This document shows positions 1-64,000 of a stretch of DNA of 64,000 nt, piece by piece. Both the position numbers and the translations under genes were made by a program. A model generated the notes under the pieces. That model was not told the DNA's origin, ran no database searches, and was given only the letters and a program-made list of their open reading frames with translations. The stretch is from assembly GCA_965220215.1 (NCBI GenBank), contig OZ244809.1:989366-1053365 (forward strand). The letters are read 5' to 3'. This DNA comes from Dehalococcoidia bacterium (GTDB lineage Bacteria; Chloroflexota; Dehalococcoidia; SHYD01). Numbering within the stretch: the stretch's first letter is position 1; every line of letters starts with the position of its first letter.

Positions 1-585
1 AGCAGCGCGCCGCCCAGGGCAGCAACGGCAGCGATTCCCGTCACGCCGCCCAGCAGCGCCACGTGGGGCGAATCCAGGCCGGTAAGAAGCACGGTAGCGA
101 CAAGAGCGAGGCCAAGCACTGCGCCCAAGTCCAGCAACCGGGCCAGCACGGTGGCGCTAGCCGCTATAGGCAGCGCGATGCCTCGGCCAGCCAGGAGCAC
201 GATACGTAAAGGCTCGCCAACCTTGATAGGGAAGAGGTGGTTGGCGAGCAACGAAATATGCAGGATGGCGAGTAGATGGAGAGTCTGACCTCCGTTGCGG
301 CCCAGCAAGACCCGCCACGCCCAGGCCCGCAGCAGGAACGCGCCGCCGTAGCCCGCAAGGAAGAGCGCCAGCCACTGGAGCGTGAGCGAAAGGCCGCTGA
401 TGGTCGCCAGCACCTGTGCGCTAAGGGGAGAGTAAGACAGCGAAAGTAGGAGAAGGAGGAGCGCGCCCGCCGTGCAAACCAGGCTGAGGACGCTCCAAGA
501 GGCCCGCCCCTGCAGCGACTGCTCCGCGCGCTGACCCAGTTGCGCCGCATAGTTGAGACTGGGCTTGGGAAGACTCTGCTGCATG
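1..585 (-). CDS. UPF0104 / flippase-like-domain membrane protein (lysylphosphatidylglycerol-synthase-type TM region). Partial gene running off the window start; the N-terminal 195 aa are present.
   Basis: Absent from the ORF track because there is no stop codon inside the window. Manual minus-strand translation from ATG 583-585 (GAGG lies 6-9 nt upstream) gives an uninterrupted hydrophobic ORF: MQQSLPKPSLNYAAQLGQRAEQSLQGRASWSVLSLVCTAGALLLLLLSL...AFLLRAWAWRVLLGRNGGQTLHLLAILHISLLANHLFPIKVGEPLRIVLLAGRG. The R-x-W-x-W-R-x-LL and FPxKxGEP-R motifs are typical of this family. The start lies 26 bp downstream of the ABC ATPase stop, consistent with the same operon. Confidence 0.6.
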
Positions 586-610
586 CTAGCCTCGGGTGTA
601 AACGGAGCGA

Positions 611-1669
611 CTACGTGGGGGTTGAGCCTACTGCTTCTTCAGCGGCAGCGAAGACCTGCACCGGGCCGACCACTTCAACCTCCACCCGCTGACCCAACTC
701 GAAGGCATTGGCAACGTCCACCCGAGCGCGGATCACACGGCCGGAAGCAAGCTGAATCGCGTAGCGCTGGGCGTGACCAAAGTATTCGCGACGCATCACT
801 TGGCCGCGCCCCTCTGCTGCGGCCTGCAGCCGCACACACTCCGGCTTCACATAGATGTCCACCGGCCCGGCTGCTTCGCCGGTAAACTGCAGATCGCCCA
901 GCTCGCACACTACGCGGTCGTCGTGCGCCTTGCCTGGCAGACAGTCCATGTCTCCCACAAACTGCGCAACCTCTCTGGAGATAGGGGTCTGATACACCAT
1001 TTCCGGCGTATCCACCTGCAGCACGCGTCCCTCCCACATCACGGCCACTTTATCGGCCAGGGACAGCGCCTCTTCCTGGTCGTGCGTCACGAAGACCGCG
1101 GTTGCGCCGGCATTTTCCAGGATCTCACGCACTTCGGCGCGCACCCGGGCACGCAATGTCGCATCGATGTTGGAGAAGGGCTCGTCCAGCAGGATAACCG
1201 CAGGCTGAGGGGCCAGCGCCCGGGCCAGCGCGATGCGCTGCTGTTGCCCGCCGGAAAGCTGGTGCGGGAAGCGCTCCCTGAGGTCGGCCAAGCCCACCAT
1301 CTCCAATATCCGTGAGACAGCGCTGTTCCTTGCCTCCTTGCTCATATGCATCAGCCCAAAGGCTACGTTATCCGCCACGTTCATATGGGGAAAGAGCGCG
1401 TAGTCCTGGAACACCATCCCCACGCGTCGTTGCTCCGGCGGCAATACGTGGCCGCGGTCTGCGACCACTCGTCCACTGATCTCGATTCGGCCGGCGTCGG
1501 GCGCTTCAAAGCCGGCCAACAAGCGTAAGGTGGTGGTCTTGCCGCAGCCGCTGGGCCCGACAAGAGAGAGCACTTCCCCCTCCGACACTTCCAGGTCAAC
1601 GCTGTCCACCGCCGTGGTGTGGCCAAAGCGCTTAGTCAGTCCGGTGCAGCGAATCACTACAGAAGCCAT
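611..1669 (-). CDS. ABC transporter ATP-binding protein, FbpC/PotA type with a C-terminal TOBE domain. Iron(III) import is likely.
   Basis: Walker A GPSGCGKTT, signature LSGGQQQRIALARAL, Walker B ILLDEPFSNID and H-loop VTHDQ. A roughly 110-aa C-terminal extension after the ATPase core is typical of FbpC/PotA/MalK. Confidence 0.9.
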   Translation of the reverse strand: MASVVIRCTGLTKRFGHTTAVDSVDLEVSEGEVLSLVGPSGCGKTTTLRLLAGFEAPDAGRIEISGRVVADRGHVLPPEQRRVGMVFQDYALFPHMNVADNVAFGLMHMSKEARNSAVSRILEMVGLADLRERFPHQLSGGQQQRIALARALAPQPAVILLDEPFSNIDATLRARVRAEVREILENAGATAVFVTHDQEEALSLADKVAVMWEGRVLQVDTPEMVYQTPISREVAQFVGDMDCLPGKAHDDRVVCELGDLQFTGEAAGPVDIYVKPECVRLQAAAEGRGQVMRREYFGHAQRYAIQLASGRVIRARVDVANAFELGQRVEVEVVGPVQVFAAAEEAVGSTPT

Positions 1670-1675
1670 ATTAGT

Positions 1676-3289
1676 TTACCTCCCCTCCTGCCTGAACAAG
1701 AGAGCAACGGATAAAGATGACGCCACTACTAAGAATAAGGATGGGACTGCGGCCTGTGCAAAGAGCGCTTCGCTGGCGGCGGACCAGATAGAAGTGGCGA
1801 GGGTCTCCACGCCCGGCGGACGCAAGAGCAGGGTGGCGGGCAGCTCTTCCATAGTCAGCAAAAATACCAGCGCCGCGCCGGCTATAACGCCCGGCAATAC
1901 AATGGGCAGCGTCACCTTAAAGAAGACGAGCCACGGCGGCATGCCCAGACTGCGGGCCGCCTCTTCCAGGTGTGGCGTCACCTGTCGGAGCGAGGTCCCT
2001 ATCCCGCCAAGGGCAGTGGGCAGGAAGAGGATAGCATAAGCCAGCAGCAGCAGGAACAACGTCTGGTACAACGGCTGCATATAGTTCGCGCCGAAAAATA
2101 CCAGTCCCAGGGCCAAGGCAATGCGGGGCAGCGCGAACCCTATATAGGTGGCGCTCTCCAGCAGCCTAGTGAGCGGCCCGGGATAGCGCACCGCGAGAAT
2201 TGCTATGGGCAGCGCCGCTAACACCGTGCACACCGCCGCCATCGCGGCGATGGACACCGAAGTGAAAGCTGCGTTCATGAAGAGATTTAAGGACTGTCCC
2301 GCTGCGATGCCCCGTACCGCCCATGTGATGAGCACGCCCAGCGGCAAGACCAGCGCGATCAGCAGCAGCACGCTTGAAAAGATAAGGGACGGCGCCTTCC
2401 ATGGCCCCAGACGATCCACCTTGCGCTCACGAGACGAGCCCGGATCGGAGCGGTAGTACTGCACGTTGCGCCGGGTCATCGCCTCCCCCAGGAGCACGAA
2501 AGCCGTCACCCCTACCAGCACTAGGGAGAGGCCGGCAGCCAGGCTCCGGTCGAAGGCGGACTGATACTGAACGTAGATGGCCCAAGTGAACGCCTCGTAG
2601 TTCATCAAGGAGACCGCGCCAAAGTCGCCCAAGCTGTAAAGCGCCGCTAACAGCGCGCCGCTAATAATGCCGGGCCGTAGCTGCGGTAGCAGGACTTGCC
2701 AGAAGGTCTCCCTGTTACTTCTTCCTAAATTGCGGGCCGCCTCTTCCATAGACGGGTCCAGCCGCTGCAACGCCGCGCGCACGGTGAGCATCACATAGGG
2801 GTAGGTGTGAAGTGTAAGCACCAGCAACGCGCCGGGAAAGCCGTAGAAGTCCGGGAGGCGTTCCACTCCCAGCGGAGCCAGCAAGCCCTGCACTAAGCCT
2901 TTTGGCCCAAAGGCAGTGATGAAGGCCAGTCCGCTCACATACGTCGGAATCACGAGGGGAAGAGTGGCCGCTATCAGCCAGAAACGGCGGAAGGGGATAT
3001 CCGTGCGGGTAGTGAGCCAGGCCAGTGGCACTCCTATCAGCACGGCCAGGGCCGTTACCGCCATAGTCAGTGCAAGGGAACGGAGGAAGATCGCCAGAAT
3101 GCGGATACTGAACAGGAAATCGAGTAGCTCCGGACCTGCGTTCAGCGCCCGCAGCAATAAGTAGATTACGGGCAAGGCAAGTGCTATGCCCACGACTGCC
3201 GCTGGCAGCGCCAGTCCAATGGGCGGCGCGCCGTGCCGGGAGCCGGACAGCAGCGGCCAGGTGATGGCCCGTGCCCACGACTTAGACAT
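1676..3289 (-). CDS. ABC transporter permease with two fused transmembrane domains (FbpB/ThiP-like, iron(III) type).
   Basis: 537-aa polytopic protein with duplicated permease halves; each half has an EAA-like loop (EEAARNLG... and EEAARSLG...). Lies 7 bp downstream of the binding-protein gene and 7 bp upstream of the ATPase gene. Confidence 0.85.
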   Translation of the reverse strand: MSKSWARAITWPLLSGSRHGAPPIGLALPAAVVGIALALPVIYLLLRALNAGPELLDFLFSIRILAIFLRSLALTMAVTALAVLIGVPLAWLTTRTDIPFRRFWLIAATLPLVIPTYVSGLAFITAFGPKGLVQGLLAPLGVERLPDFYGFPGALLVLTLHTYPYVMLTVRAALQRLDPSMEEAARNLGRSNRETFWQVLLPQLRPGIISGALLAALYSLGDFGAVSLMNYEAFTWAIYVQYQSAFDRSLAAGLSLVLVGVTAFVLLGEAMTRRNVQYYRSDPGSSRERKVDRLGPWKAPSLIFSSVLLLIALVLPLGVLITWAVRGIAAGQSLNLFMNAAFTSVSIAAMAAVCTVLAALPIAILAVRYPGPLTRLLESATYIGFALPRIALALGLVFFGANYMQPLYQTLFLLLLAYAILFLPTALGGIGTSLRQVTPHLEEAARSLGMPPWLVFFKVTLPIVLPGVIAGAALVFLLTMEELPATLLLRPPGVETLATSIWSAASEALFAQAAVPSLFLVVASSLSVALLFRQEGR

Positions 3290-3301
3290 GACTAGCTCGT
3301 G

Positions 3302-4324
3302 TTATGGAAGTACTCCTGTCTCTCGAAGCAGCTTCAGCGTACCCTCAACATCCCCCAGCTTATCCTGGTCTATCGCTGGAGGATCCAACTCATCAAAGGA
3401 TGTCAACCCGGCTGGCCCTGCCATACCCGCCACCAGCGGGTACTCAAAGGTCTTCTCTACAAAGAACTGCTGTGTCTCTTCGGACAAAAGGTAGGTCACA
3501 AATTTCTGTGCCGCCTCCTGCTGCTGGCTGCGCTTCAGGATACCCGCGCCTGCCACGTCCACTAACGACCCCGGATCGCCTCCCTGAAGAAAGAAGTTCC
3601 GTGCGCCAAAACTCTCGCCGCGCTCGTTGATGTACCGTGGCACGTAGTAATGATTCACAAAGCCGACCTCTATCTCACCATCAGCGGCAGCCTGCACGGT
3701 GCTGATGAGGTTGGGGTAGACGCGCGGCTCGTTGGCCTTGATGCCCAGCACCCATTGCCTTGCCCGCTCTTCGCCAAGTTGGATACGAAGCGCAGTCACC
3801 GTTAGCTGCCACTCTCCGTGGGTGGGCGACCAGCCGATCTTGCCCTTCCATGCAGGATCGGTGTAGTCAAGTATGGAAGTTGGGAGCGTCTTGGGGCTTT
3901 GCGCCTTGGTGTTGTACACCACAACCTTGGCGCGGCCGGAGGTGCCGACCCACTCCCCCTTGGTAGAGCGAAACCGCGGGTCCACCTTGTTGAGCACCGA
4001 CTCAGGCAGCGTCGCCAGAAATCCCCGCTGGGATAGGGCTCCCAAGCCGCTGCTCTCGCCCAAATAGACGAGGTCTGCGGGCGAGTTCTCCCCTTCTTCC
4101 AGCAGCGTTGCCACAATCGAAGCGGTCGTATCGTACTTCACTCGCAGGTTCACGCCCGCTGTTGCCGCGTAAGTGGTGAGTATGGGCTGTACCAGGCTCT
4201 GTGACCGGCTGGAGTAGACCGTGAGGGTAGGTGCATCGCCTTGGCCCATGCCGGGAATGGCGCACCCGCTTGCTATCAGCAGCCAGGCAAACGCCAAGCC
4301 CTGCAGGAAAATCAATCGGTTCAT
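3302..4324 (-). CDS. Periplasmic substrate-binding lipoprotein of the ABC transporter, FbpA/AfuA-like ferric-iron binding family.
   Basis: Lipoprotein signal MNRLIFLQGLAFAWLLIASGC. About 340 aa. The HYY tyrosine pair in VNHYYVPRY resembles the FbpA Fe ligands. Solute-binding family 1 architecture, first gene of the transporter operon. Confidence 0.75.
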   Translation of the reverse strand: MNRLIFLQGLAFAWLLIASGCAIPGMGQGDAPTLTVYSSRSQSLVQPILTTYAATAGVNLRVKYDTTASIVATLLEEGENSPADLVYLGESSGLGALSQRGFLATLPESVLNKVDPRFRSTKGEWVGTSGRAKVVVYNTKAQSPKTLPTSILDYTDPAWKGKIGWSPTHGEWQLTVTALRIQLGEERARQWVLGIKANEPRVYPNLISTVQAAADGEIEVGFVNHYYVPRYINERGESFGARNFFLQGGDPGSLVDVAGAGILKRSQQQEAAQKFVTYLLSEETQQFFVEKTFEYPLVAGMAGPAGLTSFDELDPPAIDQDKLGDVEGTLKLLRETGVLP

Positions 4325-4376
4325 AAGCGTGTGAAGCTATCCTCTCTTGTGCTACTGAACGGAGCCCTTCTACTTG

Positions 4377-4907
4377 TTACGGCGTCACCGTAAACGGCTT
4401 CCACATACCCAATTCATAGTGGCTCTCTAACGTGCCCTCCTCTACTTCCGCGATGTTGCAGATGAGCGCGTACTTACCGGGGGTCAGATTGAACACTCCC
4501 GATGCCTTAGAGTTTGCTGCAAAGGGCTCTATTTCACCCACTAGGTTTACCTTGTCCTCGGGCACTCTTCCCTCAGATGTCGGAAGGCCCTCAGGCGCAA
4601 GGTCTGTCTTGATAATGACCAACTCATGGGCATCATCCGGACCCAGGTTGTCAACCAGGAAGTAGATGTTACCGGCCTTGACTGTTGTGGTCTGCAACTG
4701 AATGTCCCACTCTCTGAGCGTCACGTTCACTTGGGTTGCGCCCGCTGGAATCGGTTCAACAACGCCTGGCTCGGCAGCGGCTCCGCTTACGGAGACGGAG
4801 GCCGATCCGCCCAAGTTCTCCACGGTCCCCGGACGCGGTTCCTCCTGGCAGGCGGCCGCAAGAAGAGCTAAGGCAAATGCGCTCGTAAACAGAAGTCGTG
4901 GGCTCAT
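4377..4907 (-). CDS. Cupredoxin-like lipoprotein resembling the EfeO N-terminal domain, with candidate type-1 copper ligands.
   Basis: Internal Met start MSPRLLFTSAFALALLAAAC is a lipobox. The NIYFLVDNLGPDDAHELVIIK motif matches the EfeO-type cupredoxin fold. Candidate ligands are H(DDAHE), C(LICNI), H(ESHYE) and M(LGM). The ORF track extends to 4967 with a TTG start; the internal ATG was chosen. Confidence 0.55.
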   Translation of the reverse strand: MSPRLLFTSAFALALLAAACQEEPRPGTVENLGGSASVSVSGAAAEPGVVEPIPAGATQVNVTLREWDIQLQTTTVKAGNIYFLVDNLGPDDAHELVIIKTDLAPEGLPTSEGRVPEDKVNLVGEIEPFAANSKASGVFNLTPGKYALICNIAEVEEGTLESHYELGMWKPFTVTP

Positions 4908-5037
4908 GTACTCATTTCTTAGATTATTGTGCCTTTCTATTATCCTGTTAGGTCTGCCTAATGGCAAACGTTGTAAAAGCTAATACTATCTGTTTGGTAT
5001 GTCAATACGGAAGTACCGTAGCTAACTCGGTTTTCCC

Positions 5038-5079
5038 CAGCTTGCGGCCTGCCGTGATGCATGGGCAGGCCGCAAGCTG
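5038..5079 (-). other. Intercistronic perfect 16-bp-stem hairpin: CAGCTTGCGGCCTGCC-gtgatgcatg-GGCAGGCCGCAAGCTG.
   Basis: Seen directly in the sequence. It lies immediately 3' of the 392-aa lipoprotein gene stop and 130 bp upstream of the cupredoxin gene. There is no U-tract on either strand. Confidence 0.5.
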
Positions 5080-5092
5080 CTATGTATAACAG

Positions 5093-6271
5093 CTACTGAA
5101 AGTCTGCCGGATTCACCAGGTCGCTATCTTTGAGCATCAGTGCTCCGGCCGTCCCATTGATAGCCGCGAGCGCACTATCCCGCATAGCGGTTGTGAGCTT
5201 GGTGGCATCACCCGTGTAGAAGTCCACAATTGCTTGATTCGCTGCAGCGTCCGCCAGGGCCACTTGCGGCTGGATATTCAAGTAGTAGGAGTAGCCCTCC
5301 ACCATGGCCGTCTTTGCCTTCTCTACATCGCCGCCTTGCACTGCCTTCACCGCTTCATTCAGGTACCGCACGCTACATAGGTAGAAGATCGCGTGGTATC
5401 GCGAGTAGACGTCGTTTGCTGCTGCGTCGTAGGCTTCCTGATTATCGTTGGTAGCTGCCTGCTGTGCCCGGCTCAGAGCTTCACGTAAGGGTGTGTCCAG
5501 CGTGCCCGGCCGGTTGAAGTTGGCCTCCCTGCTCTGTGCAACGGCTGCCAAAGAGTTGGGATACTTGCCGTCTTTCTCCTCGCCCACATAGATGGCCCAT
5601 GCCTCGTCAACCCAGCCTTCATTGAGAGTCTCGCGGGCGTTTTGTACGTAGCGCCGCGACCAGTGGTAGATGATTCGAAGGATGCCCTTCTTGATGGCTT
5701 GGCTTTGCTGGGCCGGAGTGTATCCTTCTGCGCTACGGCGGTTGCGAATTACGTCGCTAATATGCGTGTCCAGGAATGTCGGAGTGGCGTAGAACTCCGC
5801 GGCCACCGGATACTCTTTAGCACGCGACTCTGACCGTGCAAAGGCTCTCAGGGAGCGGCTGGAGGCCCCTAACCTGGTGTGCATCCCTGCTTCATACAGC
5901 AGCAGAATTTCAGCAGCGGGTAGCGGCTCGCCGTCCTTGACCCGATTAGCCAACGTTGCAATCTCCTGGTAGTCGGTAGAGATTTTCTGGTAGATCTCTC
6001 GGTTAGTGGTAGCGGTGAAAATACCATCGGATTTAGTGGGACCAGAAGTCTCAGGTTCTAGCCCAACTGGAATGAAGATTCCCTTATCGCCGAACTTGGA
6101 TGACATGGCTGGAGTTGGTGCCGGCGCTGCCACAGCAGAAACGGATACGCTGCCTCCTGTGCCGTCACCTATCGTCTCAACCGTGACAGGCCTGGATTCC
6201 ACCTGGCAGCCTAGTGCCGCCGCGGACAAGAGAAAAACGCTTACTATAGTGAGCCAACGTGAAAGGAACAT
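5093..6271 (-). CDS. Secreted lipoprotein of unknown function (Ala/Glu-rich, predicted helical), first gene of the putative iron-uptake operon.
   Basis: Lipobox MFLSRWLTIVSVFLLSAAALGC. No recognisable catalytic motif; an imelysin GxHxE motif was looked for and not found. Sits directly upstream of the cupredoxin-like gene with an AT-rich promoter region upstream. Confidence 0.45.
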   Translation of the reverse strand: MFLSRWLTIVSVFLLSAAALGCQVESRPVTVETIGDGTGGSVSVSAVAAPAPTPAMSSKFGDKGIFIPVGLEPETSGPTKSDGIFTATTNREIYQKISTDYQEIATLANRVKDGEPLPAAEILLLYEAGMHTRLGASSRSLRAFARSESRAKEYPVAAEFYATPTFLDTHISDVIRNRRSAEGYTPAQQSQAIKKGILRIIYHWSRRYVQNARETLNEGWVDEAWAIYVGEEKDGKYPNSLAAVAQSREANFNRPGTLDTPLREALSRAQQAATNDNQEAYDAAANDVYSRYHAIFYLCSVRYLNEAVKAVQGGDVEKAKTAMVEGYSYYLNIQPQVALADAAANQAIVDFYTGDATKLTTAMRDSALAAINGTAGALMLKDSDLVNPADFQ

Positions 6272-6317
6272 CCCTTACAACCTCCCAACTGTTAATTTAT
6301 TGGTTAGGGTCAGTTTA

Positions 6318-6343
6318 TTAGGTAACCCTAATAAGAATTATTA
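6318..6343. promoter_or_regulatory. Candidate metalloregulator operator: TTAGGTAACCCTAA inverted repeat (IdeR/DtxR-like half sites TTAGG/CCTAA) overlapping a TAATAA-N3-TTATTA palindrome, inside an AT-rich divergent promoter region.
   Basis: Seen in the sequence at 6318-6331 and 6329-6343. The region 6272-6611 is far more AT-rich than its surroundings and separates the divergent lipoprotein (minus) and ubiD (plus) genes. Confidence 0.3.
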
Positions 6344-6611
6344 GTGATTTTATAGCTGAGTTATTAGGCTGTCAATAGCAAATCTCTTCCCTATTTCAAA
6401 TATTCAGAACTTTTTTGCCCTCGAGTGTCTTAACTGTGACTGCTTCGAGCTAATGTTGCTGATGCCCAATAGAGCGGCAGCAGTTCTATACACCACCCTC
6501 CAAGGAGCTCGGCGCAGCAGGGACGATTAGCCACGGACAATTGACAGTGGTTGTAGCTTGCCCGCATCATGATTGAGCTATGCCGTTGACACAAAAAGTT
6601 AGATCCCGACG

Positions 6612-8069
6612 ATGGCTTTTACCGACCTTCACCAATTTGTAGAGTTCCTGGACCGCAACCACCGGTTGCAACGGATCAAGGCGTCCGTTGACCCGGTGCT
6701 GGAGCTCGCCGAGATCACGGACCGTGTCTGCAAGGCAGACGGCGGCGGCACAGCCCTCCTCTTTGAGCACGTGCAGGGTTCGAGCATGCCCGTGCTTATC
6801 AACACCTTCGGCAGTGAGGAGCGTATGTGCTGGGCGCTGGGCGTGGATAGCCTGGACGATCTGGGCGCGCGCATCAGTCACCTGTTGAGCATGAACATGC
6901 CCACATCCTTTGTGGAGCGCGCAAAGAAGCTCCTGGAGATGAGCGAGGTTGCCCGCTTCTCACCCAAAGTGGTAAGCCAAGCGCCCTGCCAGGAACTCGT
7001 AGAGACCGTCAATCCCTCTCTGGCAGATATCCCCATCATGCAGTGCTGGCCTGATGACGGAGGCCGCTATATCACCTTCCCCCTGGTCTTCACCAAGAAC
7101 CCTTCTACTGGGCAGCGCAACGTGGGGACGTACCGCCTCCAGGTCTACGACGACCGTACCCTGGGGATGCACTGGCACATTCATAAAGGCGGCGCAGAGC
7201 ACTTCCGGCAGGGCCAGGAACGCGGTCGGGGATTAGAGGTCGCCATCGCTCTGGGCGCGGACCCGGTCACCATGTACGCCGGCACCTGCCCGCTCCCGCC
7301 TATTGTGGACGAGATGATGCTGGCGGGGTGGCTCCGTCGTGAGCGTGTAGAGATGGTGAAAGGTGTAACCGTAGACCTAGAGGTGCCAGCCCATGCGGAG
7401 ATCATCCTGGAAGGCTACGTTGACCCGCAGGAGCATCGCACAGAGGGCCCATTCGGCGACCACACCGGTTTCTATTCCTTAGAGGACGAGTATCCCGTCT
7501 TCCATCTGACCGCGGTCACCAGACGCCGCGATGCCATCTACCCATCGATCATTGTTGGACGGCCGCCCATGGAGGACGGCTGGCTGGGCAAGGCTACGGA
7601 ACGCCTCTTTCTGCCGCTGATACGGTTAATCCATCCAGAAGTGGTGGACATAGACATGCCCTTTGAGGGCAGTTTTCACAACCTGGTGATTGTCTCTGTT
7701 CGCAAGTCCTATCCAGGGCAGGTGCGCAAAGTGATGTACGGCCTGTGGAGCCTTGGCCTCTTGATGCTTGCCAAGAACATCATCGTGCTGGATGAAGACG
7801 CGAACGTGCACGATGCAAGCGAGGTGGTGTGGCGCATCACAAACAACGTCGACCCCAAACGAGACGTGGTCATTGTTGACGGACCGCTGGATGCCCTGGA
7901 CTACGCATCGCCGATGCCGCACTACGGCTCTAAGATGGGCATAGACGGCACTAAGAAGGGGCCAATGGATGGACACACCCGACCCTGGCCGGAAGAGGTC
8001 ACCATGTCGCCGGAGGTCAAGGAATTGGTCACTCGGCGCTGGCAGGAGTACGGCATCCGGCTCAACTGA
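6612..8069 (+). CDS. ubiD: UbiD-family prFMN-dependent decarboxylase (menaquinone/ubiquinone biosynthesis decarboxylase).
   Basis: 485 aa. The N-terminus MAFTDLHQFVEFLDRNHRLQRI and full-length similarity to 3-octaprenyl-4-hydroxybenzoate carboxy-lyase are recognised. Operonic with the UbiA prenyltransferase downstream. Confidence 0.85.
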   Translation: MAFTDLHQFVEFLDRNHRLQRIKASVDPVLELAEITDRVCKADGGGTALLFEHVQGSSMPVLINTFGSEERMCWALGVDSLDDLGARISHLLSMNMPTSFVERAKKLLEMSEVARFSPKVVSQAPCQELVETVNPSLADIPIMQCWPDDGGRYITFPLVFTKNPSTGQRNVGTYRLQVYDDRTLGMHWHIHKGGAEHFRQGQERGRGLEVAIALGADPVTMYAGTCPLPPIVDEMMLAGWLRRERVEMVKGVTVDLEVPAHAEIILEGYVDPQEHRTEGPFGDHTGFYSLEDEYPVFHLTAVTRRRDAIYPSIIVGRPPMEDGWLGKATERLFLPLIRLIHPEVVDIDMPFEGSFHNLVIVSVRKSYPGQVRKVMYGLWSLGLLMLAKNIIVLDEDANVHDASEVVWRITNNVDPKRDVVIVDGPLDALDYASPMPHYGSKMGIDGTKKGPMDGHTRPWPEEVTMSPEVKELVTRRWQEYGIRLN

Positions 8070-8116
8070 AGTTCAACAAACTAACACTCCTAACGAAGAG
8101 TTGAGGCGCCTCCCAT

Positions 8117-8773
8117 ATGCGGGTAAAACACGCACACTACACGCACAAAACGCCCTTCCGTGCCCATTCCTTCCTGTCCGACGTGCCGCTGCACGATGTC
8201 TGGGCTATCCTTCTGCACGCACGCGGGCCTAAACGTAACATTCAGGATGTACGACGCGTCCTTGCCTCCCTGCGCACTGAGCACCCTGACCCGCTTGTGG
8301 CCTTCTTTCTACGCGCCCGGCAGCGGCTAGGACACATCTTTGAGTGGGACGACGATAATCACGGCACACCGGACAGCTCTTACGTGCACCGTCTCACGCC
8401 GGACGACCGCAGCCGCTCTTTGGAACCGCCGGGGACGATTGACCCCGCCTCCGACTTTCGTGTGCTCTACGTCTTTGAGGATGAGGCCGCCTTCGAAGTC
8501 ATTAACGGCACCGGGCAGTCCTTCTTCGTCATCGCAATGGAACCTTTGGCTGAAGGCTACATTCTTTATGCCGCAGTCTACGTGAAGAATACGAACTGGT
8601 TCACACCTTTCTACACCGTCGTAGCAGACCCCTTTCTCCGCTACATCATCTACCCCACCATCATCCATAACCTGGAGTCATTATGGGCGGGACTCTACGC
8701 CCGGCCGCGCGGGCACGCGCCGCCGCCACCCCCGCCACTTCCTCCCCCTAGGTCATTTAGAGGCCGGTTCTGA
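8117..8773 (+). CDS. Hypothetical protein with a Pro-rich C-terminus, embedded between the ubiD and ubiA genes.
   Basis: 218-aa ORF. Its stop overlaps the ubiA start by 4 bp (ATGA), suggesting translational coupling. No recognisable motif. The C-terminus is PPPPPPLPPPRSFRGRF. Confidence 0.45.
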   Translation: MRVKHAHYTHKTPFRAHSFLSDVPLHDVWAILLHARGPKRNIQDVRRVLASLRTEHPDPLVAFFLRARQRLGHIFEWDDDNHGTPDSSYVHRLTPDDRSRSLEPPGTIDPASDFRVLYVFEDEAAFEVINGTGQSFFVIAMEPLAEGYILYAAVYVKNTNWFTPFYTVVADPFLRYIIYPTIIHNLESLWAGLYARPRGHAPPPPPPLPPPRSFRGRF

Positions 8774-9630
8774 TGCTGCTCTACCGCAAGCTGCGCCTGC
8801 TCCTTGAGAACATCCGCTTTGAGCAGTCTGTGTTTGCCTTGCCCTTTGCCTACCTGGGCATGGTGCTGGCGGCCCAGGGCCTGCCCACGCTTTACCAATT
8901 GCTGTGGATCACTCTCGCCATGGTGGGCGCGCGCAGCTTTGCCATGAGCATGAACCGCCTCCAAGACTTAGACTTAGACCTTCGCCATATGCGAGCACGT
9001 GAGCGGCCAATCCCTTCAGGACGGTTAAGCATTGCGGAGGTGCTGGTGTTCAGCCTTGCCGCCGCTGCGCTCTTGCTGTTCGCCGCCAGCCAGCTCAATC
9101 CGCTGTGCGTCCTGCTCTCCCCCATCGCCCTAGTGGTGTTCTCCGGCTACTCTTATGTGAAGCGGGTGAGCTGGCTCACTCACTTTGTGCTGGGCATCGC
9201 GCTGGGCGGCGCGCCGGTAGGGGGCTGGATTGCAGTAACAGGCGCATTGGGCTGGGAGCCGGTGCTGCTCGGACTCTCCGTAGCGGCCTGGGCCAGCGGG
9301 TTTGATGTGCTCTATGCTTGTGGAGACGCCGGCGAGGATCGCAGTTTGGGCGTCAAGACTATTCCGGTGCGCTTCGGCATCCCGACTGCGCTGGCGCTTT
9401 CCGCCGTGCTCCACGTGATAACGGCGCTATTGCTCATCGGCGTGGGCGTTGCCTTTGGGCTAAGCTGGCCTTATTGGCTTGGGCTAACCTTTACCCTTAG
9501 CCTCTTGGCCTACCAGCACCGCGTGGTCACTCCAAACGACCTCTCTCGCCTCAATGCGGCCTTCTTTACCGTGAACGGTGCGGTGTCCCTCGTCATCTTT
9601 CTCAGCGCCTTCATCAGCCTGCCGCGCTAG
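8773..9630 (+). CDS. ubiA: UbiA-family aromatic prenyltransferase (4-hydroxybenzoate polyprenyltransferase / MqnP-like).
   Basis: 285-aa polytopic membrane protein. The N-terminus LLLENIRFEQSVFALPFAYLGMVLAA is typical of UbiA/MqnP. Adjacent to a UbiD-family gene. Confidence 0.8.
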   Translation: MLLYRKLRLLLENIRFEQSVFALPFAYLGMVLAAQGLPTLYQLLWITLAMVGARSFAMSMNRLQDLDLDLRHMRARERPIPSGRLSIAEVLVFSLAAAALLLFAASQLNPLCVLLSPIALVVFSGYSYVKRVSWLTHFVLGIALGGAPVGGWIAVTGALGWEPVLLGLSVAAWASGFDVLYACGDAGEDRSLGVKTIPVRFGIPTALALSAVLHVITALLLIGVGVAFGLSWPYWLGLTFTLSLLAYQHRVVTPNDLSRLNAAFFTVNGAVSLVIFLSAFISLPR

Positions 9631-9688
9631 TGTAGACTCCTTGCTATACTAAAAGCGGACTTTACGAATCTAACGGGAGTACACGCAC

Positions 9689-10345
9689 GTGGCTGAGCAA
9701 GAAGAGACCCACGAGCTTCCCCTCTTTCCCCTAAATACCGTCCTGTTCCCCAGAATGGAGCTACCCCTCCGCGTCTTTGAGCAACGCTACCGAGAGATGG
9801 TGGCCCACTGCATGGAAAGAGACCAGACCTTTGGCGTCGTCCTCATCAAGCACGGGAACGAAATCGGCATACCGGCCGTACCCTACTCCGTGGGCACTAC
9901 CACACACATCGACTCCATTGAGAACTTGGCAGACGGCACGCTGGCAGTGATGACCAGCGGCGTCCGGCGCTTTGTGCTGGAGGAGGTAATCCAGGAACGG
10001 CCCTTCCAGATAGGGCGCGTCACCTATCCGGAGGACACCGCTAATCCCCTCTCGGACACCGCCTTTGCGGAGATGCGGGAATTAGCAGCGCGCTGCGTTC
10101 AACGCTGGCTAGCGCTCAACCGCCAGTGGATGCGTGAACCGCCGCTGCCTCGTAGCCAGCGCGGCCTCTCCTTCTCCATCGCCGTGCGCTTGCCTCTGGA
10201 GATGGACGTCAAACAGATGCTACTGGAATGTCCTAGCGCATCGGAACGCCTGGAAAAAGAACGAACGCTCCTCACCCAAGAAGAGGAGCGTCTCAACCGG
10301 CTTATTCTGGAGCAGGCTTGGCTCCAGACGGCCAGAATGAACTAG
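9689..10345 (+). CDS. Lon N-terminal (LON substrate-binding) domain protein, a stand-alone protein.
   Basis: LPLFPLNTVLFPRMELPLRVFEQRYREM matches the Lon N-domain signature. GTG start. Confidence 0.8.
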   Translation: MAEQEETHELPLFPLNTVLFPRMELPLRVFEQRYREMVAHCMERDQTFGVVLIKHGNEIGIPAVPYSVGTTTHIDSIENLADGTLAVMTSGVRRFVLEEVIQERPFQIGRVTYPEDTANPLSDTAFAEMRELAARCVQRWLALNRQWMREPPLPRSQRGLSFSIAVRLPLEMDVKQMLLECPSASERLEKERTLLTQEEERLNRLILEQAWLQTARMN

Positions 10346-10710
10346 TCGCCGCTGCGGCGCACTACTTCAACCCCTGCGTAGTCCAGCGCGCCCGGCAATG
10401 GTACGCCCGGCTTCTTTACCCGTACCAGCACGCCGTTCACGGGAAACGTTTGCAGCACCTTGTTCGCTATAGCCGTTGCAAGGGCTTCCAGTAAGCGATA
10501 GGGCGCACCCTGCACGATTGAGGCCACTGTCTCGTACACGTTGCCGTAATCGATAGTGTCGGCTAGGTCATCGGAGTCCCCGCTCTTGGAGAGGTCCGCC
10601 TCCAGTTCCACGTCTACTACAAAACGCTGGCCCAAGCGCTGCTCTTCGGGTGAAACCCCGTGATAGCCATAGAAGACCATGCCGTGCAACAGCATGCGGT
10701 CAGCGGTCAC
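10342..10710 (-). CDS. folB: Dihydroneopterin aldolase.
   Basis: 122 aa. The MLLHGMVFYGYHGVSPEEQRLGQRFVVDVEL motif is characteristic of FolB. Confidence 0.85.
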   Translation of the reverse strand: MTADRMLLHGMVFYGYHGVSPEEQRLGQRFVVDVELEADLSKSGDSDDLADTIDYGNVYETVASIVQGAPYRLLEALATAIANKVLQTFPVNGVLVRVKKPGVPLPGALDYAGVEVVRRSGD

Positions 10711-11296
10711 GATAGGGATTGACTCCTTGTAACCCTAGTACCGGCGCGGCCTCTTTCATGGCATCGATGACAAAGGCGATGTGCTCCTTCATGTCCAAGT
10801 CCATCTCTTCGATGCCTACCCGGATATCCTCGCGACTGACCGACCTCGCAAAAGCCTTGTCTTTCATCTTCTTGATGACCGAATCCGCATCAACTTCCCA
10901 TATGCTTTTGTTAGGCTTGACCAGGGCCGTAGCGGTGACAAGGCCCGTGAGCTCATCTACGGAAAAGAGGGCCTTATCCAGCAACGTAGAGCGGGGCACA
11001 CCCGTAGCCGCGTTGTGGGCCATCACCGCATGGACCACCTCCTCTGGAAAGCTACGCTCTGTGAGAATGCGTCCTCCCACCGTGGCATGCTCTTCTGGCG
11101 CGGGATACTGCTCGTAGTCAAAATCATGGAGCAGTCCCGTCATGCCCCAGAGGTCCCGATCCTGCTTGAATTTCAACGCGTAGGCACGCATCACTGCCTC
11201 AACGGTCAGTCCATGCTTAACTAGGCTGTCTGCCTTAGTTAGCTCTGAGAAGACTTCCCAGGCATCCGAGCGGGTTTTCTTGCTGGCCTCTGCCAT
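10700..11296 (-). CDS. HD-domain metal-dependent phosphohydrolase.
   Basis: 198 aa. The HD motif LLHDFDYEQYPAPEEHATVGGRIL plus HAVMAHN is present. Confidence 0.75.
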   Translation of the reverse strand: MAEASKKTRSDAWEVFSELTKADSLVKHGLTVEAVMRAYALKFKQDRDLWGMTGLLHDFDYEQYPAPEEHATVGGRILTERSFPEEVVHAVMAHNAATGVPRSTLLDKALFSVDELTGLVTATALVKPNKSIWEVDADSVIKKMKDKAFARSVSREDIRVGIEEMDLDMKEHIAFVIDAMKEAAPVLGLQGVNPYRDR

Positions 11297-11358
11297 CTCT
11301 CACCTCAGCATTGTTTGCTACACCATATATATTGAGCACGAATTTGCACTCAGTGACC

Positions 11359-11387
11359 TTGACGCACTTTGCACCCGATGCTATGAT
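11359..11387 (+). promoter_or_regulatory. Sigma70-type promoter, TTGACG-N17-TATGAT, upstream of the cytochrome c gene.
   Basis: The -35 TTGACG is at 11359-11364, followed by a 17-nt spacer and the -10 TATGAT at 11382-11387, 38 bp before ATG 11425. Confidence 0.55.
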
Positions 11388-11424
11388 GCTGCTGTTTGTG
11401 ATTTTTGTCATTAAGAGACACAGC

Positions 11425-11868
11425 ATGGAGCGCATACTAGTAGCCTTAGGTCTGATCATTGCGTTAAGCATTGCGTGTGCGCAAGCTGGCCCTGTGCCTG
11501 CCACTCCTGTCGGCGGCGGCCCCATGCCCACAGCCACTCGTCCCGCTACAGAAGACAGCGGGGTGATTCCCGGTCAGTCTCCTGCCGACGCGGGGAAGGG
11601 ACTGTTGACCTCCAAGGGCTGCATAGCCTGCCACACTGTTCCCAACGTACCCGGCGCCGTCGGGACTATCGGCCCAGCACTGGATGGGGTCGCGGATCCC
11701 GAAAAACGGCCTACTATTGCGGACGGTAATTTGGAAAACACCCCAAGCAACATGAGGCGCTGGCTTTCCAACCCCCCTGCCGTAAAAGCAGGCACTTTGA
11801 TGCCCAATTTGAGCCTGAGTCCCGACGAAATAGACAGCCTGTTAGCGTATATTGAAACGCTGAAGTAA
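11425..11868 (+). CDS. Class I c-type cytochrome with a signal peptide.
   Basis: Signal MERILVALGLIIALSIACAQA and haem-binding CIACH (CxxCH). The ORF track offers 11311, but that start overlaps the promoter; the internal Met was chosen. Confidence 0.8.
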   Translation: MERILVALGLIIALSIACAQAGPVPATPVGGGPMPTATRPATEDSGVIPGQSPADAGKGLLTSKGCIACHTVPNVPGAVGTIGPALDGVADPEKRPTIADGNLENTPSNMRRWLSNPPAVKAGTLMPNLSLSPDEIDSLLAYIETLK

Positions 11869-11891
11869 CCCCCTAAGGGGGTTACTTTTTT
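11866..11891. terminator. Rho-independent terminator TAACCCCC-taa-GGGGGTTA followed by TTTTTT, probably bidirectional.
   Basis: An 8-bp GC stem with a U-tract directly after the cytochrome c stop. It overlaps the stop of the convergent aldolase gene. Confidence 0.8.
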
Positions 11892-12507
11892 ATGGCCTTG
11901 GTCCGCCTATGGTAGAAGCGATCTCTTCTACCGAAGGGCGACCTTCTCTCTGAGACGCCTCTAACTGCCGGTAAATGGTGATGAGTTTGCAGCACTCTTC
12001 CAGCAGCGATGTCCAGCGGTGCGCCTCTTCCAGCAACTGCCCCACAGCAAAGGTGCCGTGGCCGCGCACAACTACTACTTTGGATTCCCGCAGGAGCGAC
12101 GCCAGCTCTTCAGCCACCGTACGCACCTGAAACACTACCTCATTGCCCACAACCGGCACGAGTTCCAGATTATGCCGAGCTTCCGCATCCAACGGCTGGA
12201 TGACCCGCTCACGCAGCGAGAGCGCAACAGCATACGCCGGATGCGCGTGGACAATAGCATGCGCGCCCGTGCGCTGATAGAGGAAGCGGTGAATAGATAG
12301 CTCCGACGAAGCGGAGGGCGTGGCGCGGTCGTTCCAGTCCACACCTGTCTCCACCAAATCCTGCTCCCTGAGGTGTGCCAACCGGGAGGCTCGCCGAGTA
12401 ATGATAAGCTTGTCACCAGCCCGCACGCTCAGGTTGCCACCGTGGGAGGACACTAGCCCTCTTGTAAAAAGATCGCTGCCTACTTCTTGAAACTCTTGTA
12501 AGCGCAT
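11890..12507 (-). CDS. Class II aldolase/adducin family protein (fuculose-phosphate aldolase / MtnB-like).
   Basis: SHGGNLSVR and the HAHP metal-binding motifs are present. Confidence 0.8.
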   Translation of the reverse strand: MRLQEFQEVGSDLFTRGLVSSHGGNLSVRAGDKLIITRRASRLAHLREQDLVETGVDWNDRATPSASSELSIHRFLYQRTGAHAIVHAHPAYAVALSLRERVIQPLDAEARHNLELVPVVGNEVVFQVRTVAEELASLLRESKVVVVRGHGTFAVGQLLEEAHRWTSLLEECCKLITIYRQLEASQREGRPSVEEIASTIGGPRP

Positions 12508-12726
12508 GAGGCTACCTCACTCAACTAACTCATCCATCCCATTCATATAGATATAACAAGAAAGTACGGTCTTAGTAACAGCTTTTTTGCATTATACGGA
12601 ATGCTTTCAGCCGCTGCCAATTCCAGCAGCGCTGCCCGCTGCAAAGCCGTTGTATACTACCTAAAGCTTCAAGCAAGCTAAGGCTCAACGCTCCTAGCTA
12701 ATATCCTGCGATAGTACATACCCATT

Positions 12727-13521
12727 ATGCGCAAGTTCGTTTCTACTAGACCTGACCCCTACGCCGACATTGCCAGGTTCTACGACCTGGAGTACAGGGA
12801 TTACGCTGAAGACCTCCCTCTCTATCTGAGTCTTGCTCAGAAGAGCGGCGGGCCCATTCTGGATGGCGGCGCCGGCACTGGGCGCGTCGCTCAGGCGTTG
12901 GCGGAAGCCGGACACACCATAGTGGGACTAGACACCTCGCCCGCGATGCTGGAGCTTGCGCAGCAGCAGATTCCGAAGGACATCGCAAAGCGCATTACCC
13001 TGGCGCTGGGCGACCTGCGGAAGTTCAGCCGCCCGGAGCGGTTCACCCTCGCCCTGCTGGCCGTTAACACCTTCGACTATTTTGCAACGCGTGAGGAGCA
13101 GGAGCAGGCCCTCAGCTGCTTATGGGAGCACCTTGCGCCGGAGGGGATGCTGGTTATAGCGCTCCAGAACCCGTATCTCTGGGCAGTGGACACGCAGCAG
13201 CACGAGACCATTCTTGAGTGGGACCTCGCCGGCCCTGGAGAGGGAGAGCACACGAAGAAGTTCTCTTCCGGATGGTCTGATCTCGCTAATCAAGTCCGCC
13301 ATGTTGCTTTATGGTATGATGTCGCTGGCCCCGGCGGGGCGCTCCACCGTGCTTCCACCTCCATGACTCTCCGCTGGAGCTACCGTTTTGAGCTTGAGTT
13401 GCTCCTTGAGCAGGCGAGTTTTCACGCCGAGCACTGGTACGGCTCTTACGACTTAGAGCCGTATATGGACGACAGCCCCTTGCTCCTTGTAGTGGCAAGA
13501 AAAAGCCCAAAAAAACGGTAG
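12727..13521 (+). CDS. Class I SAM-dependent methyltransferase.
   Basis: Motif I ILDGGAGTGRVAQALAEAGHTIVGLDTSPAML is present. Confidence 0.8.
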   Translation: MRKFVSTRPDPYADIARFYDLEYRDYAEDLPLYLSLAQKSGGPILDGGAGTGRVAQALAEAGHTIVGLDTSPAMLELAQQQIPKDIAKRITLALGDLRKFSRPERFTLALLAVNTFDYFATREEQEQALSCLWEHLAPEGMLVIALQNPYLWAVDTQQHETILEWDLAGPGEGEHTKKFSSGWSDLANQVRHVALWYDVAGPGGALHRASTSMTLRWSYRFELELLLEQASFHAEHWYGSYDLEPYMDDSPLLLVVARKSPKKR

Positions 13522-13862
13522 AGACCGTGACATACCGGTCAATTTAGTGTTTGTAACCATAGAATACCTTTTAAGTAGATAGAGGCAGCGTGGAATTACC
13601 TGCATCACAAGTACGAAACAGCTTACATATAGCGCACGCAATCCTAAAGCGCGCCCCCTCAAACTGTCCCAGTAAGATGGTTTCAGTAGGAGCGTCTGCG
13701 CTCCTAGTGGTTGCCTCAGCGGTCATGGCCCGCTTGGTCATCACCAAACCGGAAGATGCCGCCCATGTCGAGGCCAAGGAGTTTTGTCGGAACTGCGCCG
13801 TCCGGCCTCAATGCAAGCACAGCCTGGTAAAGTAACCAACCCCTGCTTGTAGCCACCTCCAG

Positions 13863-14873
13863 ATGCGCATCGCGGTAGACGCTATGGGGGGTGATGCCGC
13901 CCCCCAGGTAGTAGTTGAGGGTACCCTCGCCTTCGCTGCTCAATCCCCAGTAGAAGTACTCCTCGTCGGCCAGGAAGAGGCCATCCTTCCCCTTCTCAAC
14001 GCACGCGGCTCTGTGCCCAGTTCTATTCACGTTCACCACGCGCCGCAGATTGTGGAGATGGGCGAGCACCCCTCCGTTGCCGTGCGCCAAAAATCAGCGT
14101 CCTCCATTGCTCTCGGCCTGAAGCTGGTCAAGGACGGCGAGGCAGAGGCCTTTGTCTCGGCAGGCAACACCGGCGCCGTGATGGCGTTTAGCCTCCACCT
14201 CGTAGGTCGGCTACCCGGCGTCGAGCGGCCGGCGCTGGGAGCGGTGTTCTCCGCCCAGGACCGTCCATGCCTGCTCATAGACGCGGGCGCAAACGCAGAC
14301 TGCAAGCCTAGCTACTTACTCCAGTTCGCCGGGATGGGCAGCGCATACATGCGCGGCACCTTCGGCATAGACGAGCCTCTGGTTGGGCTGCTCAACATCG
14401 GCGGGGAAGAGGGCAAAGGCAACCAACTAGCCCAGGCCTCCTACAAGCTGCTTCAAGAGAGCGGCCTGCCTTTTGTGGGCAATATAGAGGGACAGGAGTT
14501 CTCCCACGGGCGTGCCCAGGTGGTGGTGACCGACGGCTTTTCCGGTAACGTGGCTCTTAAGATAGCGGAGGGCACAGCAGCAGTACTGCAGAGCAGCCTC
14601 CGTGAAGCCCTCACCGCTAAGCTCCACTACAAGCTGGCGGCAGCCATCCTGCGCCCTGCATTCCGGGCCGCAGCCCGGCGCTTAGACTACGCCGAATACG
14701 GCGGCGCGCCGTTGCTGGGCGTGAATGGCATCGTGATCATCGGCCACGGCAGAAGCACGCCCCGAGCTATCCAGCAGGCTATCGTAGCGGCAAAGAACGC
14801 CGTGGAGGGCAACGTAGTGGAACGCATCCGCGCCTTCACCGCCAACGCTGCCGCACCTACCGAGACGGAATGA
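13863..14873 (+). CDS. plsX: Phosphate acyltransferase PlsX.
   Basis: MRIAVDAMGGDAAPQVVVEG and full-length PlsX similarity are recognised. Confidence 0.9.
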   Translation: MRIAVDAMGGDAAPQVVVEGTLAFAAQSPVEVLLVGQEEAILPLLNARGSVPSSIHVHHAPQIVEMGEHPSVAVRQKSASSIALGLKLVKDGEAEAFVSAGNTGAVMAFSLHLVGRLPGVERPALGAVFSAQDRPCLLIDAGANADCKPSYLLQFAGMGSAYMRGTFGIDEPLVGLLNIGGEEGKGNQLAQASYKLLQESGLPFVGNIEGQEFSHGRAQVVVTDGFSGNVALKIAEGTAAVLQSSLREALTAKLHYKLAAAILRPAFRAAARRLDYAEYGGAPLLGVNGIVIIGHGRSTPRAIQQAIVAAKNAVEGNVVERIRAFTANAAAPTETE

Positions 14874-15301
14874 CCTATCAACAACCCTGGCGTCTCTTCA
14901 CCCTGGAAGAAGCAAAGGAGGCGCTCGTCGCCATTGAGCCGCTGGCGCGGGAAGCCCAGCAGAAGGTCGGCGAGCTGCAATCCTTGCGCTTGAACCAAGG
15001 CCGCACCTTTCAGGAGACGCAGCATACTAATGGACACCACACCAACGGGCACCACGCAGAGGCCGAGGAAAACGCAACCGGCCAACGCGAGCGCTCAGAA
15101 CGGCTGCTGAACGACATCCAAGAGCTTATCAACCAGATCCAGGCGCACGGATGCGAGCTGAAAGACCCGTCGCTGGGGCTGCTGGACTTTCGCGCTATGC
15201 GGGAAGACCGGATTGTCTATCTATGCTGGCAACTGGGAGAGGATACGATTGCCTACTGGCACGAGCTGGAAACCGGCTACGCCGGCCGTCAGCCGCTTTA
15301 G
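14870..15301 (+). CDS. Conserved hypothetical protein (DUF2203-like) with a His-rich duplicated insert TNGHHTNGHH.
   Basis: Overlaps the plsX stop by 4 bp. LFTLEEAKEALVAIEPLAREAQ at the N-terminus. A 15-bp direct duplication at 15026-15055 encodes TNGHH twice. Confidence 0.5.
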   Translation: MTYQQPWRLFTLEEAKEALVAIEPLAREAQQKVGELQSLRLNQGRTFQETQHTNGHHTNGHHAEAEENATGQRERSERLLNDIQELINQIQAHGCELKDPSLGLLDFRAMREDRIVYLCWQLGEDTIAYWHELETGYAGRQPL

Positions 15302-15397
15302 CAGCGTATCTGCATAAGCATCGATAGTAATTTTTTACAGGTTCGGCTATACTGTTGCTACGCCTAAAAAGCAGCGTGCAACGTTGAAAGGAGCACC

Positions 15398-15709
15398 ATG
15401 ATCACGGTAACAACCGATGCAGCAGTTCAATTAAAGCAAATTATGGAGAACCAATCCCTGACGGACGTCAGCGTGCGTGTATTCGCTCGCGGTCAGTGCG
15501 GTTGTGGCAAGATCCACTTCGGCATGGGTTTTGACGACAAGGTTGCCACCGAGGACCAGGCCATGGAGAGCGAAGGCGTCAAGCTCCTCTTCGATGAGCA
15601 AGTAGCTCCTTCTCTAACTGAGGCAACCATCGACTTCATCGAAACCGAAGCCGGTCAAGGGTTCACTATCAATACGCCCAACGCGCCGGGCTGCAGCTGC
15701 GGCCAGTAG
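15398..15709 (+). CDS. HesB/IscA-family iron-sulfur cluster insertion protein.
   Basis: 103 aa with a C-terminal CSCG motif (GCSCGQ) and an internal conserved Cys. Confidence 0.75.
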   Translation: MITVTTDAAVQLKQIMENQSLTDVSVRVFARGQCGCGKIHFGMGFDDKVATEDQAMESEGVKLLFDEQVAPSLTEATIDFIETEAGQGFTINTPNAPGCSCGQ

Positions 15710-15753
15710 GAGTATTCTAGGGCAGGGATACCTCCCCTCCAGACTGCGCGCGT

Positions 15754-15828
15754 GCCCCTGTAGCTCAGAGGATAGAGCACCGGCCTCCGGAGCCGGGTGC
15801 GAGCGTTCGAGTCGCTCCAGGGGTACCA
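15754..15828 (+). tRNA. tRNA-Arg (anticodon CCG), CCA encoded.
   Basis: Hand-folded cloverleaf. Acceptor GCCCCTG/CAGGGGT with a 1:72 G-U pair, D-arm GCTC/GAGC, anticodon stem CCGGC/GCCGG with loop CTCCGGA (U33, anticodon CCG), T-arm GAGCG-TTCGAGT-CGCTC, and 3' ACCA. Confidence 0.85.
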
Positions 15829-15850
15829 TCCCCCCGAACTACAACAGCTA

Positions 15851-15880
15851 AACCCGCTCTTAATCAGGGCGGGTTCTTCA
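15851..15880 (+). terminator. Possible terminator hairpin after the tRNA: AACCCGC-loop-GCGGGTT followed by CTTC.
   Basis: 7-bp stem with an 11-nt loop and a weak U-tract. It sits immediately before the start of the next CDS. Confidence 0.3.
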
Positions 15881-15885
15881 CGAAT

Positions 15886-16638
15886 ATGAGTCAAACACGT
15901 CGTCTGCGGCGGGAAGCCGCACGCCAACAACTACAGCTTCGCCTCAGAAGAGCCTTAGCCACAGGTCGCACGCGCCGCGGGACCTATCCGTGGTGGGCCT
16001 TCTGGTCGTCCCCAAAACGCACCATTGCCGTCATCGCGTCGATAGGCATGGCCCTCGTCATTGGCCTGCCGGCCCTCGCCCCGCCTGCGCCTAGCGCCAC
16101 TGCCGAGCCGACACCCGCCACTATCTCCGAACCAACGCCAGGTCCAGAGTCCAAGAAAAGATCAGCGCCCCCTGAGATGCAGCTCACCCAGGAAGCAGCG
16201 TACTCGGCCGCTATCCGCACCAGCCGCGGTGAAGTTAGGGTGAATTTACTTAGCGCGGAAGCGCCCAATGCAGTAAACAACTTCGTCAGCCTGGCTAATG
16301 ACCGCTTCTATACCGATACACCCGTTGCTACCAAGTCCACCGCTGCACAGGTCTACCTGGGCGGTCTGGACCCTGCCGGCGAAGAAGGCCCCGGCTACGG
16401 TATCCCCGCGGAGACCACTTCAAGCCAGCCCGCTCTTGGCTCTGTGGTAATGGTGGACCAGGGCGATGGCACTCTAGGCAGTCAGTTCATCATTGTGCTG
16501 GAAGACCAGCCCACCGTCAGCGGCCCGTACACGGTGATTGGTCGGGTGACGGTGGGCCTAGACGTGGTACGGCGGCTGACTCCCAACGACCAAATCCTAA
16601 GCGTAGATATCACTGAAGCGCCGCCGGCTGGCGGATAG
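15886..16638 (+). CDS. Cyclophilin-type peptidyl-prolyl cis-trans isomerase, membrane-anchored or secreted.
   Basis: Arg-rich N-terminus followed by a TM segment and a Pro/Thr linker. The cyclophilin core runs from GEVRVNLLSAEAPNAVNNFVSLA to FIIVLED. Confidence 0.8.
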   Translation: MSQTRRLRREAARQQLQLRLRRALATGRTRRGTYPWWAFWSSPKRTIAVIASIGMALVIGLPALAPPAPSATAEPTPATISEPTPGPESKKRSAPPEMQLTQEAAYSAAIRTSRGEVRVNLLSAEAPNAVNNFVSLANDRFYTDTPVATKSTAAQVYLGGLDPAGEEGPGYGIPAETTSSQPALGSVVMVDQGDGTLGSQFIIVLEDQPTVSGPYTVIGRVTVGLDVVRRLTPNDQILSVDITEAPPAGG

Positions 16639-16659
16639 CTTCACTTGTAGGAGCGCTCA

Positions 16660-17025
16660 TTGCACACAGTGGGCGTAGACATCGTCGAAATTGCGCGGGT
16701 AGAAGCAGCTCTCGATCGCTGGGGTGCGCGCTTCCTCAATCGCATCTACACGGACAAAGAGATCCGCTATTGCCGCGGGCGGGTTCCAGAGCTGGCCGCT
16801 CGGTTTGCCGCCAAAGAAGCGGTCATGAAGGCGCTTGGGACCGGCATTAGAGGCGTGGGCTGGCGGGACATTGAGGTGCTCCCCATGCGCAGCGGCAAGC
16901 CTCTGGTCTTCCTCCACGGACGCGCCCAGCAACGGGCGCAGACTCTGGGCTTGGAGGATTTTGCTATCAGTCTCACCCATTCCAGAGACTTTGCCATCGC
17001 CTCGGTGGTAAGTGGCTACGGATAG
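16660..17025 (+). CDS. acpS: Holo-[acyl-carrier-protein] synthase.
   Basis: VGVDIVEIARVE and FAAKEAVMKALG motifs are present. TTG or GTG start. Confidence 0.85.
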   Translation: MHTVGVDIVEIARVEAALDRWGARFLNRIYTDKEIRYCRGRVPELAARFAAKEAVMKALGTGIRGVGWRDIEVLPMRSGKPLVFLHGRAQQRAQTLGLEDFAISLTHSRDFAIASVVSGYG

Positions 17026-17785
17026 CGGCGGCAACTCCTCCCGCCAAAGGCGCATCCCCAGGGTGCTGGTTCCCACGCCCTTCGTCTCTCTTATTGTCGT
17101 GCTCCTCGTCGGGCTTGCGAGCGCCGCCGCGGGCATCCGCACCACCGAGCGCGCCGTTACCGTTGCGCCTGAAGCTACTATCGCCCAGCCAGTAGCGGCC
17201 TCCCCTGCCAGCACGGTTACCACCGGCCCCACTTTTATCACCGGCGGCACGATTATCACCGGCAGAGCTGAGACCCTGGTGCTCCATTCGGCCGACGTGC
17301 TGCCGCTGTCTCGAGACCTGCGCTTATCCGAGGACCAAAGCGGCCCCCTCGACTCGGCTTTGGCGAACGGACGCTGGCCCACGCCCACTGGCGCACAATA
17401 CAATGCGTGGGGACGAGCCGATGGCCATCGGACCACGTACCAGCGCAGGCACCTGGATACCGACTCCAGCGCGCCGGTAGAAGTCTACTCCCAGGTAGAT
17501 GTCTTCAGCTCGGTCTCCGGCGCACAACAAGCCCTTGAGGCGGTATCAGCAGAGCGGCGCGCGGCCCCCGCCGTTCCGCTTTCCTACAAAAGGATTGCCA
17601 ATGCCTCATTTATTCTTATAGGCGCCAATGGCCCCTTTGTCCAGACGCTGGTAGTCTTCCGGAAGGACAGTGCTGTGGCTCAGGTGCTGGTTACAAGCTA
17701 TAGAGAGCATCCACCTCAGCAAGCTGCGGTAATACTGGCACACCTACTGGAGGAGCGCATCGAGCTGCTGGGAGGCGGCCAGTGA
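17012..17785 (+). CDS. Hypothetical membrane-anchored extracytoplasmic protein.
   Basis: N-terminal TM segment PFVSLIVVLLVGLASAAAG. No recognisable motif. Overlaps acpS and nnr. Confidence 0.5.
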   Translation: MATDSGGNSSRQRRIPRVLVPTPFVSLIVVLLVGLASAAAGIRTTERAVTVAPEATIAQPVAASPASTVTTGPTFITGGTIITGRAETLVLHSADVLPLSRDLRLSEDQSGPLDSALANGRWPTPTGAQYNAWGRADGHRTTYQRRHLDTDSSAPVEVYSQVDVFSSVSGAQQALEAVSAERRAAPAVPLSYKRIANASFILIGANGPFVQTLVVFRKDSAVAQVLVTSYREHPPQQAAVILAHLLEERIELLGGGQ

Positions 17786-19323
17786 AGGTCGTTACCATAG
17801 CCCAGATGCGTGCCTTGGAAGAGCACGCTTTCCAGGAAGGGATGTCTTCACCCATGCTTATGGAACGGGCGGGGCTAGAGACGGCCCGCGGTGTGCGGGA
17901 CCAGCTCGGCGGGGCAGCCGGACGGCGCATAGTGGTGCTGGTTGGGCCCGGCAACAACGGCGGCGATGCCCTTGTGGCTGCCCGCTATCTCTCCGACTGG
18001 GGTGGGCTCCCCCACCTCTTTCTCCTGACCGCCCGCGCAGCCTCCGACTCCAACTTCCAGGCCACCCAAGAGCGTCGTATTCCTGCAACCCTTGCCGGCG
18101 ACTCCACTTATCTCCCTGCGTTGCAACACGCGCTAGGGCAAGGCGAGGCCGTGCTGGACGGCGTTCTGGGCATTGGCAGCGAGCGGCCCTTGGAAGGCAT
18201 CTTCAAGGAGACGCTGGAGTTGGTCCGTCAGGGCAAGGCGCAGCGGCCCAGCCTGCAGCTCATCGCCGTAGATGTGCCCACAGGGCTGGGCGCAGACACC
18301 GGCGCCGCCGACCCCAGCGCCTTTCCCGCAGATACTACTATCTCCCTCGGTGCGCCTAAGCGCGGCCTCTTCGCATTTCCCGGCGCAGCTCTGGTGGGGC
18401 GCTTGCTGACCGCGGACATTGGTCTACCGCCGGAATGGAGCGCAGACCTTCCCGTGACGCTGCTGACGGCGTCGCACGCCCGCAGCCTGCTCCCCGGCCG
18501 TTCTCTAGACGCCAACAAGGGCACCTTTGGCCGTGTGCTGGTAGTGGCCGGGTCGAGCAACTACCCAGGGGCGGCTATCCTGGCCTGTCGCGGCGCAACC
18601 CGCACCGGCGCCGGCTTGGTGACGCTGGCAGCATCACCGTCTGCGATAGACGCCGTGGTTGCGGCCATGCCGGAGACTACCTATCTCCCACTCTCGGATG
18701 AGCCATTGAGCGATGTGAAGGCCCTGCTCACAGCGAGCAGCTACGACGCGCTCCTAGTGGGCTGCGGTCTCGGCGCTCAGCCCGCCTCAAACGCGCTGGT
18801 CTCCGGCCTCTTATTGGATAACCCTGATCTGCCACCCAGTCTGGTCATTGACGCCGACGGCTTGAACATTCTGGCGGGCATCCCTGAATGGTGGAGGCGT
18901 CTCAGCCGCCCCGCCGTTGTCACGCCACACCCAGGAGAGATGGCGCGCCTGTTGAACACGACAATACCGGCTGTGCAGCAAGACCGCATCGCCACGGCTA
19001 CTAGCGCCGCGCAGTCATGGGGCTGCGTAGTGGTGCTCAAGGGCGCCCACACGGTAATCGCAGCGCCGGACGGGCAGTCCTTGGTCAGCCCCTTTGCCAA
19101 CCCCGCGCTGGCTACCGCGGGCACGGGTGACGTGCTGGCGGGCGCACTCGCCGGCCTGCTGGCCCAGGGCGCTTCACCCTTTGACGCGGCGGGCGCAGCG
19201 GTCTACGCCCACGGCCTCGCCGGAGAGCGCTTCTTCCAAAATCATGGCAATGCGGGCCTGCTCGCGTCTGAACTGGCATCGCTGCTGCCCGACGTGCTCA
19301 CCGCCATGCGGCAGGGGACTTAG
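17782..19323 (+). CDS. nnr: Bifunctional NAD(P)H-hydrate repair enzyme Nnr (YjeF-N epimerase plus ADP-dependent dehydratase).
   Basis: N-terminal domain VLVGPGNNGGDALVAARYL. C-terminal domain VLVVAGSSNYPGAAILACRGA and GTGDVLAGALAG. Confidence 0.9.
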   Translation: MKVVTIAQMRALEEHAFQEGMSSPMLMERAGLETARGVRDQLGGAAGRRIVVLVGPGNNGGDALVAARYLSDWGGLPHLFLLTARAASDSNFQATQERRIPATLAGDSTYLPALQHALGQGEAVLDGVLGIGSERPLEGIFKETLELVRQGKAQRPSLQLIAVDVPTGLGADTGAADPSAFPADTTISLGAPKRGLFAFPGAALVGRLLTADIGLPPEWSADLPVTLLTASHARSLLPGRSLDANKGTFGRVLVVAGSSNYPGAAILACRGATRTGAGLVTLAASPSAIDAVVAAMPETTYLPLSDEPLSDVKALLTASSYDALLVGCGLGAQPASNALVSGLLLDNPDLPPSLVIDADGLNILAGIPEWWRRLSRPAVVTPHPGEMARLLNTTIPAVQQDRIATATSAAQSWGCVVVLKGAHTVIAAPDGQSLVSPFANPALATAGTGDVLAGALAGLLAQGASPFDAAGAAVYAHGLAGERFFQNHGNAGLLASELASLLPDVLTAMRQGT

Positions 19324-19327
19324 TAGC

Positions 19328-19912
19328 GTGATCGCCGGACTACTGTTGGCCGCGGGCGAGTCCCGTCGCATGGGTTCGCCCAAGCCGCTGCTGGACTGGC
19401 ATGGCCGCCCGCTGGTGCAACATCAGGTGCGGGAGCTGCGGCGCGGCGGCTGCGACCTCGTGGTGGTGGTGCTGGGCCATCAGGCGGGTCGAGTGGAGTC
19501 CTTTGTCCAAGCATCCCAGGCGCAAGTAGTCTACAACGCCGGCTACCGGGAGGGCAGGGCAAGCTCGGTGCGGGCGGGCGCTCAAGCACTGCCGGGCAAC
19601 CTGGACTGGATTGTAGTGCTGGGCGTTGATCAGCCTCGCCCTGCAAGAGTCGTTGCCGCCATGGTCCAGGCGGCGCGCCAGAGCGATGCCAGCATCCTGC
19701 TACCGGTCTACCAGGGACGCCACGGCCACCCCACGCTGTTCTCGGGGCGTCTTCTGGCGGAGATGGCGCAGGTGCAGGACGAGACCCTCGGCCTGCGGGC
19801 GGTCGTCCGCCGCCACGAATCCGAGTTGCGGGATGTGCCCGTGGACACCGGTGCAGTGTTGCTGGACCTCAACACACCCCAGGACTACACACGAGCCCTT
19901 GCATCAGCATGA
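19328..19912 (+). CDS. MobA-like NTP transferase domain protein (molybdenum cofactor cytidylyl/guanylyltransferase family).
   Basis: GTG start VIAGLLLAAGESRRMGSPKPLLDWHGRPLV. The ORF-track N-terminal extension overlaps nnr in another frame. Confidence 0.7.
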   Translation: MIAGLLLAAGESRRMGSPKPLLDWHGRPLVQHQVRELRRGGCDLVVVVLGHQAGRVESFVQASQAQVVYNAGYREGRASSVRAGAQALPGNLDWIVVLGVDQPRPARVVAAMVQAARQSDASILLPVYQGRHGHPTLFSGRLLAEMAQVQDETLGLRAVVRRHESELRDVPVDTGAVLLDLNTPQDYTRALASA

Positions 19913-20066
19913 TAGAAGGCTGTAGGCAGGCCAAAAGCGTCATGCAACCATCTCTATTGGGAAGTTCAGAGGGGAAGAGGTTCTAGGGAGTATCCCCCAA
20001 AGTATTTCGATAATCTACCTCTTGAACCCCATTGACGAGTTTGGGAGTGATACAAGGACGAGTACC

Positions 20067-20723
20067 ATGGCAATCAGAGTCTTTTCAGATATAGGCCCCT
20101 TTGGCAACAATGTCTACTTGGTCTGGGACGAGGTCAGCAAGGAGACTATGGTTGTTGACACCTCCCTGGGCAGTGAGCGCGTGTGGGACGTCATCCAGCA
20201 AGAGGGGCTGACCTTAAGCTGCATTCTCAACACCCACGGCCACCTGGACCACCTGATCAACAACGCCTACTTCAAGGGTAAAGCGCACGGCGCGGGGCTG
20301 ATCCTGCACAAGGACGACCTCTTCCTGCTAGAGGGCATGGTGGAGGATGCCAAGCGCTGGGGGGTGAACGTTGCGCCCTCTCCTGCGCCCGACCGCTTCA
20401 TTGAGGGCGGCCAGCAGATCACGCTGGGCGAAACCCACTTCCAGGTGCTCCACACGCCCGGCCACACGCCCGGCAGTGTGTCCGTTTACGGAGAGGGCTG
20501 GGTGATTGCGGGCGATACGCTCTTCCAAGGCGCCATCGGCCGCTGCGACCTGCCCGGCGGGAATATGCCCCAGCTGCTGACTTCTATCCGGGAGCAGTTG
20601 CTAACGCTGCCGCAGGACACTACGGTCTACCCCGGCCACGACGCAAAAACAACCATCGGCGACGAACTGGTAGATAACCCCTACCTCCAGGAAAGCTTCC
20701 TCAAGCGTGTAGGGCTGGCGTAG
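20067..20723 (+). CDS. MBL-fold metallo-hydrolase (glyoxalase II-like).
   Basis: The HxHxDH motif NTHGHLDHLIN plus a downstream His and the HTPGH motif are present. Confidence 0.85.
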   Translation: MAIRVFSDIGPFGNNVYLVWDEVSKETMVVDTSLGSERVWDVIQQEGLTLSCILNTHGHLDHLINNAYFKGKAHGAGLILHKDDLFLLEGMVEDAKRWGVNVAPSPAPDRFIEGGQQITLGETHFQVLHTPGHTPGSVSVYGEGWVIAGDTLFQGAIGRCDLPGGNMPQLLTSIREQLLTLPQDTTVYPGHDAKTTIGDELVDNPYLQESFLKRVGLA

Positions 20724-20826
20724 CATGCCCGCTACATTGCTTGCGGCTTCGCCGTGCCCTTTTATCCCATACAACAAGAAATGGGAACGCCCGGAAGCAA
20801 CGCCCTCCGCTGCGCCTCTGTAGGCT

Positions 20827-21429
20827 TTAGAAATCCAGCCCCGGCTGCGCCTTGATCCCCTGCTTGTAGGGGTGCTTTACCTCTCGCATCTCGGTAACCA
20901 GATCGGCGTACTCGATAAGCGCAGGGTCGGCCTTGCGGCCGGTCAGGATGACGTGCAGGTGCGGGGGCCGCGCCCGCAATGCCTCTAAGACTTCCTCAAC
21001 AGGGATCCAGCCGTAGGTTATGGGGTAGGTGATCTCGTCCAGCACCACCACCTGATACTCCGGTGCTTGCAGTTTCTCCTTGGCCGCATCCCAGGCCTCG
21101 CGCGCCAGCGCCTTATCCCGCTCGATGTCCTTGGAGAGCCAGGTAAAGCCTCCGCCCAGGCTGATGATCTCGATGTCCAGCTTGCGGGCTGCGTGGTGCT
21201 CACCATACATGCTCGTGCTCTGCTTGATAAACTGCACGACGACCACCTTCATGCCCCGGCCCCACGCGCGGAACACCACGCCTAGCGCTGCGGTGGTCTT
21301 GCCCTTGCCGTCGCCGGTGTTGACGACTACCAGTCCCCGACGCGTCGAGCCGCCTTCGGAGATACTACGGCGGCCCTGGGTTTCGTCCTGGGCCGCCGCT
21401 TCTTGCTCTGGGTGTGGCTCTTGTGTCAC
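20827..21429 (-). CDS. cobO: Cob(I)yrinic acid a,c-diamide adenosyltransferase (CobO/BtuR).
   Basis: P-loop TGDGKGKTTAALG and full CobA/CobO similarity are recognised. Confidence 0.85.
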   Translation of the reverse strand: MTQEPHPEQEAAAQDETQGRRSISEGGSTRRGLVVVNTGDGKGKTTAALGVVFRAWGRGMKVVVVQFIKQSTSMYGEHHAARKLDIEIISLGGGFTWLSKDIERDKALAREAWDAAKEKLQAPEYQVVVLDEITYPITYGWIPVEEVLEALRARPPHLHVILTGRKADPALIEYADLVTEMREVKHPYKQGIKAQPGLDF

Positions 21430-22502
21430 GGAAGCAGGTCTCGCTGCTTGAGCAGCTCTCCTACGAGCACCGCGCCCTTGGCAGCGCCCATCTTGGTGTT
21501 GTGGGAGAGGAGCACGTACTTGATGCCGTTGTCCAGCGCGCCGTCCTCTCGTAAGCGGCCCACTACCGTCGACATGCCGTCTTCGGTGTCGCGGTCAAGA
21601 CGAGGCTGCGGACGAAAAGGGTCGTCGCTCACGACAATCATATGCTCAGGCGCGGAGGGCAACCCTAACGGCTGCAGCACCGGTGCGTAGGACTCCATCA
21701 CCGCACGGATGTCGGCCACGCTGGCCGGGCGCTCGGTAGAGAGGAAGACCGTCTCTGTGTGGCCGTCCATCACATTGACCCGGGTGCAGGTGCAGCTGAT
21801 ACGAAAGTCAGCGCCGTCAATAGCGCCTTCTCCCAAGCGGCCCAGGATCTTCTTGCTCTCTAATTCGACTCGCTGCTCTTCATTGGGGATGTAGGGGATT
21901 ACATTGTCCAGAATATCTAAGCCCAGCACGCCGCCGGCGCGGCCCGCGCCAGACATAGCCTGCATGGAGGTCATGAGCACTTGGCGCACCCCAAAAGCGT
22001 CCATGATGGGGCGCATGGTCACCGCCAGGCCGGTGGTGGTGCAGTTGGGCTGGGTAACGATGTAACCATGCCAGCCGCGCTCTCTCCGTTGCCGCTCAAT
22101 CAAGGATGTGTGGTCGTCATTAACACCGGGGATGAGCACCGGCACGTCCGGTTCGTCCCTAAATGATCGCGCGGTGCTGATGACTACGGCATGCTTAGCA
22201 AAACGGGGCTCTAGCTCCTTTGCAGCTGCCGTCTCCAATCCGGAGAAGTAGATATCTGCCTCGGTGCCGTCCAGCTTGTCAGCCTGTACCACGGGCATCT
22301 CTAGGACATCCTTATCCGGAGCTTCGTCGCAATACCAATGCGTTGCGCCGGAGGGATCACGCAGCGCATCCTTGTAGCTCTTGCCGGCGGAGCGCTCAGA
22401 CGCGGCGAGTAGTGAAAGCTGGAACCAGGGGTGCTTTTGGAGGGCCACCACAAACTGCTGGCCTACGACTCCGGTGGCACCAATGACTGCGGCGCGAAGC
22501 AT
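21426..22502 (-). CDS. asd: Aspartate-semialdehyde dehydrogenase.
   Basis: NAD-binding AVIGATGVVGQ and an active-site Cys in ISCTCTRVNVMDGHTE are present. Confidence 0.85.
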   Translation of the reverse strand: MLRAAVIGATGVVGQQFVVALQKHPWFQLSLLAASERSAGKSYKDALRDPSGATHWYCDEAPDKDVLEMPVVQADKLDGTEADIYFSGLETAAAKELEPRFAKHAVVISTARSFRDEPDVPVLIPGVNDDHTSLIERQRRERGWHGYIVTQPNCTTTGLAVTMRPIMDAFGVRQVLMTSMQAMSGAGRAGGVLGLDILDNVIPYIPNEEQRVELESKKILGRLGEGAIDGADFRISCTCTRVNVMDGHTETVFLSTERPASVADIRAVMESYAPVLQPLGLPSAPEHMIVVSDDPFRPQPRLDRDTEDGMSTVVGRLREDGALDNGIKYVLLSHNTKMGAAKGAVLVGELLKQRDLLP

Positions 22503-22633
22503 GGGTATGGGTATCCTTTCGATGAAAAGTAAAACTATAGACGAGAACGCCTAACAATTATAGCATCACTTAGGCGCTACGGGGAGGCGTGTTGCGGCTG
22601 ACAATGGGGCAGTCGATATAGTCGCGTTCCCGA

Positions 22634-23359
22634 TCATGGACTCTGCGGGCTGATGTTCTGCGCCACGCTAACGTTACGGGGCAACGGATCCTCCATGAGC
22701 TGCGCCCGCCGCGGCGTGAAGGGCAGCGTGATGATATAGCTGCTAGCTGTGTTCTCGGAGCTGCTAGCCGTATTCGCGGAGACGTACCAAAACCCGGAGC
22801 GAGGCCGACCGCCATCATTCAGCGTATCGGGGTCGGAGAAGGGAATGTCCGCCGATTTCCGGCTGGGCAGCTCCACGATCGTGAAGTGGAGATGCGGCGA
22901 GCCACAGACATAGCCCGTCTTGCCGGTCACACCCAACGCGTCTCCGGCCCTTACCGTTGCGCCTTCAAGCGGAACCACGCTCTGGGGAGCTAGGTGCCTG
23001 TAGATTGACCCGTACCCATCGCCGTGGTCCAGCACCACATAGTTGTCCTGCCCTGAAGAAGCAGGATCGCAGTCGGGGCTGGTTGAGTAGTCTTCCTCCA
23101 GCTCCACGACCGTCCCGTCACTACTGGCGACTACGGTGAAGGTGCCATCACCGGTGGGCGCGGGGGCAAAGTCGTAAGCATACTTGGAGTAGTAGCTCTG
23201 GTGGGTGCCTTGAGCCTGCCCCTGGAAGACGTACATCCGCTGACCCGCTTCCCAGGGCAACAGGAACACCGGCGCTGCGACCGCTGAACGGAGACCGGCT
23301 CCCCCAGACAACGCCGTAAGAGCCAGTACGAGAAGGCCGGCGGCTCCTGCTACACGCAA
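22634..23359 (-). CDS. Secreted M23-family metallopeptidase.
   Basis: Signal peptide. The M23 motifs HGDGYGSIYRHL and GYVCGSPHLHF are present. Confidence 0.85.
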   Translation of the reverse strand: MRVAGAAGLLVLALTALSGGAGLRSAVAAPVFLLPWEAGQRMYVFQGQAQGTHQSYYSKYAYDFAPAPTGDGTFTVVASSDGTVVELEEDYSTSPDCDPASSGQDNYVVLDHGDGYGSIYRHLAPQSVVPLEGATVRAGDALGVTGKTGYVCGSPHLHFTIVELPSRKSADIPFSDPDTLNDGGRPRSGFWYVSANTASSSENTASSYIITLPFTPRRAQLMEDPLPRNVSVAQNISPQSP

Positions 23360-23492
23360 GAAACCCGGCCATTTTCGCCAGGTGCCATTCCTAACTTGCC
23401 GTGGTTGTGCCCCTATGGCTACCCCCTTAGACGCGTGCAGGTTGCTTCATTTGTTCTAACGGGGATAGGGGAAAGAAGTTTCGGAAGGGGCG

Positions 23493-24071
23493 CTAGGCGT
23501 CTTGCTGCGCCTGTTGCGGCTCAGGAGCAAGAAGCTCCATGTGGATGAAGAGATAACCGTTACGCATGACTTCCCGTACCGGTGTAAAGCCAACTTTCAT
23601 GAAGGACTTCTGTGCCCGCACGTTCCACTTGAGGGTATGCAGATAGATGCGCTTCAGGCCGCGTTCGCTGAAGAGATAGTCGGTGAAGAGCGTAATGGCT
23701 TCCGTGCCGTAGCCCTGGCCCCAGTAGTCCTTCCGGCCAATCATGATGCCTAGCTCCGCTTCCGCCCGATACTCGTTATAGTCATAGAACATGCAGTTGC
23801 CAATGTGGTCGCCTGTCCTGATGGCCTCAATGGAGAGATTGAGCTGCCGCGGATAGGGGTGCCCCAAGTCACGCTCTAAGATGCGCTTAAAGTCCGCTCG
23901 CGACATGCGCAGCGCCGGCACGGCGTCGAAGGTCGCCAGCTCTGGGTCCGACCGCCAGTCGAAATCGTCGTCGGCGTCGTCCAGCCGTTTCTCGCGTAGC
24001 ACTACCTGCTCGCCAACCAGGCGGATGGGGGTGCCATCACTGATGGGCGCGGGGTCCGGACGAGCGCTCAC
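23493..24071 (-). CDS. GNAT-family N-acetyltransferase (RimJ/RimL-like).
   Basis: GNAT core IGRKDYWGQGYGTEAI is present. Confidence 0.8.
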   Translation of the reverse strand: MSARPDPAPISDGTPIRLVGEQVVLREKRLDDADDDFDWRSDPELATFDAVPALRMSRADFKRILERDLGHPYPRQLNLSIEAIRTGDHIGNCMFYDYNEYRAEAELGIMIGRKDYWGQGYGTEAITLFTDYLFSERGLKRIYLHTLKWNVRAQKSFMKVGFTPVREVMRNGYLFIHMELLAPEPQQAQQDA

Positions 24072-24583
24072 GGCTGCTCTTCGTTGCCGGGTGAAGACTC
24101 GGGCACAGGTGGATCATCGTCTAACAGAGGCTGGCCGGTCAGCGCTTCGTAGGCCTTCCTAACGATATTCACCTCATTGGGATAGCTCATAGTATCCATT
24201 GCATCTAGAATGGGGAACCAGCGCACCTCATCAAATTCGTGATCATGCAAAGAGATATTGCCGCCACAAGGACGCATCAAGTAGTGGTGCACCGTCTTGT
24301 CGCAGCGGGTATTGTCCTGGGTGCGCATGAAGAAGTAGCGGATGGCGCCCAGCTCGCTCTCAATCTCCACCTGCACGCCGGTCTCCTCGTTCACCTCACG
24401 CCGCGCGGTCTCCTGAATGGCCTCGCCGGGATTGGGCGTCCCTTTAGGAAGCGCCCAGAGGGGCGGCTGGTTGCGGCCGCAGAGCAAGATCTCTAGCTTC
24501 CCTTCACCGCGACGGTACACCACCCCGCCGGCGGAGATCTGCCGCTCGTATTTTGGTCTACGGTTGCTGTTTTCCGAGGTCAT
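24068..24583 (-). CDS. NUDIX hydrolase.
   Basis: Nudix box GEAIQETARREVNEETG is present. Confidence 0.85.
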   Translation of the reverse strand: MTSENSNRRPKYERQISAGGVVYRRGEGKLEILLCGRNQPPLWALPKGTPNPGEAIQETARREVNEETGVQVEIESELGAIRYFFMRTQDNTRCDKTVHHYLMRPCGGNISLHDHEFDEVRWFPILDAMDTMSYPNEVNIVRKAYEALTGQPLLDDDPPVPESSPGNEEQP

Positions 24584-25701
24584 TCGTTTCTCTTCAAAAC
24601 TTGCTGCAGTGGGACAGCCTCAACGCCCAAGGCTCCCGCTACCGCAGGATGGGTTACCGCACCCTGGTAGATGTTCAGCCCCAGGGCAATCGCCTGGTCC
24701 TGCGCCGCCTGCTCCAGGCCCGTGTCTGCAATCTGGGCTATGTAAGGATAACTTGCCGCGGCGTAGGCCTGGCTGGCGGTACGGGGCACCGCTCCCGGCA
24801 TATTTATTACACAATAATGTACCACGCCCTCATCAACGTAAGTGGGGTCGCTGTGGAGCGTGGGCCGGGCCGTCTCGATGCAGCCGCCCTGATCAATAGA
24901 AACATCAATGATAACAGCGCCGGGCTGCATGGTCCGCACCATCTCGCGGGTCACCACAGAAGGGGTTTTAGCCCCCGGGACGAGCACTGCTCCTACCACT
25001 ACATCAGCCACGGGCAGCGTATCCGCCAGCGCGACCTCATTGGAGAGCATGGTTACCAGATTGCCGTGCAAGTTTTCCTGGAGATAGACCAGCCGGCGGT
25101 GGGAGCGGTCGAGCACTGTAACCTCTGCGCCCACGCCCAGGGCCATGCGAGCCGCAGCCGTGCCCACGCTGCCGCCGCCTACGACCACCACTTTGGCAGG
25201 CGATACGCCTACTACGCCCGACAGCAGCTTACCGATACCTCCGCCCGGTTTGGAGAGATAGTATGCGCCAACTTGCAACGTCATCTTGCCCGCAATCTCG
25301 CTCATGGGCGAAAGCACCGGCAGCGCGCCGTCCGCGGTCTGCACCGTCTCAGCGGCAATGCTGTTCACCCGCTCCTTCAGCAGCACCCTCGCAAGGTCTG
25401 CCTCTGCAGCCAGGTGAAAGAAGCAGAAGAGGTTCAGTCCGGCCCGGAAATAGGGATACTCCTCGGGCAACGGCTGCTTAACCTTGACCACCAGCCCTGC
25501 CCGCTCCCAGACCTCGGCGGCGCTCTTAGCGATCTTTACGCCCTGCGTCTTGAAGCTGGCGTCTTCATGGCCGGCGCTCTCGCCCGCGCCGGACTGGAGC
25601 AGTACCGTGTGGCCGCGCTTGACCAGCAGGCCGCATACGCCGGGTGTGAGCCCCACGCGATACTCCTGATCCATCACTTCCTTGGGCACCCCAATAATCA
25701 T
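24580..25701 (-). CDS. ald: Alanine dehydrogenase.
   Basis: MIIGVPKEVMDQEYRVGLTP start and the Rossmann motif VVVGGGSVGTAAA are present. An internal Met was chosen over the ORF-track start at 25716. Confidence 0.9.
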   Translation of the reverse strand: MIIGVPKEVMDQEYRVGLTPGVCGLLVKRGHTVLLQSGAGESAGHEDASFKTQGVKIAKSAAEVWERAGLVVKVKQPLPEEYPYFRAGLNLFCFFHLAAEADLARVLLKERVNSIAAETVQTADGALPVLSPMSEIAGKMTLQVGAYYLSKPGGGIGKLLSGVVGVSPAKVVVVGGGSVGTAAARMALGVGAEVTVLDRSHRRLVYLQENLHGNLVTMLSNEVALADTLPVADVVVGAVLVPGAKTPSVVTREMVRTMQPGAVIIDVSIDQGGCIETARPTLHSDPTYVDEGVVHYCVINMPGAVPRTASQAYAAASYPYIAQIADTGLEQAAQDQAIALGLNIYQGAVTHPAVAGALGVEAVPLQQVLKRNE

Positions 25702-25772
25702 GGCGTTTCTACACAACTAGAATGCGCGCTGACTCAATACTACTTGATGGCATAGCGCAGCGAACCTTGCAG

Positions 25773-26144
25773 CTAGAACTGGGTGAGCGAGAGCAGATTC
25801 CCGTCCGGGTCCTTGAACCAGGCCACTTGTGCGCCGCCCGGCACGCTCCAGACACCATCTTCGTCCTGAGGAAGAAACTCGTAGCGCTCAAAGACCACGT
25901 CTTGCTCGGTGAGACCACGTATAGTGGCGCGAATGTCCTCCACTCGCCACCCTAGCGCGGTGTACGGCGTGGGCGACACTTGCTCCACTTTCTGAAGCCA
26001 CAGCATTGTCCCGTTGGCATTGAACACCATCGCCCACTGCTCATCGGTCACCTGCTGCAGCCCTAACACCTCCCCATAGAAGTGCTTTGCCTGCTCCGGG
26101 TTCTGGGTGGCGGCAAACGCGATAAGACTACTTTTGTCTAGCAT
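25773..26144 (-). CDS. VOC/glyoxalase-family protein.
   Basis: 123-aa glyoxalase-like fold; HFYGEVLGL and FKDPDGNLL motifs are present. Confidence 0.7.
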   Translation of the reverse strand: MLDKSSLIAFAATQNPEQAKHFYGEVLGLQQVTDEQWAMVFNANGTMLWLQKVEQVSPTPYTALGWRVEDIRATIRGLTEQDVVFERYEFLPQDEDGVWSVPGGAQVAWFKDPDGNLLSLTQF

Positions 26145-26165
26145 GCTACAACTCCTTTTGGGGAA

Positions 26166-27158
26166 CTAGCGGCTGGGCGCGGCCGCTTTCACAGGCACTG
26201 GCGTTAACCAGTGGGCGTAGCGCTCGTCTTTGCGACGCACCACCTGCTCAAAGCGCTGCTCCAGGCTCTTGGTTAGGGGTCCCATTGCGCCCTCGCCCAC
26301 CGTGTAGTGATCGACGCTGCCTACAGCGGCGATCTCCATTAACGTGCCGCAGAGGAAGACCTCGTCGGCCACGTAGAGCTCGGTGCGGTCCACCTCTCGC
26401 TCCTCCGTCGCCACGCCCATTTCGTGCAGCATCTCAATGAGACTCTCTCTGGTGATGCTCTCCAGGATGCCCTCTGTCTTGGCCGGCGTGATAGCGACAC
26501 CGTTGCGAACTATGAACACGCATGCGTAAGAGCCCTCGGCTACCTTGCCGCGGTCGTTGAGGATAAGCCCTATGTCGTAGCCGTGAAGCTGTGCCTCGTT
26601 GGAGACATAGCGGCTGTTCTGGTAGTTGGTCACCGCCTTGGCACGGGCGGGCATGACGTTATCGGAGATGCGCGCCCAGGAAGAGACGCCGCCGGACATG
26701 ACCCTGCTCTTGCCCAGGTTGGAGGGCGCAGGCCGAGTGGTAATAAACACCTCGCTTGGGAAGCCGTCTGCTGGGAAGTAGCCGGGCACGCTGCGCCCCA
26801 TGTACGCCAGCGGCTGGCAATAGGCGTCGTCCCGGTAGCCGTTGGCTTGGATCAGAGCCGCAATGGCAGCCTCGATATCCTGAGCCGAGTAGGTCTGCGC
26901 CATACGCATGAACTTGATGGAGTCGGAAAATCGCTTCATGTGCTGATCTAAGCGGAAGATGAGAAACTCCTCCCGCTCCGCATCCCAGTAGGCGCGGATG
27001 CCTTCGAACACCGCAGAGACGCCGGACCAGCCCACCATGGTGACGTGGACGTTCGCCTCCTCCCAGGGGGTGACTTTGCCGGCCCACCAGATATAGGGCG
27101 GGTGCTCCGGCGCGGCGCCCACGTTAGCTGCGTTTTGCTTGGGGTCTTGCGTAGTCAT
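26166..27158 (-). CDS. ilvE: Branched-chain-amino-acid aminotransferase (class IV).
   Basis: 330-aa class IV fold. FEGIRAY and the catalytic Lys region are present. Confidence 0.85.
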   Translation of the reverse strand: MTTQDPKQNAANVGAAPEHPPYIWWAGKVTPWEEANVHVTMVGWSGVSAVFEGIRAYWDAEREEFLIFRLDQHMKRFSDSIKFMRMAQTYSAQDIEAAIAALIQANGYRDDAYCQPLAYMGRSVPGYFPADGFPSEVFITTRPAPSNLGKSRVMSGGVSSWARISDNVMPARAKAVTNYQNSRYVSNEAQLHGYDIGLILNDRGKVAEGSYACVFIVRNGVAITPAKTEGILESITRESLIEMLHEMGVATEEREVDRTELYVADEVFLCGTLMEIAAVGSVDHYTVGEGAMGPLTKSLEQRFEQVVRRKDERYAHWLTPVPVKAAAPSR

Positions 27159-27292
27159 GGTACGCCCGATTGTAGGCCCGCACCCGCAGCGCGGTCAATG
27201 CACTGGGGACTTCCCCAAGCAAAAAAACCTAGTACTATATTCCCTGGCAGTACTACTATCTCTGCGCTATACCAGCGCCACACTAGGGTTGC

Positions 27293-27850
27293 ATGCAAGA
27301 GTTAAAAGCCACAGCCAACCGGCTGGAGTTGCCCGCAATAGCCACTGCGACGGGCCTCGGATTGCTCACCGCGATTATTCTGGGTGGGACTATGTTCCTC
27401 TTGCTGTTGGGCGGTCTGATAGTCGGCTATGGCCTGCTCAAACTCTCCACTCTGCTTAAGGAGCGTCCCGTCAACGAACCCACCGTCCGGGTAAGCGCTG
27501 CCACCGTTGCTGCCGGCAGCGACATCACTGTGCGCTGCGAGCTTCGTCCCAGGCCAGGCACTGCGATTCGGCAGGTGGCCATTGGTCTGGAAGGGATAAC
27601 CGCTCACCAGTCACGGCGCAAGGTGGGCGACATCGATCTTGCAAAGCACAAGCGAGCAGAGATAGTGGTTCCACAGGACAACGAGCCCGGTAGCTCCGCC
27701 GCGGAGGCTTCGCTCAACGTCCCCTTTGATGCACTCCCGACCGTACAGGGGGCGAACTACCGCTGGTATGTCACCCTGCGCGTCTCTACCGACCGGTGGC
27801 CGAGTGCGCTCAACCGCCGCTACGAGATAGACGTGCGCCCTCACGCGTAA
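27293..27850 (+). CDS. Hypothetical membrane protein.
   Basis: Single N-terminal TM helix and no recognisable domain. Confidence 0.45.
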   Translation: MQELKATANRLELPAIATATGLGLLTAIILGGTMFLLLLGGLIVGYGLLKLSTLLKERPVNEPTVRVSAATVAAGSDITVRCELRPRPGTAIRQVAIGLEGITAHQSRRKVGDIDLAKHKRAEIVVPQDNEPGSSAAEASLNVPFDALPTVQGANYRWYVTLRVSTDRWPSALNRRYEIDVRPHA

Positions 27851-27859
27851 GGTGTGCAG

Positions 27860-29131
27860 CTACGTCGCTTTTTTCGACTCCGCACCGGCGGCGTCAGCCC
27901 GTGCCATAGTGTTGCCAAGGAAGGTCTGCGCCAACACCGATACCAGCAGCGCGCATACTGCCAGGTAGATAAATCCCGAGCCGTAGCCCTGCCACTCCGC
28001 AAAGAAGGCAAAGAGGGCGGGGCTAATGGTAGCGCCCAGCTGGGCGATAAGCCTCCAGATAGCAAAGAAGCGCCCTCTGGCAAACGCGGGCGCTAGGTCC
28101 GTCCCCAAGACCTGCATCGTGCCGCCCACTGTGCCCTGAGCCATCTGCACCAGGATGTACGCGCCCAGGAAGAAGGTTAGCGGGAGCGACAGGAACGAGG
28201 TGAAGGACATGACGATGACCGCCACCGCGTAAGAAGCCCACCCCGGCACGATAACCGACCGGCGGCCAAACTTGTCCATGAGATACCCCGTAATGAAGGG
28301 CACAGGCAGCCCAAAGACTACCGAGGCCGTATTCAAGAGCCCGAGGAGCTGCGGGCCCACGTTATACGCGTACACCGCGTAGAGGTTCAGCGACCCGTAT
28401 TCCTGGCCGCCGCGCGCCAGCTGTCCCGACATCTGCACGATGAAGAAGATGATCATCTGGAAGGTGAGCATGTAAGCAATGACGCCCCTCCAGCCCTCTT
28501 GCGTCCCGGCAGCGGTGGCGGCCGCAGCCTGGCGCGCTTTATCCGGCCTGCTCTCCTTGATCAGCCAGAAGCTGGGCAGCACGATAAAGAGCTCCAACGC
28601 AGCAAAAAGCACAAAAGGCACCCAGATGCCAAACTGCACCGCAAGGATGCCGCCCAGCGCAGGGCCAATGAGGTGCCCCGCCCGGCCAAAGCCCATCATC
28701 CACTGCACCTGGCGCGCCCGCTCATTGTCTGCCGCAGTGTCCGCAATCACCGCCAGCCGTGACTGCTGCCAGAGCTGGTTCGCGCCGCCTGCCAGGAAGC
28801 GCCACATTAAGAGCTGAGTGAACGTGCTGGAGAAGGGCGTCATGGCGGAACCCACAGCCTCCAGGATGGGGCCGGCCAGGAGCACCGGCTTCCTGCCGAT
28901 CTTATCGATGAGGTAGCCGGCGGGAAAGGTGACGGCCACACCGCCCGCGTTGTAGGCCACAAAGACTAGGGCGGCAGCGCCAAAGCCGACGTTGAAGGAC
29001 TTGGTGAACACGGGAATGATGGGCGCCACCATACTAACGCCAAAGGACAGCACCACTGAAGGAAGATAGAGGGAGAGAACCTGGTGGAGAGAGAACAGCC
29101 CGTTACGGCGAGCCTCGTTCATTGCCGGCAC
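27860..29131 (-). CDS. MFS transporter.
   Basis: 423 aa with 12 predicted TM helices and the MFS loop DKIGRKPVLL. Confidence 0.85.
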   Translation of the reverse strand: MPAMNEARRNGLFSLHQVLSLYLPSVVLSFGVSMVAPIIPVFTKSFNVGFGAAALVFVAYNAGGVAVTFPAGYLIDKIGRKPVLLAGPILEAVGSAMTPFSSTFTQLLMWRFLAGGANQLWQQSRLAVIADTAADNERARQVQWMMGFGRAGHLIGPALGGILAVQFGIWVPFVLFAALELFIVLPSFWLIKESRPDKARQAAAATAAGTQEGWRGVIAYMLTFQMIIFFIVQMSGQLARGGQEYGSLNLYAVYAYNVGPQLLGLLNTASVVFGLPVPFITGYLMDKFGRRSVIVPGWASYAVAVIVMSFTSFLSLPLTFFLGAYILVQMAQGTVGGTMQVLGTDLAPAFARGRFFAIWRLIAQLGATISPALFAFFAEWQGYGSGFIYLAVCALLVSVLAQTFLGNTMARADAAGAESKKAT

Positions 29132-29299
29132 CTGTTTCTAAGGCTAAGTGATTAGTTAGGCACCGCGCGCTTACGCGCCGAGCGCTGCCGAAGATACTAT
29201 CTTCCTTTGTGCAGCCTAGTGCAACCTACCCCGCGGTTACTGTACCGAAGGGCAATAGTGGATGGATTGACAGTGTCCTGAAACAGGACTAGCCTTGAA

Positions 29300-29327
29300 T
29301 TCCTGGCAGCGATCGCGCTGCCAGGAA
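29300..29327. promoter_or_regulatory. Perfect 12-4-12 palindrome TTCCTGGCAGCG-ATCG-CGCTGCCAGGAA in the divergent MFS/FKBP intergenic region; a candidate operator.
   Basis: Seen directly in the sequence. It lies about 40-65 bp upstream of the FKBP lipoprotein start and 170 bp upstream of the MFS start. Confidence 0.4.
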
Positions 29328-29363
29328 GCTTTTCACGAGAGCTAAAGCAAAGCGCCCAAAGGA

Positions 29364-29957
29364 GTGCATAATTTAGTGAAGCGGCAAGTGGGAATGGCGA
29401 TTCTGGCGATGGCGGTGCTTTCTCTCCTCGCATGTGGCGACAACGACGGCGACAGCGACAGCACCGGCACAAGTCCTAGCGCCGGCAGTGATACCAGCAG
29501 CGTTACCAGCACTCCTGCGCCAGCCGCAAGACAAGGAGGAGCAGTGCAAGACGGCGATACAGTAGAAGTCAACTATAGAGGGACACTTGACGACGGCGCG
29601 GAGTTCGATTCATCGTATGGTCGTGCACCGCTCAGCTTTGTTGTAGGACAGGGCCAACTCATTCCCGGTTTTGAGGGCGCTGTGAAGGGCCTTACTCTTG
29701 GCGATAAGGTCACTGTGCGCCTGGAGGCAGGTGATGCCTACGGCGAGCCATCAGACGATATGATCTTTGAAGTACCGCGAGCGCAAGCCCCGGAAGACGT
29801 CTCTGAGGGCGATCAGGTGCAGCTTAACAATGGCGCAGCGGCCACCATCGTACAGGTGACTTCTGAGATCGTGCGCATTGATGCCAATCACCCGCTGGCA
29901 GGCAAAGCCCTTACCTTTGAGATAGAGGTCGTCTCCATCAACGGGTTGGCGCGCTAG
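29364..29957 (+). CDS. FKBP-type peptidyl-prolyl isomerase lipoprotein.
   Basis: Lipobox AVLSLLACG. FKBP core VNYRGTLDDGAEFDSSY...LIPGFEGAVKGL is present. The start may instead be the internal Met at 29394. Confidence 0.85.
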   Translation: MHNLVKRQVGMAILAMAVLSLLACGDNDGDSDSTGTSPSAGSDTSSVTSTPAPAARQGGAVQDGDTVEVNYRGTLDDGAEFDSSYGRAPLSFVVGQGQLIPGFEGAVKGLTLGDKVTVRLEAGDAYGEPSDDMIFEVPRAQAPEDVSEGDQVQLNNGAAATIVQVTSEIVRIDANHPLAGKALTFEIEVVSINGLAR

Positions 29958-29976
29958 CTACTCACAAAAGACATAC

Positions 29977-30007
29977 CAAAAGGGACGGGCTAGCCCGTCC
30001 CTTTTTC
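29977..30007. terminator. Bidirectional rho-independent terminator AAAA-GGGACGGGC-ta-GCCCGTCCC-TTTTT.
   Basis: 9-bp GC stem flanked by an A-tract and a T-tract, between the convergent FKBP and desaturase genes. Confidence 0.85.
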
Positions 30008-30022
30008 TAACTTAGCGAGTGT

Positions 30023-30886
30023 TTAGCGAATAGCAGCTAGCGCTTGCCCTAGGTCTAGGCCCCATTCATCACGCAGCTTCTGGTGGAAGGCCCTGTTTGT
30101 AGTGAGCTTGAGCAAATGCAGCTTGCCAGTGACCTGCGAAACCTTGTCGAGGCTCTCTTTCATTGCGGTAACGTCCATGTTAGCCACTTGGAGCATGGCC
30201 TGGGAATGCTTCTTGTAGTCTCTAATGAAGGTGGGGCCAGGCATCTGGAAGCGGAGTAGCATGTCGTCCACCTCATCCATCAAGTGCCTGTCCTCTTTCA
30301 ACTCCATCTTACATTTCTCTAAGTAGAACTGGCAGTGACGGTACTCGTCCTTGGATACCAGGTTCAAGATAGTTTTCAGCAGCGGTTCCTTGGTAGACTC
30401 CGCAAATCGCTTATAGAACAGGCCGGTCACCTGCTCCTGGAGCGTGGTGTAGGTAAAGCTCTGCACGCGGGTCATGTTCATCTCTTCGTCGCCCCATGGG
30501 CCGGCGCGAGTCTCGTCCAGTTCCTTCAGAAGCTCTTTTGCGTCCACCATGCCGGTTGCTTCCAGATATGCCTTCAGCGCGGCGTAATGCTTCATCTCCT
30601 CGTAGGCCCAGGTGACCACAAAGGAAGTGAGCTCATGATCCTGGCGAAAGTAATCCAAAATACGGGCTGTATAGACGGGGTTGTGAGATTCCACTAGCAT
30701 GGCGCCGCGAATGGCGCCGATATCTTCCGGCGTCAGCAATTCTTTCTTGATACTGGAATAATCCAAGTCATTGAACTGCCACATCACCTTCTCATGAATG
30801 CGGAAGAACTTGTCAAAATGGGGGGAGAAGAGCATCCCGGGAGCGTTCTTAGGGGCAGAGCCCTGCCTGAACTTACTAAAGACCAT
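30023..30886 (-). CDS. Acyl-ACP desaturase (soluble di-iron stearoyl-ACP desaturase family, DesA-like).
   Basis: Two EExxH di-iron motifs, YEEMKHY and KDEYRHC. The gene is about 10-12 points lower in GC than its flanks. Confidence 0.8.
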   Translation of the reverse strand: MVFSKFRQGSAPKNAPGMLFSPHFDKFFRIHEKVMWQFNDLDYSSIKKELLTPEDIGAIRGAMLVESHNPVYTARILDYFRQDHELTSFVVTWAYEEMKHYAALKAYLEATGMVDAKELLKELDETRAGPWGDEEMNMTRVQSFTYTTLQEQVTGLFYKRFAESTKEPLLKTILNLVSKDEYRHCQFYLEKCKMELKEDRHLMDEVDDMLLRFQMPGPTFIRDYKKHSQAMLQVANMDVTAMKESLDKVSQVTGKLHLLKLTTNRAFHQKLRDEWGLDLGQALAAIR

Positions 30887-31014
30887 AGATATTACTCCAT
30901 GCTAGATATCAGCCAAATGGGCATAAACTCGTGAAAAGTTTCGCATAGACTATACCATGAGAAGCTCTCTCCCAAACGGACTCTTGAGACGATTTCTTAA
31001 GGAAATGTGGACTA

Positions 31015-31578
31015 TTAAATCCCGGATTTGCCCCTATCTAGGACCCATACACGCAGCAAGCCAGCTACGCTCTTAGCGTCTCTGATCTCCCCACTCTCTA
31101 TAAGCCGCACGGCTTCTGGCAGCGATGTTGGCACAAGCTGCAAGAGCTCGTCAACATCCGGAGCCAGTGGATTGTGGCGTAAATCCTTTGCCAAGAACAG
31201 GTGCAGATACTCCTCGGTGTAGCCGGGTGCGGCGTAGAAGCCGCCCAGAGCCTCCAACACGCCCGCAGAATAGCCCGTCTCCTCTTGCAGCTCTCGCATG
31301 GCGCTCTCTTCCGGCGACTCGCCAGGCTCCATCCCGCCCGCTGGCAGCTCCAAAAGGCTCGCACCAATGGCTTTGCGATACTGTCGCACTAGCAGCACAC
31401 GTCCCTCGGCATCAATGGGCGCCAGCACCACCGCAGGACCGTGCTCCACGATCTCGCGTTGACTGGTAATGCCGTTGGGCAACTGCACCGTATCCACACG
31501 CAGCCCGAGCACTCTACCGGAGAAGAGATGCTGGCTGGAGATGGTCTCTTCAGTTAGGGGATCGTGCTGCTGTGTCAT
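31015..31578 (-). CDS. NUDIX hydrolase, ADP-ribose pyrophosphatase type.
   Basis: Nudix box GESPEESAMRELQEETG is present. Confidence 0.8.
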   Translation of the reverse strand: MTQQHDPLTEETISSQHLFSGRVLGLRVDTVQLPNGITSQREIVEHGPAVVLAPIDAEGRVLLVRQYRKAIGASLLELPAGGMEPGESPEESAMRELQEETGYSAGVLEALGGFYAAPGYTEEYLHLFLAKDLRHNPLAPDVDELLQLVPTSLPEAVRLIESGEIRDAKSVAGLLRVWVLDRGKSGI

Positions 31579-31651
31579 AGCGATGTGCTGATCCTCGATC
31601 TAACACGATGCCCCGCCAAAGCGGGGCCTGGTGTCTTTTGTCTATCCCGCG

Positions 31652-32236
31652 CTAACCAGAGCGTCCGGCGTTGTTCCATACAGGCAGCAACGCAGAGGGC
31701 ACGTCTCCATCAGGGTCCTGCTGCAGGCTGTCTGCGCCGCCGGGCTGTAGGTTGTAGACCATAGCCACCTCATTACAATGAGGGAACTTAGGACAGCGCA
31801 GGCACTCGCCCCATACTTTGCGAGGGAGGGTCATCACGTCCACCTGTTTGAAGCCAAGCTGTTCGTAGTAGCCGGTCTTGAGCACCAAGACGAACACACT
31901 GCTAAGGCCCATACTCTTGGCCTCTTCCATGCAGTGGTGAATGAGCTGTTTGCCCAGCCCTTGGGACTGGTGGTCCTCACGTACTGCGACTGCCTTGATC
32001 TCCGCTAGGTCCGACCACACTACGTGGAGTGCAGAGCAGCCAATGATCTCGTCCCCTACCCGGATGACGAAGTAGTCACGAATATTCTCGTAAAGTTCGC
32101 TGAGGGGACGGTGTAACATCTCGTCCTGATTTGCGAAGTAGGTAATGAGCTGGTGGATCTTCGGGACATCACTAAGCTGAGCGCGCTGGATAGCAAGCTC
32201 TGCAGTGGCTGCACCGTCTACTTTCTGCTGTGCCAT
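31652..32236 (-). CDS. GNAT acetyltransferase, short N-acetylglutamate-synthase-like, with a C-terminal Cys cluster.
   Basis: GNAT core REDHQSQGLGKQLI and the C-terminal motif CLRCPKFPHCN are present. An internal Met start was chosen. Confidence 0.7.
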   Translation of the reverse strand: MAQQKVDGAATAELAIQRAQLSDVPKIHQLITYFANQDEMLHRPLSELYENIRDYFVIRVGDEIIGCSALHVVWSDLAEIKAVAVREDHQSQGLGKQLIHHCMEEAKSMGLSSVFVLVLKTGYYEQLGFKQVDVMTLPRKVWGECLRCPKFPHCNEVAMVYNLQPGGADSLQQDPDGDVPSALLPVWNNAGRSG

Positions 32237-32447
32237 AACCTGATGTCCGGATTCCGCCGCCCCTGAAACTGCATTCCTGATTGCAGAGGAATAGAGAATA
32301 AGTCTAGCACGAAAGCCCACGTTTGCGAAATAGGGATTTCACGCTACAATAGAGTCTACACACTGTGGGCGCAAGAGCGCCCATTGTGCGCTTTAGGGTG
32401 CAAGTAAAGCCACGAGCGGGGCACGCCGCTTGAAGGGAAGAGGTGCG

Positions 32448-33437
32448 ATGGCCGATGCATTCGGTGCTCTGCACGAACAAGTGGCGGAAAAGAGCCGCTT
32501 CGTCGCGCCGTTACTCTCGGAAGTTGCCAAGGTCATCGTGGGCCAGCCCCAGCTCCTGGAGCAGCTCCTCATTGGGCTGATGTGCAACGGGCACATCCTC
32601 ATTGAAGGCGTGCCCGGCCTCGCCAAGACCCTCACCGTCCGCACCTTCTCGGACGCGCTCCAGTGCCATTTCCAGCGCATACAGTTCACGCCTGACCTGT
32701 TGCCGGCCGACCTCATCGGCACGCTGGTCTACAATCCCCAGTCCGGCAGCTTCTCGCCCAGAAAGGGCCCCATCTTCGCCAACCTCATCCTGGCGGACGA
32801 GATTAACCGTGCCCCAGCCAAGGTGCAGAGCGCTCTGCTAGAGGCTATGCAGGAGCATCAGGTGACTATCGGGGACACCACCTATCCCCTCGACGATCCT
32901 TTCATGGTGCTGGCTACCGAGAACCCTATCGAGCAGGAAGGGACTTACCACCTCCCTGAAGCCCAGGTAGATCGCTTTATGCTCAAAGTGCTCGTCTCCT
33001 ACCCCACTCCTGAAGAGGAGCTGGTTATCATGGAGCGGATGATGGGGGAGGAGATGCCGCCTGTCCAGACTATGGTCACGCCTCAAGACCTGTTCGACGC
33101 CCGCCGAGTGGTGCGCAGCCTTAGTCTGGACGATGCGCTAAAGGACTATATCATCCAGATCATCTTCGCCACTCGGGAGCCGGAGCGCTTCAACATGCCG
33201 GATATGCGCCAGCTCATCGCCTACGGAGCTTCGCCGCGCGCCACCATTTACCTCGCGCTGGCTGCCAAGGCCCGGGCGTTCCTCCAAGGCCGCGCCTACG
33301 TCATCCCGGAGGACATCAAGGGGGTGGCCCATGAAGTCCTGCGCCATCGCATCATCGTAACCTACGAGGCAGAGGCGGAAGAGATCACGCCGGAGACGGT
33401 GATAGACCGGGTGCTGCATCAGGTGGCTGTGCCATGA
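32448..33437 (+). CDS. MoxR-family AAA+ ATPase.
   Basis: Walker A GVPGLAKT, Walker B ILADEINRA and sensor regions are present. Confidence 0.9.
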   Translation: MADAFGALHEQVAEKSRFVAPLLSEVAKVIVGQPQLLEQLLIGLMCNGHILIEGVPGLAKTLTVRTFSDALQCHFQRIQFTPDLLPADLIGTLVYNPQSGSFSPRKGPIFANLILADEINRAPAKVQSALLEAMQEHQVTIGDTTYPLDDPFMVLATENPIEQEGTYHLPEAQVDRFMLKVLVSYPTPEEELVIMERMMGEEMPPVQTMVTPQDLFDARRVVRSLSLDDALKDYIIQIIFATREPERFNMPDMRQLIAYGASPRATIYLALAAKARAFLQGRAYVIPEDIKGVAHEVLRHRIIVTYEAEAEEITPETVIDRVLHQVAVP

Positions 33438-34348
33438 CCTCCCAGGGCGCAGCGCAGGATGCTCACACCTTGGGCATCCCTGCGGAACTGCTGCGCAAGA
33501 TCCGCAGCATAGAGATACGTGTGCGCCGCATTCTGAATACCTCCTTCCTTGGCGAATACCACTCCGTCTTCCGCGGGCAGGGCATGGAGTTCTCCGAGGT
33601 GCGCGAATACCAGCCCGGCGACGACGTGCGCGCCATCGATTGGAACGTCACCGCCCGCATGGGGTACCCCTATATCAAACAGTTCGTAGAAGAGCGGGAA
33701 CTGACCGTCCTTCTAGTAGTGGACGTTTCTGCTTCCGGCGATTACGGCAGCGCGGACCAGTCCAAGCTGGAGGTGGCCACAGAAGTGGCGGCGCTGCTGG
33801 CTTTCTCCGCCATCCGCAATAACGACAAAGTGGGCCTTGTGGCCTTCAGTGACCGCGTAGAGAAGTTTGTGCCCGCCCGCAAAGGCCAGCAGCACGTCCT
33901 GCGCATCATCCGGGAGCTGCTCTACACCAAACCCCATGGCCGCGGCACCAACATCGTAGAAGCCCTACGCTACGCCAACCACCTGCAGCGACGGCGCAGC
34001 GTCATCTTCCTCCTGTCCGATTTCCTTACGGAGGACTTTGAGGCAACGCTGCGGGTGACCGGCCGTCGCCACGACGTCGTCGCAATCATGCTTAGCGACC
34101 CCAGGGAGGAGCAACTGCCCAATGCCGGCCTAGTAACCTTGGAGGACGCCGAAACCGGCGCTCTGGCCGTGGTGGATACGGGCAACCCCTCCGTACGCGC
34201 CGAGTATTATCGCCTGGCGCTGGAAGCACGGGCCAAGCGCAAAAGCACCCTGAAATCGCTGAAAGTAGACAACCTGGAGGTCTCTACACAGTCCTCCTAC
34301 CTGGAGCCGCTGGCAGTCTTTTTCAAGAGCCGGGCGCGGAGAACGTGA
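33434..34348 (+). CDS. DUF58 (VWA-like) protein, MoxR partner.
   Basis: EFSEVREYQPGDDVRAIDWNVTAR and VVDVSASG motifs are present. 4-bp overlap with the MoxR gene. Confidence 0.85.
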   Translation: MTSQGAAQDAHTLGIPAELLRKIRSIEIRVRRILNTSFLGEYHSVFRGQGMEFSEVREYQPGDDVRAIDWNVTARMGYPYIKQFVEERELTVLLVVDVSASGDYGSADQSKLEVATEVAALLAFSAIRNNDKVGLVAFSDRVEKFVPARKGQQHVLRIIRELLYTKPHGRGTNIVEALRYANHLQRRRSVIFLLSDFLTEDFEATLRVTGRRHDVVAIMLSDPREEQLPNAGLVTLEDAETGALAVVDTGNPSVRAEYYRLALEARAKRKSTLKSLKVDNLEVSTQSSYLEPLAVFFKSRARRT

Positions 34349-34349
34349 C

Positions 34350-35351
34350 ATGTCACGGATAAGGCTCACCGCCCTCGTCTTTTCTATTACTGCGCTGCTG
34401 CCGCTGATGGACACGCCCGCCGCTTGGGGCGCACCTGCCGCTGCCGAAACCGTGGCGGTAGAGACACGCCTCACACAGAACAGCTTCCGCGTGGGCGATC
34501 AGGTGGGGCTCCAAGTAATTGTCATGCACCCTCGTGAAACGCTTGTGCAGTACCCCACTCTCCAGGGCAAGCTGGGCTCGGCGGAAGCCCTCGGCTTCAA
34601 GGCCCTTACCCCAATCCTCGGCATAGACGGCATCCAGACTTCAACGGGGGAGTACGCCATTACCAGCTTCCTACCCGGCCAGTTCACCTTGCCGCTCATC
34701 ACCGTCACGTACACCGACACAGACGGCTCTCAGGCTTCTGCAACCAGCACACAACCCCTTGCTTTCGAGGTCGTCAGCGTCCTCACCGGCCCGGCGGAAG
34801 AGCCGCTGCGGGACATCAAGCCGCCCTTAGCCATCGCCAAGGTCCCGACGTCTTACACCAATCCCATAGCATGGACGGCCCTCGTTTTGGGCAGCTTGGG
34901 CCTAGCTGCCATTACTGCCCGACGCATCAAGGGAAGCAGGAGGCGTCCCGTCCCCGTGGCTTTGGGAAGGACGCTGGACGATGTGACACGCGAGGAGCTA
35001 GACCGCATCGGGGCGATGGGTCTGGTGGACCAGGGCCGCTACTCTGACTATTGCAGTCTCATCTCCGCAGCGGTGCGCAACTATATCGACCAACGTTTTG
35101 AGCTGGAGTTCACGGCTTCTACGACCACAGAGATTCGAGGCCAACGGCTGCAGGAGCGTTTGGGCACCTGGGAGACCCGCGTAGTGCTGGGACTCTTGGA
35201 GGAGTGCGACGCCATCCGCTGGGCGCATTACCATCCCGATCCACAGCGGGCCGCTCGTTTGCTGAACATGGCCTACGAGATACTAGACTTAACTGCAGAG
35301 GAACCTGCGGAAGTGGCGAATGAAACCCTTGCGGGAAGGGAAGCGCGGTAA
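34350..35351 (+). CDS. Membrane protein of the Bat-like operon (signal peptide, extracytoplasmic domain, one TM helix, cytoplasmic tail).
   Basis: Assigned by position between the DUF58 and VWA genes. No catalytic motif. Confidence 0.5.
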   Translation: MSRIRLTALVFSITALLPLMDTPAAWGAPAAAETVAVETRLTQNSFRVGDQVGLQVIVMHPRETLVQYPTLQGKLGSAEALGFKALTPILGIDGIQTSTGEYAITSFLPGQFTLPLITVTYTDTDGSQASATSTQPLAFEVVSVLTGPAEEPLRDIKPPLAIAKVPTSYTNPIAWTALVLGSLGLAAITARRIKGSRRRPVPVALGRTLDDVTREELDRIGAMGLVDQGRYSDYCSLISAAVRNYIDQRFELEFTASTTTEIRGQRLQERLGTWETRVVLGLLEECDAIRWAHYHPDPQRAARLLNMAYEILDLTAEEPAEVANETLAGREAR

Positions 35352-35360
35352 GGCAGCGTC

Positions 35361-36350
35361 ATGACGTTCCATCTTGGTGAGCCGTTTGCCCTGCTGTTGC
35401 TCATTGCCCTGGTGCCGCTGCTGCTGTGGCGAATCCGCACCAGCGGACAGGCACGCGGCACGCTGCGCTTCTCCAGCGTAGCTATTGCGAGCAAGCTCCC
35501 GGTAACGCCCCGGCAGCGGCTGGGATTTGTGATGGACGCGCTGCGTGTGTTGACCCTCGTGATGCTCATCGTAGCGCTGGCCCGCCCCAGCATTAGCCGC
35601 GCCGTGGAGGTCATCCCCACAGAAGGCATTGACATCGTCCTTGCCATCGACGTCTCCTACAGCATGGCAGCCACGGATATGGGGGCTCTAACTCGCCTTG
35701 AGATGGCCAAGGGCACTATAGAAGAGTTTGTGGCAGGCCGCTCCGGCGACCGTATGGGCCTGGTGGCCTTTGCGTCCGAAGCCGTGACGGTTAGCCCGCT
35801 GACCCTAGACTACCCCCTGCTGCTGCAAACGCTCTCCGAGACGGGGCATGGCCGCCTTCCCGAAGGAACAGGCATTGGCAACGGCCTTGCCACAGCGGTC
35901 AACCTGCTGCGAGAGGGCCAGGGCAAATCCCGGCTGGTCATTCTCCTAACGGACGGACAGAACAACGCCGGAGACATTGCACCCAACACCGCCGCGGAGA
36001 TGGCGCACCTGCTGAAGGCCCGTGTGTACACCGTAGGCGTCGGCAGCGATGCCAGCGCCAATCCCAGTAGCGGCGGCACGCGCCGGGGCGTGGTCTCTAT
36101 GGACACTGTTATCGACGAAGAAACCCTGCGCACCATCAGCGAGATTACCGGCGGCTCCTATTTCCGGGCCGTTGATGAGGACGCGCTGCGAAACATTTAC
36201 CGGCTCATCAGCAATCTGGAGACCACCCAGAGCGGCGAGACAAAGTACGTTGATATCATAGACCTTAGGACACCGTTCCTGTTGCTGGCCTGTCTGTTCT
36301 TGTTGCTAGAGATAGCCGCTCGTACTCTAGGCTTTAAGCGCATTCCATAG
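35361..36350 (+). CDS. VWA-domain membrane protein (BatA-like).
   Basis: N-terminal TM helices and the MIDAS motif DIVLAIDVSYSM are present, plus a C-terminal TM helix. Confidence 0.85.
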   Translation: MTFHLGEPFALLLLIALVPLLLWRIRTSGQARGTLRFSSVAIASKLPVTPRQRLGFVMDALRVLTLVMLIVALARPSISRAVEVIPTEGIDIVLAIDVSYSMAATDMGALTRLEMAKGTIEEFVAGRSGDRMGLVAFASEAVTVSPLTLDYPLLLQTLSETGHGRLPEGTGIGNGLATAVNLLREGQGKSRLVILLTDGQNNAGDIAPNTAAEMAHLLKARVYTVGVGSDASANPSSGGTRRGVVSMDTVIDEETLRTISEITGGSYFRAVDEDALRNIYRLISNLETTQSGETKYVDIIDLRTPFLLLACLFLLLEIAARTLGFKRIP

Positions 36351-36357
36351 TGAGCTT

Positions 36358-38094
36358 ATGCACCTAAACTATCCTCTGGCGTTACTCCTCCTTCCCACGC
36401 TTATCCTGGCGGGGGTCATGTTCCTGGTGCTCACTCGCTGGAAGGTGCGCAGCTTGCGGCTCTTTGCCCAGGGCACAGTGCTGAACTCCTTACTTACCTC
36501 GGTAAGCGGGTTCAAACAGCGCTTCAAAGTAGCCCTCCTGCTCTTCGCGCTGGCTGCCAGCGTGGTTGCGTTGGGACGGCCCTACTTCGGCACACTGGAG
36601 GACGCGCCCAAGCCCGGCCAGGGGGATGTGGTTGTCGCAATGGATGTGTCTTTGAGCATGGCCGCTCAAGATATGGACGTTTCCCGGCTGGACGAGGCCA
36701 AGGCGCAGACCCTCAGCCTTATCGATGCCCTCCAGGGCGACCGTATTGGCCTAGTGGTCTTTGCCGGTGATGCAACGCTGCGCTTCCCCACTACGTACGA
36801 CTACGGTGCGGCAAAAGTCTTTGTCCAGTCCGTTAATCCCGACTCCGCCCCTACCTCCGGCAGCGCATTGAGCAGCGGCACCAGAACCGCAGTCCATGCG
36901 GTGCGCCAGAGTCTTTCGCCCTTCAAGGCCGTCTTCCTGTTGAGCGACGGCGAAGATCACGGCAGCGACGTTGCTTCCGCCATTGCCCAAGCCGCCAAGG
37001 AAGGCGTGCCGGTCTACACCGTGGGTTTTGGAACGCCGGGTGGCGGGCCCATCCCCATGGAAGACGGCGAGATGAAGCTGAACCAGAGCGGCGTCATGGT
37101 CCACACCAGGCTGGAGGACGCGCCTCTCAAGCTCCTGGCAGAAGGCACCGGCGGGAGCTACTCCCTGGCGTCCTTTGGCGGCAACGAACTGCGACGCGCC
37201 TACGAAACCGCTCGGCAGGCCGAGATAGATCCCACACCTACGGCAGAGCAGATCCCCTTCAACGATCTCACAAGCATCTTTGTGATTCTGGCCTTTATCT
37301 TTCTCACCGGCGAATATCTCATTACCGAACGCCGCTCGGTAAAAGTGCCCGTGCTCCCTGCGCTCACCTTGGCGCTGCCCCTAACCTTGATGCTCGCGCT
37401 GGCCTGCGGGACCACCCCGGAAGGCGCCGCCTTCAAGCTGAACGAGCAGGGCGCCCGCTTTTACCAACAGTCCTTCTTCTTGCAAGCGCTGGACTCTTTC
37501 CGGCAGGCTCAGGTCCAGCGGCCCGACATGCCGGAGCTCTCCATCAACGTGGGAACCGCCCTTTACAAAATTGGGGAGTATAAACGTTCCGCGCGGGAAC
37601 ATCAGCGCGCGCTTACTTCCGAGTCTCAAGAGCTACGCGGCCCGGCCAACTTCAACATCGGCAATGCCTTCTACCAGCTCGGCCAGTACGAGGAGGCTTA
37701 CGAGGCTTACCGGCGTGCGCTGCTCCAAGACCCATCGGACCTAGACGCCAAGATAAACCTGGAGCTCGCGCTGCTACGCATACAAGAGCAACAACAGGCT
37801 CAACAACAGGAGGGGGATGCGCAGCAAGAGGGCGATGGTCAAAGCGACCAGAACTCGGAGCAGCAAGCAAGCCAGCAGGGTGGCGACTCGCAGCGGCAGG
37901 CTGGGAACCAGAATGCTCAACCCCGCCCGCGCGAGTTGCGGCAGGCGCTCAGGATTGCCGGCGAGGACGTAACGCTGGAGGACGCGTTCCTGATCCTTGA
38001 TGCGCTACGGGAAAAAGAGAACGAACTGCAACGCCGCTATCACCAGTCAACTTCCAATACCGGACGGAACAGTGGCGTAGTGAAGGACTGGTAA
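36358..38094 (+). CDS. VWA plus TPR-repeat membrane protein (BatB/BatC-like) with a Gln/acidic-rich C-terminus.
   Basis: MIDAS motif VVAMDVSLSM and TPR repeats (NIGNAFYQLGQYEEAYEAYRRAL) are present. The tail is Q-rich. Confidence 0.85.
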   Translation: MHLNYPLALLLLPTLILAGVMFLVLTRWKVRSLRLFAQGTVLNSLLTSVSGFKQRFKVALLLFALAASVVALGRPYFGTLEDAPKPGQGDVVVAMDVSLSMAAQDMDVSRLDEAKAQTLSLIDALQGDRIGLVVFAGDATLRFPTTYDYGAAKVFVQSVNPDSAPTSGSALSSGTRTAVHAVRQSLSPFKAVFLLSDGEDHGSDVASAIAQAAKEGVPVYTVGFGTPGGGPIPMEDGEMKLNQSGVMVHTRLEDAPLKLLAEGTGGSYSLASFGGNELRRAYETARQAEIDPTPTAEQIPFNDLTSIFVILAFIFLTGEYLITERRSVKVPVLPALTLALPLTLMLALACGTTPEGAAFKLNEQGARFYQQSFFLQALDSFRQAQVQRPDMPELSINVGTALYKIGEYKRSAREHQRALTSESQELRGPANFNIGNAFYQLGQYEEAYEAYRRALLQDPSDLDAKINLELALLRIQEQQQAQQQEGDAQQEGDGQSDQNSEQQASQQGGDSQRQAGNQNAQPRPRELRQALRIAGEDVTLEDAFLILDALREKENELQRRYHQSTSNTGRNSGVVKDW

Positions 38095-38137
38095 TCCTTC
38101 TTCACTTCTCCCGCCGAAGACTAAAGCGTGCGTTAAC

Positions 38138-40684
38138 CTAGGGGCGTCGCGGACGTCCAAACCGTCTGATACGAACCAGAATTCCTATGAACAGCGCTTG
38201 CCGCAACGCCGTCCATGCTTTGTTGATCCCGGTCATCTCCTCGGGGGTTAGCGGCTCCTGGCTGTAGCGGCTCCTGGCATACCCCTGGGCAATCTCATCC
38301 GCCTCGCCTTGCACCAGTGGCATGGAACTGCCGAGCATTTGGGCATATTCGTGCGGTGTCTCCTGGGCCTTGGGAGCAAGGCCAGCTAGGCCAGCCAGCC
38401 GGCACATCTTCTCGTATACCTGCGCGGAAAAGCTCAGAGAGCGCAATCCCAGCTCCCACAGGAAGCGTAGTAGCAAAGTGACGAACCCAATGGACGCACC
38501 AATAATCGCCAGGGCTACCAGAAGCTTCGTTGGGTCAGTCCCGCCCGTCAATATTCCGGGATCAATAAACTCATCCTCTTCTTCCAACGGCTCCGACAGG
38601 TCACCGCCTTCAAGCAGGTCATCATCAAAAAGTTCTTCCTCTTCAGTAAAACCGCCGCTGGTGAGGAATCGGCGCGGGAACGTGGGCCAGTTAGGGCTAG
38701 GGTTGAACTCCACCCAGCCATAGGAGGGAAAGAAGACATCCACCCAGGCGTGTGCGTGTGATTCCTGCACCACGTAATGCTCTTGCTGGCTATCCCAGTC
38801 ACCGCTCACATAACCCACCACAACCCGGCTGGGAATACCCACGCCTCGCAGCATGACCGCCATTGCAGAAGCAAAATAGTCTGCATAACCCCGCCGCGTG
38901 GACAGAAAGTAGTCCACTCCGTCGCCGTCTCTCGGCGGCGGTGGGATATTCGTGCTGTATTCAAATTCCCGTAGCTTGGCTTCGATAGCCACGGCTTGAT
39001 CGAACGGAGTAGTAACGTCCTTTGTCCACTCCCTAGCCGTGTCCATTACCCTTGGCGGAATGTCCTGTGGAAGCTGGAGATACTTATCCGTCACCCAGCC
39101 GGGATACTCTCGCCCTGCTTCCTGCAACGATTCCACCGGCGCGACAGAGATTGACGAGGTCACGCTGTACGCCTGCCTCCGGCCCACGGGAACGGAAGGC
39201 CGTACAACGTTAAAATCTGGGGGGAAGGACTCTGTTCGCCTTATGTCCAGCGCCAGCACCTCCGAGCCTCTCACGGTTGGCTGGGTAACCCGCAAATCAG
39301 GCGGCAATAGCCTCTGGAGTTCCTGCTGGCTTACTAACCTCCCCGGGTTGCGCAAACTCGAGCGCAGCGTCCTGGCAAGCTCCTGAAGTGTGGGGCTGAG
39401 CGTGTTGTTGTTTCCCAGATCGTCCAGGTCCAGGGTAACCGCAAGGGGGTCGCTAACCTCGCCCTTCGCGGGTGTATTGCCGTAGATGGCCAAGCCGCGA
39501 TAGAAGAGGATATCTTGAGACGAGACGGGTTCCATTGTTTGCGTAAAGGGCACGCGCTCCTGGTACTCGTTGATGGCGCCTTGAACCGGGCTCTGCGGCA
39601 ACTCTTTCTCTGTTCTCGGCGGCTGCACCCATCCTTGTCCGGTGTAGGTGCTGTAGGTTTCGGCGCGCCAGTTGCCCGGCTCATCCGCCTGAGCGAAAAA
39701 CACGGTGTTTCGAGCCAATCTCATCCGGCCGGCTACGGCCAGTTCGTCACCAAAGTTGACCGCGCCTCGCAGCGGTAAGGCTCCACCAAACGAGTGGAGC
39801 GGCGCCGCCTGACCTGAGCTAAGGGAAGCAAAGAGCCGGTCAAACTCACGCTCAAATGAGCGCCAGGGCGCAGTCGTTTGCTCCCAAAAGATAGTCACCG
39901 GCAGTGATTGCCCAATGTGCGGCATCCAGAAGACCAGCGCCAGCAGTATGCCGCCGGAGAAGAAGACCGGGGCCATGGAGCCCGCGCGGCGCATCTCATT
40001 GGGGCTAACTTTCTCATTCCGCCAGTGGCGCTGCAGCTCAGAGCGTTGTGATGCCATCACTAGCGCCAGTCCTAGGAGCACAAACATGAAGAAGAACTCC
40101 CCAAACCGGCCAGGCAAGTAGGTTAGGTTAACCAGCAACGCTATTGCCGGCGGAACCAGCGCCAGCCAAACATTGTGGTGGCGGTACAAGAACCAGGTGG
40201 ACCCGTAGGCAACCAGCCAGGCCAATATAATCACCTGTACCGCAAAGGGTAGGCCGTCCGTGCTGATACCACCCTCCTGGGCAATGATCCAGAACTCATT
40301 CAAGCGCAACGCCGCATCGATGGCCTGCTCTTCAAAAGTAGCGCCTTCGGAGACGGTTATGGTGAGCCAGCCTCCCGCTACCAGCCCAAGAAATGCTCCT
40401 AAGGGATGGAGCAATAGAGCCCATACCTTGAATCGGGAGAGCACATAGCTGATCAGAACCGCCAGTAACGTTAGTCCGGAGAGCCCGGGCATTTCCGGCA
40501 CCCAGCCGGCCCCTTCTACGGACCAGACCGTCACCAGGAAGAGCATGGTGGCAAGAAAAAGGACCAGCCACCCCTCTGCCGGGTGGAGTATGGCTTTGAA
40601 GCCGTCGAACGAGAAATTGTCTAAGCGGAAGGCCGGCGGCGTATCTTGGTCGCTGTTTCGGTTGAACTGCGATCTCGTGTTCAT
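38138..40684 (-). CDS. Transglutaminase-like membrane protein (TgpA-like; DUF3488 N-terminal TM domain plus transglutaminase core).
   Basis: 848 aa, polytopic N-terminus. The Cys-His-Asp core region YADYFASAMAVMLRGVGIPSRVVVGYV...ESHAHAWVDVFFPSYGWVEFNP is present. Confidence 0.85.
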   Translation of the reverse strand: MNTRSQFNRNSDQDTPPAFRLDNFSFDGFKAILHPAEGWLVLFLATMLFLVTVWSVEGAGWVPEMPGLSGLTLLAVLISYVLSRFKVWALLLHPLGAFLGLVAGGWLTITVSEGATFEEQAIDAALRLNEFWIIAQEGGISTDGLPFAVQVIILAWLVAYGSTWFLYRHHNVWLALVPPAIALLVNLTYLPGRFGEFFFMFVLLGLALVMASQRSELQRHWRNEKVSPNEMRRAGSMAPVFFSGGILLALVFWMPHIGQSLPVTIFWEQTTAPWRSFEREFDRLFASLSSGQAAPLHSFGGALPLRGAVNFGDELAVAGRMRLARNTVFFAQADEPGNWRAETYSTYTGQGWVQPPRTEKELPQSPVQGAINEYQERVPFTQTMEPVSSQDILFYRGLAIYGNTPAKGEVSDPLAVTLDLDDLGNNNTLSPTLQELARTLRSSLRNPGRLVSQQELQRLLPPDLRVTQPTVRGSEVLALDIRRTESFPPDFNVVRPSVPVGRRQAYSVTSSISVAPVESLQEAGREYPGWVTDKYLQLPQDIPPRVMDTAREWTKDVTTPFDQAVAIEAKLREFEYSTNIPPPPRDGDGVDYFLSTRRGYADYFASAMAVMLRGVGIPSRVVVGYVSGDWDSQQEHYVVQESHAHAWVDVFFPSYGWVEFNPSPNWPTFPRRFLTSGGFTEEEELFDDDLLEGGDLSEPLEEEDEFIDPGILTGGTDPTKLLVALAIIGASIGFVTLLLRFLWELGLRSLSFSAQVYEKMCRLAGLAGLAPKAQETPHEYAQMLGSSMPLVQGEADEIAQGYARSRYSQEPLTPEEMTGINKAWTALRQALFIGILVRIRRFGRPRRP

Positions 40685-41919
40685 AGTGGCCCGCTACCTT
40701 CTGGTACGGCTATCTGTGCGACTGCGGCGATGTCCTCCATCCCCTCCACCGCTTGCTGTACCGACTCGCCCCGCTTGAGGGAATAGGACTGCACACCCGC
40801 GGCCAGCAGTGCGCTGACTACCAAGAGGGGGTTGGACGCTGTTCCAAAGGTATTCGGCTCCACGAAGACAGAAGCTACCCGAGCGCCTTTGCGCATCAGG
40901 TGTTCTAGCTGGTGAACCCAGGACTCCTCAACAGAAGGCGTTACAACAAGTAGCGTGGAGAACCGGCCAAAGCGCCCGGACTCTGCCGCCAGCAAGCTAG
41001 CCAGGGGGATGTGTCCCTCCGCACGCACCAAGGCCAAGGCTTCCATGATCTTAACAAGCTGATGACCGCCGCGCTCCGGACGATGCACGTCCAGGTAGCG
41101 GCCGTTGGTGAGCATCCCCAGCGGACGGCTAGATTCCAGATAGAGCTTCGCCACAGAAGCCGCCAGGGTGACGCCGTATTCTTCGGTACTTTGCAGCCCA
41201 GAGCCCGCGTGCACTCGCTGCTCCATATCCAAGATCAGCCATGTTTCACTGGCAGGGTCCAACTCAAACTCTTTCACCATCAGCGTGTTGTTGCGGGCTG
41301 TGCTGGGCCAGTGGATACGGTTGTAGCTATCGCCAAAGACATACTCCCGCACTCCGGACGCGTTCGGGGTGATGAAGTGGGTGCGGCGACGGTGCCGCCC
41401 CTCGCCGGGAAGCTCGGCAGGCGGCAGGGCGAAGTCCGGCAGAGCCACCGTGGCAGGATAGACGAGCACATTGTGGCGGCCAGGAAACTGTCGCTTTCGC
41501 TGAAACAAGCCAAAGGGGTCGCTGCTGCTCGCGGTAATGGATCCGACTGTGTAGCGACCCCGCTGTATGCAGGGAAAACTCAGGGGAACATTCACCCCCA
41601 TACCGGCTGCCAAATGCACCACATGGGGCACAGGAGCCACAGGGAGGGTAGACTGCACCTGCAATTCAAGCCACTGCTTGGGTATAGGGTGACTATTCTG
41701 GACAGTGAGGGGAATAGCAGCGTCTTGCCCTACCGTTGTGAGCGTCGTCCCCGCTGGCATGCGCACGGTGACGCCCGACAAACTAAGACGCGCCCAGATC
41801 CCTCCTGCCACTAGCAGGCCGGTGAGCATATAGGTCACCCGAGCAAAGAGGTCTGAGCCGTTGGCCAGCGCGAAGAGAGCACAGAGGAGGGTAAGAAAGA
41901 CTACCAGTGCCACGCGCAT
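40681..41919 (-). CDS. DUF58 protein, MoxR partner.
   Basis: The YNRIHWPSTARNNTLMVKEFE motif is present. Operonic, with 4-bp overlaps, with the TgpA-like and MoxR genes. Confidence 0.85.
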   Translation of the reverse strand: MRVALVVFLTLLCALFALANGSDLFARVTYMLTGLLVAGGIWARLSLSGVTVRMPAGTTLTTVGQDAAIPLTVQNSHPIPKQWLELQVQSTLPVAPVPHVVHLAAGMGVNVPLSFPCIQRGRYTVGSITASSSDPFGLFQRKRQFPGRHNVLVYPATVALPDFALPPAELPGEGRHRRRTHFITPNASGVREYVFGDSYNRIHWPSTARNNTLMVKEFELDPASETWLILDMEQRVHAGSGLQSTEEYGVTLAASVAKLYLESSRPLGMLTNGRYLDVHRPERGGHQLVKIMEALALVRAEGHIPLASLLAAESGRFGRFSTLLVVTPSVEESWVHQLEHLMRKGARVASVFVEPNTFGTASNPLLVVSALLAAGVQSYSLKRGESVQQAVEGMEDIAAVAQIAVPEGSGPL

Positions 41920-42044
41920 GGGAATTAGCTCATACCTTAAGGTTTGGGGACAGTCCCGCTGAGCACGGCAGCGTGCAACATTGCTTTACGGTTCCCAGGG
42001 GTTCTCTGCATCATCCACCGCCACACAGTTCCAGCGCGGTTGAA

Positions 42045-43070
42045 TTAGGATGCGACTCCCCGTCCGGCGCGAGCGCCCGGCACCGGGGTGACAGCAATAA
42101 CTTCACGGATAACGTCATCCGGAGACATATCCTTAACCCTGGCGGCAGGATTGACGATGATGCGATGAGCAAGGGCCGGGATGGCTAGCGCTTTGATATC
42201 GTCGGGGAGCACAAAGTCCCGGTCGTGCAACATCGCATAAGCCTGCGATGTCCTGAACAGCGCCAAAGAACCGCGTGGAGAAGCTCCAAGATAGACATCA
42301 TCGTGATGGCGGGTAGCATCGGACAGCGCCACAATGTACTGCTTCACCAGCGAATCCACGTAGACACTCTTTATTACTGCTTGCATCTGCAAGAGTTCCT
42401 CAACATCCACTACCTGCTCTACTTCTCCCACCTCGTCGTTATCCTGCAGGCGGTCTAGGATCACTACTTCGTCGGCCGTGGAGGGGTACCCAAGGTTAAT
42501 ACGCATGAGGAAACGGTCTAGCTGCGCCTCTGGAAGCGGAAATGTGCCTTCGTACTCGATTGGGTTTTGTGTCGCCATTACCATGAAGGGATCGGGCAGC
42601 ATGTGCGGCATACCGTCCACGGACACCTGCCGCTCTTCCATGGCCTCCAGCAACGCCGACTGCGTCTTTGGCGTCGCTCGGTTGATCTCGTCTACAAGGA
42701 CTATCTGGGCAAAAACCGGCCCGGCGCGGAACTCAAAGTCTTGGTCGCGCTGGTTGAAAATCGAAACGCCCGTAACGTCGGTGGGCAAGAGGTCGGGCGT
42801 AAACTGAAGCCGTCTAAACGAGCACCCTAGGGAACGTGCAATACTCTTTGCCAGCGTAGTCTTGCCCACGCCCGGCACGTCTTCGATAAGCAGATGGCCC
42901 TGGCACAAGAGCGCCACAACAGCCAGCTCTACCTCAGCCCGCTTCCCTACAATAGCGCGTTCTACGTTGGTTACAATGCGCTCATTGACACTGCTAGAGC
43001 GTTCCAAGGCGGCTCCTTTCGTCTCAAGCTGTGAAACTTCACCCTTTGGCGGGCGCACAGCCGTGACCAC
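42045..43070 (-). CDS. MoxR-family AAA+ ATPase.
   Basis: Walker A DVPGVGKT and Walker [10 protein letters not shown] are present. GTG start. Confidence 0.9.
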
Positions 43071-43127
43071 ATTCTAGCAGCGACTTGCTAGATAGCAAGA
43101 TGTCAGACAGGGCTGCGGCGTTACTGG

Positions 43128-44096
43128 CTACTCCTGACCCCGAAACACTACCAGGATAGATCCTGACACTACCAGCCACAGAAGCACATCCAGGAGGAGC
43201 GGCTTGTCTCCAAGCAACGTCTCTTCCGGGCTCCCACCCATCTGCTTGTGGTAGACCAGGAAAAGGTACCGAAACACCCCATATACCACAAAGGGAAGTG
43301 TCCACATCATGGCATGATTGGTAGGAAGTGCCGCAGCACTGAACGTGTACAGGCAGTACGCGATTACGGTGCTGGGGGCCACAACGCCTAGCATCTGGTC
43401 CAACAACTCCGGAGAGTACGCCTCCAGCGTCTTCCTATGCTCCGGCGCCTTGTCTTGGAGCAGCAGCAGCTCATGGCGACGCTTGGGAATCGCGAGGAAG
43501 AGTGCGCCCAGGAAGGTGCACACGTAGAGCCACGGAGAGATGGGCACCTGAATGGCTACTGCGCCCCCTACCGCTCGGAGCACAAACCCCATCGATAGGA
43601 TGCAGATGTCCAGGATGACCTGATGCTTCAAGCCCAGGGTATACGCCGTTGTGAGGGCTATGTATCCTGCCGTCACCAGGGCGAAGGCAGGCCCCAGCAA
43701 CAGGCTGGCCCCAAGGCCGCCGGCAGCAAGCACGCCGGACGCCGCGAGGGCTACTTTTGGAGAGACCCGGCCTGCCGCAATGGGACGGTTGCGCTTGGTC
43801 GGGTGCGCCCTATCCTGGGAAGCATCCATCACGTCGTTGAGCAGATACGCAGCGCTGGAGAGCATGGAAAAGAGGACAAAGGCGGCAAAGGAGCGGGCAA
43901 CGATCTCCGTGACCGCCGGGAAGTCGGTAGGAGACCAGTACTCATTGATGGAGAACAGCAGTGCCATGAAGACCAGGCCGTTCTTCAACCACTGGCGCGG
44001 CCGCAGGGAGGTCACCAGATCGCGCCACGGACGGGTAACAGCGGGCGTCAGCTCTGTCGCCGTGGCATCGGCTGGGGCCGGAGCCTGGAAGTTCAT
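43128..44096 (-). CDS. UbiA-family prenyl/phosphoribosyl transferase, decaprenyl-phosphate phosphoribosyltransferase (DPPR synthase)-like.
   Basis: Polytopic, 322 aa. Begins LRPRQWLKNGLVF... and carries NDVMDASQDRAHPTKRNRPIAAGRVS (NDxxDxxxD...HPxKxxRPxAxG), which is more like the Rv3806c-type subfamily than quinone UbiA enzymes. Confidence 0.6.
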   Translation of the reverse strand: MNFQAPAPADATATELTPAVTRPWRDLVTSLRPRQWLKNGLVFMALLFSINEYWSPTDFPAVTEIVARSFAAFVLFSMLSSAAYLLNDVMDASQDRAHPTKRNRPIAAGRVSPKVALAASGVLAAGGLGASLLLGPAFALVTAGYIALTTAYTLGLKHQVILDICILSMGFVLRAVGGAVAIQVPISPWLYVCTFLGALFLAIPKRRHELLLLQDKAPEHRKTLEAYSPELLDQMLGVVAPSTVIAYCLYTFSAAALPTNHAMMWTLPFVVYGVFRYLFLVYHKQMGGSPEETLLGDKPLLLDVLLWLVVSGSILVVFRGQE

Positions 44097-44340
44097 CGTT
44101 TCCTCAGTACCACTCTGGCCTTCACAGTAGCGTAGCTCCCAGTAAGCGTCAATTGTCTATGATTGACTTTGCATCTGGGGCCTACGTATGCTGATATATT
44201 GCTATGTCACGGGTGCGTCTAGACACACTATTGGTTGCGCAGAGCCATACCGCCACACGTGGGCGCGCTCAAGCGCTCACCCTGAGCGGCGCGGTGCGCA
44301 TAGGTGACCGTTCTATGGTGTTACCCTTCAGCAGCCCAGC

Positions 44341-45225
44341 ATGAGCAAGCGCATCGGCATCCTCTATCACCCCCGGCTCTCGGAAGCGCTTACCCTCAGC
44401 GAGGCGCTGAAGGAACGCCTGCAGCAAAGCAAGTACGAGGTCTGGACTGCCTCAGCCTGGGCGGAGCAGTCTACTACCCCTTTGATGCCCGATACTTCCG
44501 CCCTGGTGACCATCGGTGGAGACGGCACCATCCTGCGCGCTGCCCGCTCGCTTATTCCGCATCCTATCCCCATTCTTGGCATCCGTTACGGCCGTCTAGG
44601 GTTCCTGGCAGGGGTGCCACCGGAAGACGCTCTGGAGCAGGTTCCCCACATGCTGGAAAGGGAGGAGGCCCCCACTACGCGCGCCATGCTCCAAGCCATC
44701 TGCCCGCCAACGGTGCTGAACGCCCTCTTTACGCAAGAGCACCACCCGCTTCTGGCGGACGAGCCGCAGCTTAACGGGCTCAACGACGTGGTCATTGCAC
44801 GCGGTGCGGTGGGCCGGCCCATTACTATCGAAGTGAGTATAGACAAGCAGCCGGTCACCAGCTACCGCGCAGATGCCGTCATCGTCGCCACGGCCACGGG
44901 CTCAACGGGCTACGTCCTGGCTGCCGGCGGGCCCGTGCTGCATCCAACGTCGCCCAATATCATCCTTATGCCCGTCTCTGCCCATGCCACCCTGGACAAT
45001 CCGATGGTGCTGGAGCCCTATGCAGAGGTTGAGCTTACCGTGCACAGCGACCAAGGCGCATTCCTGAGCGTAGACGGCCAGGTAGACCTACCTCTGCCTG
45101 AAGGCGCGACGGTCACCGTGCGCCGCAGCCCGTACAACGCCTATTTTATCCACGACGGCTCAATAGACCAGTTCTACAGCCAGCTCCTCACCCGCCTCCG
45201 CTTTGGAGAAGCAACAGACCCCTAA
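44341..45225 (+). CDS. nadK: NAD+ kinase.
   Basis: GGDGT motif VTIGGDGTILRAA, NDVVIARG and the ATGSTGY region are present. Confidence 0.9.
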   Translation: MSKRIGILYHPRLSEALTLSEALKERLQQSKYEVWTASAWAEQSTTPLMPDTSALVTIGGDGTILRAARSLIPHPIPILGIRYGRLGFLAGVPPEDALEQVPHMLEREEAPTTRAMLQAICPPTVLNALFTQEHHPLLADEPQLNGLNDVVIARGAVGRPITIEVSIDKQPVTSYRADAVIVATATGSTGYVLAAGGPVLHPTSPNIILMPVSAHATLDNPMVLEPYAEVELTVHSDQGAFLSVDGQVDLPLPEGATVTVRRSPYNAYFIHDGSIDQFYSQLLTRLRFGEATDP

Positions 45226-45287
45226 TCACCCGACGGCGGGCACTACTCGCCGGACCCTGCGGTGACCATACCAGGCGTCAGCACTCT

Positions 45288-46598
45288 ATGAGCAGCGTTC
45301 CGCCCAGCAAGCCATCCCAAGAAGCGGCAACCGCCAGCGCCATCCTTCAAGCGTTGCGTGATGAGCTGCGCGCTGCAGAAGCCCGGGCGTCCCAGGACGG
45401 CGGCCCAACGGCTCCCGCGTCCGGCTTGCAGCAGGCGCGTGATCCCCTGAAGCAGCTCACCGCGGAGCTTACCGAGCGCTGGACCATCAAACCACGGCCT
45501 TTCACTTCTGGAGCGCCGCTGGTAGGCGGCCTCATTGTCCGCTTCCGCACCCTCTGGAATGAGGTCTCGACGCGCTGGTACGTCGACCCGCTTGTTCAAC
45601 AGCAGTCCGATTTCAACAACGCCGTGCTCCGCTTGGCCCAAGTGCTACAAGCTATGCAAGAAGAAATGCGCCTGGTCTGGGAAGAGGCCGCCCAGAACGA
45701 CCGCCGGGGACTGGAGGTTAGCCGCAGCCTGGCCCAGCTAGACTTAGTACTCAAGGCCGTCCAGGAGCAGCAACGACAACTCCAGGAGCAGACCGAGCAC
45801 AGCTCGCTGGCTGCGTTGGAGGCCCGCCTAACCCGTTTAGAGGGGCTGCTAGCTCAGCCTGCAAACCAGGCAACCACACCAGACACACTTCTGCCCCCTC
45901 CGCCAGCTCTACCTATGGATTATTTTGCCTTTCAGGAGCGCTTTCGTGGCTCGGCAACGGCCATCAAGGCCCGCCAGCAGCCCTACGTGGAGTACTTCCG
46001 CGGCCGTGAACCGGTGCTGGACCTGGGCTGCGGCCGGGGCGAATTTCTGGAACTGCTCAAAGAAGCAGGCGTGGCCTCACGGGGCATCGACTCCGACGCC
46101 AGTATGGTGGCCTACTGCCGGGAACGCGGCCTCCCAGCTGAACAGGGCGACTTTATGCCCTTTCTGGCCGGCCAGCAGGACGCCAGTGTGGGCGGCATCT
46201 TTGCCGCACAGGTGATAGAGCATCTGCCGCCCAGCGTGCTCCTGGCGCTCCTGCAATCCGCCTATGCTAAACTGCAGCCCGGCGGCGTGCTGCTGCTGGA
46301 GACCATCAACCCGCTCTGCCTGTGGGCCCTCGCCTCCAGCTACACCCTCGACCTCACCCACGCGCAGCCGGTGCATCCAGAGACCGCCGCGTTCCTGGCA
46401 GAGTCGCTGGGATTCGACGCCGTGGAGATACGCTACACCTCGCCGGTGCCGGAACAGGCGCAGCTCCAGCCCCTGGCGCCGCTGCCCGACCCTCAATGGG
46501 AGCCCTGGCGGCAGCAGCTCAACGAGAACCTGCAGAAGCTCAATAACTTGCTCTACACCTATCAGGACTACGCGCTGATGGCGCGCAAGCCCGCCTAG
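45288..46598 (+). CDS. Class I SAM-dependent methyltransferase with an N-terminal coiled-coil domain.
   Basis: Motif I VLDLGCGRGEF in the C-terminal half. The N-terminal 200 aa are heptad-like (Q/E/L rich). Confidence 0.75.
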   Translation: MSSVPPSKPSQEAATASAILQALRDELRAAEARASQDGGPTAPASGLQQARDPLKQLTAELTERWTIKPRPFTSGAPLVGGLIVRFRTLWNEVSTRWYVDPLVQQQSDFNNAVLRLAQVLQAMQEEMRLVWEEAAQNDRRGLEVSRSLAQLDLVLKAVQEQQRQLQEQTEHSSLAALEARLTRLEGLLAQPANQATTPDTLLPPPPALPMDYFAFQERFRGSATAIKARQQPYVEYFRGREPVLDLGCGRGEFLELLKEAGVASRGIDSDASMVAYCRERGLPAEQGDFMPFLAGQQDASVGGIFAAQVIEHLPPSVLLALLQSAYAKLQPGGVLLLETINPLCLWALASSYTLDLTHAQPVHPETAAFLAESLGFDAVEIRYTSPVPEQAQLQPLAPLPDPQWEPWRQQLNENLQKLNNLLYTYQDYALMARKPA

Positions 46599-46606
46599 CG
46601 CTGCCG

Positions 46607-47656
46607 ATGGCGATTCAGCGAGTGTGCATCTGCCACGTGCAAGTGCCCTTTGTGCGGGGGGGCTCGGAACTACTGGTGGAGAGCCTGCAGCAGGCGTTGC
46701 GGCAGCGCGGTATCGCCACAGACGTGGTGAGCCTCCCCTTCAAGTGGTACCCCAGCCGGGAAGTCCTCACCCACGCGCTCGCCTGGCGTCTCCTCGATCT
46801 CACTGAGAGCCAGGGCCGGCCCATAGACTTGGTCATCGGCACCAAGTTCCCTTCCTATTTGGTACGGCATCCCAACAAGGTCACCTGGCTCTTCCACCAG
46901 TTCCGCCAGGCCTACGACCTTTACGGCAGCCCCTTTGGGGAGTTGACGGACAGCCCGGAAGACCAGGAGGTGCTGAACACCGTGCGGAACATGGACGCAA
47001 CGCTCCTTCCGGAGTCCAAGCGTCTCTATACCATCGCGGGCAACGTGAGCCAGCGGCTGCAACGCTTCAACGGCCTGGACAGCCAGGTCCTCTATCCGCC
47101 GCCGCCATTGGAAAACCGCTACTACTGCGAGGACTACGACAACTACGTCCTCTCCCTGGGGCGGCTAGAGTCCATCAAGCGAGTAGACCTGCTCTTGAAG
47201 AGCGTGCAGCAGGCCAAGGACAAGGTGCGTTGCGTGGTGGCCGGCACGGGGCCGGAAGAGGGCAACCTGAAAGCGCTGGCAAAGGAGCTTGGAATCGAGC
47301 AGCAGGTCACCTTCGCCGGTTACGTATCGGAAGAGGAGCTGCTGGAGCTGTACGCCCGCTGTCGCGCCGTCTACAACGCCCCTTACGATGAGGACTACGG
47401 CTTCGTGACGTTGGAGGCACTGCGGGCGCAGAAGCCCGTCATCGCCACGAACGACTCGGGCGGCGTGCTGGAGTTCGTCCGCCACGAGGAGACCGGCCTC
47501 ATTGCTGAGCCGGAGCCGGCCGCGCTGGCTGCGCTGCTGGATCGCGTGACCGCCGACCCCGACCTCTGCCGGCGCTTGGGCGAGCGGGGCAAGGGTGAAG
47601 TGCAAGACATCTCCTGGGACAAGGTGCTGGATGCCCTCCTTCAAACGGCCCCTTAA
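46607..47656 (+). CDS. Glycosyltransferase family 4 (GT-B fold).
   Basis: The C-terminal GT4 signature EDYGFVTLEALRAQKPVIATNDSGG is present. Confidence 0.85.
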   Translation: MAIQRVCICHVQVPFVRGGSELLVESLQQALRQRGIATDVVSLPFKWYPSREVLTHALAWRLLDLTESQGRPIDLVIGTKFPSYLVRHPNKVTWLFHQFRQAYDLYGSPFGELTDSPEDQEVLNTVRNMDATLLPESKRLYTIAGNVSQRLQRFNGLDSQVLYPPPPLENRYYCEDYDNYVLSLGRLESIKRVDLLLKSVQQAKDKVRCVVAGTGPEEGNLKALAKELGIEQQVTFAGYVSEEELLELYARCRAVYNAPYDEDYGFVTLEALRAQKPVIATNDSGGVLEFVRHEETGLIAEPEPAALAALLDRVTADPDLCRRLGERGKGEVQDISWDKVLDALLQTAP

Positions 47657-49028
47657 GCTGGCCTACTTCAGCCCGCTGCCACCGGAGCCCTCCGGCATCT
47701 CCGATTACAGCCGCGAGCTCCTGCCCTACCTAGCGCGCTGGGCGGAGGTTCATCTCTACATCGACGACTACCAGCTTGCCGATAAGGAGATCGCTTGGGA
47801 GTTCCCAGTATTTAACTATAGAGAGTTCCCTTGGCGTCGCCCGCTCTACGACTACGACTGCACCCTCTACCACTTGGGCAACAGCGCCGTCCACCGCTAC
47901 CTCTACCCCTACGTCTCGCAGCACCCTGGCGTGGTGGTGCTCCATGACTGGGTACTGCACCACTTCCTAGCCGGCCAGGCATTGGACTACGGCCGCTCCG
48001 GCGGGTACGTGCGGGAGATGAGCTACGCTATGGGCCCAGCAGGCGCAAACCTTGCCTGGGAGATCATCGCCGGACAGCGCACGCCGCCTTATTTCGAGCA
48101 GCCCCTCTCCCAACGCACGCTGGACGCCAGCCTGGGCGTGCTGGTGCACAGCGACTATCTGCGCGGGCTGGCCCGGGCCGCCGCGCCAGAAACGCCGGTG
48201 GGCGTGGTGCCCATGGGCATTCCGCTGCCGCCTAATCCCGGCCCAAAACCAATGCTACGGCAGCGTCTTGGTCTGCAAGCTAACGCGTACATAGTCGGCT
48301 CCTTTGGCGTCGCTACCAGCTACAAGCGCATCCCCTCAGTGCTACAGGCTGTCGCGCAGCTTGCCGCCGAGGGCATAGACGCACGCTATGTGGTGGTCGG
48401 CGAAGTGGCGCGCGACCTGGACATCGCCAGGGACGCTGCAGAACTTGGCATCGGCGATCGGGTGCTTGTGACCGGCTACTTGCCAGAGCAGGACTTCAAC
48501 GCCTACCTCCACGCAGTAGATGTGTGCGTGAACCTGCGCTTTCCCACCGCCGGCGAGACCTCGGCGTCTGCGCTTCGCTGTATGGCCGCGGGGCAACCCA
48601 CCCTCGTCTCTAACGTGGACGCCAACCGTGAGCTGCCGGACGAGTGCGTGCTCAAGATACCCGTAGGCGCGCCGGAGGAGGCGATGCTGACGCGGGCGCT
48701 GCGCACGCTGGCAGCGGAACCTTTGGCGAGGCAGGCGTTGGGAAGCGCTGCGCGGGAGTATGTAGCTAGCCACCACACCCTGGAGCAGGCCGCTCGCAGC
48801 TACATCATGTTCCTGGAAGACCTAATTCAGCGGCCGCGGCCCTTACGGGTCACCGCCGCTGCTGATGAACAAATGCGTCCTGCTGCAGGAAGTGGTAACC
48901 TGCAAGAAATTGCTGGCCACTTACGTTCTCTATCTATGGACGCCCATACGCTGACCTGGCTCAGTCCAGTAACGGACGCCATAGCAGACCTGGGCCTGTG
49001 GAAGCCGCAGACAGAAAAAGAAGACTAA
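47631..49028 (+). CDS. Glycosyltransferase family 4-like (GT-B fold).
   Basis: KLAYFSPLPPEPSGISDY at the N-terminus and a C-terminal GT-B motif GETSASALRCMAAGQPTLVSN are present. An internal Met start was chosen. Confidence 0.75.
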   Translation: MPSFKRPLKLAYFSPLPPEPSGISDYSRELLPYLARWAEVHLYIDDYQLADKEIAWEFPVFNYREFPWRRPLYDYDCTLYHLGNSAVHRYLYPYVSQHPGVVVLHDWVLHHFLAGQALDYGRSGGYVREMSYAMGPAGANLAWEIIAGQRTPPYFEQPLSQRTLDASLGVLVHSDYLRGLARAAAPETPVGVVPMGIPLPPNPGPKPMLRQRLGLQANAYIVGSFGVATSYKRIPSVLQAVAQLAAEGIDARYVVVGEVARDLDIARDAAELGIGDRVLVTGYLPEQDFNAYLHAVDVCVNLRFPTAGETSASALRCMAAGQPTLVSNVDANRELPDECVLKIPVGAPEEAMLTRALRTLAAEPLARQALGSAAREYVASHHTLEQAARSYIMFLEDLIQRPRPLRVTAAADEQMRPAAGSGNLQEIAGHLRSLSMDAHTLTWLSPVTDAIADLGLWKPQTEKED

Positions 49029-49036
49029 AGCTCACC

Positions 49037-50104
49037 ATGCAAACCAGCCCGCACGCTAGCTCAAGCACACAGGCCCCCGGCGCGCCGGTGAGCTACTCCC
49101 TCATCATCCCCGTGTACAACGAGGAAGGAAACGTGGAGCCGCTGCACCAGGGGATCGTGCAGGCTATGGAGCAAGTGGAGGGCGACTACGAGATCATCTT
49201 CGTGGACGATGGCAGCCGGGATGCCAGCTTTCCCGAGCTCGCGGGCCTAGCCGAGCGGGACGCACGGGTGCGGGTGGTGCGCCTGCGACGCAACTTTGGG
49301 CAGACACCCGCCATCGCAGCCGGCATTGACCACTCCCGCGGCCAGATCATCGTCTTCATGGACGCAGACCTCCAGAACGACCCCAACGATATTCCCCGCA
49401 TGCTCAGTATGCTAGACGAAGGGTACGACGTGGTCAGCGGGTGGCGGCAGCGACGCCATGACACCTATCTCACCAGGGTTCTACCCTCAAAGCTCGCCAA
49501 CGGCCTTATCTCCTTCATCACCGGCGTCCACCTCCATGACTTCGGGTGTAGCCTGAAGGCCTACCGCCGGGAGGTGCTGGCCCACGTGAACCTCTACGGG
49601 GAAATGCACCGTTTTATCCCCGCCTACGCAGCCTGGGCGGGCGCTTCCATTGCTGAGGTGGTAGTGGAACATCACCCCAGGGTGCGGGGTAGCTCTAAGT
49701 ACGGACTCTCCCGGGCGTTCAGGGTGGTGCTGGACCTGGTGACGGCCAAGTTCCTGTCCAGCTACGCCACCAAGCCCATCTACGTCTTTGGGGGTGTAGG
49801 GCTGTTCTTAGAATCCCTGGCGTTTCTGTGCATCTTCGTAGCGCTTATCCAGAAGTTCACCGCCGACGTGTCGCTCATCCAGACACCGCTCACCATGTTG
49901 TCAGCTATCTTAGGGGCTACCGGGTTCATCGCCATCTTACAGGGGCTCAATGCTGAGGTGACAATGCGCACCTATCATGAGTCGCAACAAAAGCCGACCT
50001 ATGCGGTGCGGCAGGTGCTCAACCCGGCTCCATCGCCAAACGGGGCGCATCCCAGTGAAAGCTCGTCGGCCGGTTCGCAGGTGGGAGAGCATCCTGCTAC
50101 GTAA
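49037..50104 (+). CDS. Membrane-anchored GT2 polyprenyl-phosphate sugar synthase (GtrB/ArnC/DPM-synthase-like).
   Basis: SLIIPVYNEE, FVDDGS and DADLQNDP (DxD) motifs are present, plus two C-terminal TM helices. An internal Met start was chosen. Confidence 0.85.
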   Translation: MQTSPHASSSTQAPGAPVSYSLIIPVYNEEGNVEPLHQGIVQAMEQVEGDYEIIFVDDGSRDASFPELAGLAERDARVRVVRLRRNFGQTPAIAAGIDHSRGQIIVFMDADLQNDPNDIPRMLSMLDEGYDVVSGWRQRRHDTYLTRVLPSKLANGLISFITGVHLHDFGCSLKAYRREVLAHVNLYGEMHRFIPAYAAWAGASIAEVVVEHHPRVRGSSKYGLSRAFRVVLDLVTAKFLSSYATKPIYVFGGVGLFLESLAFLCIFVALIQKFTADVSLIQTPLTMLSAILGATGFIAILQGLNAEVTMRTYHESQQKPTYAVRQVLNPAPSPNGAHPSESSSAGSQVGEHPAT

Positions 50105-50180
50105 TACATTAGAGGCCGGTCAACTGACGCTAGGCGCTAGTGTCGCCGTGGTCTACGATACAAATAAAGAGGAGAACACT

Positions 50181-50651
50181 ATGACCTCAGGAGTGAACCC
50201 CATCCCGGAGGGCTACCATACCGCAACACCCTACCTGATCATAAAGGGTGCGTCAGACGCAATCGAGTACTACCAGCAAGCCTTTGGCGCGGTGGAGCGC
50301 TTCCGCATACCTGGCCCTGATGGGCTCATCGGCCACGCGGAGATCAGCATTGGCGATTCAACCATCGCGCTGGCCGACGAGATGGTAGAGATGGGCTTTA
50401 AGGGCCCCAAGACCCTCGGCGGTTCTCCTATCAGCCTCATGCTCTATGTGACGAACGTAGACGCGGTATTTGCCAGCGCCATTGCCGCCGGCGGAAAAGA
50501 GGTCCGCCCGGTAGAGAACCAGTTCTACGGCGACCGCACCGGCGGCCTGGAAGACCCTTTTGGTCACAGCTGGTATATCTCCACCCACGTAGAGGACGTT
50601 ACCCCGGACGAGCTAGAGCGGCGCGCCGCTGAGATGGCGTCGCAAGAGTAA
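50181..50651 (+). CDS. VOC-family (glyoxalase/PhnB-like) protein.
   Basis: An RBS AAAGAGGAG lies before the ATG. HAEISIGDSTI and FGHSWYIS motifs are present. Confidence 0.75.
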   Translation: MTSGVNPIPEGYHTATPYLIIKGASDAIEYYQQAFGAVERFRIPGPDGLIGHAEISIGDSTIALADEMVEMGFKGPKTLGGSPISLMLYVTNVDAVFASAIAAGGKEVRPVENQFYGDRTGGLEDPFGHSWYISTHVEDVTPDELERRAAEMASQE

Positions 50652-50671
50652 GGAGTACGCTTCGTTAGAGC

Positions 50672-52597
50672 ATGTGCGGCATTGCGGGGGCGGTTGATCT
50701 AACCAGAGCCGAGCCTATTACCAGCGCAGTGATGGGCTCTATGCTGGCGACCCTGCGCCACCGCGGCCCGGACGATGAGGGCACCTACTTTGATGACCAC
50801 ATAGCCCTGGGCGCACGCCGCCTCTCCATCGTCGATCTCGCTGGCGGCCACCAGCCCCTGAGCAACGAGGACGGCAGCGTGTGGGTGGCCCAGAACGGAG
50901 AGATCTTCAACTACCCGGCGTTGCGCTCCCAGCTTGAGACGCGGGGGCACCCCTTCGCCACCAACTGCGATACGGAAGTCCTTACCCACGCCTACGAGGA
51001 GTGGGGCACAGACCTGGTAACCCACCTGAATGGCCAGTTCGCCTTTGCACTGTGGGACAAGGCCCACCAGCGCCTGCTCTTGGCCCGAGACCGAACGGGC
51101 ATCAAGCCCCTCTACTACTGGCACAAGGACGGCGCGCTGGTCTTCGGCTCCGAGTTACGATCAGTTGTCGCTCACCCAGATGCGCCGCAGGAGCTGGACC
51201 TGGCGGCGGTCGACCAGTACCTCACCTACGAGCACATTCCGGTGCCTCGGAGCATCTTCAAGGAGATTGCAAAGTTACCACCGGGCCACATCCTGACGCT
51301 GGACCGTAGCGGCTTAAAGCTGCGCCAGTACTGGGACATGGATCTTGCCCAGAGTGAGCGTGCCCCTGTCCGTTCGGTAGATGAATGGGTGGAAGAGTTC
51401 AGAGCAACGCTTACAGAGGCCATTGGGATGGAGCTAATGAGCGACGTCCCCCTGGGCGTCTTCCTCAGCGGCGGCATCGATTCCAGCACCATAGCAGCGC
51501 TAATGACCGAGGCTGGCGTCAGTGATGTGCAGAGCTTCTCCATCGCGTTCGACGACCCCTCCTTCGATGAGTCCAGCCACGCCCGCCTCGTGGCGCGTCA
51601 CCTGAACACCACCCACCACGAGCGCACCGTCACCGAGACCGAGCTCCTAGACCTTGTCCCCCAGCTTTCGGACATCCTGGACGAGCCCCTGGGCGATTCC
51701 TCCTTCATCCCCAGCTACTTCCTCGCGCAGTTTGCCCGGGAGCACGTGACCGTGGCCCTGGGAGGCGATGGCGGCGACGAGTTACTGGCAGGCTACTCTA
51801 CGCTCCAGGCCCACCGCCTGGCCGATACGTACAATCTGTTGCCCGGCCCGTTGCGCACCAAGATGCTGAATCCCCTGGCCCAGCGGCTCCCCCTCTCCAT
51901 GAACAACATAAGCCTGGACTTTAAGGTGAAACGCTTCACTGCCTGGGCGGATGCGCCACCCATCGTGCGGCACCATCTCTGGCTGGGCTCCTTCTCTCCG
52001 GCTGACAAGCTGTCACTGCTGCGGCCGGAGGTGCGAGAGGCAGCAGGAAATGCTACCTTTGATCTAGCCGCAGACTACTACAATCACGGCGATGCACGAA
52101 AGTCCCTGAACCGCATCCTATATATGGATATGAAGCTCTACTTAGACACGGACATTCTCACCAAGGTGGACCGCTCCAGCATGGCAAACTCCCTGGAGGT
52201 GCGCGTCCCCTTCCTGAACCAGATCGTCCTAGACTTTGCCAGCCGCCTGCCGCTGAACATGAAGCTGCGGGGCTTCACCCGCAAGTACCTCCTTCGTAAG
52301 GCAGTGCGGGACATGATCCCCGCCTCCATCATCAAGCGCCCCAAGAAGGGGTTCAACATGCCCGTGGCTAAGTGGTTCCGCAGCGAGCTTCGGGAACTAC
52401 TGCAGGACACCCTCTCGGAGGGGGCGATCAACCGGGCCGGACTCTTTGAGTACGCGGCCGTGCAGCGGTTGCTGGACGACCACCTGCGGGCGCGGCGGGA
52501 CAATCGCAAGCTGCTCTGGACGCTGTTGGTCTTCCAGCTTTGGCACGATAAGTGGATGTCCCCTCACCAATCCGTACCTATGGTGGCTCCGGCATGA
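50672..52597 (+). CDS. asnB: Asparagine synthase (glutamine-hydrolysing), AsnB/WbpS-like amidotransferase.
   Basis: MCGIAG N-terminal nucleophile and the SGGIDSS PP-loop are present. Confidence 0.9.
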   Translation: MCGIAGAVDLTRAEPITSAVMGSMLATLRHRGPDDEGTYFDDHIALGARRLSIVDLAGGHQPLSNEDGSVWVAQNGEIFNYPALRSQLETRGHPFATNCDTEVLTHAYEEWGTDLVTHLNGQFAFALWDKAHQRLLLARDRTGIKPLYYWHKDGALVFGSELRSVVAHPDAPQELDLAAVDQYLTYEHIPVPRSIFKEIAKLPPGHILTLDRSGLKLRQYWDMDLAQSERAPVRSVDEWVEEFRATLTEAIGMELMSDVPLGVFLSGGIDSSTIAALMTEAGVSDVQSFSIAFDDPSFDESSHARLVARHLNTTHHERTVTETELLDLVPQLSDILDEPLGDSSFIPSYFLAQFAREHVTVALGGDGGDELLAGYSTLQAHRLADTYNLLPGPLRTKMLNPLAQRLPLSMNNISLDFKVKRFTAWADAPPIVRHHLWLGSFSPADKLSLLRPEVREAAGNATFDLAADYYNHGDARKSLNRILYMDMKLYLDTDILTKVDRSSMANSLEVRVPFLNQIVLDFASRLPLNMKLRGFTRKYLLRKAVRDMIPASIIKRPKKGFNMPVAKWFRSELRELLQDTLSEGAINRAGLFEYAAVQRLLDDHLRARRDNRKLLWTLLVFQLWHDKWMSPHQSVPMVAPA

Positions 52598-53613
52598 AGC
52601 AACGTCTGCTGCAGTACCTGGTCTGCCCCCGCTGTGGAGACGCCCTCTCCCTGACCGGTGACGCAGCTGCTGAGGAGGTGCTGGCGGGCGAGCTGCGGTG
52701 CGCCTCCGGCGACCACCGCTTCCCCATCACGGGTGGCATCCCCCGCCTGTTGCCGCCGGAGCTGGCGCAGGACGTGCAGCGCACCTCAGACAACTTTGGC
52801 TGGCAGTGGTTGGAGTTCAGCACACTCCATCCTTCAGAAGACCTCTACCAGAGCCAGTTTCTGGACTGGATATACCCCATCCAGCCGGATTATTTCACGG
52901 ATAAGGTGGTGCTGGACGCGGGCTGCGGCATGGGGCGCTTTGCGCTGGCCTCCGCAGAGTTTGGGGCCAAGGACGTGCTTGCCATAGACGTGAGCGAGGC
53001 GGTGGAGGCAGCCTATGCCAACACCCGCCACATGCCCAACGTTCACGTTATCCAGGCGGACATCTACAACCTGCCCTTCAAGCAACCGCTGGACTTTGCA
53101 TTCTCTATCGGCGTGCTCCACCACCTACCCAACCCCGAGGGCGGCTTCCGCGCGCTGGTGCGGCACCTAAAGCCGGGCGGGACTGTCTTTGCGTGGGTGT
53201 ACGGACGGGAGAACAACGGCTGGATCGTCAACATCGTGAGTCCGCTGCGGAGCAAGGTGTTCTCGCGGCTCCCTCGCATGGCGCTCTACAGCTTCTCCCT
53301 CTTGGCCGCTCTCATGGTGCACCCTACCCTCAAGCTGCTGTATCGCCCAGCTAACACCTGGTCCTTTCTCAAGCCTCTGACTAAGATACTGCCCTACAAC
53401 GGCTACTTGAGCTGGCTAGCCCAGTTTGGCTTCCGCCACAACCACCACGTGATCTACGACCACCTGGCCGCACCCACCGCTTTCTACATCAGCCGCCAGG
53501 AGTTCCAGGAGTGGTTCCGCCGCGCCTCCCTTTCCCAGCCCACTATCTCCTGGCGCAACCAGAATAGCTGGCGCGGCTGGGCAGTGCTGGAACATGCGGG
53601 TCCTAGCGCTTAA
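52594..53613 (+). CDS. Class I SAM-dependent methyltransferase with an N-terminal Trm112-like zinc ribbon.
   Basis: YLVCPRCGDAL and motif I VLDAGCGMGRF are present. Confidence 0.75.
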   Translation: MKQRLLQYLVCPRCGDALSLTGDAAAEEVLAGELRCASGDHRFPITGGIPRLLPPELAQDVQRTSDNFGWQWLEFSTLHPSEDLYQSQFLDWIYPIQPDYFTDKVVLDAGCGMGRFALASAEFGAKDVLAIDVSEAVEAAYANTRHMPNVHVIQADIYNLPFKQPLDFAFSIGVLHHLPNPEGGFRALVRHLKPGGTVFAWVYGRENNGWIVNIVSPLRSKVFSRLPRMALYSFSLLAALMVHPTLKLLYRPANTWSFLKPLTKILPYNGYLSWLAQFGFRHNHHVIYDHLAAPTAFYISRQEFQEWFRRASLSQPTISWRNQNSWRGWAVLEHAGPSA

Positions 53614-54766
53614 CTACGAGTTCCCTCCTCTGGGCGGCGGCGCCGCCAACGCGACGGCCCATATCTGTAGGGAACTGGTGCATCTTGGCTGCACCGTAGA
53701 AGTGATCACCTCCGGCTTCTCCGGCCTGCCAAAGCAAGAAGAGCTGGACGGCTACCGGGTGCGCCGCGTGCCCGTGCTGCGCCGCAAGACGCACCAGAGC
53801 TCGCCCTTAGAGATGGTGACCTACGTCGCCAGCGCGCTCGTTCCAGCGCTTCGCCTTAGCCACTCCTTCAAGCCGGACATCGTTCACGCCTACTTCGCCA
53901 TGCCCACAGGGCTCATCGCGCTTGCGCTCAAGACCTTCACCGGCGCGCCCTATCTCCTCTCCCTGCGAGGCGGCGACGTTCCCGGCTTCCTGCCGGAGAC
54001 CTTGGGCACGTTCCACCGCCTGACCGGCCCCTTCGCCAAGCCGGTGTGGGGCCGGGCCGGCGCCATTGTGGCAAACAGCCAGGGCCTACAGGAGTTGGCT
54101 CAGCACACGTCGCCCATTCATGTGGAGCTTGCCCCCAACGGCATCGATCTCGAGTTCTACCGCCCGCCGGCTACTCCGCGCAACGATGGCGTCTACCGCA
54201 TCCTTTTCGTGGGAAGGCTGGTGGAACAGAAGGGGCTCCGTTATCTACTGGACGCGCTGCCCGGTCTGCGCACGCAGGCGCAACAACCCGTGGAGCTAGT
54301 AGTAGTAGGCGACGGTCCCGCCCGTCTGACGCTGGAGGAGCAGGTGAGCGCCCTTGGTCTGGAAGCAGCGGTTCGCTTTGCCGGTTGGGCGCAGCGCGCC
54401 GAGATGCCCGGCCACTATCAATCAGCGGATGTCTTTGCTTTGCCCTCCTTCGAGGAGGGTATGCCCAACGTAGTGCTGGAAGCTATGGCCTCCGGGCTGC
54501 CCGTTGTCACAACGGACATCTACGGCAACCGAGAACTGGTAGCCCACGAAGAGAACGGCCTGCTCTTTCCCCCGGCCAGCGTCCAAGCCCTGGAAGCGGC
54601 GCTGCTTCGCCTCGCGCGGGAGCCGGAAGCTCGCCGTGGGATGGGCGATCGCTCCCGCGCACGAGCGCAGGACTACGGCTGGGGTCGAACTGCGCAGACC
54701 TACTGGGAGTTAAGCCAGCGGGTCATCACCAGGCGGCGCGAAGGTCACGTGGCGGCGGGCGTCTGA
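53594..54766 (+). CDS. Glycosyltransferase family 4.
   Basis: MRVLALNYEFPPLGGGAA at the N-terminus and EGMPNVVLEAMASGLPVVTTDIYGNRE at the C-terminus are present. Confidence 0.9.
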   Translation: MRVLALNYEFPPLGGGAANATAHICRELVHLGCTVEVITSGFSGLPKQEELDGYRVRRVPVLRRKTHQSSPLEMVTYVASALVPALRLSHSFKPDIVHAYFAMPTGLIALALKTFTGAPYLLSLRGGDVPGFLPETLGTFHRLTGPFAKPVWGRAGAIVANSQGLQELAQHTSPIHVELAPNGIDLEFYRPPATPRNDGVYRILFVGRLVEQKGLRYLLDALPGLRTQAQQPVELVVVGDGPARLTLEEQVSALGLEAAVRFAGWAQRAEMPGHYQSADVFALPSFEEGMPNVVLEAMASGLPVVTTDIYGNRELVAHEENGLLFPPASVQALEAALLRLAREPEARRGMGDRSRARAQDYGWGRTAQTYWELSQRVITRRREGHVAAGV

Positions 54767-55011
54767 TGCGCATGCTATTCGCAGCCGCCGGGCGTCTAAT
54801 ACGCATGCTATTCGTGACTGGCGGGCGTCTGATGCGCATGTTATTCGCAGTCGGTGGGCGTCTGATACGCGTGCTGTTCGCAGTCGGTGGGCGTCTGATG
54901 CCCATGCTAATCGCAGCCGGCAGGCGTCTGGTGCCCATGCTAATCGCAGCCGGCGAGCGTCTGATACTCGTGCTAATCGTAGCCGGGGAGCGTCTGATGC
55001 GCATACTATCC
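54748..55011 (+). repeat. Eight tandem copies of a diverged 33-bp repeat (consensus about gcagycggbgggcgtctgatgcgcatgctattc). In frame, it encodes 11-residue repeats A-x-G-G-R-L-h-R-h-L-F.
   Basis: Seen directly in the sequence. The units start at about 54748, 54781, 54814, 54847, 54880, 54913, 54946 and 54979. Each contains the ATGCGCAT palindrome or a variant. The units differ by synonymous or conservative changes. Confidence 0.9.
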
Positions 55012-56013
55012 GCGGTTGGCCGACGTCCCGCGCTGCGCGCCGCTGCGCAGGCGCTCTTTAGCCTGGCGCTCCTGACCTGGCTCTTCACCCGAATTGATGT
55101 CGCCCAACTTGCGGAGGCGCTCCTCACTACCGACCTCACCCTCTGGGCAGCGGGACTGGCAACAGCCGTAGCTGCGTGGCTGCTGAATACCGCCAAGTGG
55201 CGGGTGTTACTGCGAGCGCTGGGCTATCCCAGCCCCTATCTCAAACTCCTTGGCTTAAACTTTATCGGCATGTTCTACAGCATCGTCCTGCCCGGCCAGG
55301 TTAGCGGCGAGGTGGTCAAAGGCTTCCGGCTGGCCCGGCAGGGCGTGCCCTCCGGCCCGACCACAATGACCATCACCCTGGACCGTCTCACCGGCCTCGT
55401 CGCGCTGGGGCTGCTGGGCCTGGCGGGACTGCTCCTCGCGCCGCCGCCCTTCCCCAGCGGACCGTTCCTCGCCCTCTCCGCGCTGGTTGTGCTGGCCGCC
55501 GCCAGCCCTATTGTGCTGCTGGTCCTTCGTCCCTCCCCACACCCGGCACAGCCCCCTCCCAGCGACCTCAACCTGCTGCAACGCTTTCTCTATCAGGCCC
55601 AGGAGGCCATTGCCACCTACCGCCGGTCGCCCCAAGTGCTGGCATTAGCTCTGGTCCAAGCGCTTGGCTTCCAGGCGCTGGTCGCGGTATCTAACTACCT
55701 TATCGCCCTGGGCGTCGGCGTGCAGGTGTCGCCCATTGCGTTGCTTTGGATCGTGTCGGTGGTATCCCTGGTGAGCATGCTGCCGCTGGCGCTGGGGGGA
55801 CTCGGCCTGCGCGAGGGCGCGTATGCGTTCCTGCTGCTGCAGTATGGCGTGCCCCTCTCCCTCGGCATCTCCCTCTCCCTAGGCGTGTTCGGAGTTATCC
55901 TTACGCTTAGCGTCATGGGCGGCGTAGTAGAGGCCCTCTGGCCCCGGCTGGCCGGTGATGCCACAAACGCTACCCCAACGCCCCTGGAGAGCACCGAACC
56001 CCAACACCGGTAG
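54766..56013 (+). CDS. UPF0104 / flippase-like-domain membrane protein with an N-terminal 8 x 11-residue amphipathic repeat region.
   Basis: ATG 54766 overlaps the TGA stop of the GT4 gene (tgATGcgcATG). After the repeats the sequence reads LNTAKWRVLLRALGYPSPYLKLLGLNFIGMFYSIVLPGQVSGEVVKGFRL, matching the lysylphosphatidylglycerol-synthase TM region / flippase-like family. It is a paralog of the partial gene at the window start. Confidence 0.7.
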   Translation: MRMLFAAAGRLIRMLFVTGGRLMRMLFAVGGRLIRVLFAVGGRLMPMLIAAGRRLVPMLIAAGERLILVLIVAGERLMRILSAVGRRPALRAAAQALFSLALLTWLFTRIDVAQLAEALLTTDLTLWAAGLATAVAAWLLNTAKWRVLLRALGYPSPYLKLLGLNFIGMFYSIVLPGQVSGEVVKGFRLARQGVPSGPTTMTITLDRLTGLVALGLLGLAGLLLAPPPFPSGPFLALSALVVLAAASPIVLLVLRPSPHPAQPPPSDLNLLQRFLYQAQEAIATYRRSPQVLALALVQALGFQALVAVSNYLIALGVGVQVSPIALLWIVSVVSLVSMLPLALGGLGLREGAYAFLLLQYGVPLSLGISLSLGVFGVILTLSVMGGVVEALWPRLAGDATNATPTPLESTEPQHR

Positions 56014-56019
56014 CGCGCC

Positions 56020-59000
56020 ATGATCGCTGCACAGCTTCTTTTTTACTTTGCCTTGAGCCTGGGGCTACTGAGCTACCTGGGCTACGGCCCGGCGCGCCTC
56101 CTGCTCCCGGAGCAGTATCGCCGCTGGCGGCTGTTGCTCGTGCCTCTCCTGGGTTTGTGCGCCACCGTGGTGCTCTCCTCCTTCCTGAACTACCTACTGC
56201 CCATGACCCAGGTCACCTGGCTCATCCTAGCCGCCGCGACGGTGCTGAATGCGACGCTCGTCTGGCGCAGCCGCTCCTTAGGACTCGACAAGCCTACTAG
56301 AACGGACGGCGTCGTGCTGGCCTTAATGGCTGTTGCCTATCTGCTGGGCGTACTGCCCCTTATCCACGATGGCACCACCGCTTTCCTTGGCCTCCAGTGG
56401 GATCTTGAGCTCTACCTCCCCCTCACCGAGTACTTGAAACGTTATCCCATGGGCCTGCCATTTACTGCGTTCCCTAACCCTCTCCTGGACGCTATTAACT
56501 CCGCCCCGGTGCGCGGCGGCTCTGGCTGGGGCTTCTCCTACCTGGACGCGTTCCTGGGAACCGTCGTAGGCCACGCCTCCTTCGAGACCTTCCGGCCAAC
56601 GCTGCACCTGGTGTTCGCGTTGAGCGTACCCGCCGTCTACCTGTTCTGCCGCGGCGGCCTGGCAATGGGCGCGGGCGCGGCGCTGCTGGCGGCTGCCCTT
56701 ACCGCAACCAACGGCCTCAACCTCTGGATCGCTTCTATGGGGCTGGCAGGCCACGCCGTGACGTTCAGCGCGCTGCCCTTAGCCTTCACTGCAACCCTGT
56801 GGGCGCTGCGCGATGGCACCCGGCGATCAGTCATGCTGGCCGGACTCTGCGCCGCGACACTCCTACTCTCCTTCTACACCGGCGCGGTCGTCCTCTACGC
56901 CCTGGGTGTCGGAGGGGCCGGCCTAGCGTTGCTCGTCCGATCCACGCAACGGCGGGCTACCATCGTTACCGGGCTGGGCATCGCCGCCGCAACCTTGGCC
57001 TTCGGCGCGGCGGGACATCTGCGCTTTCTGGAGCTACTGCCCCTCTACTTCCAACAAGGCTTCAGCGGCGGCTGGCAGGTCAACCAATTCAGTCCTATCA
57101 GCCAGGGGCTGGGCCTTACCCCCTACGAACTGGTAGTGCAGCGCCTGGGCAGCAGCACCGCCTGGGACTGGCTCTCCCCAAACATCCTCAATTTAGCGGC
57201 GATCATGCTCACACTGGGAGCAGCGGCGTTCACTGCCGCGGCGCTTCGGCGGGGCAACTGGGATCGCACCGCCTTCATTGCGTTGCTGCTTGTCTTCGTC
57301 GCGTTCGGACTCTATCTCCGCTACGTAAGTGCGTACCCCTACGGCTACTTCAAGCTCATCTCCCTCAGCGCGTTCCTGCTGGCCGCCGGCCTAGCTCAAG
57401 GCATCGCGACGCTCTGGGCCTGGTCCTCGGCGCAGCACGTCCCGCGCCCTGGCCCGGGCGCGGCATTGGGCAGCGCAGTGGCAGACAAGGCTTCGTTGCT
57501 ACTACCGAGACTTGCCCAGAGCCGCCTTGCCACAGCAGCGCGCGGCGGCATGCTCCTTTACGGGCTGCTCTTTCTCGCCCTCCTTAGCCACAACTCCCTA
57601 CTGAGCGTGCGCTTCTTCTGGCAGCCCGACCCGGACGAGCTGCCTCGTGCCACCTGGGAGCTGCACGCGCTACAGAGCATCGTTCCTGCGGGAGCTCCCG
57701 TGCTCCTGAGCAGCCGCTCCAGCTTTGAGCCCCGCTTTGCAGGCATGGTGGCCTACTTCTTGATAGACAGCCCCATCACCGGCGATGCCAAGACCGCCTA
57801 CGGACAGGTGGAGAGCAACCGCCCTGATATGGACTACGAGTACATGGTGCTGCAAGCCAGTGAGCGAGCCGACGTCCGCGGCCTGTCGCCGGAGGATCTG
57901 GTGTGGCAGAACGACCTAGTGGCCCTCTATCAGCGGCCTGAACAATGGCTGGAGGACATCGACCTGGAGAGCGTGCGCAGCCCTTTCCTCTTGAGCAGCC
58001 GCCAGCCCGCTACCCTTTCGCTCTCGCCTGGTGGGTGGGACATTGCTTCCGGCGGGACACGCTTTGAGGACGCGCCGCTGGCAGCGGACGGCCCGCTTCA
58101 GGTTGAGTACACCTTCCTGAGCTTTGCGGACGTGACGGCGCAGGTCAAGGGTCCGCAGTCCACTATCGACGTGAAGCTGCCAGCGGGCCTCTCCACCTAC
58201 CGCACCCAGGCGCTACCCCTCCCAACACTCCTGGAGCTTTCTCTGGCCGATACCTCCACCCCAGCCTGGTTGCTCAACGTGCGGCTGCAAGCGCCCGAGA
58301 GCGCCACGGCCGCACTAACACACTTCCCGGACACCCTCGCGCTACGCCCAACCGTCCGTTCCGGCGACGGGCAAGCGCAGCTCTCCCTGGACTACTCCTT
58401 TGGCGACTCCCGCGGCGGTTCAGTCTCGCTGGCCGCAGAGCTGTATCAGCAGAGCGGTCAAGACCGAGCGCTGCGCCCCAGCGGCTTCTGGCGGTTGGAG
58501 GAGCTCAAGGCCGCGGGCTTTGGCAGCAGCAGCTTCCTGCTAAACACGGCCGACTGGCAGTGCGGCGTCACGCCCACCGACCTCTTCCCTGCCACACAAA
58601 CTGCCCTAGAGGACGGCGCGTATCAGGTCCACCTGGCTGCATATTATGTTAACGAAGAGGTGGGCCGCTGGCCCTGGCTCTCATTCACCGTCCAGCAGGG
58701 GAAGATCATAGACACTCGCTCCGTAGACCTCCCGCCCTACCAGTTGCTCTACCTCTCGCCGCCGCAAGACGTGCGGGGCATGGCGGAGGCGCTCCCGGCC
58801 GGCGCGCAGGTCTACCTTCCCCCGCTCATCCAGCCCAACACCTCCTTCCAGCGGGTCGCGGTGGCTAGCCTCCAGGACCGCCGCTTCTACACCGACGCTC
58901 CTACCTTCTTCCCCGGCGCGCTGCCGGCCTCTCCTAGCCAGGTATACGGCTACGGTTTGCTGCCAGCCGAGGCAGTCCCGGCAGACTGGGGCTTCCTGCC

Positions 59001-59559
59001 CAAGGCGCTGTGGTCGAACGACCAGACGGCGCTCTACCCGCGCGATCCCAACAGCACCCAGCCGAGCGCTCGGTTAGGCGCAAGCAACGCGACCAGCGAG
59101 CAGTTCTCTGAGAGCACGCTGGTGGTGGATGCCGAAGCTACCCTCAGTGCTACAGGCGCTCACGTCACGCTCGCGACCCGCGGCAGCGTGCCCCCGGGCG
59201 CAGTCCTGGGCGTCGATATCTACGGCGAGTCCGCCTGCAACGTGCAGCACTTCGGCTACTGGGCGACCCCATTGGATGCTCCATCCTCTGAGCTGCGCAT
59301 CGATCTCAACCTCCCGCAGCAACAGGGGAGCATCTCAAGCGCCAGTAGTGGTGCGCTACCTGCCCTCACCGAAGTCTGGCCGGTGCACCCCGGCTCCTTC
59401 CGCGCCTTCCTCTTCTACAAGGACGGCGACCGCTACGAGACCTCGCCCCTCTTTGAGTTCACTCTAACGCCCGAGGGGATCACCCGCACCCGCACCTACC
59501 CGCAGACCATGCGTATTCCTTTAGGGAGCAATAGTGGCCATACAAGCTACGCCCGGTAG
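56020..59559 (+). CDS. Large (1179 aa) polytopic membrane protein with a roughly 700-aa extracytoplasmic C-terminal domain; a putative GT-C-type glycosyltransferase or polymerase.
   Basis: About 13 N-terminal TM helices followed by a long soluble domain. The Emb/Aft-like architecture is only inferred; no family motif was confidently recognised. Confidence 0.5.
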   Translation: MIAAQLLFYFALSLGLLSYLGYGPARLLLPEQYRRWRLLLVPLLGLCATVVLSSFLNYLLPMTQVTWLILAAATVLNATLVWRSRSLGLDKPTRTDGVVLALMAVAYLLGVLPLIHDGTTAFLGLQWDLELYLPLTEYLKRYPMGLPFTAFPNPLLDAINSAPVRGGSGWGFSYLDAFLGTVVGHASFETFRPTLHLVFALSVPAVYLFCRGGLAMGAGAALLAAALTATNGLNLWIASMGLAGHAVTFSALPLAFTATLWALRDGTRRSVMLAGLCAATLLLSFYTGAVVLYALGVGGAGLALLVRSTQRRATIVTGLGIAAATLAFGAAGHLRFLELLPLYFQQGFSGGWQVNQFSPISQGLGLTPYELVVQRLGSSTAWDWLSPNILNLAAIMLTLGAAAFTAAALRRGNWDRTAFIALLLVFVAFGLYLRYVSAYPYGYFKLISLSAFLLAAGLAQGIATLWAWSSAQHVPRPGPGAALGSAVADKASLLLPRLAQSRLATAARGGMLLYGLLFLALLSHNSLLSVRFFWQPDPDELPRATWELHALQSIVPAGAPVLLSSRSSFEPRFAGMVAYFLIDSPITGDAKTAYGQVESNRPDMDYEYMVLQASERADVRGLSPEDLVWQNDLVALYQRPEQWLEDIDLESVRSPFLLSSRQPATLSLSPGGWDIASGGTRFEDAPLAADGPLQVEYTFLSFADVTAQVKGPQSTIDVKLPAGLSTYRTQALPLPTLLELSLADTSTPAWLLNVRLQAPESATAALTHFPDTLALRPTVRSGDGQAQLSLDYSFGDSRGGSVSLAAELYQQSGQDRALRPSGFWRLEELKAAGFGSSSFLLNTADWQCGVTPTDLFPATQTALEDGAYQVHLAAYYVNEEVGRWPWLSFTVQQGKIIDTRSVDLPPYQLLYLSPPQDVRGMAEALPAGAQVYLPPLIQPNTSFQRVAVASLQDRRFYTDAPTFFPGALPASPSQVYGYGLLPAEAVPADWGFLPKALWSNDQTALYPRDPNSTQPSARLGASNATSEQFSESTLVVDAEATLSATGAHVTLATRGSVPPGAVLGVDIYGESACNVQHFGYWATPLDAPSSELRIDLNLPQQQGSISSASSGALPALTEVWPVHPGSFRAFLFYKDGDRYETSPLFEFTLTPEGITRTRTYPQTMRIPLGSNSGHTSYAR

Positions 59560-61516
59560 CGGAGCCGCGCCAGTTAGTGTAGCGAGGGGAAGAAGCGTCT
59601 GGCGCGCACTCCTGCACCGAGACGCCATCCTTGTTGGGGCGCTCTTTCTGCTCACACTAGGCATCAGCATCCCCAACCTGGAGCACAACCCGCCGCTCTC
59701 CTACGATGAGGGCTACGTGTTGCAAACGCCTCACAACTTGCTGACGCGGGGCTTCTACGGAACCTGGGCTAAGAGCTGGAACCTCCCCTTTGATACCTAC
59801 ACCAGCACCGGCCCCACCGTCCTGCTGCCAGTCGCTGCCAGCTTTGCAGTCTTTGGGGAGGGCGTGGTGCAAGCCCGCATGGTCGTTGTTATCTATGGCG
59901 CTCTAGCGGCAGCGGCCGGGTACGCGCTCTTCCGGCTCACCCTAAGCCGCGGCCTCGCGCTCTTGGCAGCGCTGCTTCTGTCTCTCTCCCTCTACCCCTA
60001 CCAGCGCAGCGTCTTGGGAGAGGTCCCAGGCCTCTTCTGGCTGCTGCTAGGATGCTGGCTCTGGCTTCGGGCCATCGAGCGCGGCGGCCACACCCGGTTG
60101 CTCGCCCTCGCGGGTGCGGCCTGGGGCGCAGCGGCCCTCACTAAGCTGGCTCTCGGCCCCATTGTGCTGGGCGGGCTGGCGCTTTGCTGGCTGCGTTTCA
60201 GGTTCGGAGCAAAGGATGCTTATCTTGCGCCCCGCTCGCTCTACTTGCCTCTGGCGGCTGCACTGCTGCCCCTGCTGCTGTGGTACGGCCTGCAAGCCGT
60301 CATCCTGGGCGGCGACACAGTAGTAGACCGTCTGGCGACGGTATGGACGTACCAGCCTCAGGTGGCTGCTGCGACGCCCGGCGGCATCCTCCAGAATGCG
60401 CTGGCTCTGCCCACCATCTTGCCTCAAGGGCTGCTTGTGTGGATGGGGCCAGTCGTTCTTGTCATCTTCTCCTGGTTACTCATCTCACCCACGCCCGCTA
60501 GGACACTCCCTGCAGCTATGTGGCTTATGTTCCTGGGCTTCTATCTTGTTTCCGTTGGATGGCCCCGCTACGGCTTCTGGGCTGTGGCCCTTACCGCCGC
60601 TTTCACCGCGCAGCTCATTCCCTTGCTACGCGCCGCGCTCCCAACCCTCGGCCAACGACAACAGCAAGCCGTAACCGGTGTCATCATCGCGGCACTGGTA
60701 GCGCCCCTTGCCCTCTGGAACTGGAGCGCACTGGAGCGGGTCGATGCAAGCCCCCAAGAGGTCGTCTCGCTCTTACAGGGGCAGGTAGCTCCCCAGGAAA
60801 ACATAGGGAGTACCGAGTGGGAGCTAGTCTTTCTGCTGGGTCAGGAAGTAGAGGTCCCACTTCTCCGCATCGCCACAGCAGTCTCAGAAACGGGGACGGG
60901 CAACAACGACTCGGCCTGGCCCGAGACCGACTGGGTGGTCACCGGCCCCATAGGCGATTTCCTAGGCACAACGACCAAGCTCGTGGAGAACGATTCGTTC
61001 TTGGAGCGCAGCGTCGTAGGACCCTACCGCATCTTCCAGCGCACTGCGGGGCCGCCGCCCGGCTGGCGATGGAGCACGGCGGGTGCGACGGCGATCTCTC
61101 TCGCGCCTGGTGCTACCATCGGTCAGTCATTCACCGCCGACTACGACGTGCTCACAGAGGTGCGCTTGCTCATCGCGGGAGGTAACGGGCGTAGCAATGC
61201 TCCGGTGCGGCTGGCGCTGTATGCAGACCCCCGCGGCGGCGCGCCCTTAGCCACCGCAACGCTCTCCGGCGCCCAGCTCACGGAGAACAAATGGTACACT
61301 TTCCCAATAGGACGGCTTGCAGTGACAAAAGGCGACCGCTACCACATTGAGGTCACGGGGCTGGAGCAGCCTGGCAAGGTTGCACCCGGCCTTTGGTACA
61401 ACTCCTCCGCAGACCTCTATCCTTCCGGCAACTGGTACAGCAACGGAACCTCCCAGCAAGGCGACCTCTACTTCGGGCTGCTGGGGCACAACAACACGCA
61501 ACGTAGGGGCTCCTGA
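59534..61516 (+). CDS. GT-C-fold glycosyltransferase, family 39/83-like (ArnT/PMT-type; polyprenyl-phosphate-sugar dependent).
   Basis: The first extracytoplasmic loop carries the DE motif PPLSYDEGY after TM1. About 11 TM helices, then a roughly 250-aa C-terminal soluble domain. Confidence 0.65.
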   Translation: MAIQATPGSGAAPVSVARGRSVWRALLHRDAILVGALFLLTLGISIPNLEHNPPLSYDEGYVLQTPHNLLTRGFYGTWAKSWNLPFDTYTSTGPTVLLPVAASFAVFGEGVVQARMVVVIYGALAAAAGYALFRLTLSRGLALLAALLLSLSLYPYQRSVLGEVPGLFWLLLGCWLWLRAIERGGHTRLLALAGAAWGAAALTKLALGPIVLGGLALCWLRFRFGAKDAYLAPRSLYLPLAAALLPLLLWYGLQAVILGGDTVVDRLATVWTYQPQVAAATPGGILQNALALPTILPQGLLVWMGPVVLVIFSWLLISPTPARTLPAAMWLMFLGFYLVSVGWPRYGFWAVALTAAFTAQLIPLLRAALPTLGQRQQQAVTGVIIAALVAPLALWNWSALERVDASPQEVVSLLQGQVAPQENIGSTEWELVFLLGQEVEVPLLRIATAVSETGTGNNDSAWPETDWVVTGPIGDFLGTTTKLVENDSFLERSVVGPYRIFQRTAGPPPGWRWSTAGATAISLAPGATIGQSFTADYDVLTEVRLLIAGGNGRSNAPVRLALYADPRGGAPLATATLSGAQLTENKWYTFPIGRLAVTKGDRYHIEVTGLEQPGKVAPGLWYNSSADLYPSGNWYSNGTSQQGDLYFGLLGHNNTQRRGS

Positions 61517-61522
61517 TCTATC

Positions 61523-62767
61523 GTGACGGCTGAACCGGCGTCCAACACCCCAGAAGGACAGCCTGGTTCTGCCCGTACCGGCTCCCTGGCCGAGGTCGCG
61601 GCGCTTTTCTTTAAACTCGGCTGCATTGGCTTTGGAGGGCCGGCAGCACACATCGCGATGATGCGGGCTGAGGTGGTGGAACGCCGCAAGTGGCTCAGCG
61701 ACGAGGAGTTTCTCGACCTGCTAGGCGCCACCAACCTGATACCAGGCCCCAACTCCACGGAGCTGGCTATCCACCTGGGGTATCGCCGGGCCGGCTGGGC
61801 CGGACTGGTGGCCGCAGGCGTCTTGTTCATCAGTCCGGCTGTGGCGATTGTGCTGGCACTGGCATGGGCCTATATGGCTTATGGCAGCCTGCCCCAGGCC
61901 CAATGGCTGCTTTATGGCGTAAAGCCCGTGATCATCGCCATTGTCCTCCAAGCCTTGTGGGGACTGGGGCGCACTGCCTTCAAGCAACCTCTATCCATAG
62001 TCCTCACAATAGCCGTCATTGCGCTCTACCTCTGGGGCGTCAACGAGCTAGCTCTCCTCTTTGGCGGCGGCTTGGCCATGCTCGTGATCCAAGGCGGTCG
62101 CAAGCTAATCGCTAAGTTCAGCGCATCTGCCCTCGCACTCGTAGCGCCTGCTAGCTCCGCGCCCGCCGCTCTAAGCGCCGTGACCGCAATGGCTGCTCCC
62201 TTCAGCCTCACCACCCTCTTCCTCACATTCCTCAAGATCGGTTCCGTGCTCTACGGCAGCGGCTATGTCCTCCTGGCATTCTTGCGAGGCGACCTCGTGG
62301 AGCGCCTCGGCTGGTTGACCGACCAGCAGCTACTGGACGCCGTCTCAGTGGGCCAGTTCACGCCCGGCCCTGTTTTTACCACCGCAACCTTTGTGGGCTA
62401 CGTAGCCGGGTATGAACACAGCGGTCTGGTGATGGGCGGCATAACGGCAGCTTTGCTCGCCACACTTGGCATCTTTCTACCCTCTTTCGTCTTCGTTGCC
62501 ATCTCCGGCCCGCTCGTCCCCCATCTGCGGCGTTGGACTGTCACCGCCTTATTGCTCACCGGTGTGAATGCCGCCGCCCTCGGCCTCATGGCTGCGGTGA
62601 CCCTGGTCCTGGCCCGCGCCGCCTTGCTCGATCCCTTCACGGTTGTCCTTGCCATTGCAGCGCTTGTCGTCCTGTTGCGCTGGAACGTGAACTCCGGCTG
62701 GATTGTGCTGGCTGGAGGCCTGTTGGGCATTGCGTGGCGATTCGGTACACTAGCAGTGAGTATCTAG
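61523..62767 (+). CDS. chrA: Chromate-ion transporter (CHR family, long two-domain form).
   Basis: FFKLGCIGFGGPAAHIAMM...LIPGPNSTELA in the first half and the duplicated motif FLKIGSVLYGSGYVLLAFL...FTPGPVFTTATFVGY in the second half. Confidence 0.85.
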   Translation: MTAEPASNTPEGQPGSARTGSLAEVAALFFKLGCIGFGGPAAHIAMMRAEVVERRKWLSDEEFLDLLGATNLIPGPNSTELAIHLGYRRAGWAGLVAAGVLFISPAVAIVLALAWAYMAYGSLPQAQWLLYGVKPVIIAIVLQALWGLGRTAFKQPLSIVLTIAVIALYLWGVNELALLFGGGLAMLVIQGGRKLIAKFSASALALVAPASSAPAALSAVTAMAAPFSLTTLFLTFLKIGSVLYGSGYVLLAFLRGDLVERLGWLTDQQLLDAVSVGQFTPGPVFTTATFVGYVAGYEHSGLVMGGITAALLATLGIFLPSFVFVAISGPLVPHLRRWTVTALLLTGVNAAALGLMAAVTLVLARAALLDPFTVVLAIAALVVLLRWNVNSGWIVLAGGLLGIAWRFGTLAVSI

Positions 62768-62773
62768 ACCGCT

Positions 62774-64000
62774 ATGCTGCTTCTTGGAAACGCGCCATTG
62801 CCCCTACACCGAGCGCTGGTACGCGTAGGCTACCAGATTGCCTACGGCCGCTCGCCCCTCGCGCGACGCGCCGCGGAGCTGGAGCGCAGCCAGTGGTGGT
62901 CGCCGGAGCAGCACCGCGAAGCCCAGTGGCAGCGCCTGACGAGACTCATTGAGCACGCCTACCGCACCGTCCCCTTCTATCGCGAGGCCATGCAGGGGTT
63001 AGGTATGGAGCCCGGCGATATCCGCTCGCCGGAGGATTACGCCCGGCTGCCGGTGCTCTCCAAAGCTACTATCAACCAGGAACAAGAGCGCTTGATCTCC
63101 TCAGACTTCCCTAAAGAGCATCTTATCCGCACGGCCAGCGGCGGCTCAACAGGCCGGCCCGTCAGCCTCTACCATGACGCCGCCTTCGTTACCGAGTACC
63201 GCGCGGTAAAGCTCCGCAACTTTCGCTGGGCCGGCTGGCAGCCTGGCGATGGTTGGGCGCGGCTGTGGGGCTCTCAGTTCGATGTCGCACCGCACCAGGC
63301 GTTGAAGCAACGGCTGCTGGACCGCCTCTCCCGGGTGCTTATCCTCCCCTGCTGGGACCTCAGCGGGACAACTATGGCCCACTACGCGAAGGACCTCCAG
63401 CAATTTCAACCTGACCTCATTGAGGCGTACACTACTCCTATGTATCACTTTGCCGGCTACCTTAAGGCAGAGGGCATCGGCGGCATCCGCCCCAAAGGGG
63501 TCATCGTCTCCGCGGAGATGCTCTACCCCTACCAGCGGGCGCTCATTGAGCAGGTCTTCCAGTGCAAGGTGTACAACCGCTACGGCGGCCGCGAGATTGG
63601 GGACGCCGCCCACGAATGCCCGGCCGGCACCATGCACCTGAACGCGGAGCACGCCTACGTAGAGTTCGTGCGGGAGGGTAAGCCGGCGGCTCCCGGTGAA
63701 GCGGGCGAGATCCTGCTAACTCCTCTGGGCCTCTACGGAATGCCATTGCTACGGTACCGCGTGGAGGACGTGGGCAGCTCCAGCGACGCCGTTTGCGCCT
63801 GCGGGCGCGGCCTTCCGGCCATGGCAGTAGTGGAGGGCCGGGTTCAGGACATCATCAGCCTGCCCCAGGGCGGCTTCCTGCCCGGTGAGTTCTTTCCCCA
63901 TCTTCTTAAAGACTTTGATATATCCCAGTTCCAGGTAGAGCAAGAGCGTTTGGATAAGCTGACCCTACGCCTGGTGCGCGGCCCTGGCTTCAGCGAGGAA
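62774..64000 (+). CDS. Phenylacetate-CoA ligase-family / coenzyme F390 synthetase-like (CapK-like) adenylate-forming enzyme. 3' partial; it runs off the window end.
   Basis: Absent from the ORF track because there is no stop in the window. Manual translation from ATG 62774 is open to position 64000. The LPVLSKATINQEQERL and TASGGSTGRPVSLYHD (AMP-binding SGTTG-like) motifs are present. Confidence 0.65.
   Translation, partial: MLLLGNAPLPLHRALVRVGYQIAYGRSPLARRAAELERSQWWSPEQHREAQWQRLTRLIEHAYRTVPFYREAMQGLGMEPGDIRSPEDYARLPVLSKATINQEQERLISSDFPKEHLIRTASGGSTGRPVSLYHDAAFVTEYRAVKLRNFRWAGWQPGDGWARLWGSQFDVAPHQALKQRLLDRLSRVLILPCWDLSGTTMAHYAKDLQQFQPDLIEAYTTPMYHFAGYLKAEGIGGIRPKGVIVSAEMLYPYQRALIEQVFQCKVYNRYGGREIGDAAHECPAGTMHLNAEHAYVEFVREGKPAAPGEAGEILLTPLGLYGMPLLRYRVEDVGSSSDAVCACGRGLPAMAVVEGRVQDIISLPQGGFLPGEFFPHLLKDFDISQFQVEQERLDKLTLRLVRGPGFSEE

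Follow-up and report, generated by a model that had tools for sequence, protein, structure and literature searches.

Gene content of the locus

The DNA analysed here, which we call the window, is a stretch of 64 kb from a member of the Chloroflexota, class Dehalococcoidia. It carries an iron-acquisition cluster, and we infer the roles that its two small lipoproteins and its sugar-transfer genes play in it. All cluster genes lie on the minus strand (Table 1). In the 5' to 3' direction, they encode a Fea1-like lipoprotein (392 aa), a cupredoxin lipoprotein (176 aa), an FbpA-type binding protein, a fused permease, a TOBE-containing ATPase, and a flippase/GT2 protein. The operon extends past the ATPase to this last gene, which has its ATG at 584 and is cut short by the left edge of the window.

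The initial annotation had already described the two lipoprotein genes. It had also described the complete FbpABC-type importer directly downstream on the same strand, with its HYY residues, fused permease and TOBE ATPase. We recovered all of these; only the cupredoxin length (given as 177 aa) had to be corrected. The genes for the permease EfeU and the DyP peroxidase EfeB are absent from the operon, and so are those for P19 (FtrA) and the FTR1-type FtrC. The neighbours up to 14 kb away include UbiD and UbiA, among others. Genes for UDP-glucose dehydrogenase and an epimerase are also found near the cluster.

Table 1. Genes and control features of the cluster, with positions in the window.
Feature	Position	Strand	Evidence
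Fea1-like lipoprotein, 392 aa	5093..6271	-	NF038033 E 2.3e-19; lipobox AALGC
Cupredoxin lipoprotein, 176 aa	4377..4907	-	ATG at 4907; lipobox LAAAC
FbpA-type ferric-iron binding lipoprotein	3302..4324	-	E 1.5e-76 to 7w3w; Pfam SBP_bac_6/8/11/1
Fused two-module ABC permease, FbpB-like, 537 aa	1676..3289	-	two BPD_transp_1 stretches
ABC ATPase, FbpC-like, C-terminal TOBE_2	611..1669	-	ABC_tran 1.9e-37; TOBE_2 8e-9
Flippase-like (LPG_synthase_TM) + GT2 gene, 5' part	1..584	-	open frame from ATG 584
Promoter P1, Fea1-like gene	6347..6375	-	TTGACA-17-TAAAAT, 11/12 consensus matches
Operator region O1	6315..6367	.	palindrome and heptamers
GC-rich hairpin, 16 bp	5038..5079	-	perfect stem without U tract
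Promoter P2 and operator O2	4939..4967	-	TTGCCA-17-GATAAT; palindrome in spacer

The ferric importer

Similarity searches identify the transporter as a true ferric importer of the FbpABC type. Its binding protein shares about 45-50% identity with ferric-binding proteins that are proven by structure. Besides 7w3w, its matches include the Thermus protein 4elo (8e-65) and Haemophilus FbpA (1e-51). It presents the residues E90, H169, Y226 and Y227, and the stretch H225-Y226-Y227 retains the Tyr-Tyr pair. More precisely, its VNHYYVPRY segment aligns with TNHYYVVRF and VNNYYLPRF of solved ferric-binding proteins. The permease shows the PhnU2/ThiP-type fused architecture in its NCBIfam matches, and the ATPase matches the ferric ABC ATPase model NF008513 (9e-81). 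The best NCBIfam names were those of a 2-aminoethylphosphonate transporter (PhnS2/U2/T2), all far under their cut-offs. We rejected that assignment because the solved ferric-binding proteins are much nearer relatives of the binding protein.

The Fea1-like lipoprotein

The first protein of the cluster was initially taken for a novel helical lipoprotein without any recognisable domain. Our profile searches instead place it in the Fea1 superfamily (FEA1/ISIP2a, phytotransferrin), as a diverged subfamily linked by sequence profiles. The NCBIfam model NF038033 (FEA1-related lipoprotein) covers residues 40-385, with 69 bits against an equivalog cut-off of 250 bits, so the protein is not an NF038033 equivalog. 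The Pfam scan gave no match for the protein itself, its Fea1 score falling under the gathering threshold. The family is Pfam Fea1 (PF07692), which is matched by 5 of 40 homologues (46-55% identity, best 3e-22) and by seven of the ten remote matches of the family profile.

A signal peptide with the lipobox ...SAAALG-C22 indicates an extracytoplasmic location. It is followed by a disordered tether rich in Ser, Thr and Pro (residues about 23-62) and then by an all-alpha domain (AF2 model, pLDDT 88). The family alignment has 37 invariant columns rich in Tyr, Asp, Glu and Arg, and no conserved His or Cys. Invariant residues include Y94, D100, Y126, E127, E223, Y228, Y237, E249 and Y297. Regarding M75/imelysin, the protein has no HxxE motif, as initially noted, and it also has no GEEDRY motif and no Pfam M75 match. 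Likewise, hhalign of the family profile with an M75 protein found no similarity (probability 1.3%). The top Foldseek match of the model is EfeM, a weak one (E 0.27), and EfeO/EfeM fit it no more closely than generic helix bundles do. Searching PDB profiles with the family returned nothing meaningful; no solved structure has this fold.

FEA1, Ot-Fea1 and ISIP2a are iron-associated surface proteins induced by iron deficiency (PMC7676907, PMC4855317, PMC7966952). By analogy with them, the bacterial protein may bind iron. In Chlamydomonas FEA1, metal binding itself is unproven (PMC7676907).

Promoters and operators

The region upstream of the Fea1-like gene is AT-rich, as initially noted, with a GC content of 0.47 at 6001-6500 and about 0.58-0.60 in its surroundings. 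It contains a strong promoter and clustered repeats. Six promoter-like sites were found in the scanned region, where 1.5 were expected. Promoter P1 is conserved in relatives; P2, which precedes the cupredoxin gene, has 10/12 consensus matches.

The sequence TTAGGNNNNCCTAA (TTAGG-N4-CCTAA) is matched exactly at only two places in the 64 kb. One belongs to the O1 palindrome TTAGGGTTACCTAA (6331..6318, minus strand) and the other to the O2 palindrome TTAGGCAGACCTAA (4961..4948, inside the P2 spacer), so they overlap P1 and P2. In addition, four of the window's five heptamers CTAATAA/TTATTAG are found in O1, at 6315, 6328, 6338 and 6361. P2/O2 is conserved in four related loci, and the palindrome also lies upstream of cluster genes in five. 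Of the 11 TTAGGN4CCTAA sites in 1.18 Mb of loci, 7 fall in upstream windows, where 0.65 would be expected.

These repeats were first described as iron-box-like. They are present, but their half-sites (TTAGG/CCTAA) are nearer to those of DtxR/IdeR than to a Fur box. The half-site spacing is 4 bp in the operator, versus 9 bp in the canonical IdeR box. A Fur box in the region (12/19 to consensus) is not distinctive. A canonical IdeR box reaches 13/19, and the recurring element is TTAGG-N4-CCTAA instead. Elsewhere, an IdeR-like box (17/19) lies upstream of an imelysin gene in one related locus, and a Fur-like box (15/19) upstream of the Thermaerobacter cluster. When the window was searched by tblastn for a Fur/DtxR regulator gene, only spurious short matches were obtained. 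The operators at both promoters and the iron-related neighbours of the family (see below) are indirect hints that the cluster would respond to iron.

A hairpin sits just past the point where translation of the Fea1-like gene stops, in an intergenic RNA that folds at -63.4 kcal/mol (z = -4.5). The hairpin is not a canonical terminator because it lacks a U tract, and it was removed by deletion in relatives. With the hairpin and P2 between the lipoprotein genes, the cluster probably forms two transcription units. Rfam showed no known RNA family in positions 1-12000 of the window or in the leaders of related loci.

The cupredoxin lipoprotein

The EfeO-type motifs NIYFLVDNLG and HELVI are both present in the second lipoprotein. 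Its AF2 model (pLDDT 85, core >94) has 11 strands in the beta-sandwich of a cupredoxin. Foldseek relates this model to auracyanin (3e-7), azurin (1e-6) and EfeO (7wgu_A, 1.6e-6). The similarity to the EfeO N-terminus is also seen by profile, in NCBIfam (E 4.4e-4, profile positions 15-99) and in the PDB (E 4.3e-4). The free-standing, EfeO-like cupredoxin of the initial annotation is thus confirmed, and it is auracyanin-like as well.

The His/Cys/His/Met copper ligands proposed earlier also stand. All 44 sequences compared keep H94, C150, H163 and M168, and these four residues align with their counterparts in auracyanin (6kol; His, Cys, His and Met), so the protein is predicted to carry a complete type-1 copper ligand set. 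Between Cys and His lies an acidic loop of 12 residues, C-NIAEVEEGTLES-H. This C-x12-H loop (CNIAEVEEGTLESH) has an acidic insertion of 8 residues relative to auracyanin and is not the short Cys-x(2-4)-His type. Its residues E155 and E162 are invariant.

In the model for EfeO Cup, Fet3p and P19, the copper site works together with an acidic patch for iron (PMC9174327), and FtrB, a free-standing cupredoxin, oxidises Fe2+ in vitro (PMC11966278). Following these precedents, the cupredoxin may have ferroxidase-like activity. The cluster encodes no electron sink. Reduction of O2 is beyond a single type-1 copper centre, which is a point against an oxidase role.

Alternatively, the protein might be an electron carrier of the auracyanin kind, either reducing surface Fe(III) for release or serving as a respiratory shuttle that shares the locus. 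Its best structural matches are indeed auracyanins, the blue-copper electron carriers among Chloroflexota lipoproteins, and its type-1 ligand set is complete. Distant family members occur in unrelated contexts at three loci. Cyanobacterial FutA-type proteins, for their part, reportedly handle both Fe(II) and Fe(III). Nevertheless, we consider this role unlikely. Homologues with at least 55% identity are repeatedly found just before FbpA or within the same cluster; six loci have the cupredoxin before FbpA with no Fea1-like gene. The promoter and operator are shared with FbpABC, and the long acidic loop is foreign to auracyanin and azurin. One family member is an HmuY-cupredoxin fusion adjoining a multicopper oxidase, an iron/haem context. 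That fusion aside, the contexts of the distant homologues were heterogeneous and gave no information. A role in iron oxidation is the reading that we carry forward.

Sugar-transfer genes and conservation of the cluster

The window holds the first 194 codons of the flippase/GT2 gene, which are 96% identical to a 747-aa protein of a related locus (L069). That protein matches LPG_synthase_TM (8e-32), the flippase-like TIGR00374 (1e-12), Glycos_transf_2 (2e-18) and AglJ (2e-31). Its GT2 domain is similar to the polyprenyl-phosphate sugar synthases AglJ, PpgS and ArnC. The flippase and GT2 parts are fused, often with an added domain of the alkaline-phosphatase superfamily (phosphodiesterase-like). 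A second family, whose gene lies outside the window and was assigned by synteny, consists of polytopic proteins of 480-530 aa with an invariant D-E-P motif in the first loop. It has no Pfam and no PDB match, and only a weak one to NF047440, 'putative glycosyltransferase' (E 2e-5).

Linkage was counted in 66 related genomes or loci with a Fea1-like gene. The Fea1-like gene is followed directly by FbpA in 60 of them, and this core is flanked by the flippase/GT2 gene in 61 and by the polytopic membrane protein gene in 61. The initial annotation had missed this strong and conserved tie to genes for lipid-linked sugar transfer. The permease and ATPase are adjacent in 5/66 loci only, and at most Fea1-FbpA loci no permease gene lies within 8 kb. 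The window and several other loci have the complete ABC importer within the operon. The Fea1 domain is duplicated in tandem in 49/66 loci. Other iron-related neighbours are imelysin (22 loci), DHOR (21) and ferritin (9).

The cupredoxin is an occasional accessory, present in 6/66 of the Fea1-like loci, and many cupredoxin loci have no Fea1-like gene. In the four closest relatives, one shared deletion removed the Fea1-like gene while the cupredoxin and FbpABC were kept. The Fea1-like protein is therefore dispensable for the importer. It follows from these observations that the split EfeO-like pair suggested initially is not an obligate association of the two lipoproteins.

The tight linkage to sugar-transfer genes could mean that the primary function is related to the envelope. 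In such a glycoconjugate system, the lipoproteins and the binding protein would serve the pathway or bind a cation for it. The Fea1-like gene is accompanied by the flippase/GT2 and polytopic genes as consistently as by FbpA, while the permease and ATPase are seldom adjacent, and the GT2 domain resembles polyprenyl-phosphate sugar synthases. Moreover, the UDP-glucose dehydrogenase and epimerase genes are near. Even so, we regard a mainly envelope-related function as quite unlikely, given the binding protein's identity to proven ferric-binding proteins with its Tyr-Tyr pair retained, and the iron association of both the Fea1 and the EfeO-type cupredoxin families. The imelysin, DHOR and ferritin neighbours in a third of the loci, the Fur-like and IdeR-like boxes, and the complete importer in several operons also argue for iron.

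Finally, the helical lipoprotein might be a diverged M75/imelysin domain that stands, with the cupredoxin, for the two domains of EfeO. The cupredoxin's matches to the EfeO N-terminus, the weak EfeM match of the helical model, a weak NCBIfam EfeO match (E 0.008) and the known M75-only forms EfeM/EfeOII (PMC9174327) would fit, but this is very improbable for a clearly Fea1-type family that shows no M75 trait, accompanies the cupredoxin in few loci, was lost in relatives and has neither EfeU nor EfeB in its operon.

Comparison with known systems

We found no description in the literature of a Fea1-like protein, a blue-copper lipoprotein, a ferric ABC importer and sugar-transfer genes in combination. 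The algal proteins FEA1/FEA2 and ISIP2a (PF07692) belong to the same superfamily as the 392-aa protein, and both groups are located at the surface or in the periplasm. In Chlamydomonas, FEA1/FEA2 have a copper oxidase, FOX1, and a permease, FTR1, as partners. The logic is parallel to that of the cluster: a copper-dependent oxidant, a Fea1 protein and an Fe(III) transporter. Tandem duplication of the Fea1 domain occurs in algae and bacteria alike, algal proteins having 2-10 domains (PMC4855317). However, the protein of the cluster is a lipoprotein that is partnered by FbpA or an ABC importer and not by FTR1 or endocytosis, and the putative oxidant is a single type-1 cupredoxin instead of a multicopper oxidase.

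In EfeUOB/EfeM of E. coli and P. syringae, an EfeO-type cupredoxin accompanies a helical extracytoplasmic protein, as in the cluster (PMC9174327). The cluster differs in lacking the M75 domain, HxxE, GEEDRY, EfeU and EfeB, and an ABC importer does the transport. Compared with EfeO, its cupredoxin is a separate protein with the complete His/Cys/His/Met set. FtrABCD of Brucella and Bordetella is likewise an iron transporter operon that encodes a free-standing cupredoxin outside the cytoplasm. However, FtrB is of the Cup-II type with Asp/His copper ligands and has P19 (FtrA) and an FTR1-type permease as partners, while the cluster protein is type-1 and accompanies FbpABC.

Auracyanins of Chloroflexus and Roseiflexus share with the cupredoxin the phylum and the ligand set, and are its best structural match. 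They are membrane-tethered. In contrast, their C-x4-H loop is short and they serve in respiration or photosynthesis, whereas the cluster protein has its acidic C-x12-H loop and lies in an iron-transport operon.

Among FbpABC/HitABC/SfuABC/FutABC systems, the binding protein, fused permease and TOBE ATPase are ordinary members. Descriptions of those systems include no accessory lipoproteins of the Fea1-like or cupredoxin kind and no sugar-transfer genes transcribed together with the importer. GtrABC, CsbB-GtcA-YfhO and Ppm1-Pmt resemble the cluster in combining a GT2 polyprenyl-phosphate sugar synthase-like protein, a flippase-like protein and a polytopic protein. Here, on the other hand, the first two are fused, often with the alkaline-phosphatase-superfamily domain, and the polytopic protein is without Pfam or PDB relatives.

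A proposed model for iron uptake

The gene identities, the folds, the conserved ligand residues, the gene linkage and the duplicated operator are direct observations. Considering them, the locus probably serves metal-regulated acquisition of ferric iron, with three tethered lipoproteins, an ABC importer and sugar-transfer genes. Oxidase-assisted uptake wired onto an ABC importer, as initially proposed, is still the most plausible logic for it; the partner protein as a stand-in for M75 has to be given up.

The three lipoproteins would be tethered to the membrane, outside the cytoplasmic membrane. The Fea1/phytotransferrin-like protein would capture Fe(III) and concentrate it at the cell surface. 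The type-1 copper cupredoxin, with its acidic loop by the copper site, may take one electron from Fe(II) and yield Fe(III) for capture. The FbpA-type protein would then receive Fe(III) by hand-off and pass it to the FbpB/FbpC importer.

The flippase-GT2 protein and the polytopic protein, probably a GT-C-type transferase, would make a lipid-linked sugar and transfer it outside the membrane. Its target may be the Ser/Thr-rich tethers of the Fea1-like and cupredoxin lipoproteins, which seem most likely, or else a surface polymer. These two lipoproteins have in common a module directly after the lipobox, C-x-E-[DQ]-RP-x-V-x-V-IG plus an S/T tract. In terms of control, P1 would drive the Fea1-like gene and P2 the cupredoxin-FbpABC-GT2 genes. 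A single DtxR/IdeR-like repressor could co-regulate both through TTAGG-N4-CCTAA.

A wider proposal is held only tentatively, and we are doubtful that it is right in full. Monoderm Chloroflexota and Thermaerobacter might possess an undescribed surface iron-capture system in which Fea1 and type-1-copper, ferroxidase-like lipoproteins feed FbpA. The flippase-phosphodiesterase-GT2 fusion, together with a new GT-C-like enzyme, would specifically attach a glycan or a phospho-modification to their common EDRP...VIG plus Ser/Thr tethers. Algal FEA1/ISIP2a uptake would descend from the prokaryotic Fea1-FbpA pairing.

Significance

FEA1 and ISIP2a control the iron uptake of globally important phytoplankton. 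How these proteins fold, which residues hold the iron and which partner takes it over are poorly defined. A bacterial origin of ISIP2a/FEA1 has been asserted (PMC7966952), and we found no studies of bacterial Fea1 proteins in the searchable literature. The bacterial relatives described here are lipoproteins genetically locked to an FbpA-type protein, with a blue-copper protein sometimes alongside. Therefore, they offer a testable model of capture, optional copper-dependent oxidation and hand-off to a binding protein. The soluble domains of the Fea1-like protein and the cupredoxin are small and suited to structural and metal-binding work. Moreover, the linkage to sugar-transfer genes and the tether module common to two unrelated lipoproteins point to a dedicated, undescribed modification of iron-uptake lipoproteins.

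A diverged FEA1-like lipoprotein

The initial annotation described the 392-aa lipoprotein as novel and without any recognisable domain. A Pfam search of the sequence gave no match. This view does not hold, as NCBIfam model NF038033 ("FEA1-related lipoprotein") aligns with residues 40-385 (E = 2.3e-19; 69 bits against a 250-bit cut-off). Pfam Fea1 is matched directly by 5 of 40 full-length homologues (46-55% identical), the best with E = 3e-22. A family-profile search over 1.84 billion representatives found only 259 proteins. Seven of the ten remote members tested by Pfam are Fea1; one of these seven is a multi-domain protein of 2083 aa in which Fea1 is repeated three times. Together, these matches assign the protein, on sequence grounds, to the FEA1/ISIP2a ("phytotransferrin") superfamily as one of its diverged bacterial members.

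The AlphaFold2 model is all-alpha after a disordered tether of ~40 residues (pLDDT 88, core > 95), in agreement with the helical protein first proposed. The alignment has 37 invariant columns, mainly Tyr, Asp, Glu and Arg. These are compatible with a predicted Fe(III)-oxyanion binding. Imelysin (M75) identity is rejected because the profile comparison between the family and an M75 protein was null (probability 1.3%) and, as noted at first, the HxxE motif is absent from the protein.

A cupredoxin with a long acidic loop

The second lipoprotein has 176 aa; the 177 aa reported before include the stop codon. Pfam Cupredoxin_1 does match it, but below threshold (E = 0.011). The NCBIfam EfeO match has E = 4.4e-4. 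Its family is large, with 191 clusters found, mostly from Dehalococcoidia/Chloroflexota and commonly labelled "uncharacterized cupredoxin-like copper-binding protein". One member, Thermaerobacter Tmar_0494, is annotated as an EfeO-type cupredoxin.

Structure prediction agrees with the proposed fold. The AlphaFold2 model (44 sequences) is all-beta, with pLDDT > 94 across residues 50-176, and Foldseek matches it to auracyanin (3e-7), azurin, EfeO (1.6e-6) and AcoP. None of the suspected copper ligands (H94, C150, H163, M168) varies in the family alignment. A profile alignment pairs them with the His/Cys/His/Met set of Roseiflexus auracyanin.

The unusual trait of this cupredoxin is its long acidic Cys-His loop, with 12 residues versus 2-4 and with E155 and E162 invariant. 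EfeO-Cup, Fet3p and P19 are described as having the copper site beside an acidic iron patch (PMC9174327). By analogy with this patch, the loop is where Fe(II) would dock. In a more distant homologue, at locus L127 (4762-6354 and 6518-8107), the cupredoxin domain is fused C-terminal of HmuY-like (haem-binding) domains, and a three-domain multicopper oxidase gene comes next.

The importer and the gene order

All cluster genes of interest in the window lie on the minus strand.

Features of the iron cluster in the window
Feature	Position	Strand	Remarks
P1 promoter of the Fea1-like gene, TTGACA-17-TAAAAT	6375..6347	-	11/12 consensus matches
Fea1-like lipoprotein gene, 392 aa	6271..5093	-	
GC-rich hairpin, perfect 16 bp, without U tract	5079..5038	-	intergenic RNA fold z = -4.5
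P2, second promoter-like site (cupredoxin gene)	4967..4939	-	
Cupredoxin lipoprotein gene, 176 aa	4907..4377	-	
Binding protein (FbpA), 340-aa lipoprotein	4324..3302	-	
Fused permease, 537 aa	3289..1676	-	
ATPase, 352 aa	1669..611	-	
Open frame, ATG side at 584	584..	-	continues past the left window end

The complete Fe(III)-type ABC importer is confirmed. By Pfam, its permease comprises two BPD_transp_1 modules, and TOBE_2 is found in its ATPase. The binding protein matches the solved ferric-binding proteins 7w3w (E = 1.5e-76), Thermus thermophilus FbpA 4elo (8e-65) and Haemophilus FbpA (about 1e-51). H225-Y226-Y227 lines up with the NHYY/NNYY of the solved proteins. Judged by these alignments, it is an ordinary FbpA. 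The top NCBIfam names are those of 2-aminoethylphosphonate transporters, yet all their scores are far under the cut-offs, and this identity is rejected.

The control region is AT-rich, as previously described, with a GC of 0.47 at 6001-6500 versus ~0.58-0.60 in the surroundings. Genes for a UbiD-family decarboxylase, DUF2867 and a UbiA prenyltransferase (6612-9630, plus strand) diverge from the cluster.

Conservation of the cluster

We scored features by tblastn in 66 genomes, one locus per species, almost all Dehalococcoidia MAGs. An FbpA homologue is immediately 3' of the Fea1-like gene in 60/66 loci, and the Fea1-like gene is a tandem or fused pair in 49. This echoes the algal Fea1 proteins, which show domain multiplication (PMC4855317). 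A fusion of flippase-like, (alkaline-phosphatase-superfamily) and GT2 parts is within the locus in 61/66 and upstream on the same strand in 58. Its GT2 domain resembles AglJ, PpgS and ArnC, which are polyprenyl-phosphate sugar synthases. A polytopic protein of 470-530 aa is present in 61 loci. It has no match in Pfam or PDB, a weak match to NF047440 ("putative glycosyltransferase") and an invariant D-E-P motif close to the N-terminus. Imelysin, DHOR and ferritin genes are within 8 kb in 22, 21 and 9 of the 66 loci.

Co-occurrence of the 392-aa family with Fbp genes stands for FbpA but not for the permease (within 8 kb in 5/66 loci). With the cupredoxin it is occasional, this gene being adjacent in 6/66. 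In the flank of the L017 locus (1296-1393), group II intron domains V/VI are matched at 53 bits, which exceeds the gathering score.

From the cupredoxin side, we surveyed 80 metagenome loci and made individual look-ups. Closer homologues occupy the same cluster, in many cases one that lacks the Fea1-like gene, for example flippase-GT2, cupredoxin, FbpA, polytopic protein. In Thermaerobacter, the order is sulfatase, GT2, cupredoxin, FbpA, polytopic protein, permease, ATPase. More distant homologues have unrelated contexts. Therefore, FbpA and the sugar-transfer genes are the stable core, and the two lipoproteins are accessories that occur as alternatives or together. The window's arrangement (Fea1-like, cupredoxin, FbpABC, flippase-GT2) is a minority order.

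Both lipoprotein families share a post-lipobox module, C-x(1-3)-E-[DQ]-R-P-x-V-[DE]-V-[IL]-G, with a Ser/Thr/Gly-rich tract after it (41/57 Fea1-like and 70/110 cupredoxin full-length members). The two N-termini in the window (6208-6137 and 4847-4780) are 46% identical across ~40 residues. The folds are unrelated, yet the module is common to both and may act as a signal for recognition or modification. Since lipid-linked sugar-transfer machinery is co-encoded, we infer that this machinery could modify the tether.

Loss of the Fea1-like gene in close relatives

Four close relatives (L069, L152, L153, L154) encode proteins ~80-97% identical to those of the window, with syntenic flanks (UbiD, UbiA and others). 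The UbiD/DUF2867/UbiA order is the same in all four. They share an identical 1020-bp deletion (window 6027..5006), which takes out the hairpin and leaves an intact 88-aa lipoprotein stub ORF. Both palindromic operators are kept despite the deletion. It is a single ancestral event, and the cupredoxin-FbpABC module can dispense with the Fea1-like gene.

Regulation

The palindrome TTAGG-N4-CCTAA has exactly two copies in the 64 kb. One (6331..6318) is immediately 3' of the P1 -10 element and the other (4961..4948) is inside the P2 spacer. The window has five CTAATAA/TTATTAG heptamers, and four of them are at 6315-6367. The palindrome is also 5' of cluster genes in L002, L059, L080 and L088, and with one mismatch in L005 and L070. 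Loci totalling 1.18 Mb contain 11 sites, of which 7 lie upstream of cluster genes (6% of the sequence), versus 0.65 expected. The half-sites are those of DtxR/IdeR, with a spacing of 4 bp versus 9.

At L064 (14700-14900), a promoter precedes an IdeR-like box, TTAGGTTAGGCCACCCTAA (17/19), and two further TTAG...CTAA palindromes. These sites, with a 14-bp variant, are upstream of an imelysin (M75) gene, and a ferritin gene adjoins. In Thermaerobacter marianensis (L071, CP002344.1), a Fur-like box, ATTAATGACACTCATTATC (15/19 to consensus by our own count), is ~20 bp upstream of position 5109, directly 5' of the cluster. No regulator gene was found within the 64-kb window. The operators, the Fur-/IdeR-like boxes and the imelysin/DHOR/ferritin neighbours make a putative iron-responsive control well motivated.

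Other loci (L006, L017, L019, L022, L029, L036, L039, L054) have a TTGACA promoter and then three ~TACACG direct repeats ~20 nt apart, 5' of the flippase-GT2 gene. This points to another regulator acting on this cluster.

A conserved leader of ~95 nt is present in ~19 Dehalococcoidia loci (e.g., L025:4008-4123, L012:4003-4118, L067:4071-4186). On one side of it is a divergent imelysin-DHOR operon, on the other the flippase-GT2 gene heading the Fea1-FbpA cluster. The leader has three hairpins, with compensatory changes at 5/29 predicted pairs; the first stem, of 13 bp, accounts for 3 of these. The C-rich loops CCCCUCCC and CCCUCCUCC look anti-Shine-Dalgarno-like, and a U-rich tract follows the last hairpin in some loci. 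Rfam gave no family match, only a weak ar14-like one (16 bits). The leader may be a new cis-regulatory RNA.

Proposed function

Every component belongs to a known family. In the literature searched, bacterial Fea1 proteins are not described, nor is their coupling to FbpA and a type-1 cupredoxin or the link to glycosylation genes. A bacterial origin of ISIP2A is asserted only (PMC7966952).

The initial annotation saw a resemblance to EfeUOB/FtrABCD. The closest analogue, ahead of EfeUOB, is the FOX1-FEA1-FTR1 trio of Chlamydomonas; PMC7676907, citing Allen et al. 2007, describes it as co-expressed in iron deficiency. Here, the ABC importer replaces FTR1. In the proposed mechanism, the cupredoxin would oxidise Fe(II) in one-electron steps, and the Fea1-like lipoprotein would concentrate Fe(III) at the surface. 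FbpA would carry it to FbpBC. The sugar-transfer genes would modify the tethers or make a surface polymer, and both promoters would be under one repressor.

Follow-up and report, generated by a model that had tools for sequence, protein, structure and literature searches.

A Dehalococcoidia operon linking a UPF0104 flippase-family gene with an ArnC/GtrB-type GT2 and two predicted GT-C glycosyltransferases

Gene content of the locus

The window analyzed here is a stretch of 64,000 nucleotides from contig OZ244809.1 of an uncultured Dehalococcoidia bacterium (Chloroflexota). From position 45288 to the window end, it contains a tightly packed block of genes on the plus strand, and all of the genes described in an earlier note on this DNA were found where it had placed them. 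From MT1 through CapK, adjacent genes overlap or are separated by intergenic gaps of no more than 76 nt. We consider it moderately likely that everything from 45288 to beyond 64000 forms a single operon for a surface glycoconjugate. Its genes and features are as follows:

45288–46598, plus strand: MT1, SAM methyltransferase of 436 aa, first gene of the conserved block (Pfam Methyltransf_23/25 at residues 235–380)
46607–47656, plus strand: GT4a, cytoplasmic glycosyltransferase of GT-B fold (PF00534, E 3e-37)
47595–49028, plus strand: GT4b, GT4 glycosyltransferase of 477 aa (PF00534, E 3e-13; synteny conserved)
49037–50104, plus strand: GT2 of the ArnC/GtrB/DPMS type (PF00535, E 1.5e-33)
50181–50651, plus strand: VOC/glyoxalase-fold protein in a variable operon slot (PF00903, E 1.8e-8)
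50672–52597, plus strand: AsnB-type glutamine-dependent amidotransferase of the exopolysaccharide-associated kind (PF00733, E 5e-103)
52552–53613, plus strand: MT2, methyltransferase that carries a Trm112-like zinc ribbon at its N-terminus (Methyltransf_25/11, E 6e-18; Trm112p)
53594–54766, plus strand: GT4c, third GT4 glycosyltransferase (PF00534, E 8e-44; PF13439, E 2e-21)
54753–55013, no strand: 33-bp tandem repeat, 7.9 copies (TRF score 305)
54766–56013, plus strand: UPF0104/LPG_synthase_TM protein (MprF flippase-domain family), candidate lipid-linked-sugar flippase (PF03706, E 4e-44)
56020–59559, plus strand: BIG, predicted GT-C-fold glycosyltransferase of 1179 aa
59534–61516, plus strand: predicted ArnT/PMT-like GT-C glycosyltransferase of 660 aa (PMT_2, PF13231), accessory operon member
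61523–62767, plus strand: ChrA chromate-transporter-family gene (PF02417, E 5e-83)
62774–64000, plus strand: CapK-like (phenylacetate-CoA-ligase-type adenylate-forming) enzyme, truncated where the window ends, with 408 codons of open frame

The surroundings named in the earlier note (GT4 enzymes, methyltransferases, AsnB, and a CapK-like ligase) comprise three GT4 genes, two methyltransferases, AsnB, and a CapK-like ORF. MT1 orthologues occupy the same slot in L001, L003, L005, L006, and L009; the N-terminal ~230 aa of the protein gave no Pfam match. GT4a is 61–67% identical in related loci, its reading frame overlaps that of GT4b by 62 nt, and TM prediction gave no segment in GT4b. The AsnB protein scored 628 bits against the XrtA/PEP-CTERM amidotransferase model TIGR03108, under the 817-bit cut-off; every related locus has the gene, as does the rearranged cluster L027, and its presumed role is the amidation of a sugar carboxylate. 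MT2 adjoins GT4c in each related locus, whereas its orthologue in L027 follows UPF0104. The CapK-like ORF is 98.5% identical to an L004 product with the CapK_C domain (PF27533), and in L001, L002, and L004 the GT-C genes are followed by CapK_C genes, which L027 has as well. The VOC/glyoxalase ORF was listed at 49977–50651, but the strong Shine-Dalgarno sequence AAAGAGGAG precedes the ATG at 50181, so this gene most likely starts at 50181 and not at 49977. In L004 the orthologue has a called length of 156 aa, and a SIMPL-domain gene holds the slot in L001 and L003. The ChrA gene, shared with L004 and L005 (relatives at 96% identity), is absent between PMT2 and CapK in L001; it is probably a lineage-specific insertion outside the pathway. 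Domain searches of the window genes found neither a priming phosphoglycosyltransferase nor Wzx, Wzy, or an ABC exporter in the operon, which counts against the pathway proposed below, as it offers no route for the acceptor.

The GT2, UPF0104, and GT-C proteins

The PF00535 domain of GT2 spans residues 21–182 and contains DDGS (residue 57) and DAD (residue 109); hydrophobic C-terminal helices follow at about 247–281 and 283–306. Residues 20–335 align with residues 10–321 of the ArnC structure 9hwj (E 3.6e-49), and residues 15–326 with residues 23–328 of the GtrB sll0501 structure 5ekp (E 1e-36), a full-length match that takes in the membrane part. GT2 is thus presumed to be a polyprenyl-phosphate sugar synthase. 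As an ArnC equivalog (Und-P-Ara4FN synthase, NF007986) it was rejected, with 186 bits versus a 529-bit cut-off, which makes it a relative and not an orthologue; since the score is so far under the cut-off, its sugar is not taken to be Ara4FN.

The UPF0104 protein matches PF03706 with 151.7 bits (cut-off 33.4) over model positions 3–296 of 302, and the TIGR00374 "flippase-like domain" with 65.3 bits (cut-off 43.2). These alignments bear out two descriptions in the earlier note, that of a membrane-anchored GT2 with a DxD motif and two C-terminal TM helices and that of a UPF0104 flippase-like protein at 54766–56013. The latter is not MprF, as it contains only PF03706, ends after the membrane domain, and lacks the aminoacyl-phosphatidylglycerol synthase domain (DUF2156). 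COG0392 (UPF0104) already carries the name "predicted membrane flippase"; experiments on the family support phospholipids as substrates (MprF), and the role of GpgF is only a prediction. The protein is a candidate flippase of lipid-linked sugars. The GT4c stop codon overlaps the first UPF0104 ATG (gap of -1 nt), while GT2 sits 4.7 kb upstream of UPF0104 in the window. UPF0104 is thus translationally coupled to GT4c and not to GT2, so that the flipped lipid may be either the GT2 product or the GT4c product. The first ~77 codons of the ORF at 54766 are the 33-bp tandem repeat, which is missing from orthologues of 312–338 aa (orthologue lengths range over 312–340 aa); the conserved core begins at about 54997, and the ATG at 54997 may be the effective start. 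The repeat arose by amplification of the junction between the GT4c stop and the UPF0104 start. Its copy number differs among close relatives (8.8 in L004, 1 in L005), and UPF0104 proteins with 426 aa and with 338 aa occur as variants at 94–95% identity.

BIG consists of helices to about residue 531, followed by a beta-rich region of ~640 aa. The membrane domain of ~530 aa has a predicted GT-C fold. The C-terminal ~640 aa, presumed to be extracytoplasmic, comprise duplicated alpha/beta modules and CBM-like beta-sandwiches; the length of 1179 aa given in the earlier note stands, and its extracytoplasmic domain of 700 aa is reduced to this figure. The fourth TM helix is followed by a helix at 129–141 that opens with residue D128, present in 152/152 family representatives (E130 in 123/152). 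As the loops after TM1 and TM3 are rich in Arg/Lys, the D128 loop is placed outside the cell, so that BIG would carry a conserved acidic residue in its first extracytoplasmic loop. Neither half of BIG matched Pfam at E<=10 (PMT, PMT_2, STT3, YfhO, GT87/DUF2029, DUF6541, Arabinose_trans, and others), and no NCBIfam match and no PDB profile match at E<=10 were found. Comparison of BIG with the family of the 660-aa protein by hhalign gave a probability of only 51%. A distant relative bears the NCBI name "DUF2029 domain-containing", but this protein has no Pfam match here. By these profile comparisons BIG lies outside every described GT-C sequence family, and no existing model covers it. Its family comprises ~780 cluster representatives, and the majority of the distant paralogues have neither UPF0104 nor GT2 nearby.

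The 660-aa protein matches PF13231 (PMT_2) with 38.1 bits, above the cut-off of 26.1, and contains SYDEGY at residues 56–61, which upholds the first-loop motif reported for 59534–61516. Residues D58 and E59, invariant in 16 sequences, open a helix at 57–72 after TM1, and the predicted GT-C membrane fold is followed by a C-terminal CBM-like beta-sandwich. A GT-C fold, the outcome on which the earlier note had made its reading depend, is therefore predicted for both large membrane proteins, and each has an invariant acidic residue. Neither protein was accepted as an oligosaccharyltransferase (STT3/AglB/PglB), since W[WYF]D.[GS] and WWD are missing from both. The 660-aa gene is present in 5/9 informative loci and is thus accessory.

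Conservation of the gene order across genomes

Among related Dehalococcoidia, 10 distinct loci share the order MT1-GT4-GT4-GT2-x-AsnB-MT2-GT4-UPF0104-BIG, with a BIG identity of 38–55% and a UPF0104 identity of 43–62%. Because the order recurs in 10 distinct loci at 38–55% identity, the arrangement is not due to chance. UPF0104 adjoins BIG in every related locus, with GT4c directly upstream, and GT2 is found in all nine of the related loci that extend far enough upstream.

Linkage is also seen in less similar settings. In the Chloroflexaceae locus L019, UPF0104 lies directly after a BIG-like gene with overlapping reading frames, the nearest GT4 being 4.3 kb away; in a second Chloroflexaceae locus it lies 3 kb downstream of the BIG-like gene. 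L027 is a rearranged cluster in which a GT2 orthologue (55% identity) is directly upstream of UPF0104; it also contains orthologues of MT2, AsnB, and CapK, a UDP-glucose dehydrogenase, and an epimerase, and adjoins two archaellin-type genes. L029 carries an overlapping string of a GT2 with two TM helices, UPF0104, and a PMT_2 GT-C, its UPF0104 being labelled Planctomycetes by NCBI. In L028, a GT4-MT-UPF0104 group adjoins an acyltransferase and a CDP-alcohol phosphatidyltransferase. Among the unrelated UPF0104 contexts sampled, three of six had no link to a glycosyltransferase. The association of UPF0104 with GT2/GT-C genes, which the earlier note had put forward as a test, therefore appears in all related loci, Chloroflexaceae, L027, and L029, and GT2, the flippase candidate, and GT-C are genetically linked and co-conserved.

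Proposed pathway, alternatives, and relation to known systems

The reading we favor, with somewhat better than even confidence, is that the operon core is a three-component transmembrane glycosylation system in which UPF0104 flips the GT2-made lipid-linked sugar to the GT-C enzymes. On the cytoplasmic face, the ArnC/GtrB-type GT2 would, by homology, move a sugar from a nucleotide sugar onto polyprenyl phosphate. UPF0104, a stand-alone homolog of the MprF flippase domain, would then carry the lipid-linked sugar to the outer leaflet, as its family and gene linkage suggest. Outside the cell, the GT-C enzymes, with their predicted folds and conserved residues, would use it as donor. BIG would be the core transferase, its CBM-like C-terminal domains holding a glycan acceptor in the manner of the Emb/AftD arabinosyltransferases, and the 660-aa ArnT/PMT-like enzyme (Asp58-Glu59) an optional second transferase. 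The three GT4s, two methyltransferases, AsnB, and the CapK-like ligase probably build and modify the acceptor or the sugar, and the product may plausibly include a uronic acid that is amidated or methylated. Candidates for the acceptor are a lipoglycan, a glycan of the cell wall, and a protein of an S-layer or filament. Synteny and linkage thus support, but do not prove, the three-component module of the earlier note, and UPF0104 may act on either the GT2 or the GT4 product.

The second of these substrates leads to a lipoglycan or glycolipid route (LM/LAM- or GpgSDF/HexSDF-like), which we regard as unlikely but deserving of weight. Here the GT4s, or at least GT4c, would glycosylate an inner-face lipid (a phospholipid, diacylglycerol, or polyprenyl phosphate) and UPF0104 would flip that glycolipid; outside, BIG and the 660-aa GT-C would extend it using GT2-made polyprenyl-phosphate sugars that cross otherwise, so that a second flippase is required for the GT2 product. 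The overlap of GT4c and UPF0104, a pair adjacent in all related loci, is in keeping with this, as are the L028 group beside lipid-type enzymes (acyltransferase and CDP-alcohol phosphatidyltransferase), the GT-B–UPF0104 fusions reported in Chloroflexi, Actinobacteria, and Nitrospirae (PplT preprint), and the coupling of a glycolipid synthase with a UPF0104 protein in gpgSDF and hexSDF. The supported family substrates are phospholipids (MprF), and the operon resembles PIM/LM synthesis in having three GT4 genes but neither a priming enzyme nor an exporter. However, UPF0104 is linked to GT2 with no GT4 in L027 and L029 and to a GT-C alone in L019, where the nearest GT4 is 4.3 kb away, and the deacetylase of gpgSDF/hexSDF was not found; the need for a second flippase also counts against this route.

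Makarova et al. 2015 (PMC5898192) also proposed that the lipid-linked glycans used to glycosylate S-layers are flipped by UPF0104 proteins. On an improbable en bloc reading, the GT4s would build a polyprenyl-diphosphate oligosaccharide, UPF0104 would flip it, and BIG would transfer the whole glycan to a protein (S-layer/archaellin-like) or wall polymer, with GT2 and the 660-aa GT-C merely adding a side-branch sugar. The archaellin-type genes beside L027 would suit such a transfer, and the archaellins of Chloroflexota are glycosylated by enzymes that have not been identified (PMC12488501); against this, neither GT-C protein has the WWDxG motif, the window contains no priming phosphoglycosyltransferase, and multiple CBM-like domains suit a glycan acceptor better than a peptide. 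Phospholipid translocation, proposed for the UPF0104 family in the PplT preprint, would make the protein a bystander inside a polysaccharide cluster with no role in glycosylation. Half of the sampled unrelated UPF0104 genes (3/6) indeed lack glycosyltransferase neighbors, but we consider this reading very improbable, because UPF0104, at 43–62% identity, never leaves its place next to GT4c and BIG in the 10 distinct loci, the UPF0104 frames overlap or nearly abut their neighbors here and in L019 and L029, and the link to the GT2 orthologue persists in the rearranged L027.

Bacterial three-component glycosylation systems are well established (PMC11127046, PMC8035078). GtrB/GtrA/GtrC, CsbB/GtcA/YfhO, ArnC/ArnEF/ArnT, and C. 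youngae ORF15/ORF14/ORF12 share with the window a membrane-anchored GT2 (here alignable to ArnC and GtrB over its full length), one or more GT-C enzymes whose first outer loop has an acidic residue, a small polytopic membrane protein, and the arrangement in one operon. Unlike them, the window has UPF0104/LPG_synthase_TM in the flippase slot and not GtrA, SMR, Wzx, or MATE, the families listed for bacterial systems; its core GT-C falls outside the described sequence families, and its operon is larger, with three GT4 genes and sugar-modifying enzymes. In archaea, AglD of Haloferax is a GT2-UPF0104 fusion, UPF0104 genes adjoin PMT/STT3-like genes, and in M. jannaschii MJ_1079 (PMT/STT3-like) and MJ_1080 (AglD-like) form a neighborhood with UPF0104; Makarova et al. 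2015 predicted UPF0104 as an archaeal glycosylation flippase beside GT2/GT-C genes (PMC5898192). The AglD/arCOG00899 neighborhoods thus bring together GT2, UPF0104, and GT-C-like genes with the same flippase prediction, whereas the window is from Chloroflexota and has separate genes, a different and much larger GT-C, and additional GT4, AsnB, and CapK genes. The GtrA/GtrB/GtrC-like logic with a different flippase that the earlier note described is thus supported, but its idea of an uncharacterised flippase-type component is, given the 2015 prediction, not new.

In relation to the mycobacterial Ppm1/PimA-PimB' (GT4)/PimE-MptA-MptB/EmbA-C-AftD pathway (PIM/LM/LAM/arabinogalactan), Pfam and PDB profiles relate BIG to neither Emb, Aft, nor GT87; the window has no phosphatidylinositol-related genes, and the proposed mycobacterial flippase Rv3789 is of another family. 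In MprF, gpgSDF (P. aeruginosa), and hexSDF (C. difficile), the UPF0104 gene directly follows a cytoplasmic-face lipid-modifying enzyme, and the window, like gpgS-gpgF, has a GT4 immediately before UPF0104. The operon was not assigned to the gpgSDF/hexSDF type, as no gene in it has a deacetylase domain; its GT-C enzymes and ArnC-like GT2 have no part in those three systems, and the aminoacyl-PG synthase domain is missing here. The operon looks like a variant of a known system rather than a new principle, with an MprF-type protein in the flippase slot and an outer-face transferase for which no model exists.

A broader and more tentative proposal, to which we give somewhat less than even credence, is that UPF0104 is a further class of polyprenyl-phosphate-sugar flippase for bacterial GT2/GT-C systems, alongside GtrA, SMR, Wzx, and MATE, and that BIG founds a new GT-C family, marked by an invariant Asp and by CBM-like domains in tandem, for a mainly Chloroflexota surface glycoconjugate. 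If so, the Chloroflexota operon and the independent L029 contig with its Planctomycetes-labelled UPF0104 would be the candidates for this class, and the BIG family might belong to the machinery by which Chloroflexota glycosylate proteins of S-layers or of archaellum-type filaments.

Operon layout and conserved gene order

Between 45288 and the window end, open reading frames follow one another closely on the plus strand. From the first methyltransferase gene (MT1) to the CapK-like gene all junctions overlap or leave a gap of at most 76 nt, so the block from 45288 onward has the structure of an operon. The genes, assigned from Pfam and NCBIfam scans, are listed here.

Genes of the operon (window coordinates, strand, description; basis Pfam/NCBIfam scans except where another is given)
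45288-46598, +, methyltransferase (MT1), N-terminal half without assignment
46607-47656, +, GT4 glycosyltransferase (GT4a)
47595-49028, +, GT4 glycosyltransferase (GT4b)
49037-50104, +, GT2 glycosyltransferase
50181-50651 (most likely), +, VOC-fold protein
50672-52597, +, AsnB-type amidotransferase, nearest type the exopolysaccharide-associated TIGR03108
52552-53613, +, Trm112-ribbon methyltransferase (MT2)
53594-54766, +, GT4 glycosyltransferase (GT4c)
54766-56013, +, UPF0104/LPG_synthase_TM (PF03706, E 4e-44; TIGR00374, "flippase-like domain")
56020-59559, +, BIG, 1179 aa, no match in Pfam/NCBIfam
59534-61516, +, PMT_2 protein (the 660-aa GT-C)
61523-62767, +, ChrA-family transporter
62774 onward, +, open frame, 98.5% identical to a CapK_C-domain protein of a close relative

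These assignments confirm the earlier note, which had placed the GT2, the UPF0104 gene and two GT-C genes in one plus-strand block at 49037-61516, and all the neighbours it named (GT4s, methyltransferases, AsnB and a CapK-like ligase) are in the list. Elsewhere in the window, a check for a priming phosphoglycosyltransferase, Wzx/Wzy, GtrA or an ABC exporter found none, and the genes around the operon are housekeeping, MoxR/VWA and transport genes.

Gene order was compared by tblastn of the window proteins against all loci fetched from other genomes and their called genes. The order MT1–GT4–GT4–GT2–(VOC or SIMPL)–AsnB–MT2–GT4–UPF0104–BIG is kept in every related locus long enough to reveal it, 10 distinct loci in which BIG identity is 38-55%, and the GT2 is present in all nine that reach far enough upstream. 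The 660-aa GT-C follows BIG in five of nine informative loci; it is missing from L003, L008 and L013 and is a fragment in L006. Downstream of the GT-C genes lie CapK_C, DUF362 and an ECF sigma/DUF5667 pair. When 185,579 species genomes were scanned with a single peptide pattern, taken from the BIG family itself and thus biased as a taxonomic survey, relatives turned up only in Chloroflexota MAGs, the close ones in Dehalococcoidia and the distant ones in Chloroflexia/Chloroflexaceae. Two Dehalococcoidia MAGs are 96% identical to the window at the protein level.

The block also varies in places. The ChrA chromate-transporter-family gene (61523-62767), which separates the gene of the 660-aa GT-C from the CapK-like gene within the operon, is an insertion restricted to the close lineage of the window (also L004 and L005) and is missing from that position in L001. 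The slot between GT2 and AsnB holds the VOC/glyoxalase-fold gene (50181-50651) in the lineage of the window and a SIMPL-domain gene in other lineages (L001 4027-4851, L003 3982-4809), and L007 and L010 carry about 1.7 kb of additional sequence between AsnB and MT2.

The GT2, the GT-C proteins and UPF0104

The window GT2 aligns over its full length, membrane-proximal and transmembrane parts included, with the solved ArnC structures (E 3.6e-49) and with GtrB sll0501 (E 1e-36); its match to DPMS is weaker. It contains the motifs DDGS and DAD and two C-terminal hydrophobic helices, in agreement with the earlier description of a GtrB/ArnC-like enzyme with a DxD motif and two C-terminal TM helices. 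By family, the full-length alignment makes it a predicted polyprenyl-phosphate glycosyltransferase. Its score falls far under the ArnC equivalog cut-off, so the sugar cannot be named.

BIG gives no Pfam, NCBIfam or PDB sequence or profile match, even at E<=10, and is placed by fold comparison only, which assigns it to GT-C as had been proposed. Its AlphaFold model is confident (pLDDT 86.3, pTM 0.81). Asp128 belongs to a QWDLE motif and sits where the first helix beyond the fourth TM helix begins. All 152 aligned representatives retain it, Tyr441 is kept in 156 of 157 and Lys445 in 150 of 157, and Arg/Lys-rich loops after TM1 and TM3 argue for the N-terminus and the Asp128 loop lying outside the cell. 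The length of 1179 aa stands, and the extracytoplasmic domain earlier put at 700 aa is replaced by a soluble C-terminal part of about 640 aa. This region is internally duplicated (residues 547-639 versus 917-1008, E 7e-5), the two alpha/beta modules corresponding to window 57658-57936 and 58768-59043, each followed by beta-sandwich domains. The architecture recalls the Emb and AftD arabinosyltransferases. A word-indexed search returned 29 relatives, none with a Pfam domain, and those with a named source are all Chloroflexi/Dehalococcoidia MAG proteins. An exhaustive profile search gave 782 cluster representatives, 232 of them below 1e-30, typically 850-1050 aa long; eight sampled had no Pfam family above threshold, and the four organism-named members sampled comprised three from Chloroflexota and one Deltaproteobacteria-labelled MAG. 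The confident fold, the conserved residues and the lack of a library match together indicate that BIG is a GT-C enzyme, as modelled, of a family covered by no HMM library. Since current libraries miss it, this sizeable GT-C family is invisible to annotation.

The 660-aa protein carries the SYDEGY motif attributed to it, at residues 56-61, and profile-profile comparison of its family with BIG gives 51% probability, with the expected TM helices aligned but short of a decisive match. Both GT-C proteins lack the oligosaccharyltransferase motif WWDxG. OZ253478.1, the Dehalococcoidia chromosome of L006, also encodes a second, shorter BIG paralogue of 905 aa (29% identity) at L018 9947-12664. Its gene is distant from the operon, with genes for an FAA hydrolase and a beta-eliminating lyase on either side; neither UPF0104 nor GT2 was found near it.

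A PDB sequence search with the UPF0104 protein gave no match. In the UPF0104 HMM search weak matches with E>1e-20 were disregarded, the HMM containing short BIG fragments. Among distant BIG paralogues, a 1092-aa BIG-like gene in a Chloroflexaceae locus (L019) overlaps the UPF0104 start, with no GT2 nearby, and in L020 UPF0104 lies 3 kb downstream of the BIG-like gene; most of the others stand alone. Six UPF0104 relatives outside this operon family were sampled (L025-L030). The JGI locus L027 reads DUF6541–GT2–GT2–UDP-glucose dehydrogenase–epimerase–GT2–UPF0104–MT2–AsnB–CapK, and the GT2 directly before UPF0104 is 55% identical to that of the window. The DUF6541 protein scored 6.7% and 0.1% probability against the profiles of the two GT-C proteins, neither significant, and its "HQDEW" stretch aligned to "SYDEGY", in that non-significant alignment, is a hint only. 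Two archaellin-type genes (PF01917, 196 aa each; 218-1629, minus strand) adjoin this cluster (2052-16594). Archaellins of Chloroflexota reportedly carry O-glycans attached by enzymes not yet known (PMC12488501), which makes the cluster type a candidate for filament-protein glycosylation. In L029, whose UPF0104 protein (P0090) NCBI labels Planctomycetes, overlapping frames at 802-8387 encode an unknown protein of 1115 aa, a GT2, another GT2 of 300 aa bearing two TM helices at its C-terminus, UPF0104 and a PMT_2 GT-C of 474 aa with "WFDE" after TM1, a string that we propose as a minimal version of the three-component system. L028 has GT4–MT–UPF0104 adjoining lipid enzymes, and L025, L026 and L030 show no glycosyltransferase link to UPF0104. 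From these contexts and the synteny, the linkage of UPF0104 to GT2 and GT-C genes that the earlier note expected is real and recurrent but clade-specific.

Proposed mechanism and rival readings

Systems in which a GT2, a flippase and an outer-face GT-C work together are textbook knowledge in bacteria. For the flippase position GtrA, SMR, Wzx and MATE proteins are named and UPF0104 goes unmentioned (PMC11127046, PMC8035078), and direct biochemical proof exists for none of these flippases (PMC11127046). AglD is a GT2–UPF0104 fusion, in archaea UPF0104 genes that stand alone lie beside genes for AglD-like GT2s and PMT/STT3-like proteins, and the whole COG0392 family was concluded to be flippases for glycosylation (Makarova, Galperin and Koonin 2015, PMC5898192); "flippase" is already in its COG and NCBIfam names. 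Thus the window component does differ from the four named types, but the idea behind it is already published for archaea. What is new here is the bacterial instance, conserved mainly in Chloroflexota, the partner GT-C family and the minimal GT2–UPF0104–PMT_2 operon of L029, a clean bacterial test case for the flippase hypothesis.

As far as computation goes, the three-component reading is supported, and we regard it as somewhat probable for the operon core. The analysis shows the folds, the family assignments, the linkage of the genes and the conservation of catalytic-type residues, whereas every activity, the transport direction, the sugar and the acceptor are inferred. The GT2 would charge polyprenyl phosphate, UPF0104 would flip the product, and BIG, with the 660-aa enzyme where present, would move the sugar onto an extracytoplasmic acceptor that their CBM-like domains hold; building and modifying this acceptor or the sugar would fall to the GT4s, methyltransferases, amidotransferase and CapK-like ligase. 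In L027, co-conservation of GT2, UPF0104, MT2, AsnB and CapK with UDP-glucose dehydrogenase and epimerase may point to a uronic acid that is amidated or modified in some other way.

In the main rival reading, which we consider rather unlikely, the cargo of UPF0104 is a glycolipid produced by the GT4 whose gene adjoins its own and is translationally coupled to it. Such a system would resemble gpgSDF/hexSDF, or PIM flipping ahead of LM/LAM extension, and is favoured by the GT-B–UPF0104 fusions reported in Chloroflexi. An en bloc, oligosaccharyltransferase-like role for BIG is improbable, as the WWDxG motif and a priming enzyme are both absent. For the UPF0104 family a preprint on PplT proposes phospholipid translocation instead; that the protein is here a passenger phospholipid translocase is contradicted by the synteny and seems very improbable. 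We advance tentatively, at slightly under even chances, the joint reading that UPF0104 proteins are one more, genuine class of flippases for polyprenyl-phosphate sugars and that BIG represents a new GT-C family serving a surface glycan of mainly Chloroflexota. If true, the MprF flippase fold would handle isoprenoid-linked sugars as well as phospholipids. Of the steps in extracytoplasmic glycosylation, that of the flippase is understood least, and for it the compact, strongly syntenic UPF0104-containing systems (this operon and L029) would offer a testable candidate family, and the operon is a defined way into one surface glycan of the Chloroflexota, Dehalococcoidia included, whose envelope chemistry is barely known.

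The GT4c/UPF0104 junction and flanking genes

A 33-bp tandem repeat at window 54753-55013 is the amplified junction at which the stop codon of GT4c (TGA) and the start codon of UPF0104 (ATG) overlap. Every unit consists of 11 codons in the UPF0104 reading frame, with an ATG of its own; in the final unit GGGGAG lies 7 nt before the ATG at 54997. Among relatives about 96% identical, copy number is 7.9 in the window, 8.8 in L004 (5187-5476) and protein P0045, and 1 in L005 (~8975-9015), P0046 and P0050. The repeat could alter translational coupling or give UPF0104 a variable (RLMRMLFAxGG)n N-terminal extension, and the single copy in L005 may reflect collapse during assembly. P0050, an apparent GT4–UPF0104 fusion, was set aside as a frameshifted or low-quality call, its C-terminus being out of frame and garbled.

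Two adjacent, divergent MoxR-type systems occupy window 32430-38094 (+) and 38138-43070 (-), one reading MoxR AAA–DUF58/VWA–unknown–VWA/BatA–VWA/TPR (Bat-like) and the other MoxR AAA–DUF58–848-aa transglutaminase/DUF4129 protein; L019 likewise has a MoxR gene close to its BIG-like/UPF0104 pair. A UbiD decarboxylase–DUF2867–UbiA prenyltransferase set is found at 6612-9630, and a further UbiA-family prenyltransferase gene (43128-44096) directly precedes the operon, in the opposite orientation.

Follow-up and report, generated by a model that had tools for sequence, protein, structure and literature searches.

Tandem repeats at the boundary of two operon genes have been described for the MIRU family, in which the copies lie at a start codon between operon genes, the ORF of the unit keeps the stop/start overlap and hence the coupling, and the number of copies varies among strains (PMC12548453). 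The array reported here, found in a 64,000-nucleotide stretch of a Dehalococcoidia genome (the window in what follows), resembles MIRU-VNTR loci in that its tandem repeats are placed at a start codon between operon genes and in that their copy number is strain-variable. MIRUs are a dispersed, apparently mobile family found at many loci, whereas the junction unit here is local, with one locus found in the 64-kb window. The small ORF of a MIRU ends at the downstream start, whereas our array overlaps the upstream GT4 glycosyltransferase gene's stop codon at its 5' end but runs in frame into the downstream protein. The phyla differ too, and so do the unit lengths: MIRUs measure roughly 46–101 bp, longer than the 33-bp unit at this locus.

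Coding VNTRs of bacterial envelope genes are similar in other respects (units in direct head-to-tail succession with a length divisible by 3, strain polymorphism, a frame that is kept, internal gain and loss of units, and a cell-surface biosynthesis locus). Unlike in those genes, the unit here is the boundary of two genes instead of a gene-internal segment, each copy brings a stop for the frame of the upstream gene together with a start for that of the downstream gene, and half of the predicted peptide is new sequence, made by reading the upstream gene out of frame. The predicted peptide can further be compared with the 11/3 lipid-surface helices of apolipoproteins, alpha-synuclein, perilipins and LEA proteins, which it resembles in its period of exactly 11 residues, in a helix predicted to be continuous and in having a single polar stripe. 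In contrast to them, it has no homology, is far more hydrophobic and carries an Arg/Gly/Ala stripe; its periodicity is owed to a recent duplication of DNA, and conservation of the peptide is lacking even among conspecific strains. The downstream protein itself is like flippase subdomain 1 of MprF and the stand-alone PF03706 proteins (YbhN/UPF0104, TIGR00374): residues 94–380 match at 4e-44, the modelled core is MprF-like and the neighbours are glycosyltransferases. It differs from MprF in being without a synthase domain, and from the other PF03706 members found in its predicted 77-residue repeat extension, which homologues outside the conspecific array alleles do not have.

Genes at the GT4–flippase junction

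The junction belongs to a long operon for cell-envelope glycosylation that includes GT2, GT4, PMT_2 (GT-C) and flippase-like genes. The features next to the array are as follows.

53594–54766, + strand: GT4 glycosyltransferase gene, 390 aa (ORF list; Pfam Glycos_transf_1 8e-44, Glyco_transf_4 1.9e-21)
54764–54768, + strand: TGATG stop/start overlap (-1 nt), with the GT4 TGA at 54764–54766 and the flippase ATG at 54766–54768 (sequence)
54766–56013, + strand: flippase-like ORF from the first ATG, 415 aa (Pfam LPG_synthase_TM, PF03706, 4.2e-44)
56020–59559, + strand: membrane-protein gene, 1179 aa, without a Pfam match, in the same operon (ORF list, Pfam)

The GT4 gene call is identical on independent assemblies. 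The PF03706 domain occupies residues 94–380 of the 415-aa ORF (about 55045–55905), scores 151.7 bits against a gathering cut-off of 33.4 and covers profile positions 3–296 of 302, which agrees with the flippase-like identity that the initial annotation had given to the C-terminal part. In the AlphaFold model this core has a pLDDT of 85–98 and superposes on the MprF structures 9j8q, 9goe, 7duw, 7f47 and 6lvf; MprF structures take the first six places in a Foldseek search of the PDB (probability 1.00, E 1e-4 to 7e-4, query TM-score 0.47–0.53). The GT2/GT4/PMT_2 context suggests that the substrate of the flippase-like protein is a lipid-linked glycan or a glycolipid. The 1179-aa gene starts 6 nt past the flippase stop and is syntenic in all related loci.

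The TGATG overlap is found in the window and in all conspecific loci (including L004, L008 and L009, which have a single unit), and the two outgroup loci, neither of which has repeats, show TGATG (L015) and ATGA (L014). With this conserved overlap of -1 or -4 nt, the GT4–flippase pair is predicted to be translationally coupled.

A tandem array made of gene junctions

Tandem Repeats Finder (TRF) reports 54753–55013 as by far the strongest tandem array in the 64-kb window, with a period of 33, 7.9 copies, 80% matches, no indels and a score of 305. The consensus 33-bp unit, with up to 3 mismatches allowed, is found at a single locus in the window, and 100 shuffles give an expectation of 0 matches; the array is thus a minisatellite in the usual sense (a head-to-tail unit of 10–100 bp repeated beyond chance). 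Laid out in register from 54748, it contains the following segments.

54748–55011, + strand: eight tandem 33-bp units, a to h (TRF, units laid out in register)
54748, 54781, 54814, 54847, 54880, 54913, 54946, 54979, + strand: starts of units a to h
55012–55044, + strand: degenerate 9th unit, the native N-terminal segment AVGRRPALRAA (sequence)

The eight 33-bp copies, their start at the stop/start overlap and a frame shared with the PF03706 gene from ATG 54766 had all been described in the initial annotation, and these points hold. Its finer description of the units needs revision. In the flippase frame, units a to h read (R/A/V)xGG RL(M/I/V)(R/P/L)(M/V/I)L(F/I/S), so the motif A-x-G-G-R-L that had been assigned to every unit has exceptions at several positions, and the perfect ATGCGCAT palindrome, said to be in each unit, is present in units 1, 3 and 8 only (3/8). 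Units diverge by ~20% from each other, and the start codon slot holds ATA in b, d and g and GTG in f in place of ATG.

Each unit has as its 5' part the last 18 nt of GT4, read in another frame, followed by the first 15 nt of the flippase gene, so that what has been duplicated in tandem is the gene junction. The degenerate 9th unit and the unit lying 33 nt upstream of it match at 10 of 11 positions (CGGCxGGCGTC; 10 of 12 by a second count), as they do in single-unit alleles. This microhomology possibly seeded the first duplication, a suggestive match that other offsets equal or better.

Two other kinds of element were considered. A special RNA structure was rejected: the predicted folding of the array RNA is not above that of shuffled sequences (z = -0.19), and an Rfam search of the array gave no match. 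A dispersed repeat element, which the initial annotation had kept in mind as a non-coding alternative, was rejected within the scope covered, with the unit at this locus only in the 64-kb window and a degenerate-pattern scan of JGI metagenome contigs giving a single match, an unrelated chance gene junction (L013).

Copy number among conspecific strains

The flanks of the related loci compared differ by only 2–5.6%, so the strains (Dehalococcoidia MAGs) belong to one species. Within it the number of units is polymorphic, as in a VNTR (1, 8, 9, 9 and 10 units), and varies in multiples of 11 codons without breaking the frame, as had been anticipated. Distinct alleles were counted from the proteins of two 90%-identity clusters (4 with arrays and about 18 starting MR(V/I)LS): about 18 of the 22 have a single unit, and the rest have 8, 9, 9 and 10. 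Single-unit alleles are found at L004, L005, L008 and L009, two different 9-unit arrangements at L003 and L006, and 10 units at L007. The arrangements of the arrays include a b c d e f g h, a b c d d' d e f g h' and a c d d' d e f g h''. Intermediate copy numbers are absent among the alleles compared, which fall into the classes 1 and 8–10 only.

The array allele is nearly unchanged across strains whose flanks differ by 4–5%; for example, units a–g are identical in the window and L007 although the flanks are 4.3–4.8% diverged. In orthologues that are further removed (74% and 62% identity) the overlap of stop and start is retained and the repeat is missing, and the N-terminal extension is absent from homologues at 74% identity or less. 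Judged from these comparisons, the array is a lineage-specific, strain-polymorphic minisatellite and not a conserved architecture. An amphipathic module fused to a flippase, as the architecture had been read, is missing in most conspecific strains and in all other homologues, and its unit is a duplicated gene boundary. Two apparent GT4–flippase fusion proteins (P0006 and P0029) come from frameshift-ridden assemblies and were discarded as not real. The L005 assembly has an extra G within a G-run and many broken or frameshifted genes.

Start sites and probable translation of the array

Besides the first ATG at 54766, two features bear on where the flippase-like protein starts.

54987–54990, + strand: GGAG, Shine-Dalgarno-like (SD-like) tetramer 6 nt upstream of the last-unit ATG, at -10 (sequence scan)
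54997–54999, + strand: last-unit ATG, Met78, canonical start of the 338-aa protein in most conspecific strains

Translation of the array from the first ATG appears fairly probable to us. The ATG of the first copy retains the ancestral overlap with the GT4 stop, and the last ATG is 231 nt downstream of the first ATG and GT4 stop region. Termination–reinitiation depends on stop and start codons that overlap or lie very close together, and is almost lost at ~20 nt (PMC10666635). Between the orthologous units of the window and L003, 9 of 12 differences are at third codon positions of the flippase frame (binomial p 0.004, or 0.009–0.02 with concerted changes removed), a bias that involves 10–12 substitutions, some of them concerted and four of them ATG/ATA exchanges that may be gene conversion. 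Synonymous and nonsynonymous differences stand at 7:5 in the flippase frame vs 1:10 in the other forward frames, and the comparison genes follow the same pattern (third positions take 27 of 39 differences in GT4 and 28 of 49 in the flippase core). The bias fits the same-phase antisense frame equally well. The openness of the frame was set aside as coding evidence: three other frames are open too, and almost no codon of the array is one step from a stop.

The claim that the repeat is translated remains plausible on the kept overlap, the third-position bias between alleles and the AlphaFold helix, but the argument first made for it, that differences between units are mostly synonymous or conservative, fails. 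Variable columns among units are spread 6/6/7 over codon positions 1/2/3, without a third-position bias, and they include G to R/E and R to P/L changes.

Possible, if doubtful, is that the array is an untranslated intercistronic spacer, in which case the 338-aa protein would start at ATG 54997 in an SD-dependent manner, the array would set the flippase start apart from the GT4 stop and so loosen or lower coupling, and the product of the first ATG would be incidental. Several observations point this way. Homologues of 338 aa begin MR(V/I)LSA..., and Met78 is the counterpart of this canonical start, which is that of the single-unit majority of conspecific alleles (about 18/22) and of all other homologues; 16 residues separate it from the beginning of the Pfam domain. 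Of the 13 in-frame start candidates in the array, the last-unit ATG alone is preceded by an SD-like motif, the GGAG, which unit h carries in each of the four array alleles and which single-unit alleles lack. The loss of ATG from units b, d, g and f and the even spread of unit differences over codon positions also fit a spacer, as do the minor codons (CTA, ATA, CGT, GCA), which are enriched in the array relative to the genes of the window, and its lower GC3. These minor codons were largely inherited from the ancestral unit, and codon usage is not decisive.

On the other side, the first ATG overlaps the GT4 stop as in the ancestral junction, so that reinitiation is expected there and the array would be occupied in frame, and substitutions between orthologous arrays are coding-like. 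An SD core is found upstream of just 7 of 25 long ORFs in the window, and SD is therefore not the dominant initiation signal in this organism; moreover, the GGAG could be a chance by-product of a GAG codon, which also occurs in unit g. On the side of the spacer, again, the Met of MRILSAVG, canonical in most strains, is also the sole candidate start with the SD-like GGAG.

The predicted N-terminal helix

AlphaFold models residues 2–83 as a single helix with moderate confidence (pLDDT 56–79). Its hydrophobic moment peaks sharply at 98.2 degrees per residue (0.38 vs 0.095 ± 0.049 in whole-sequence shuffles). When units are permuted at random and then repeated eight times, 11% reach the observed moment (0.38–0.46), so most of the 11/3 amphipathicity follows from exact repetition as such. 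Mean hydrophobicity is 0.65–0.95 on the Fauchere-Pliska scale, vs 0.24 for alpha-synuclein, and the polar face consists of R/G/A only, with no K/E/D pattern. Residues 1–93 have no Pfam match. A phmmer search with residues 1–88 against 1.84 billion representatives gave 26 matches, of which the nine examined are unrelated periodic or low-complexity sequences and none is a PF03706 protein; on these results a known repeat-protein family was rejected.

It is unlikely, though conceivable, that the array is a very young, translated and positively selected segment that modulates the flippase-like protein and spreads by homologous recombination, the spread being proposed because arrays are identical in genomes whose flanks are 4–5% apart. 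Under such selection the segment would be an arginine-striped hydrophobic helix of roughly 120 Angstrom, born de novo from a duplicated stop/start junction.

Also unlikely is a selected 11/3 amphipathic module of the apolipoprotein, synuclein or perilipin kind, which would lie on the membrane surface and modulate the flippase-like domain; the initial annotation had seen the hallmark of such helices in the 11-residue period. The moment above that of shuffles, the continuous AlphaFold helix and the coding-like substitutions between alleles are compatible with it, and the identical array allele across diverged flanks could mean a recent spread under selection. However, the segment is missing from most conspecific strains and every other homologue, the permuted-unit control reproduces the moment, hydrophobicity exceeds that of alpha-synuclein and the polar face has no K/E/D pattern, the homology searches returned no relative, and the duplicated gene boundary accounts for the motif without selection for amphipathicity. 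In sum, a conserved 11/3 module is not supported by the moment beyond repetition, by hydrophobicity and charge, or by homology and conservation.

Stability of the array

The copy-number differences between strains, with internal units gained and lost, and the position in a cell-envelope glycosylation operon (GT2, GT4, PMT_2, flippase-like) would also suit a contingency or expression-tuning locus, at which slippage in copy number reversibly tunes the amount or activity of the flippase-like protein and yields envelope heterogeneity, e.g. against phages. We consider this very improbable. A unit that is a multiple of 3 makes frame switching impossible, unit divergence of ~20% suppresses slippage, and the alleles fall into two classes only. 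Two independent Logan short-read assemblies contain the 8-unit array of the window at 100% identity, and this agreement of three independent assemblies speaks for stability, not hypermutability. A promoter and terminator scan around the GT4–flippase junction found no signal, so that a promoter-like site is not found nearby, and the locus does not have the features of phase variation.

The same three assemblies, together with homologous arrays of 9–10 units on circular-looking contigs of 2.2–2.35 Mb and on one 0.79-Mb contig from other samples, make an assembly or sequencing artefact extremely improbable. Error-rich assemblies do occur among the relatives, as in L005 with its many frameshifts.

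Discussion

The array is probably best explained as a young polymorphic minisatellite that arose by junction duplication and adds a dispensable helical tail to a flippase-like protein. By this account, 33 bp astride the coupled TGATG junction of the GT4 and PF03706 genes were duplicated in tandem; a minority of strains carry homologous arrays of 8–10 diverged units in which internal units have been gained or lost. Since a unit equals 11 codons and the GT4 stop is still overlapped by the first copy, ribosomes that end GT4 would most likely start again at the first ATG and translate the array. Read-through would add 77 N-terminal residues here and 88–99 in other strains. The added segment is predicted to form one long helix, mostly hydrophobic around a wide face and marked by a narrow stripe of arginines, placed at the cytoplasmic face of the membrane ahead of TM1, and half of each encoded repeat would be new coding sequence obtained from the 3' end of GT4 read out of frame. 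Through the GGAG that precedes the last-unit ATG, the canonical 338-aa protein may also be initiated directly, and both isoforms may arise. The extension would then be a young, dispensable accessory that is tolerated and perhaps mildly constrained, neither essential nor an ancient domain.

For annotation, the 'flippase-like' database proteins of 415, 426 and 434 aa should be treated with caution, as length variants of the 338-aa protein and not as a new domain architecture. If the array is untranslated, it is a polymorphic intercistronic minisatellite with little wider consequence. The array locus can serve as a strain marker for this uncultured Dehalococcoidia lineage, and alleles with and without the extension coexist in one species, which, if the array is translated, would open its effect to direct comparison. 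In that case, duplication of the overlap leaves the upstream protein and the coupling signal intact and gives the downstream membrane protein a repetitive helix, in part from sequence that used to be out of frame, and the locus would be a clean case in nature of a gene boundary yielding new protein sequence in one step.

A tandemly duplicated gene junction

The feature is a strain-polymorphic junction minisatellite between a GT4 glycosyltransferase gene and a flippase-like gene. Applied to the whole window, Tandem Repeats Finder reported an array with a period of 33 bp (7.9 copies, 80% matches, no indels, score 305), the next-best arrays scoring at most 67. The consensus unit (up to 3 mismatches) occurs in the window only at the array locus, as compared to 0 expected from 100 dinucleotide-preserving shuffles. 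The relevant features are:

53594-54766, + strand: GT4 glycosyltransferase ORF, 390 aa (Pfam Glycos_transf_1, 8e-44)
54748-55011, + strand: eight units in register (register set from 54748)
54753-55013, + strand: tandem array as reported by Tandem Repeats Finder
54764-54766, + strand: GT4 stop TGA, one-base overlap with the flippase-like ATG
54766-56013, + strand: flippase-like ORF, 415 aa, from the first ATG (54766-54768)
54987-54990, + strand: SD-like GGAG; the last-unit ATG (54997) is the only array ATG preceded by such a motif
56020-59559, + strand: predicted membrane protein, 1179 aa, immediately 3' of the flippase-like gene
61523-62767, + strand: chromate-transporter gene, end of the gene run

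Directly 3' of the eight, a degenerate ninth unit forms the downstream protein's native N-terminus; the sole Pfam domain of this protein is LPG_synthase_TM (PF03706; residues 94-380, 4.2e-44). The repeat, ORF and Pfam results bear out the initial annotation in placing a strong 33-bp array at a stop/start overlap before a flippase-like (PF03706) gene; the ATGCGCAT palindrome it assigned to each unit is intact in units 1, 3 and 8 only.

Each unit consists of 18 nt before the ATG, which are the final six GT4 codons and read xxGGRL in the flippase frame, and 15 nt from the ATG onward, which read MRxL(F/S). In the GT4 frame every copy contains a TGA or TAA stop, and in the flippase frame most contain ATG, GTG or ATA. 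Because the unit joins the GT4 3' end to the flippase 5' start, the array is the GT4/flippase junction duplicated in tandem. We note that an unrelated metagenome contig, Ga0315287_10053488 (L013; ~1184-1208, reverse strand), has a near-identical junction sequence, GGGGCGTCTGATGCGCGTACTGTTCG, where a different stop/start pair overlaps as TGATG, before a gene beginning MRVLFVVHGFPP; no tandem repeat is found there, and we rejected it as a chance resemblance.

Copy number and recombination among relatives

Close relatives of varied lengths were recovered by protein search. Among the members of two expanded 90%-identity clusters, four distinct proteins bear the array, with 415 aa (8 units), 426 aa (two proteins, 9 units) and 434 aa (10 units; C-terminus shorter by 3 residues), and about 18 distinct proteins begin MR(V/I)LSA..., i.e. 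at Met78 of the window protein. Contig DNA agrees with these counts: of the loci from other genomes, L004, L005, L008 and L009 (the GTDB representative, a Dehalococcoidia MAG) carry exactly one unit with an identical TGATG overlap; the count is nine in L003 and L006 and ten in L007. The strain-to-strain variation anticipated earlier was thus observed (1, 8, 9, 9 and 10 units in related genomes). An assembly artefact is ruled out, since the 8-unit array is identical in two independent Logan short-read assemblies. Two apparent GT4-flippase fusions, P0006 (L005 4001-5122) and P0029 (373 and 656 aa), come from assemblies full of frameshifts and are artefacts; in L005, the GGG run before the junction has gained an extra G, and the adjoining genes are fragmented.

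The flanking DNA of the array-locus genomes differs by only 2-5.6%, so these genomes belong to one species. The outgroup orthologues L014 (74% identity) and L015 (62%) keep an ATGA or TGATG overlap at the same GT4/flippase junction and lack the repeat there, and more distant homologues found by protein search have short N-termini; the ancestral state was thus a single, translationally coupled junction, from which the array arose within this Dehalococcoidia species. With the repeat confined to some conspecific strains, the repeat module fused to a flippase-like domain, put forward as an undescribed architecture, is not a new conserved one.

The four arrays are homologous, with internal units gained or lost.

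Unit order in array-bearing alleles
Window: a b c d e f g h
L007: a b c d d' d e f g h'
L006: a c d d' d e f g h''
L003: a' b c' x d* e* f* g h''

Units a-g (231 nt) show zero differences between the window and L007, whose flanks are 4.3-4.8% apart (~10 differences expected), and the units common to L006 and the window are identical. Between the L003 and window arrays, 12 of 264 positions differ, a divergence similar to that of the flanks. Divergence peaks locally in the 200 nt right of the array (55012-55211), where conspecific strains show 16-26 differences per 200 nt, vs roughly 5-12 in the rest of the flanks. Since both N-terminal haplotypes (AVGRRPALRAA and AAGRHPTLRAV) occur with array-bearing and with single-unit alleles, the array allele appears to have been carried between lineages by recombination, with putative breakpoints near the array ends.

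Translation of the array

We consider it fairly likely that the extension is produced, possibly alongside the canonical form. In favor of translation, the overlap with the GT4 stop, which is conserved, is retained in the first copy. An overlap or a very short spacer is reportedly needed for termination-reinitiation, which ~20 nt almost abolishes (PMC10666635; review PMC12548453); the canonical ATG lies 231 nt 3' of the first-copy ATG. Between the window and L003 arrays, 9 of 12 differences fall at third codon positions of the flippase frame (binomial p = 0.004; 0.009-0.02 once concerted changes are removed), and the S:N ratio is 7:5 in this frame vs 1:10 in the other two forward frames. The same pattern is seen for this pair in GT4 (27/39 at third positions) and the flippase core (28/49). 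The substitutions behind this bias are few, and four of them are ATG<->ATA changes that may reflect gene conversion. Also in favor, the array and junction gave no sign of another role in the form of a promoter, terminator, Rfam family or unusual RNA structure.

A 156-aa antisense ORF (54726-55196, - strand) runs across the array, its third codon positions in phase with those of the flippase frame; it explains the bias equally well, so that the substitutions formally cannot separate the two frames. The open frame through the array is itself uninformative. Counting against translation, the differences among units, previously described as mostly synonymous or conservative, show no codon-position bias (6/6/7) and include G->R/E and R->P/L, and minor codons are enriched in the array (54766-55011): CTA makes up 7/16 Leu codons (vs 8% in window genes), ATA 4/7 Ile codons (vs 14%) and CGT 7/13 Arg codons (vs 13%). 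GC3 is 0.66, as compared to 0.74 in window genes. Also counting against translation, the GGAG upstream of the last-unit ATG is found in all four array alleles and is missing from single-unit alleles; however, of the window's 25 long ORFs, an SD core precedes just 7.

Predicted extension peptide

AlphaFold (29-sequence alignment) modeled residues 2-83 as one continuous helix (pLDDT 56-79) and the core confidently (pLDDT 85-98); in PDB, the core matches MprF structures only (9j8q, 9goe, 7duw, 7f47, 6lvf, 9j8s). In MprF the number of membrane spans is even and the C-terminal synthase domain is cytoplasmic (PMC8131360), which, together with the Arg-rich native N-terminus, implies that the N-terminus of the flippase-like protein would be cytoplasmic. 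An 11/3 amphipathic helix had been proposed: the hydrophobic moment does peak at 98.2 degrees/residue (0.38), but 11% of randomly permuted units, repeated eight times, equal it, and the mean hydrophobicity (0.65-0.95) far exceeds that of alpha-synuclein (0.24). No charge-free stretch is longer than 9 residues. Hence, rather than a classical class-A 11-mer repeat, the peptide would be a very hydrophobic helix with an Arg stripe, placed in or on the inner leaflet. The amphipathicity is an accident of which 11 residues got duplicated. Membership in the apolipoprotein, synuclein or perilipin repeat families was rejected (Pfam, hydrophobicity/moment and HMMER searches).

Genomic neighborhood

The junction is part of a compact run of about 13 co-directional genes (44341-62767, + strand), in which many stops and starts overlap or nearly abut: NAD kinase, methyltransferase, two GT4-like enzymes, GT2, glyoxalase-fold protein, asparagine-synthase-like amidotransferase, methyltransferase, the GT4, the flippase-like protein, the 1179-aa membrane protein (no Pfam match), a PMT_2 (GT-C) protein and a chromate transporter. 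In relatives' gene calls, the Asn-synthase stop and the methyltransferase start share an ATGA, and there is a 20-nt overlap between the end of the methyltransferase gene and the start of GT4. Judged from this context, the run looks like a typical envelope-glycoconjugate pathway, in which the PF03706 protein would move a lipid-linked intermediate. The gene of the 1179-aa protein, followed by the PMT_2 gene, keeps its position in every conspecific locus and in L015, the 62%-identity relative, where the product has 1193 aa; the protein may be a glycosyltransferase or polymerase, as yet uncharacterised, that acts in this pathway. A tRNA gene (15754-15825, 63.9 bits) is the sole Rfam match in the window.

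Relation to known repeats

Of known repeat types, in-frame coding VNTRs and mycobacterial MIRU-VNTRs come closest. MIRUs are found at start codons inside operons, where the overlapping ORF preserves coupling (PMC12548453), and our array likewise sits at a start codon in an operon with the stop/start overlap kept. Unlike these kinds, it is derived locally from the junction instead of being a dispersed element, as far as scans of the window and of JGI metagenome contigs show; it is joined in frame to the downstream gene; and it would make new coding sequence out of upstream coding sequence read in another frame. It seems unlikely to us that the array is a newly arisen protein segment that is under selection and being spread by recombination; the junction minisatellite probably adds a young, dispensable helical extension to the flippase-like protein.
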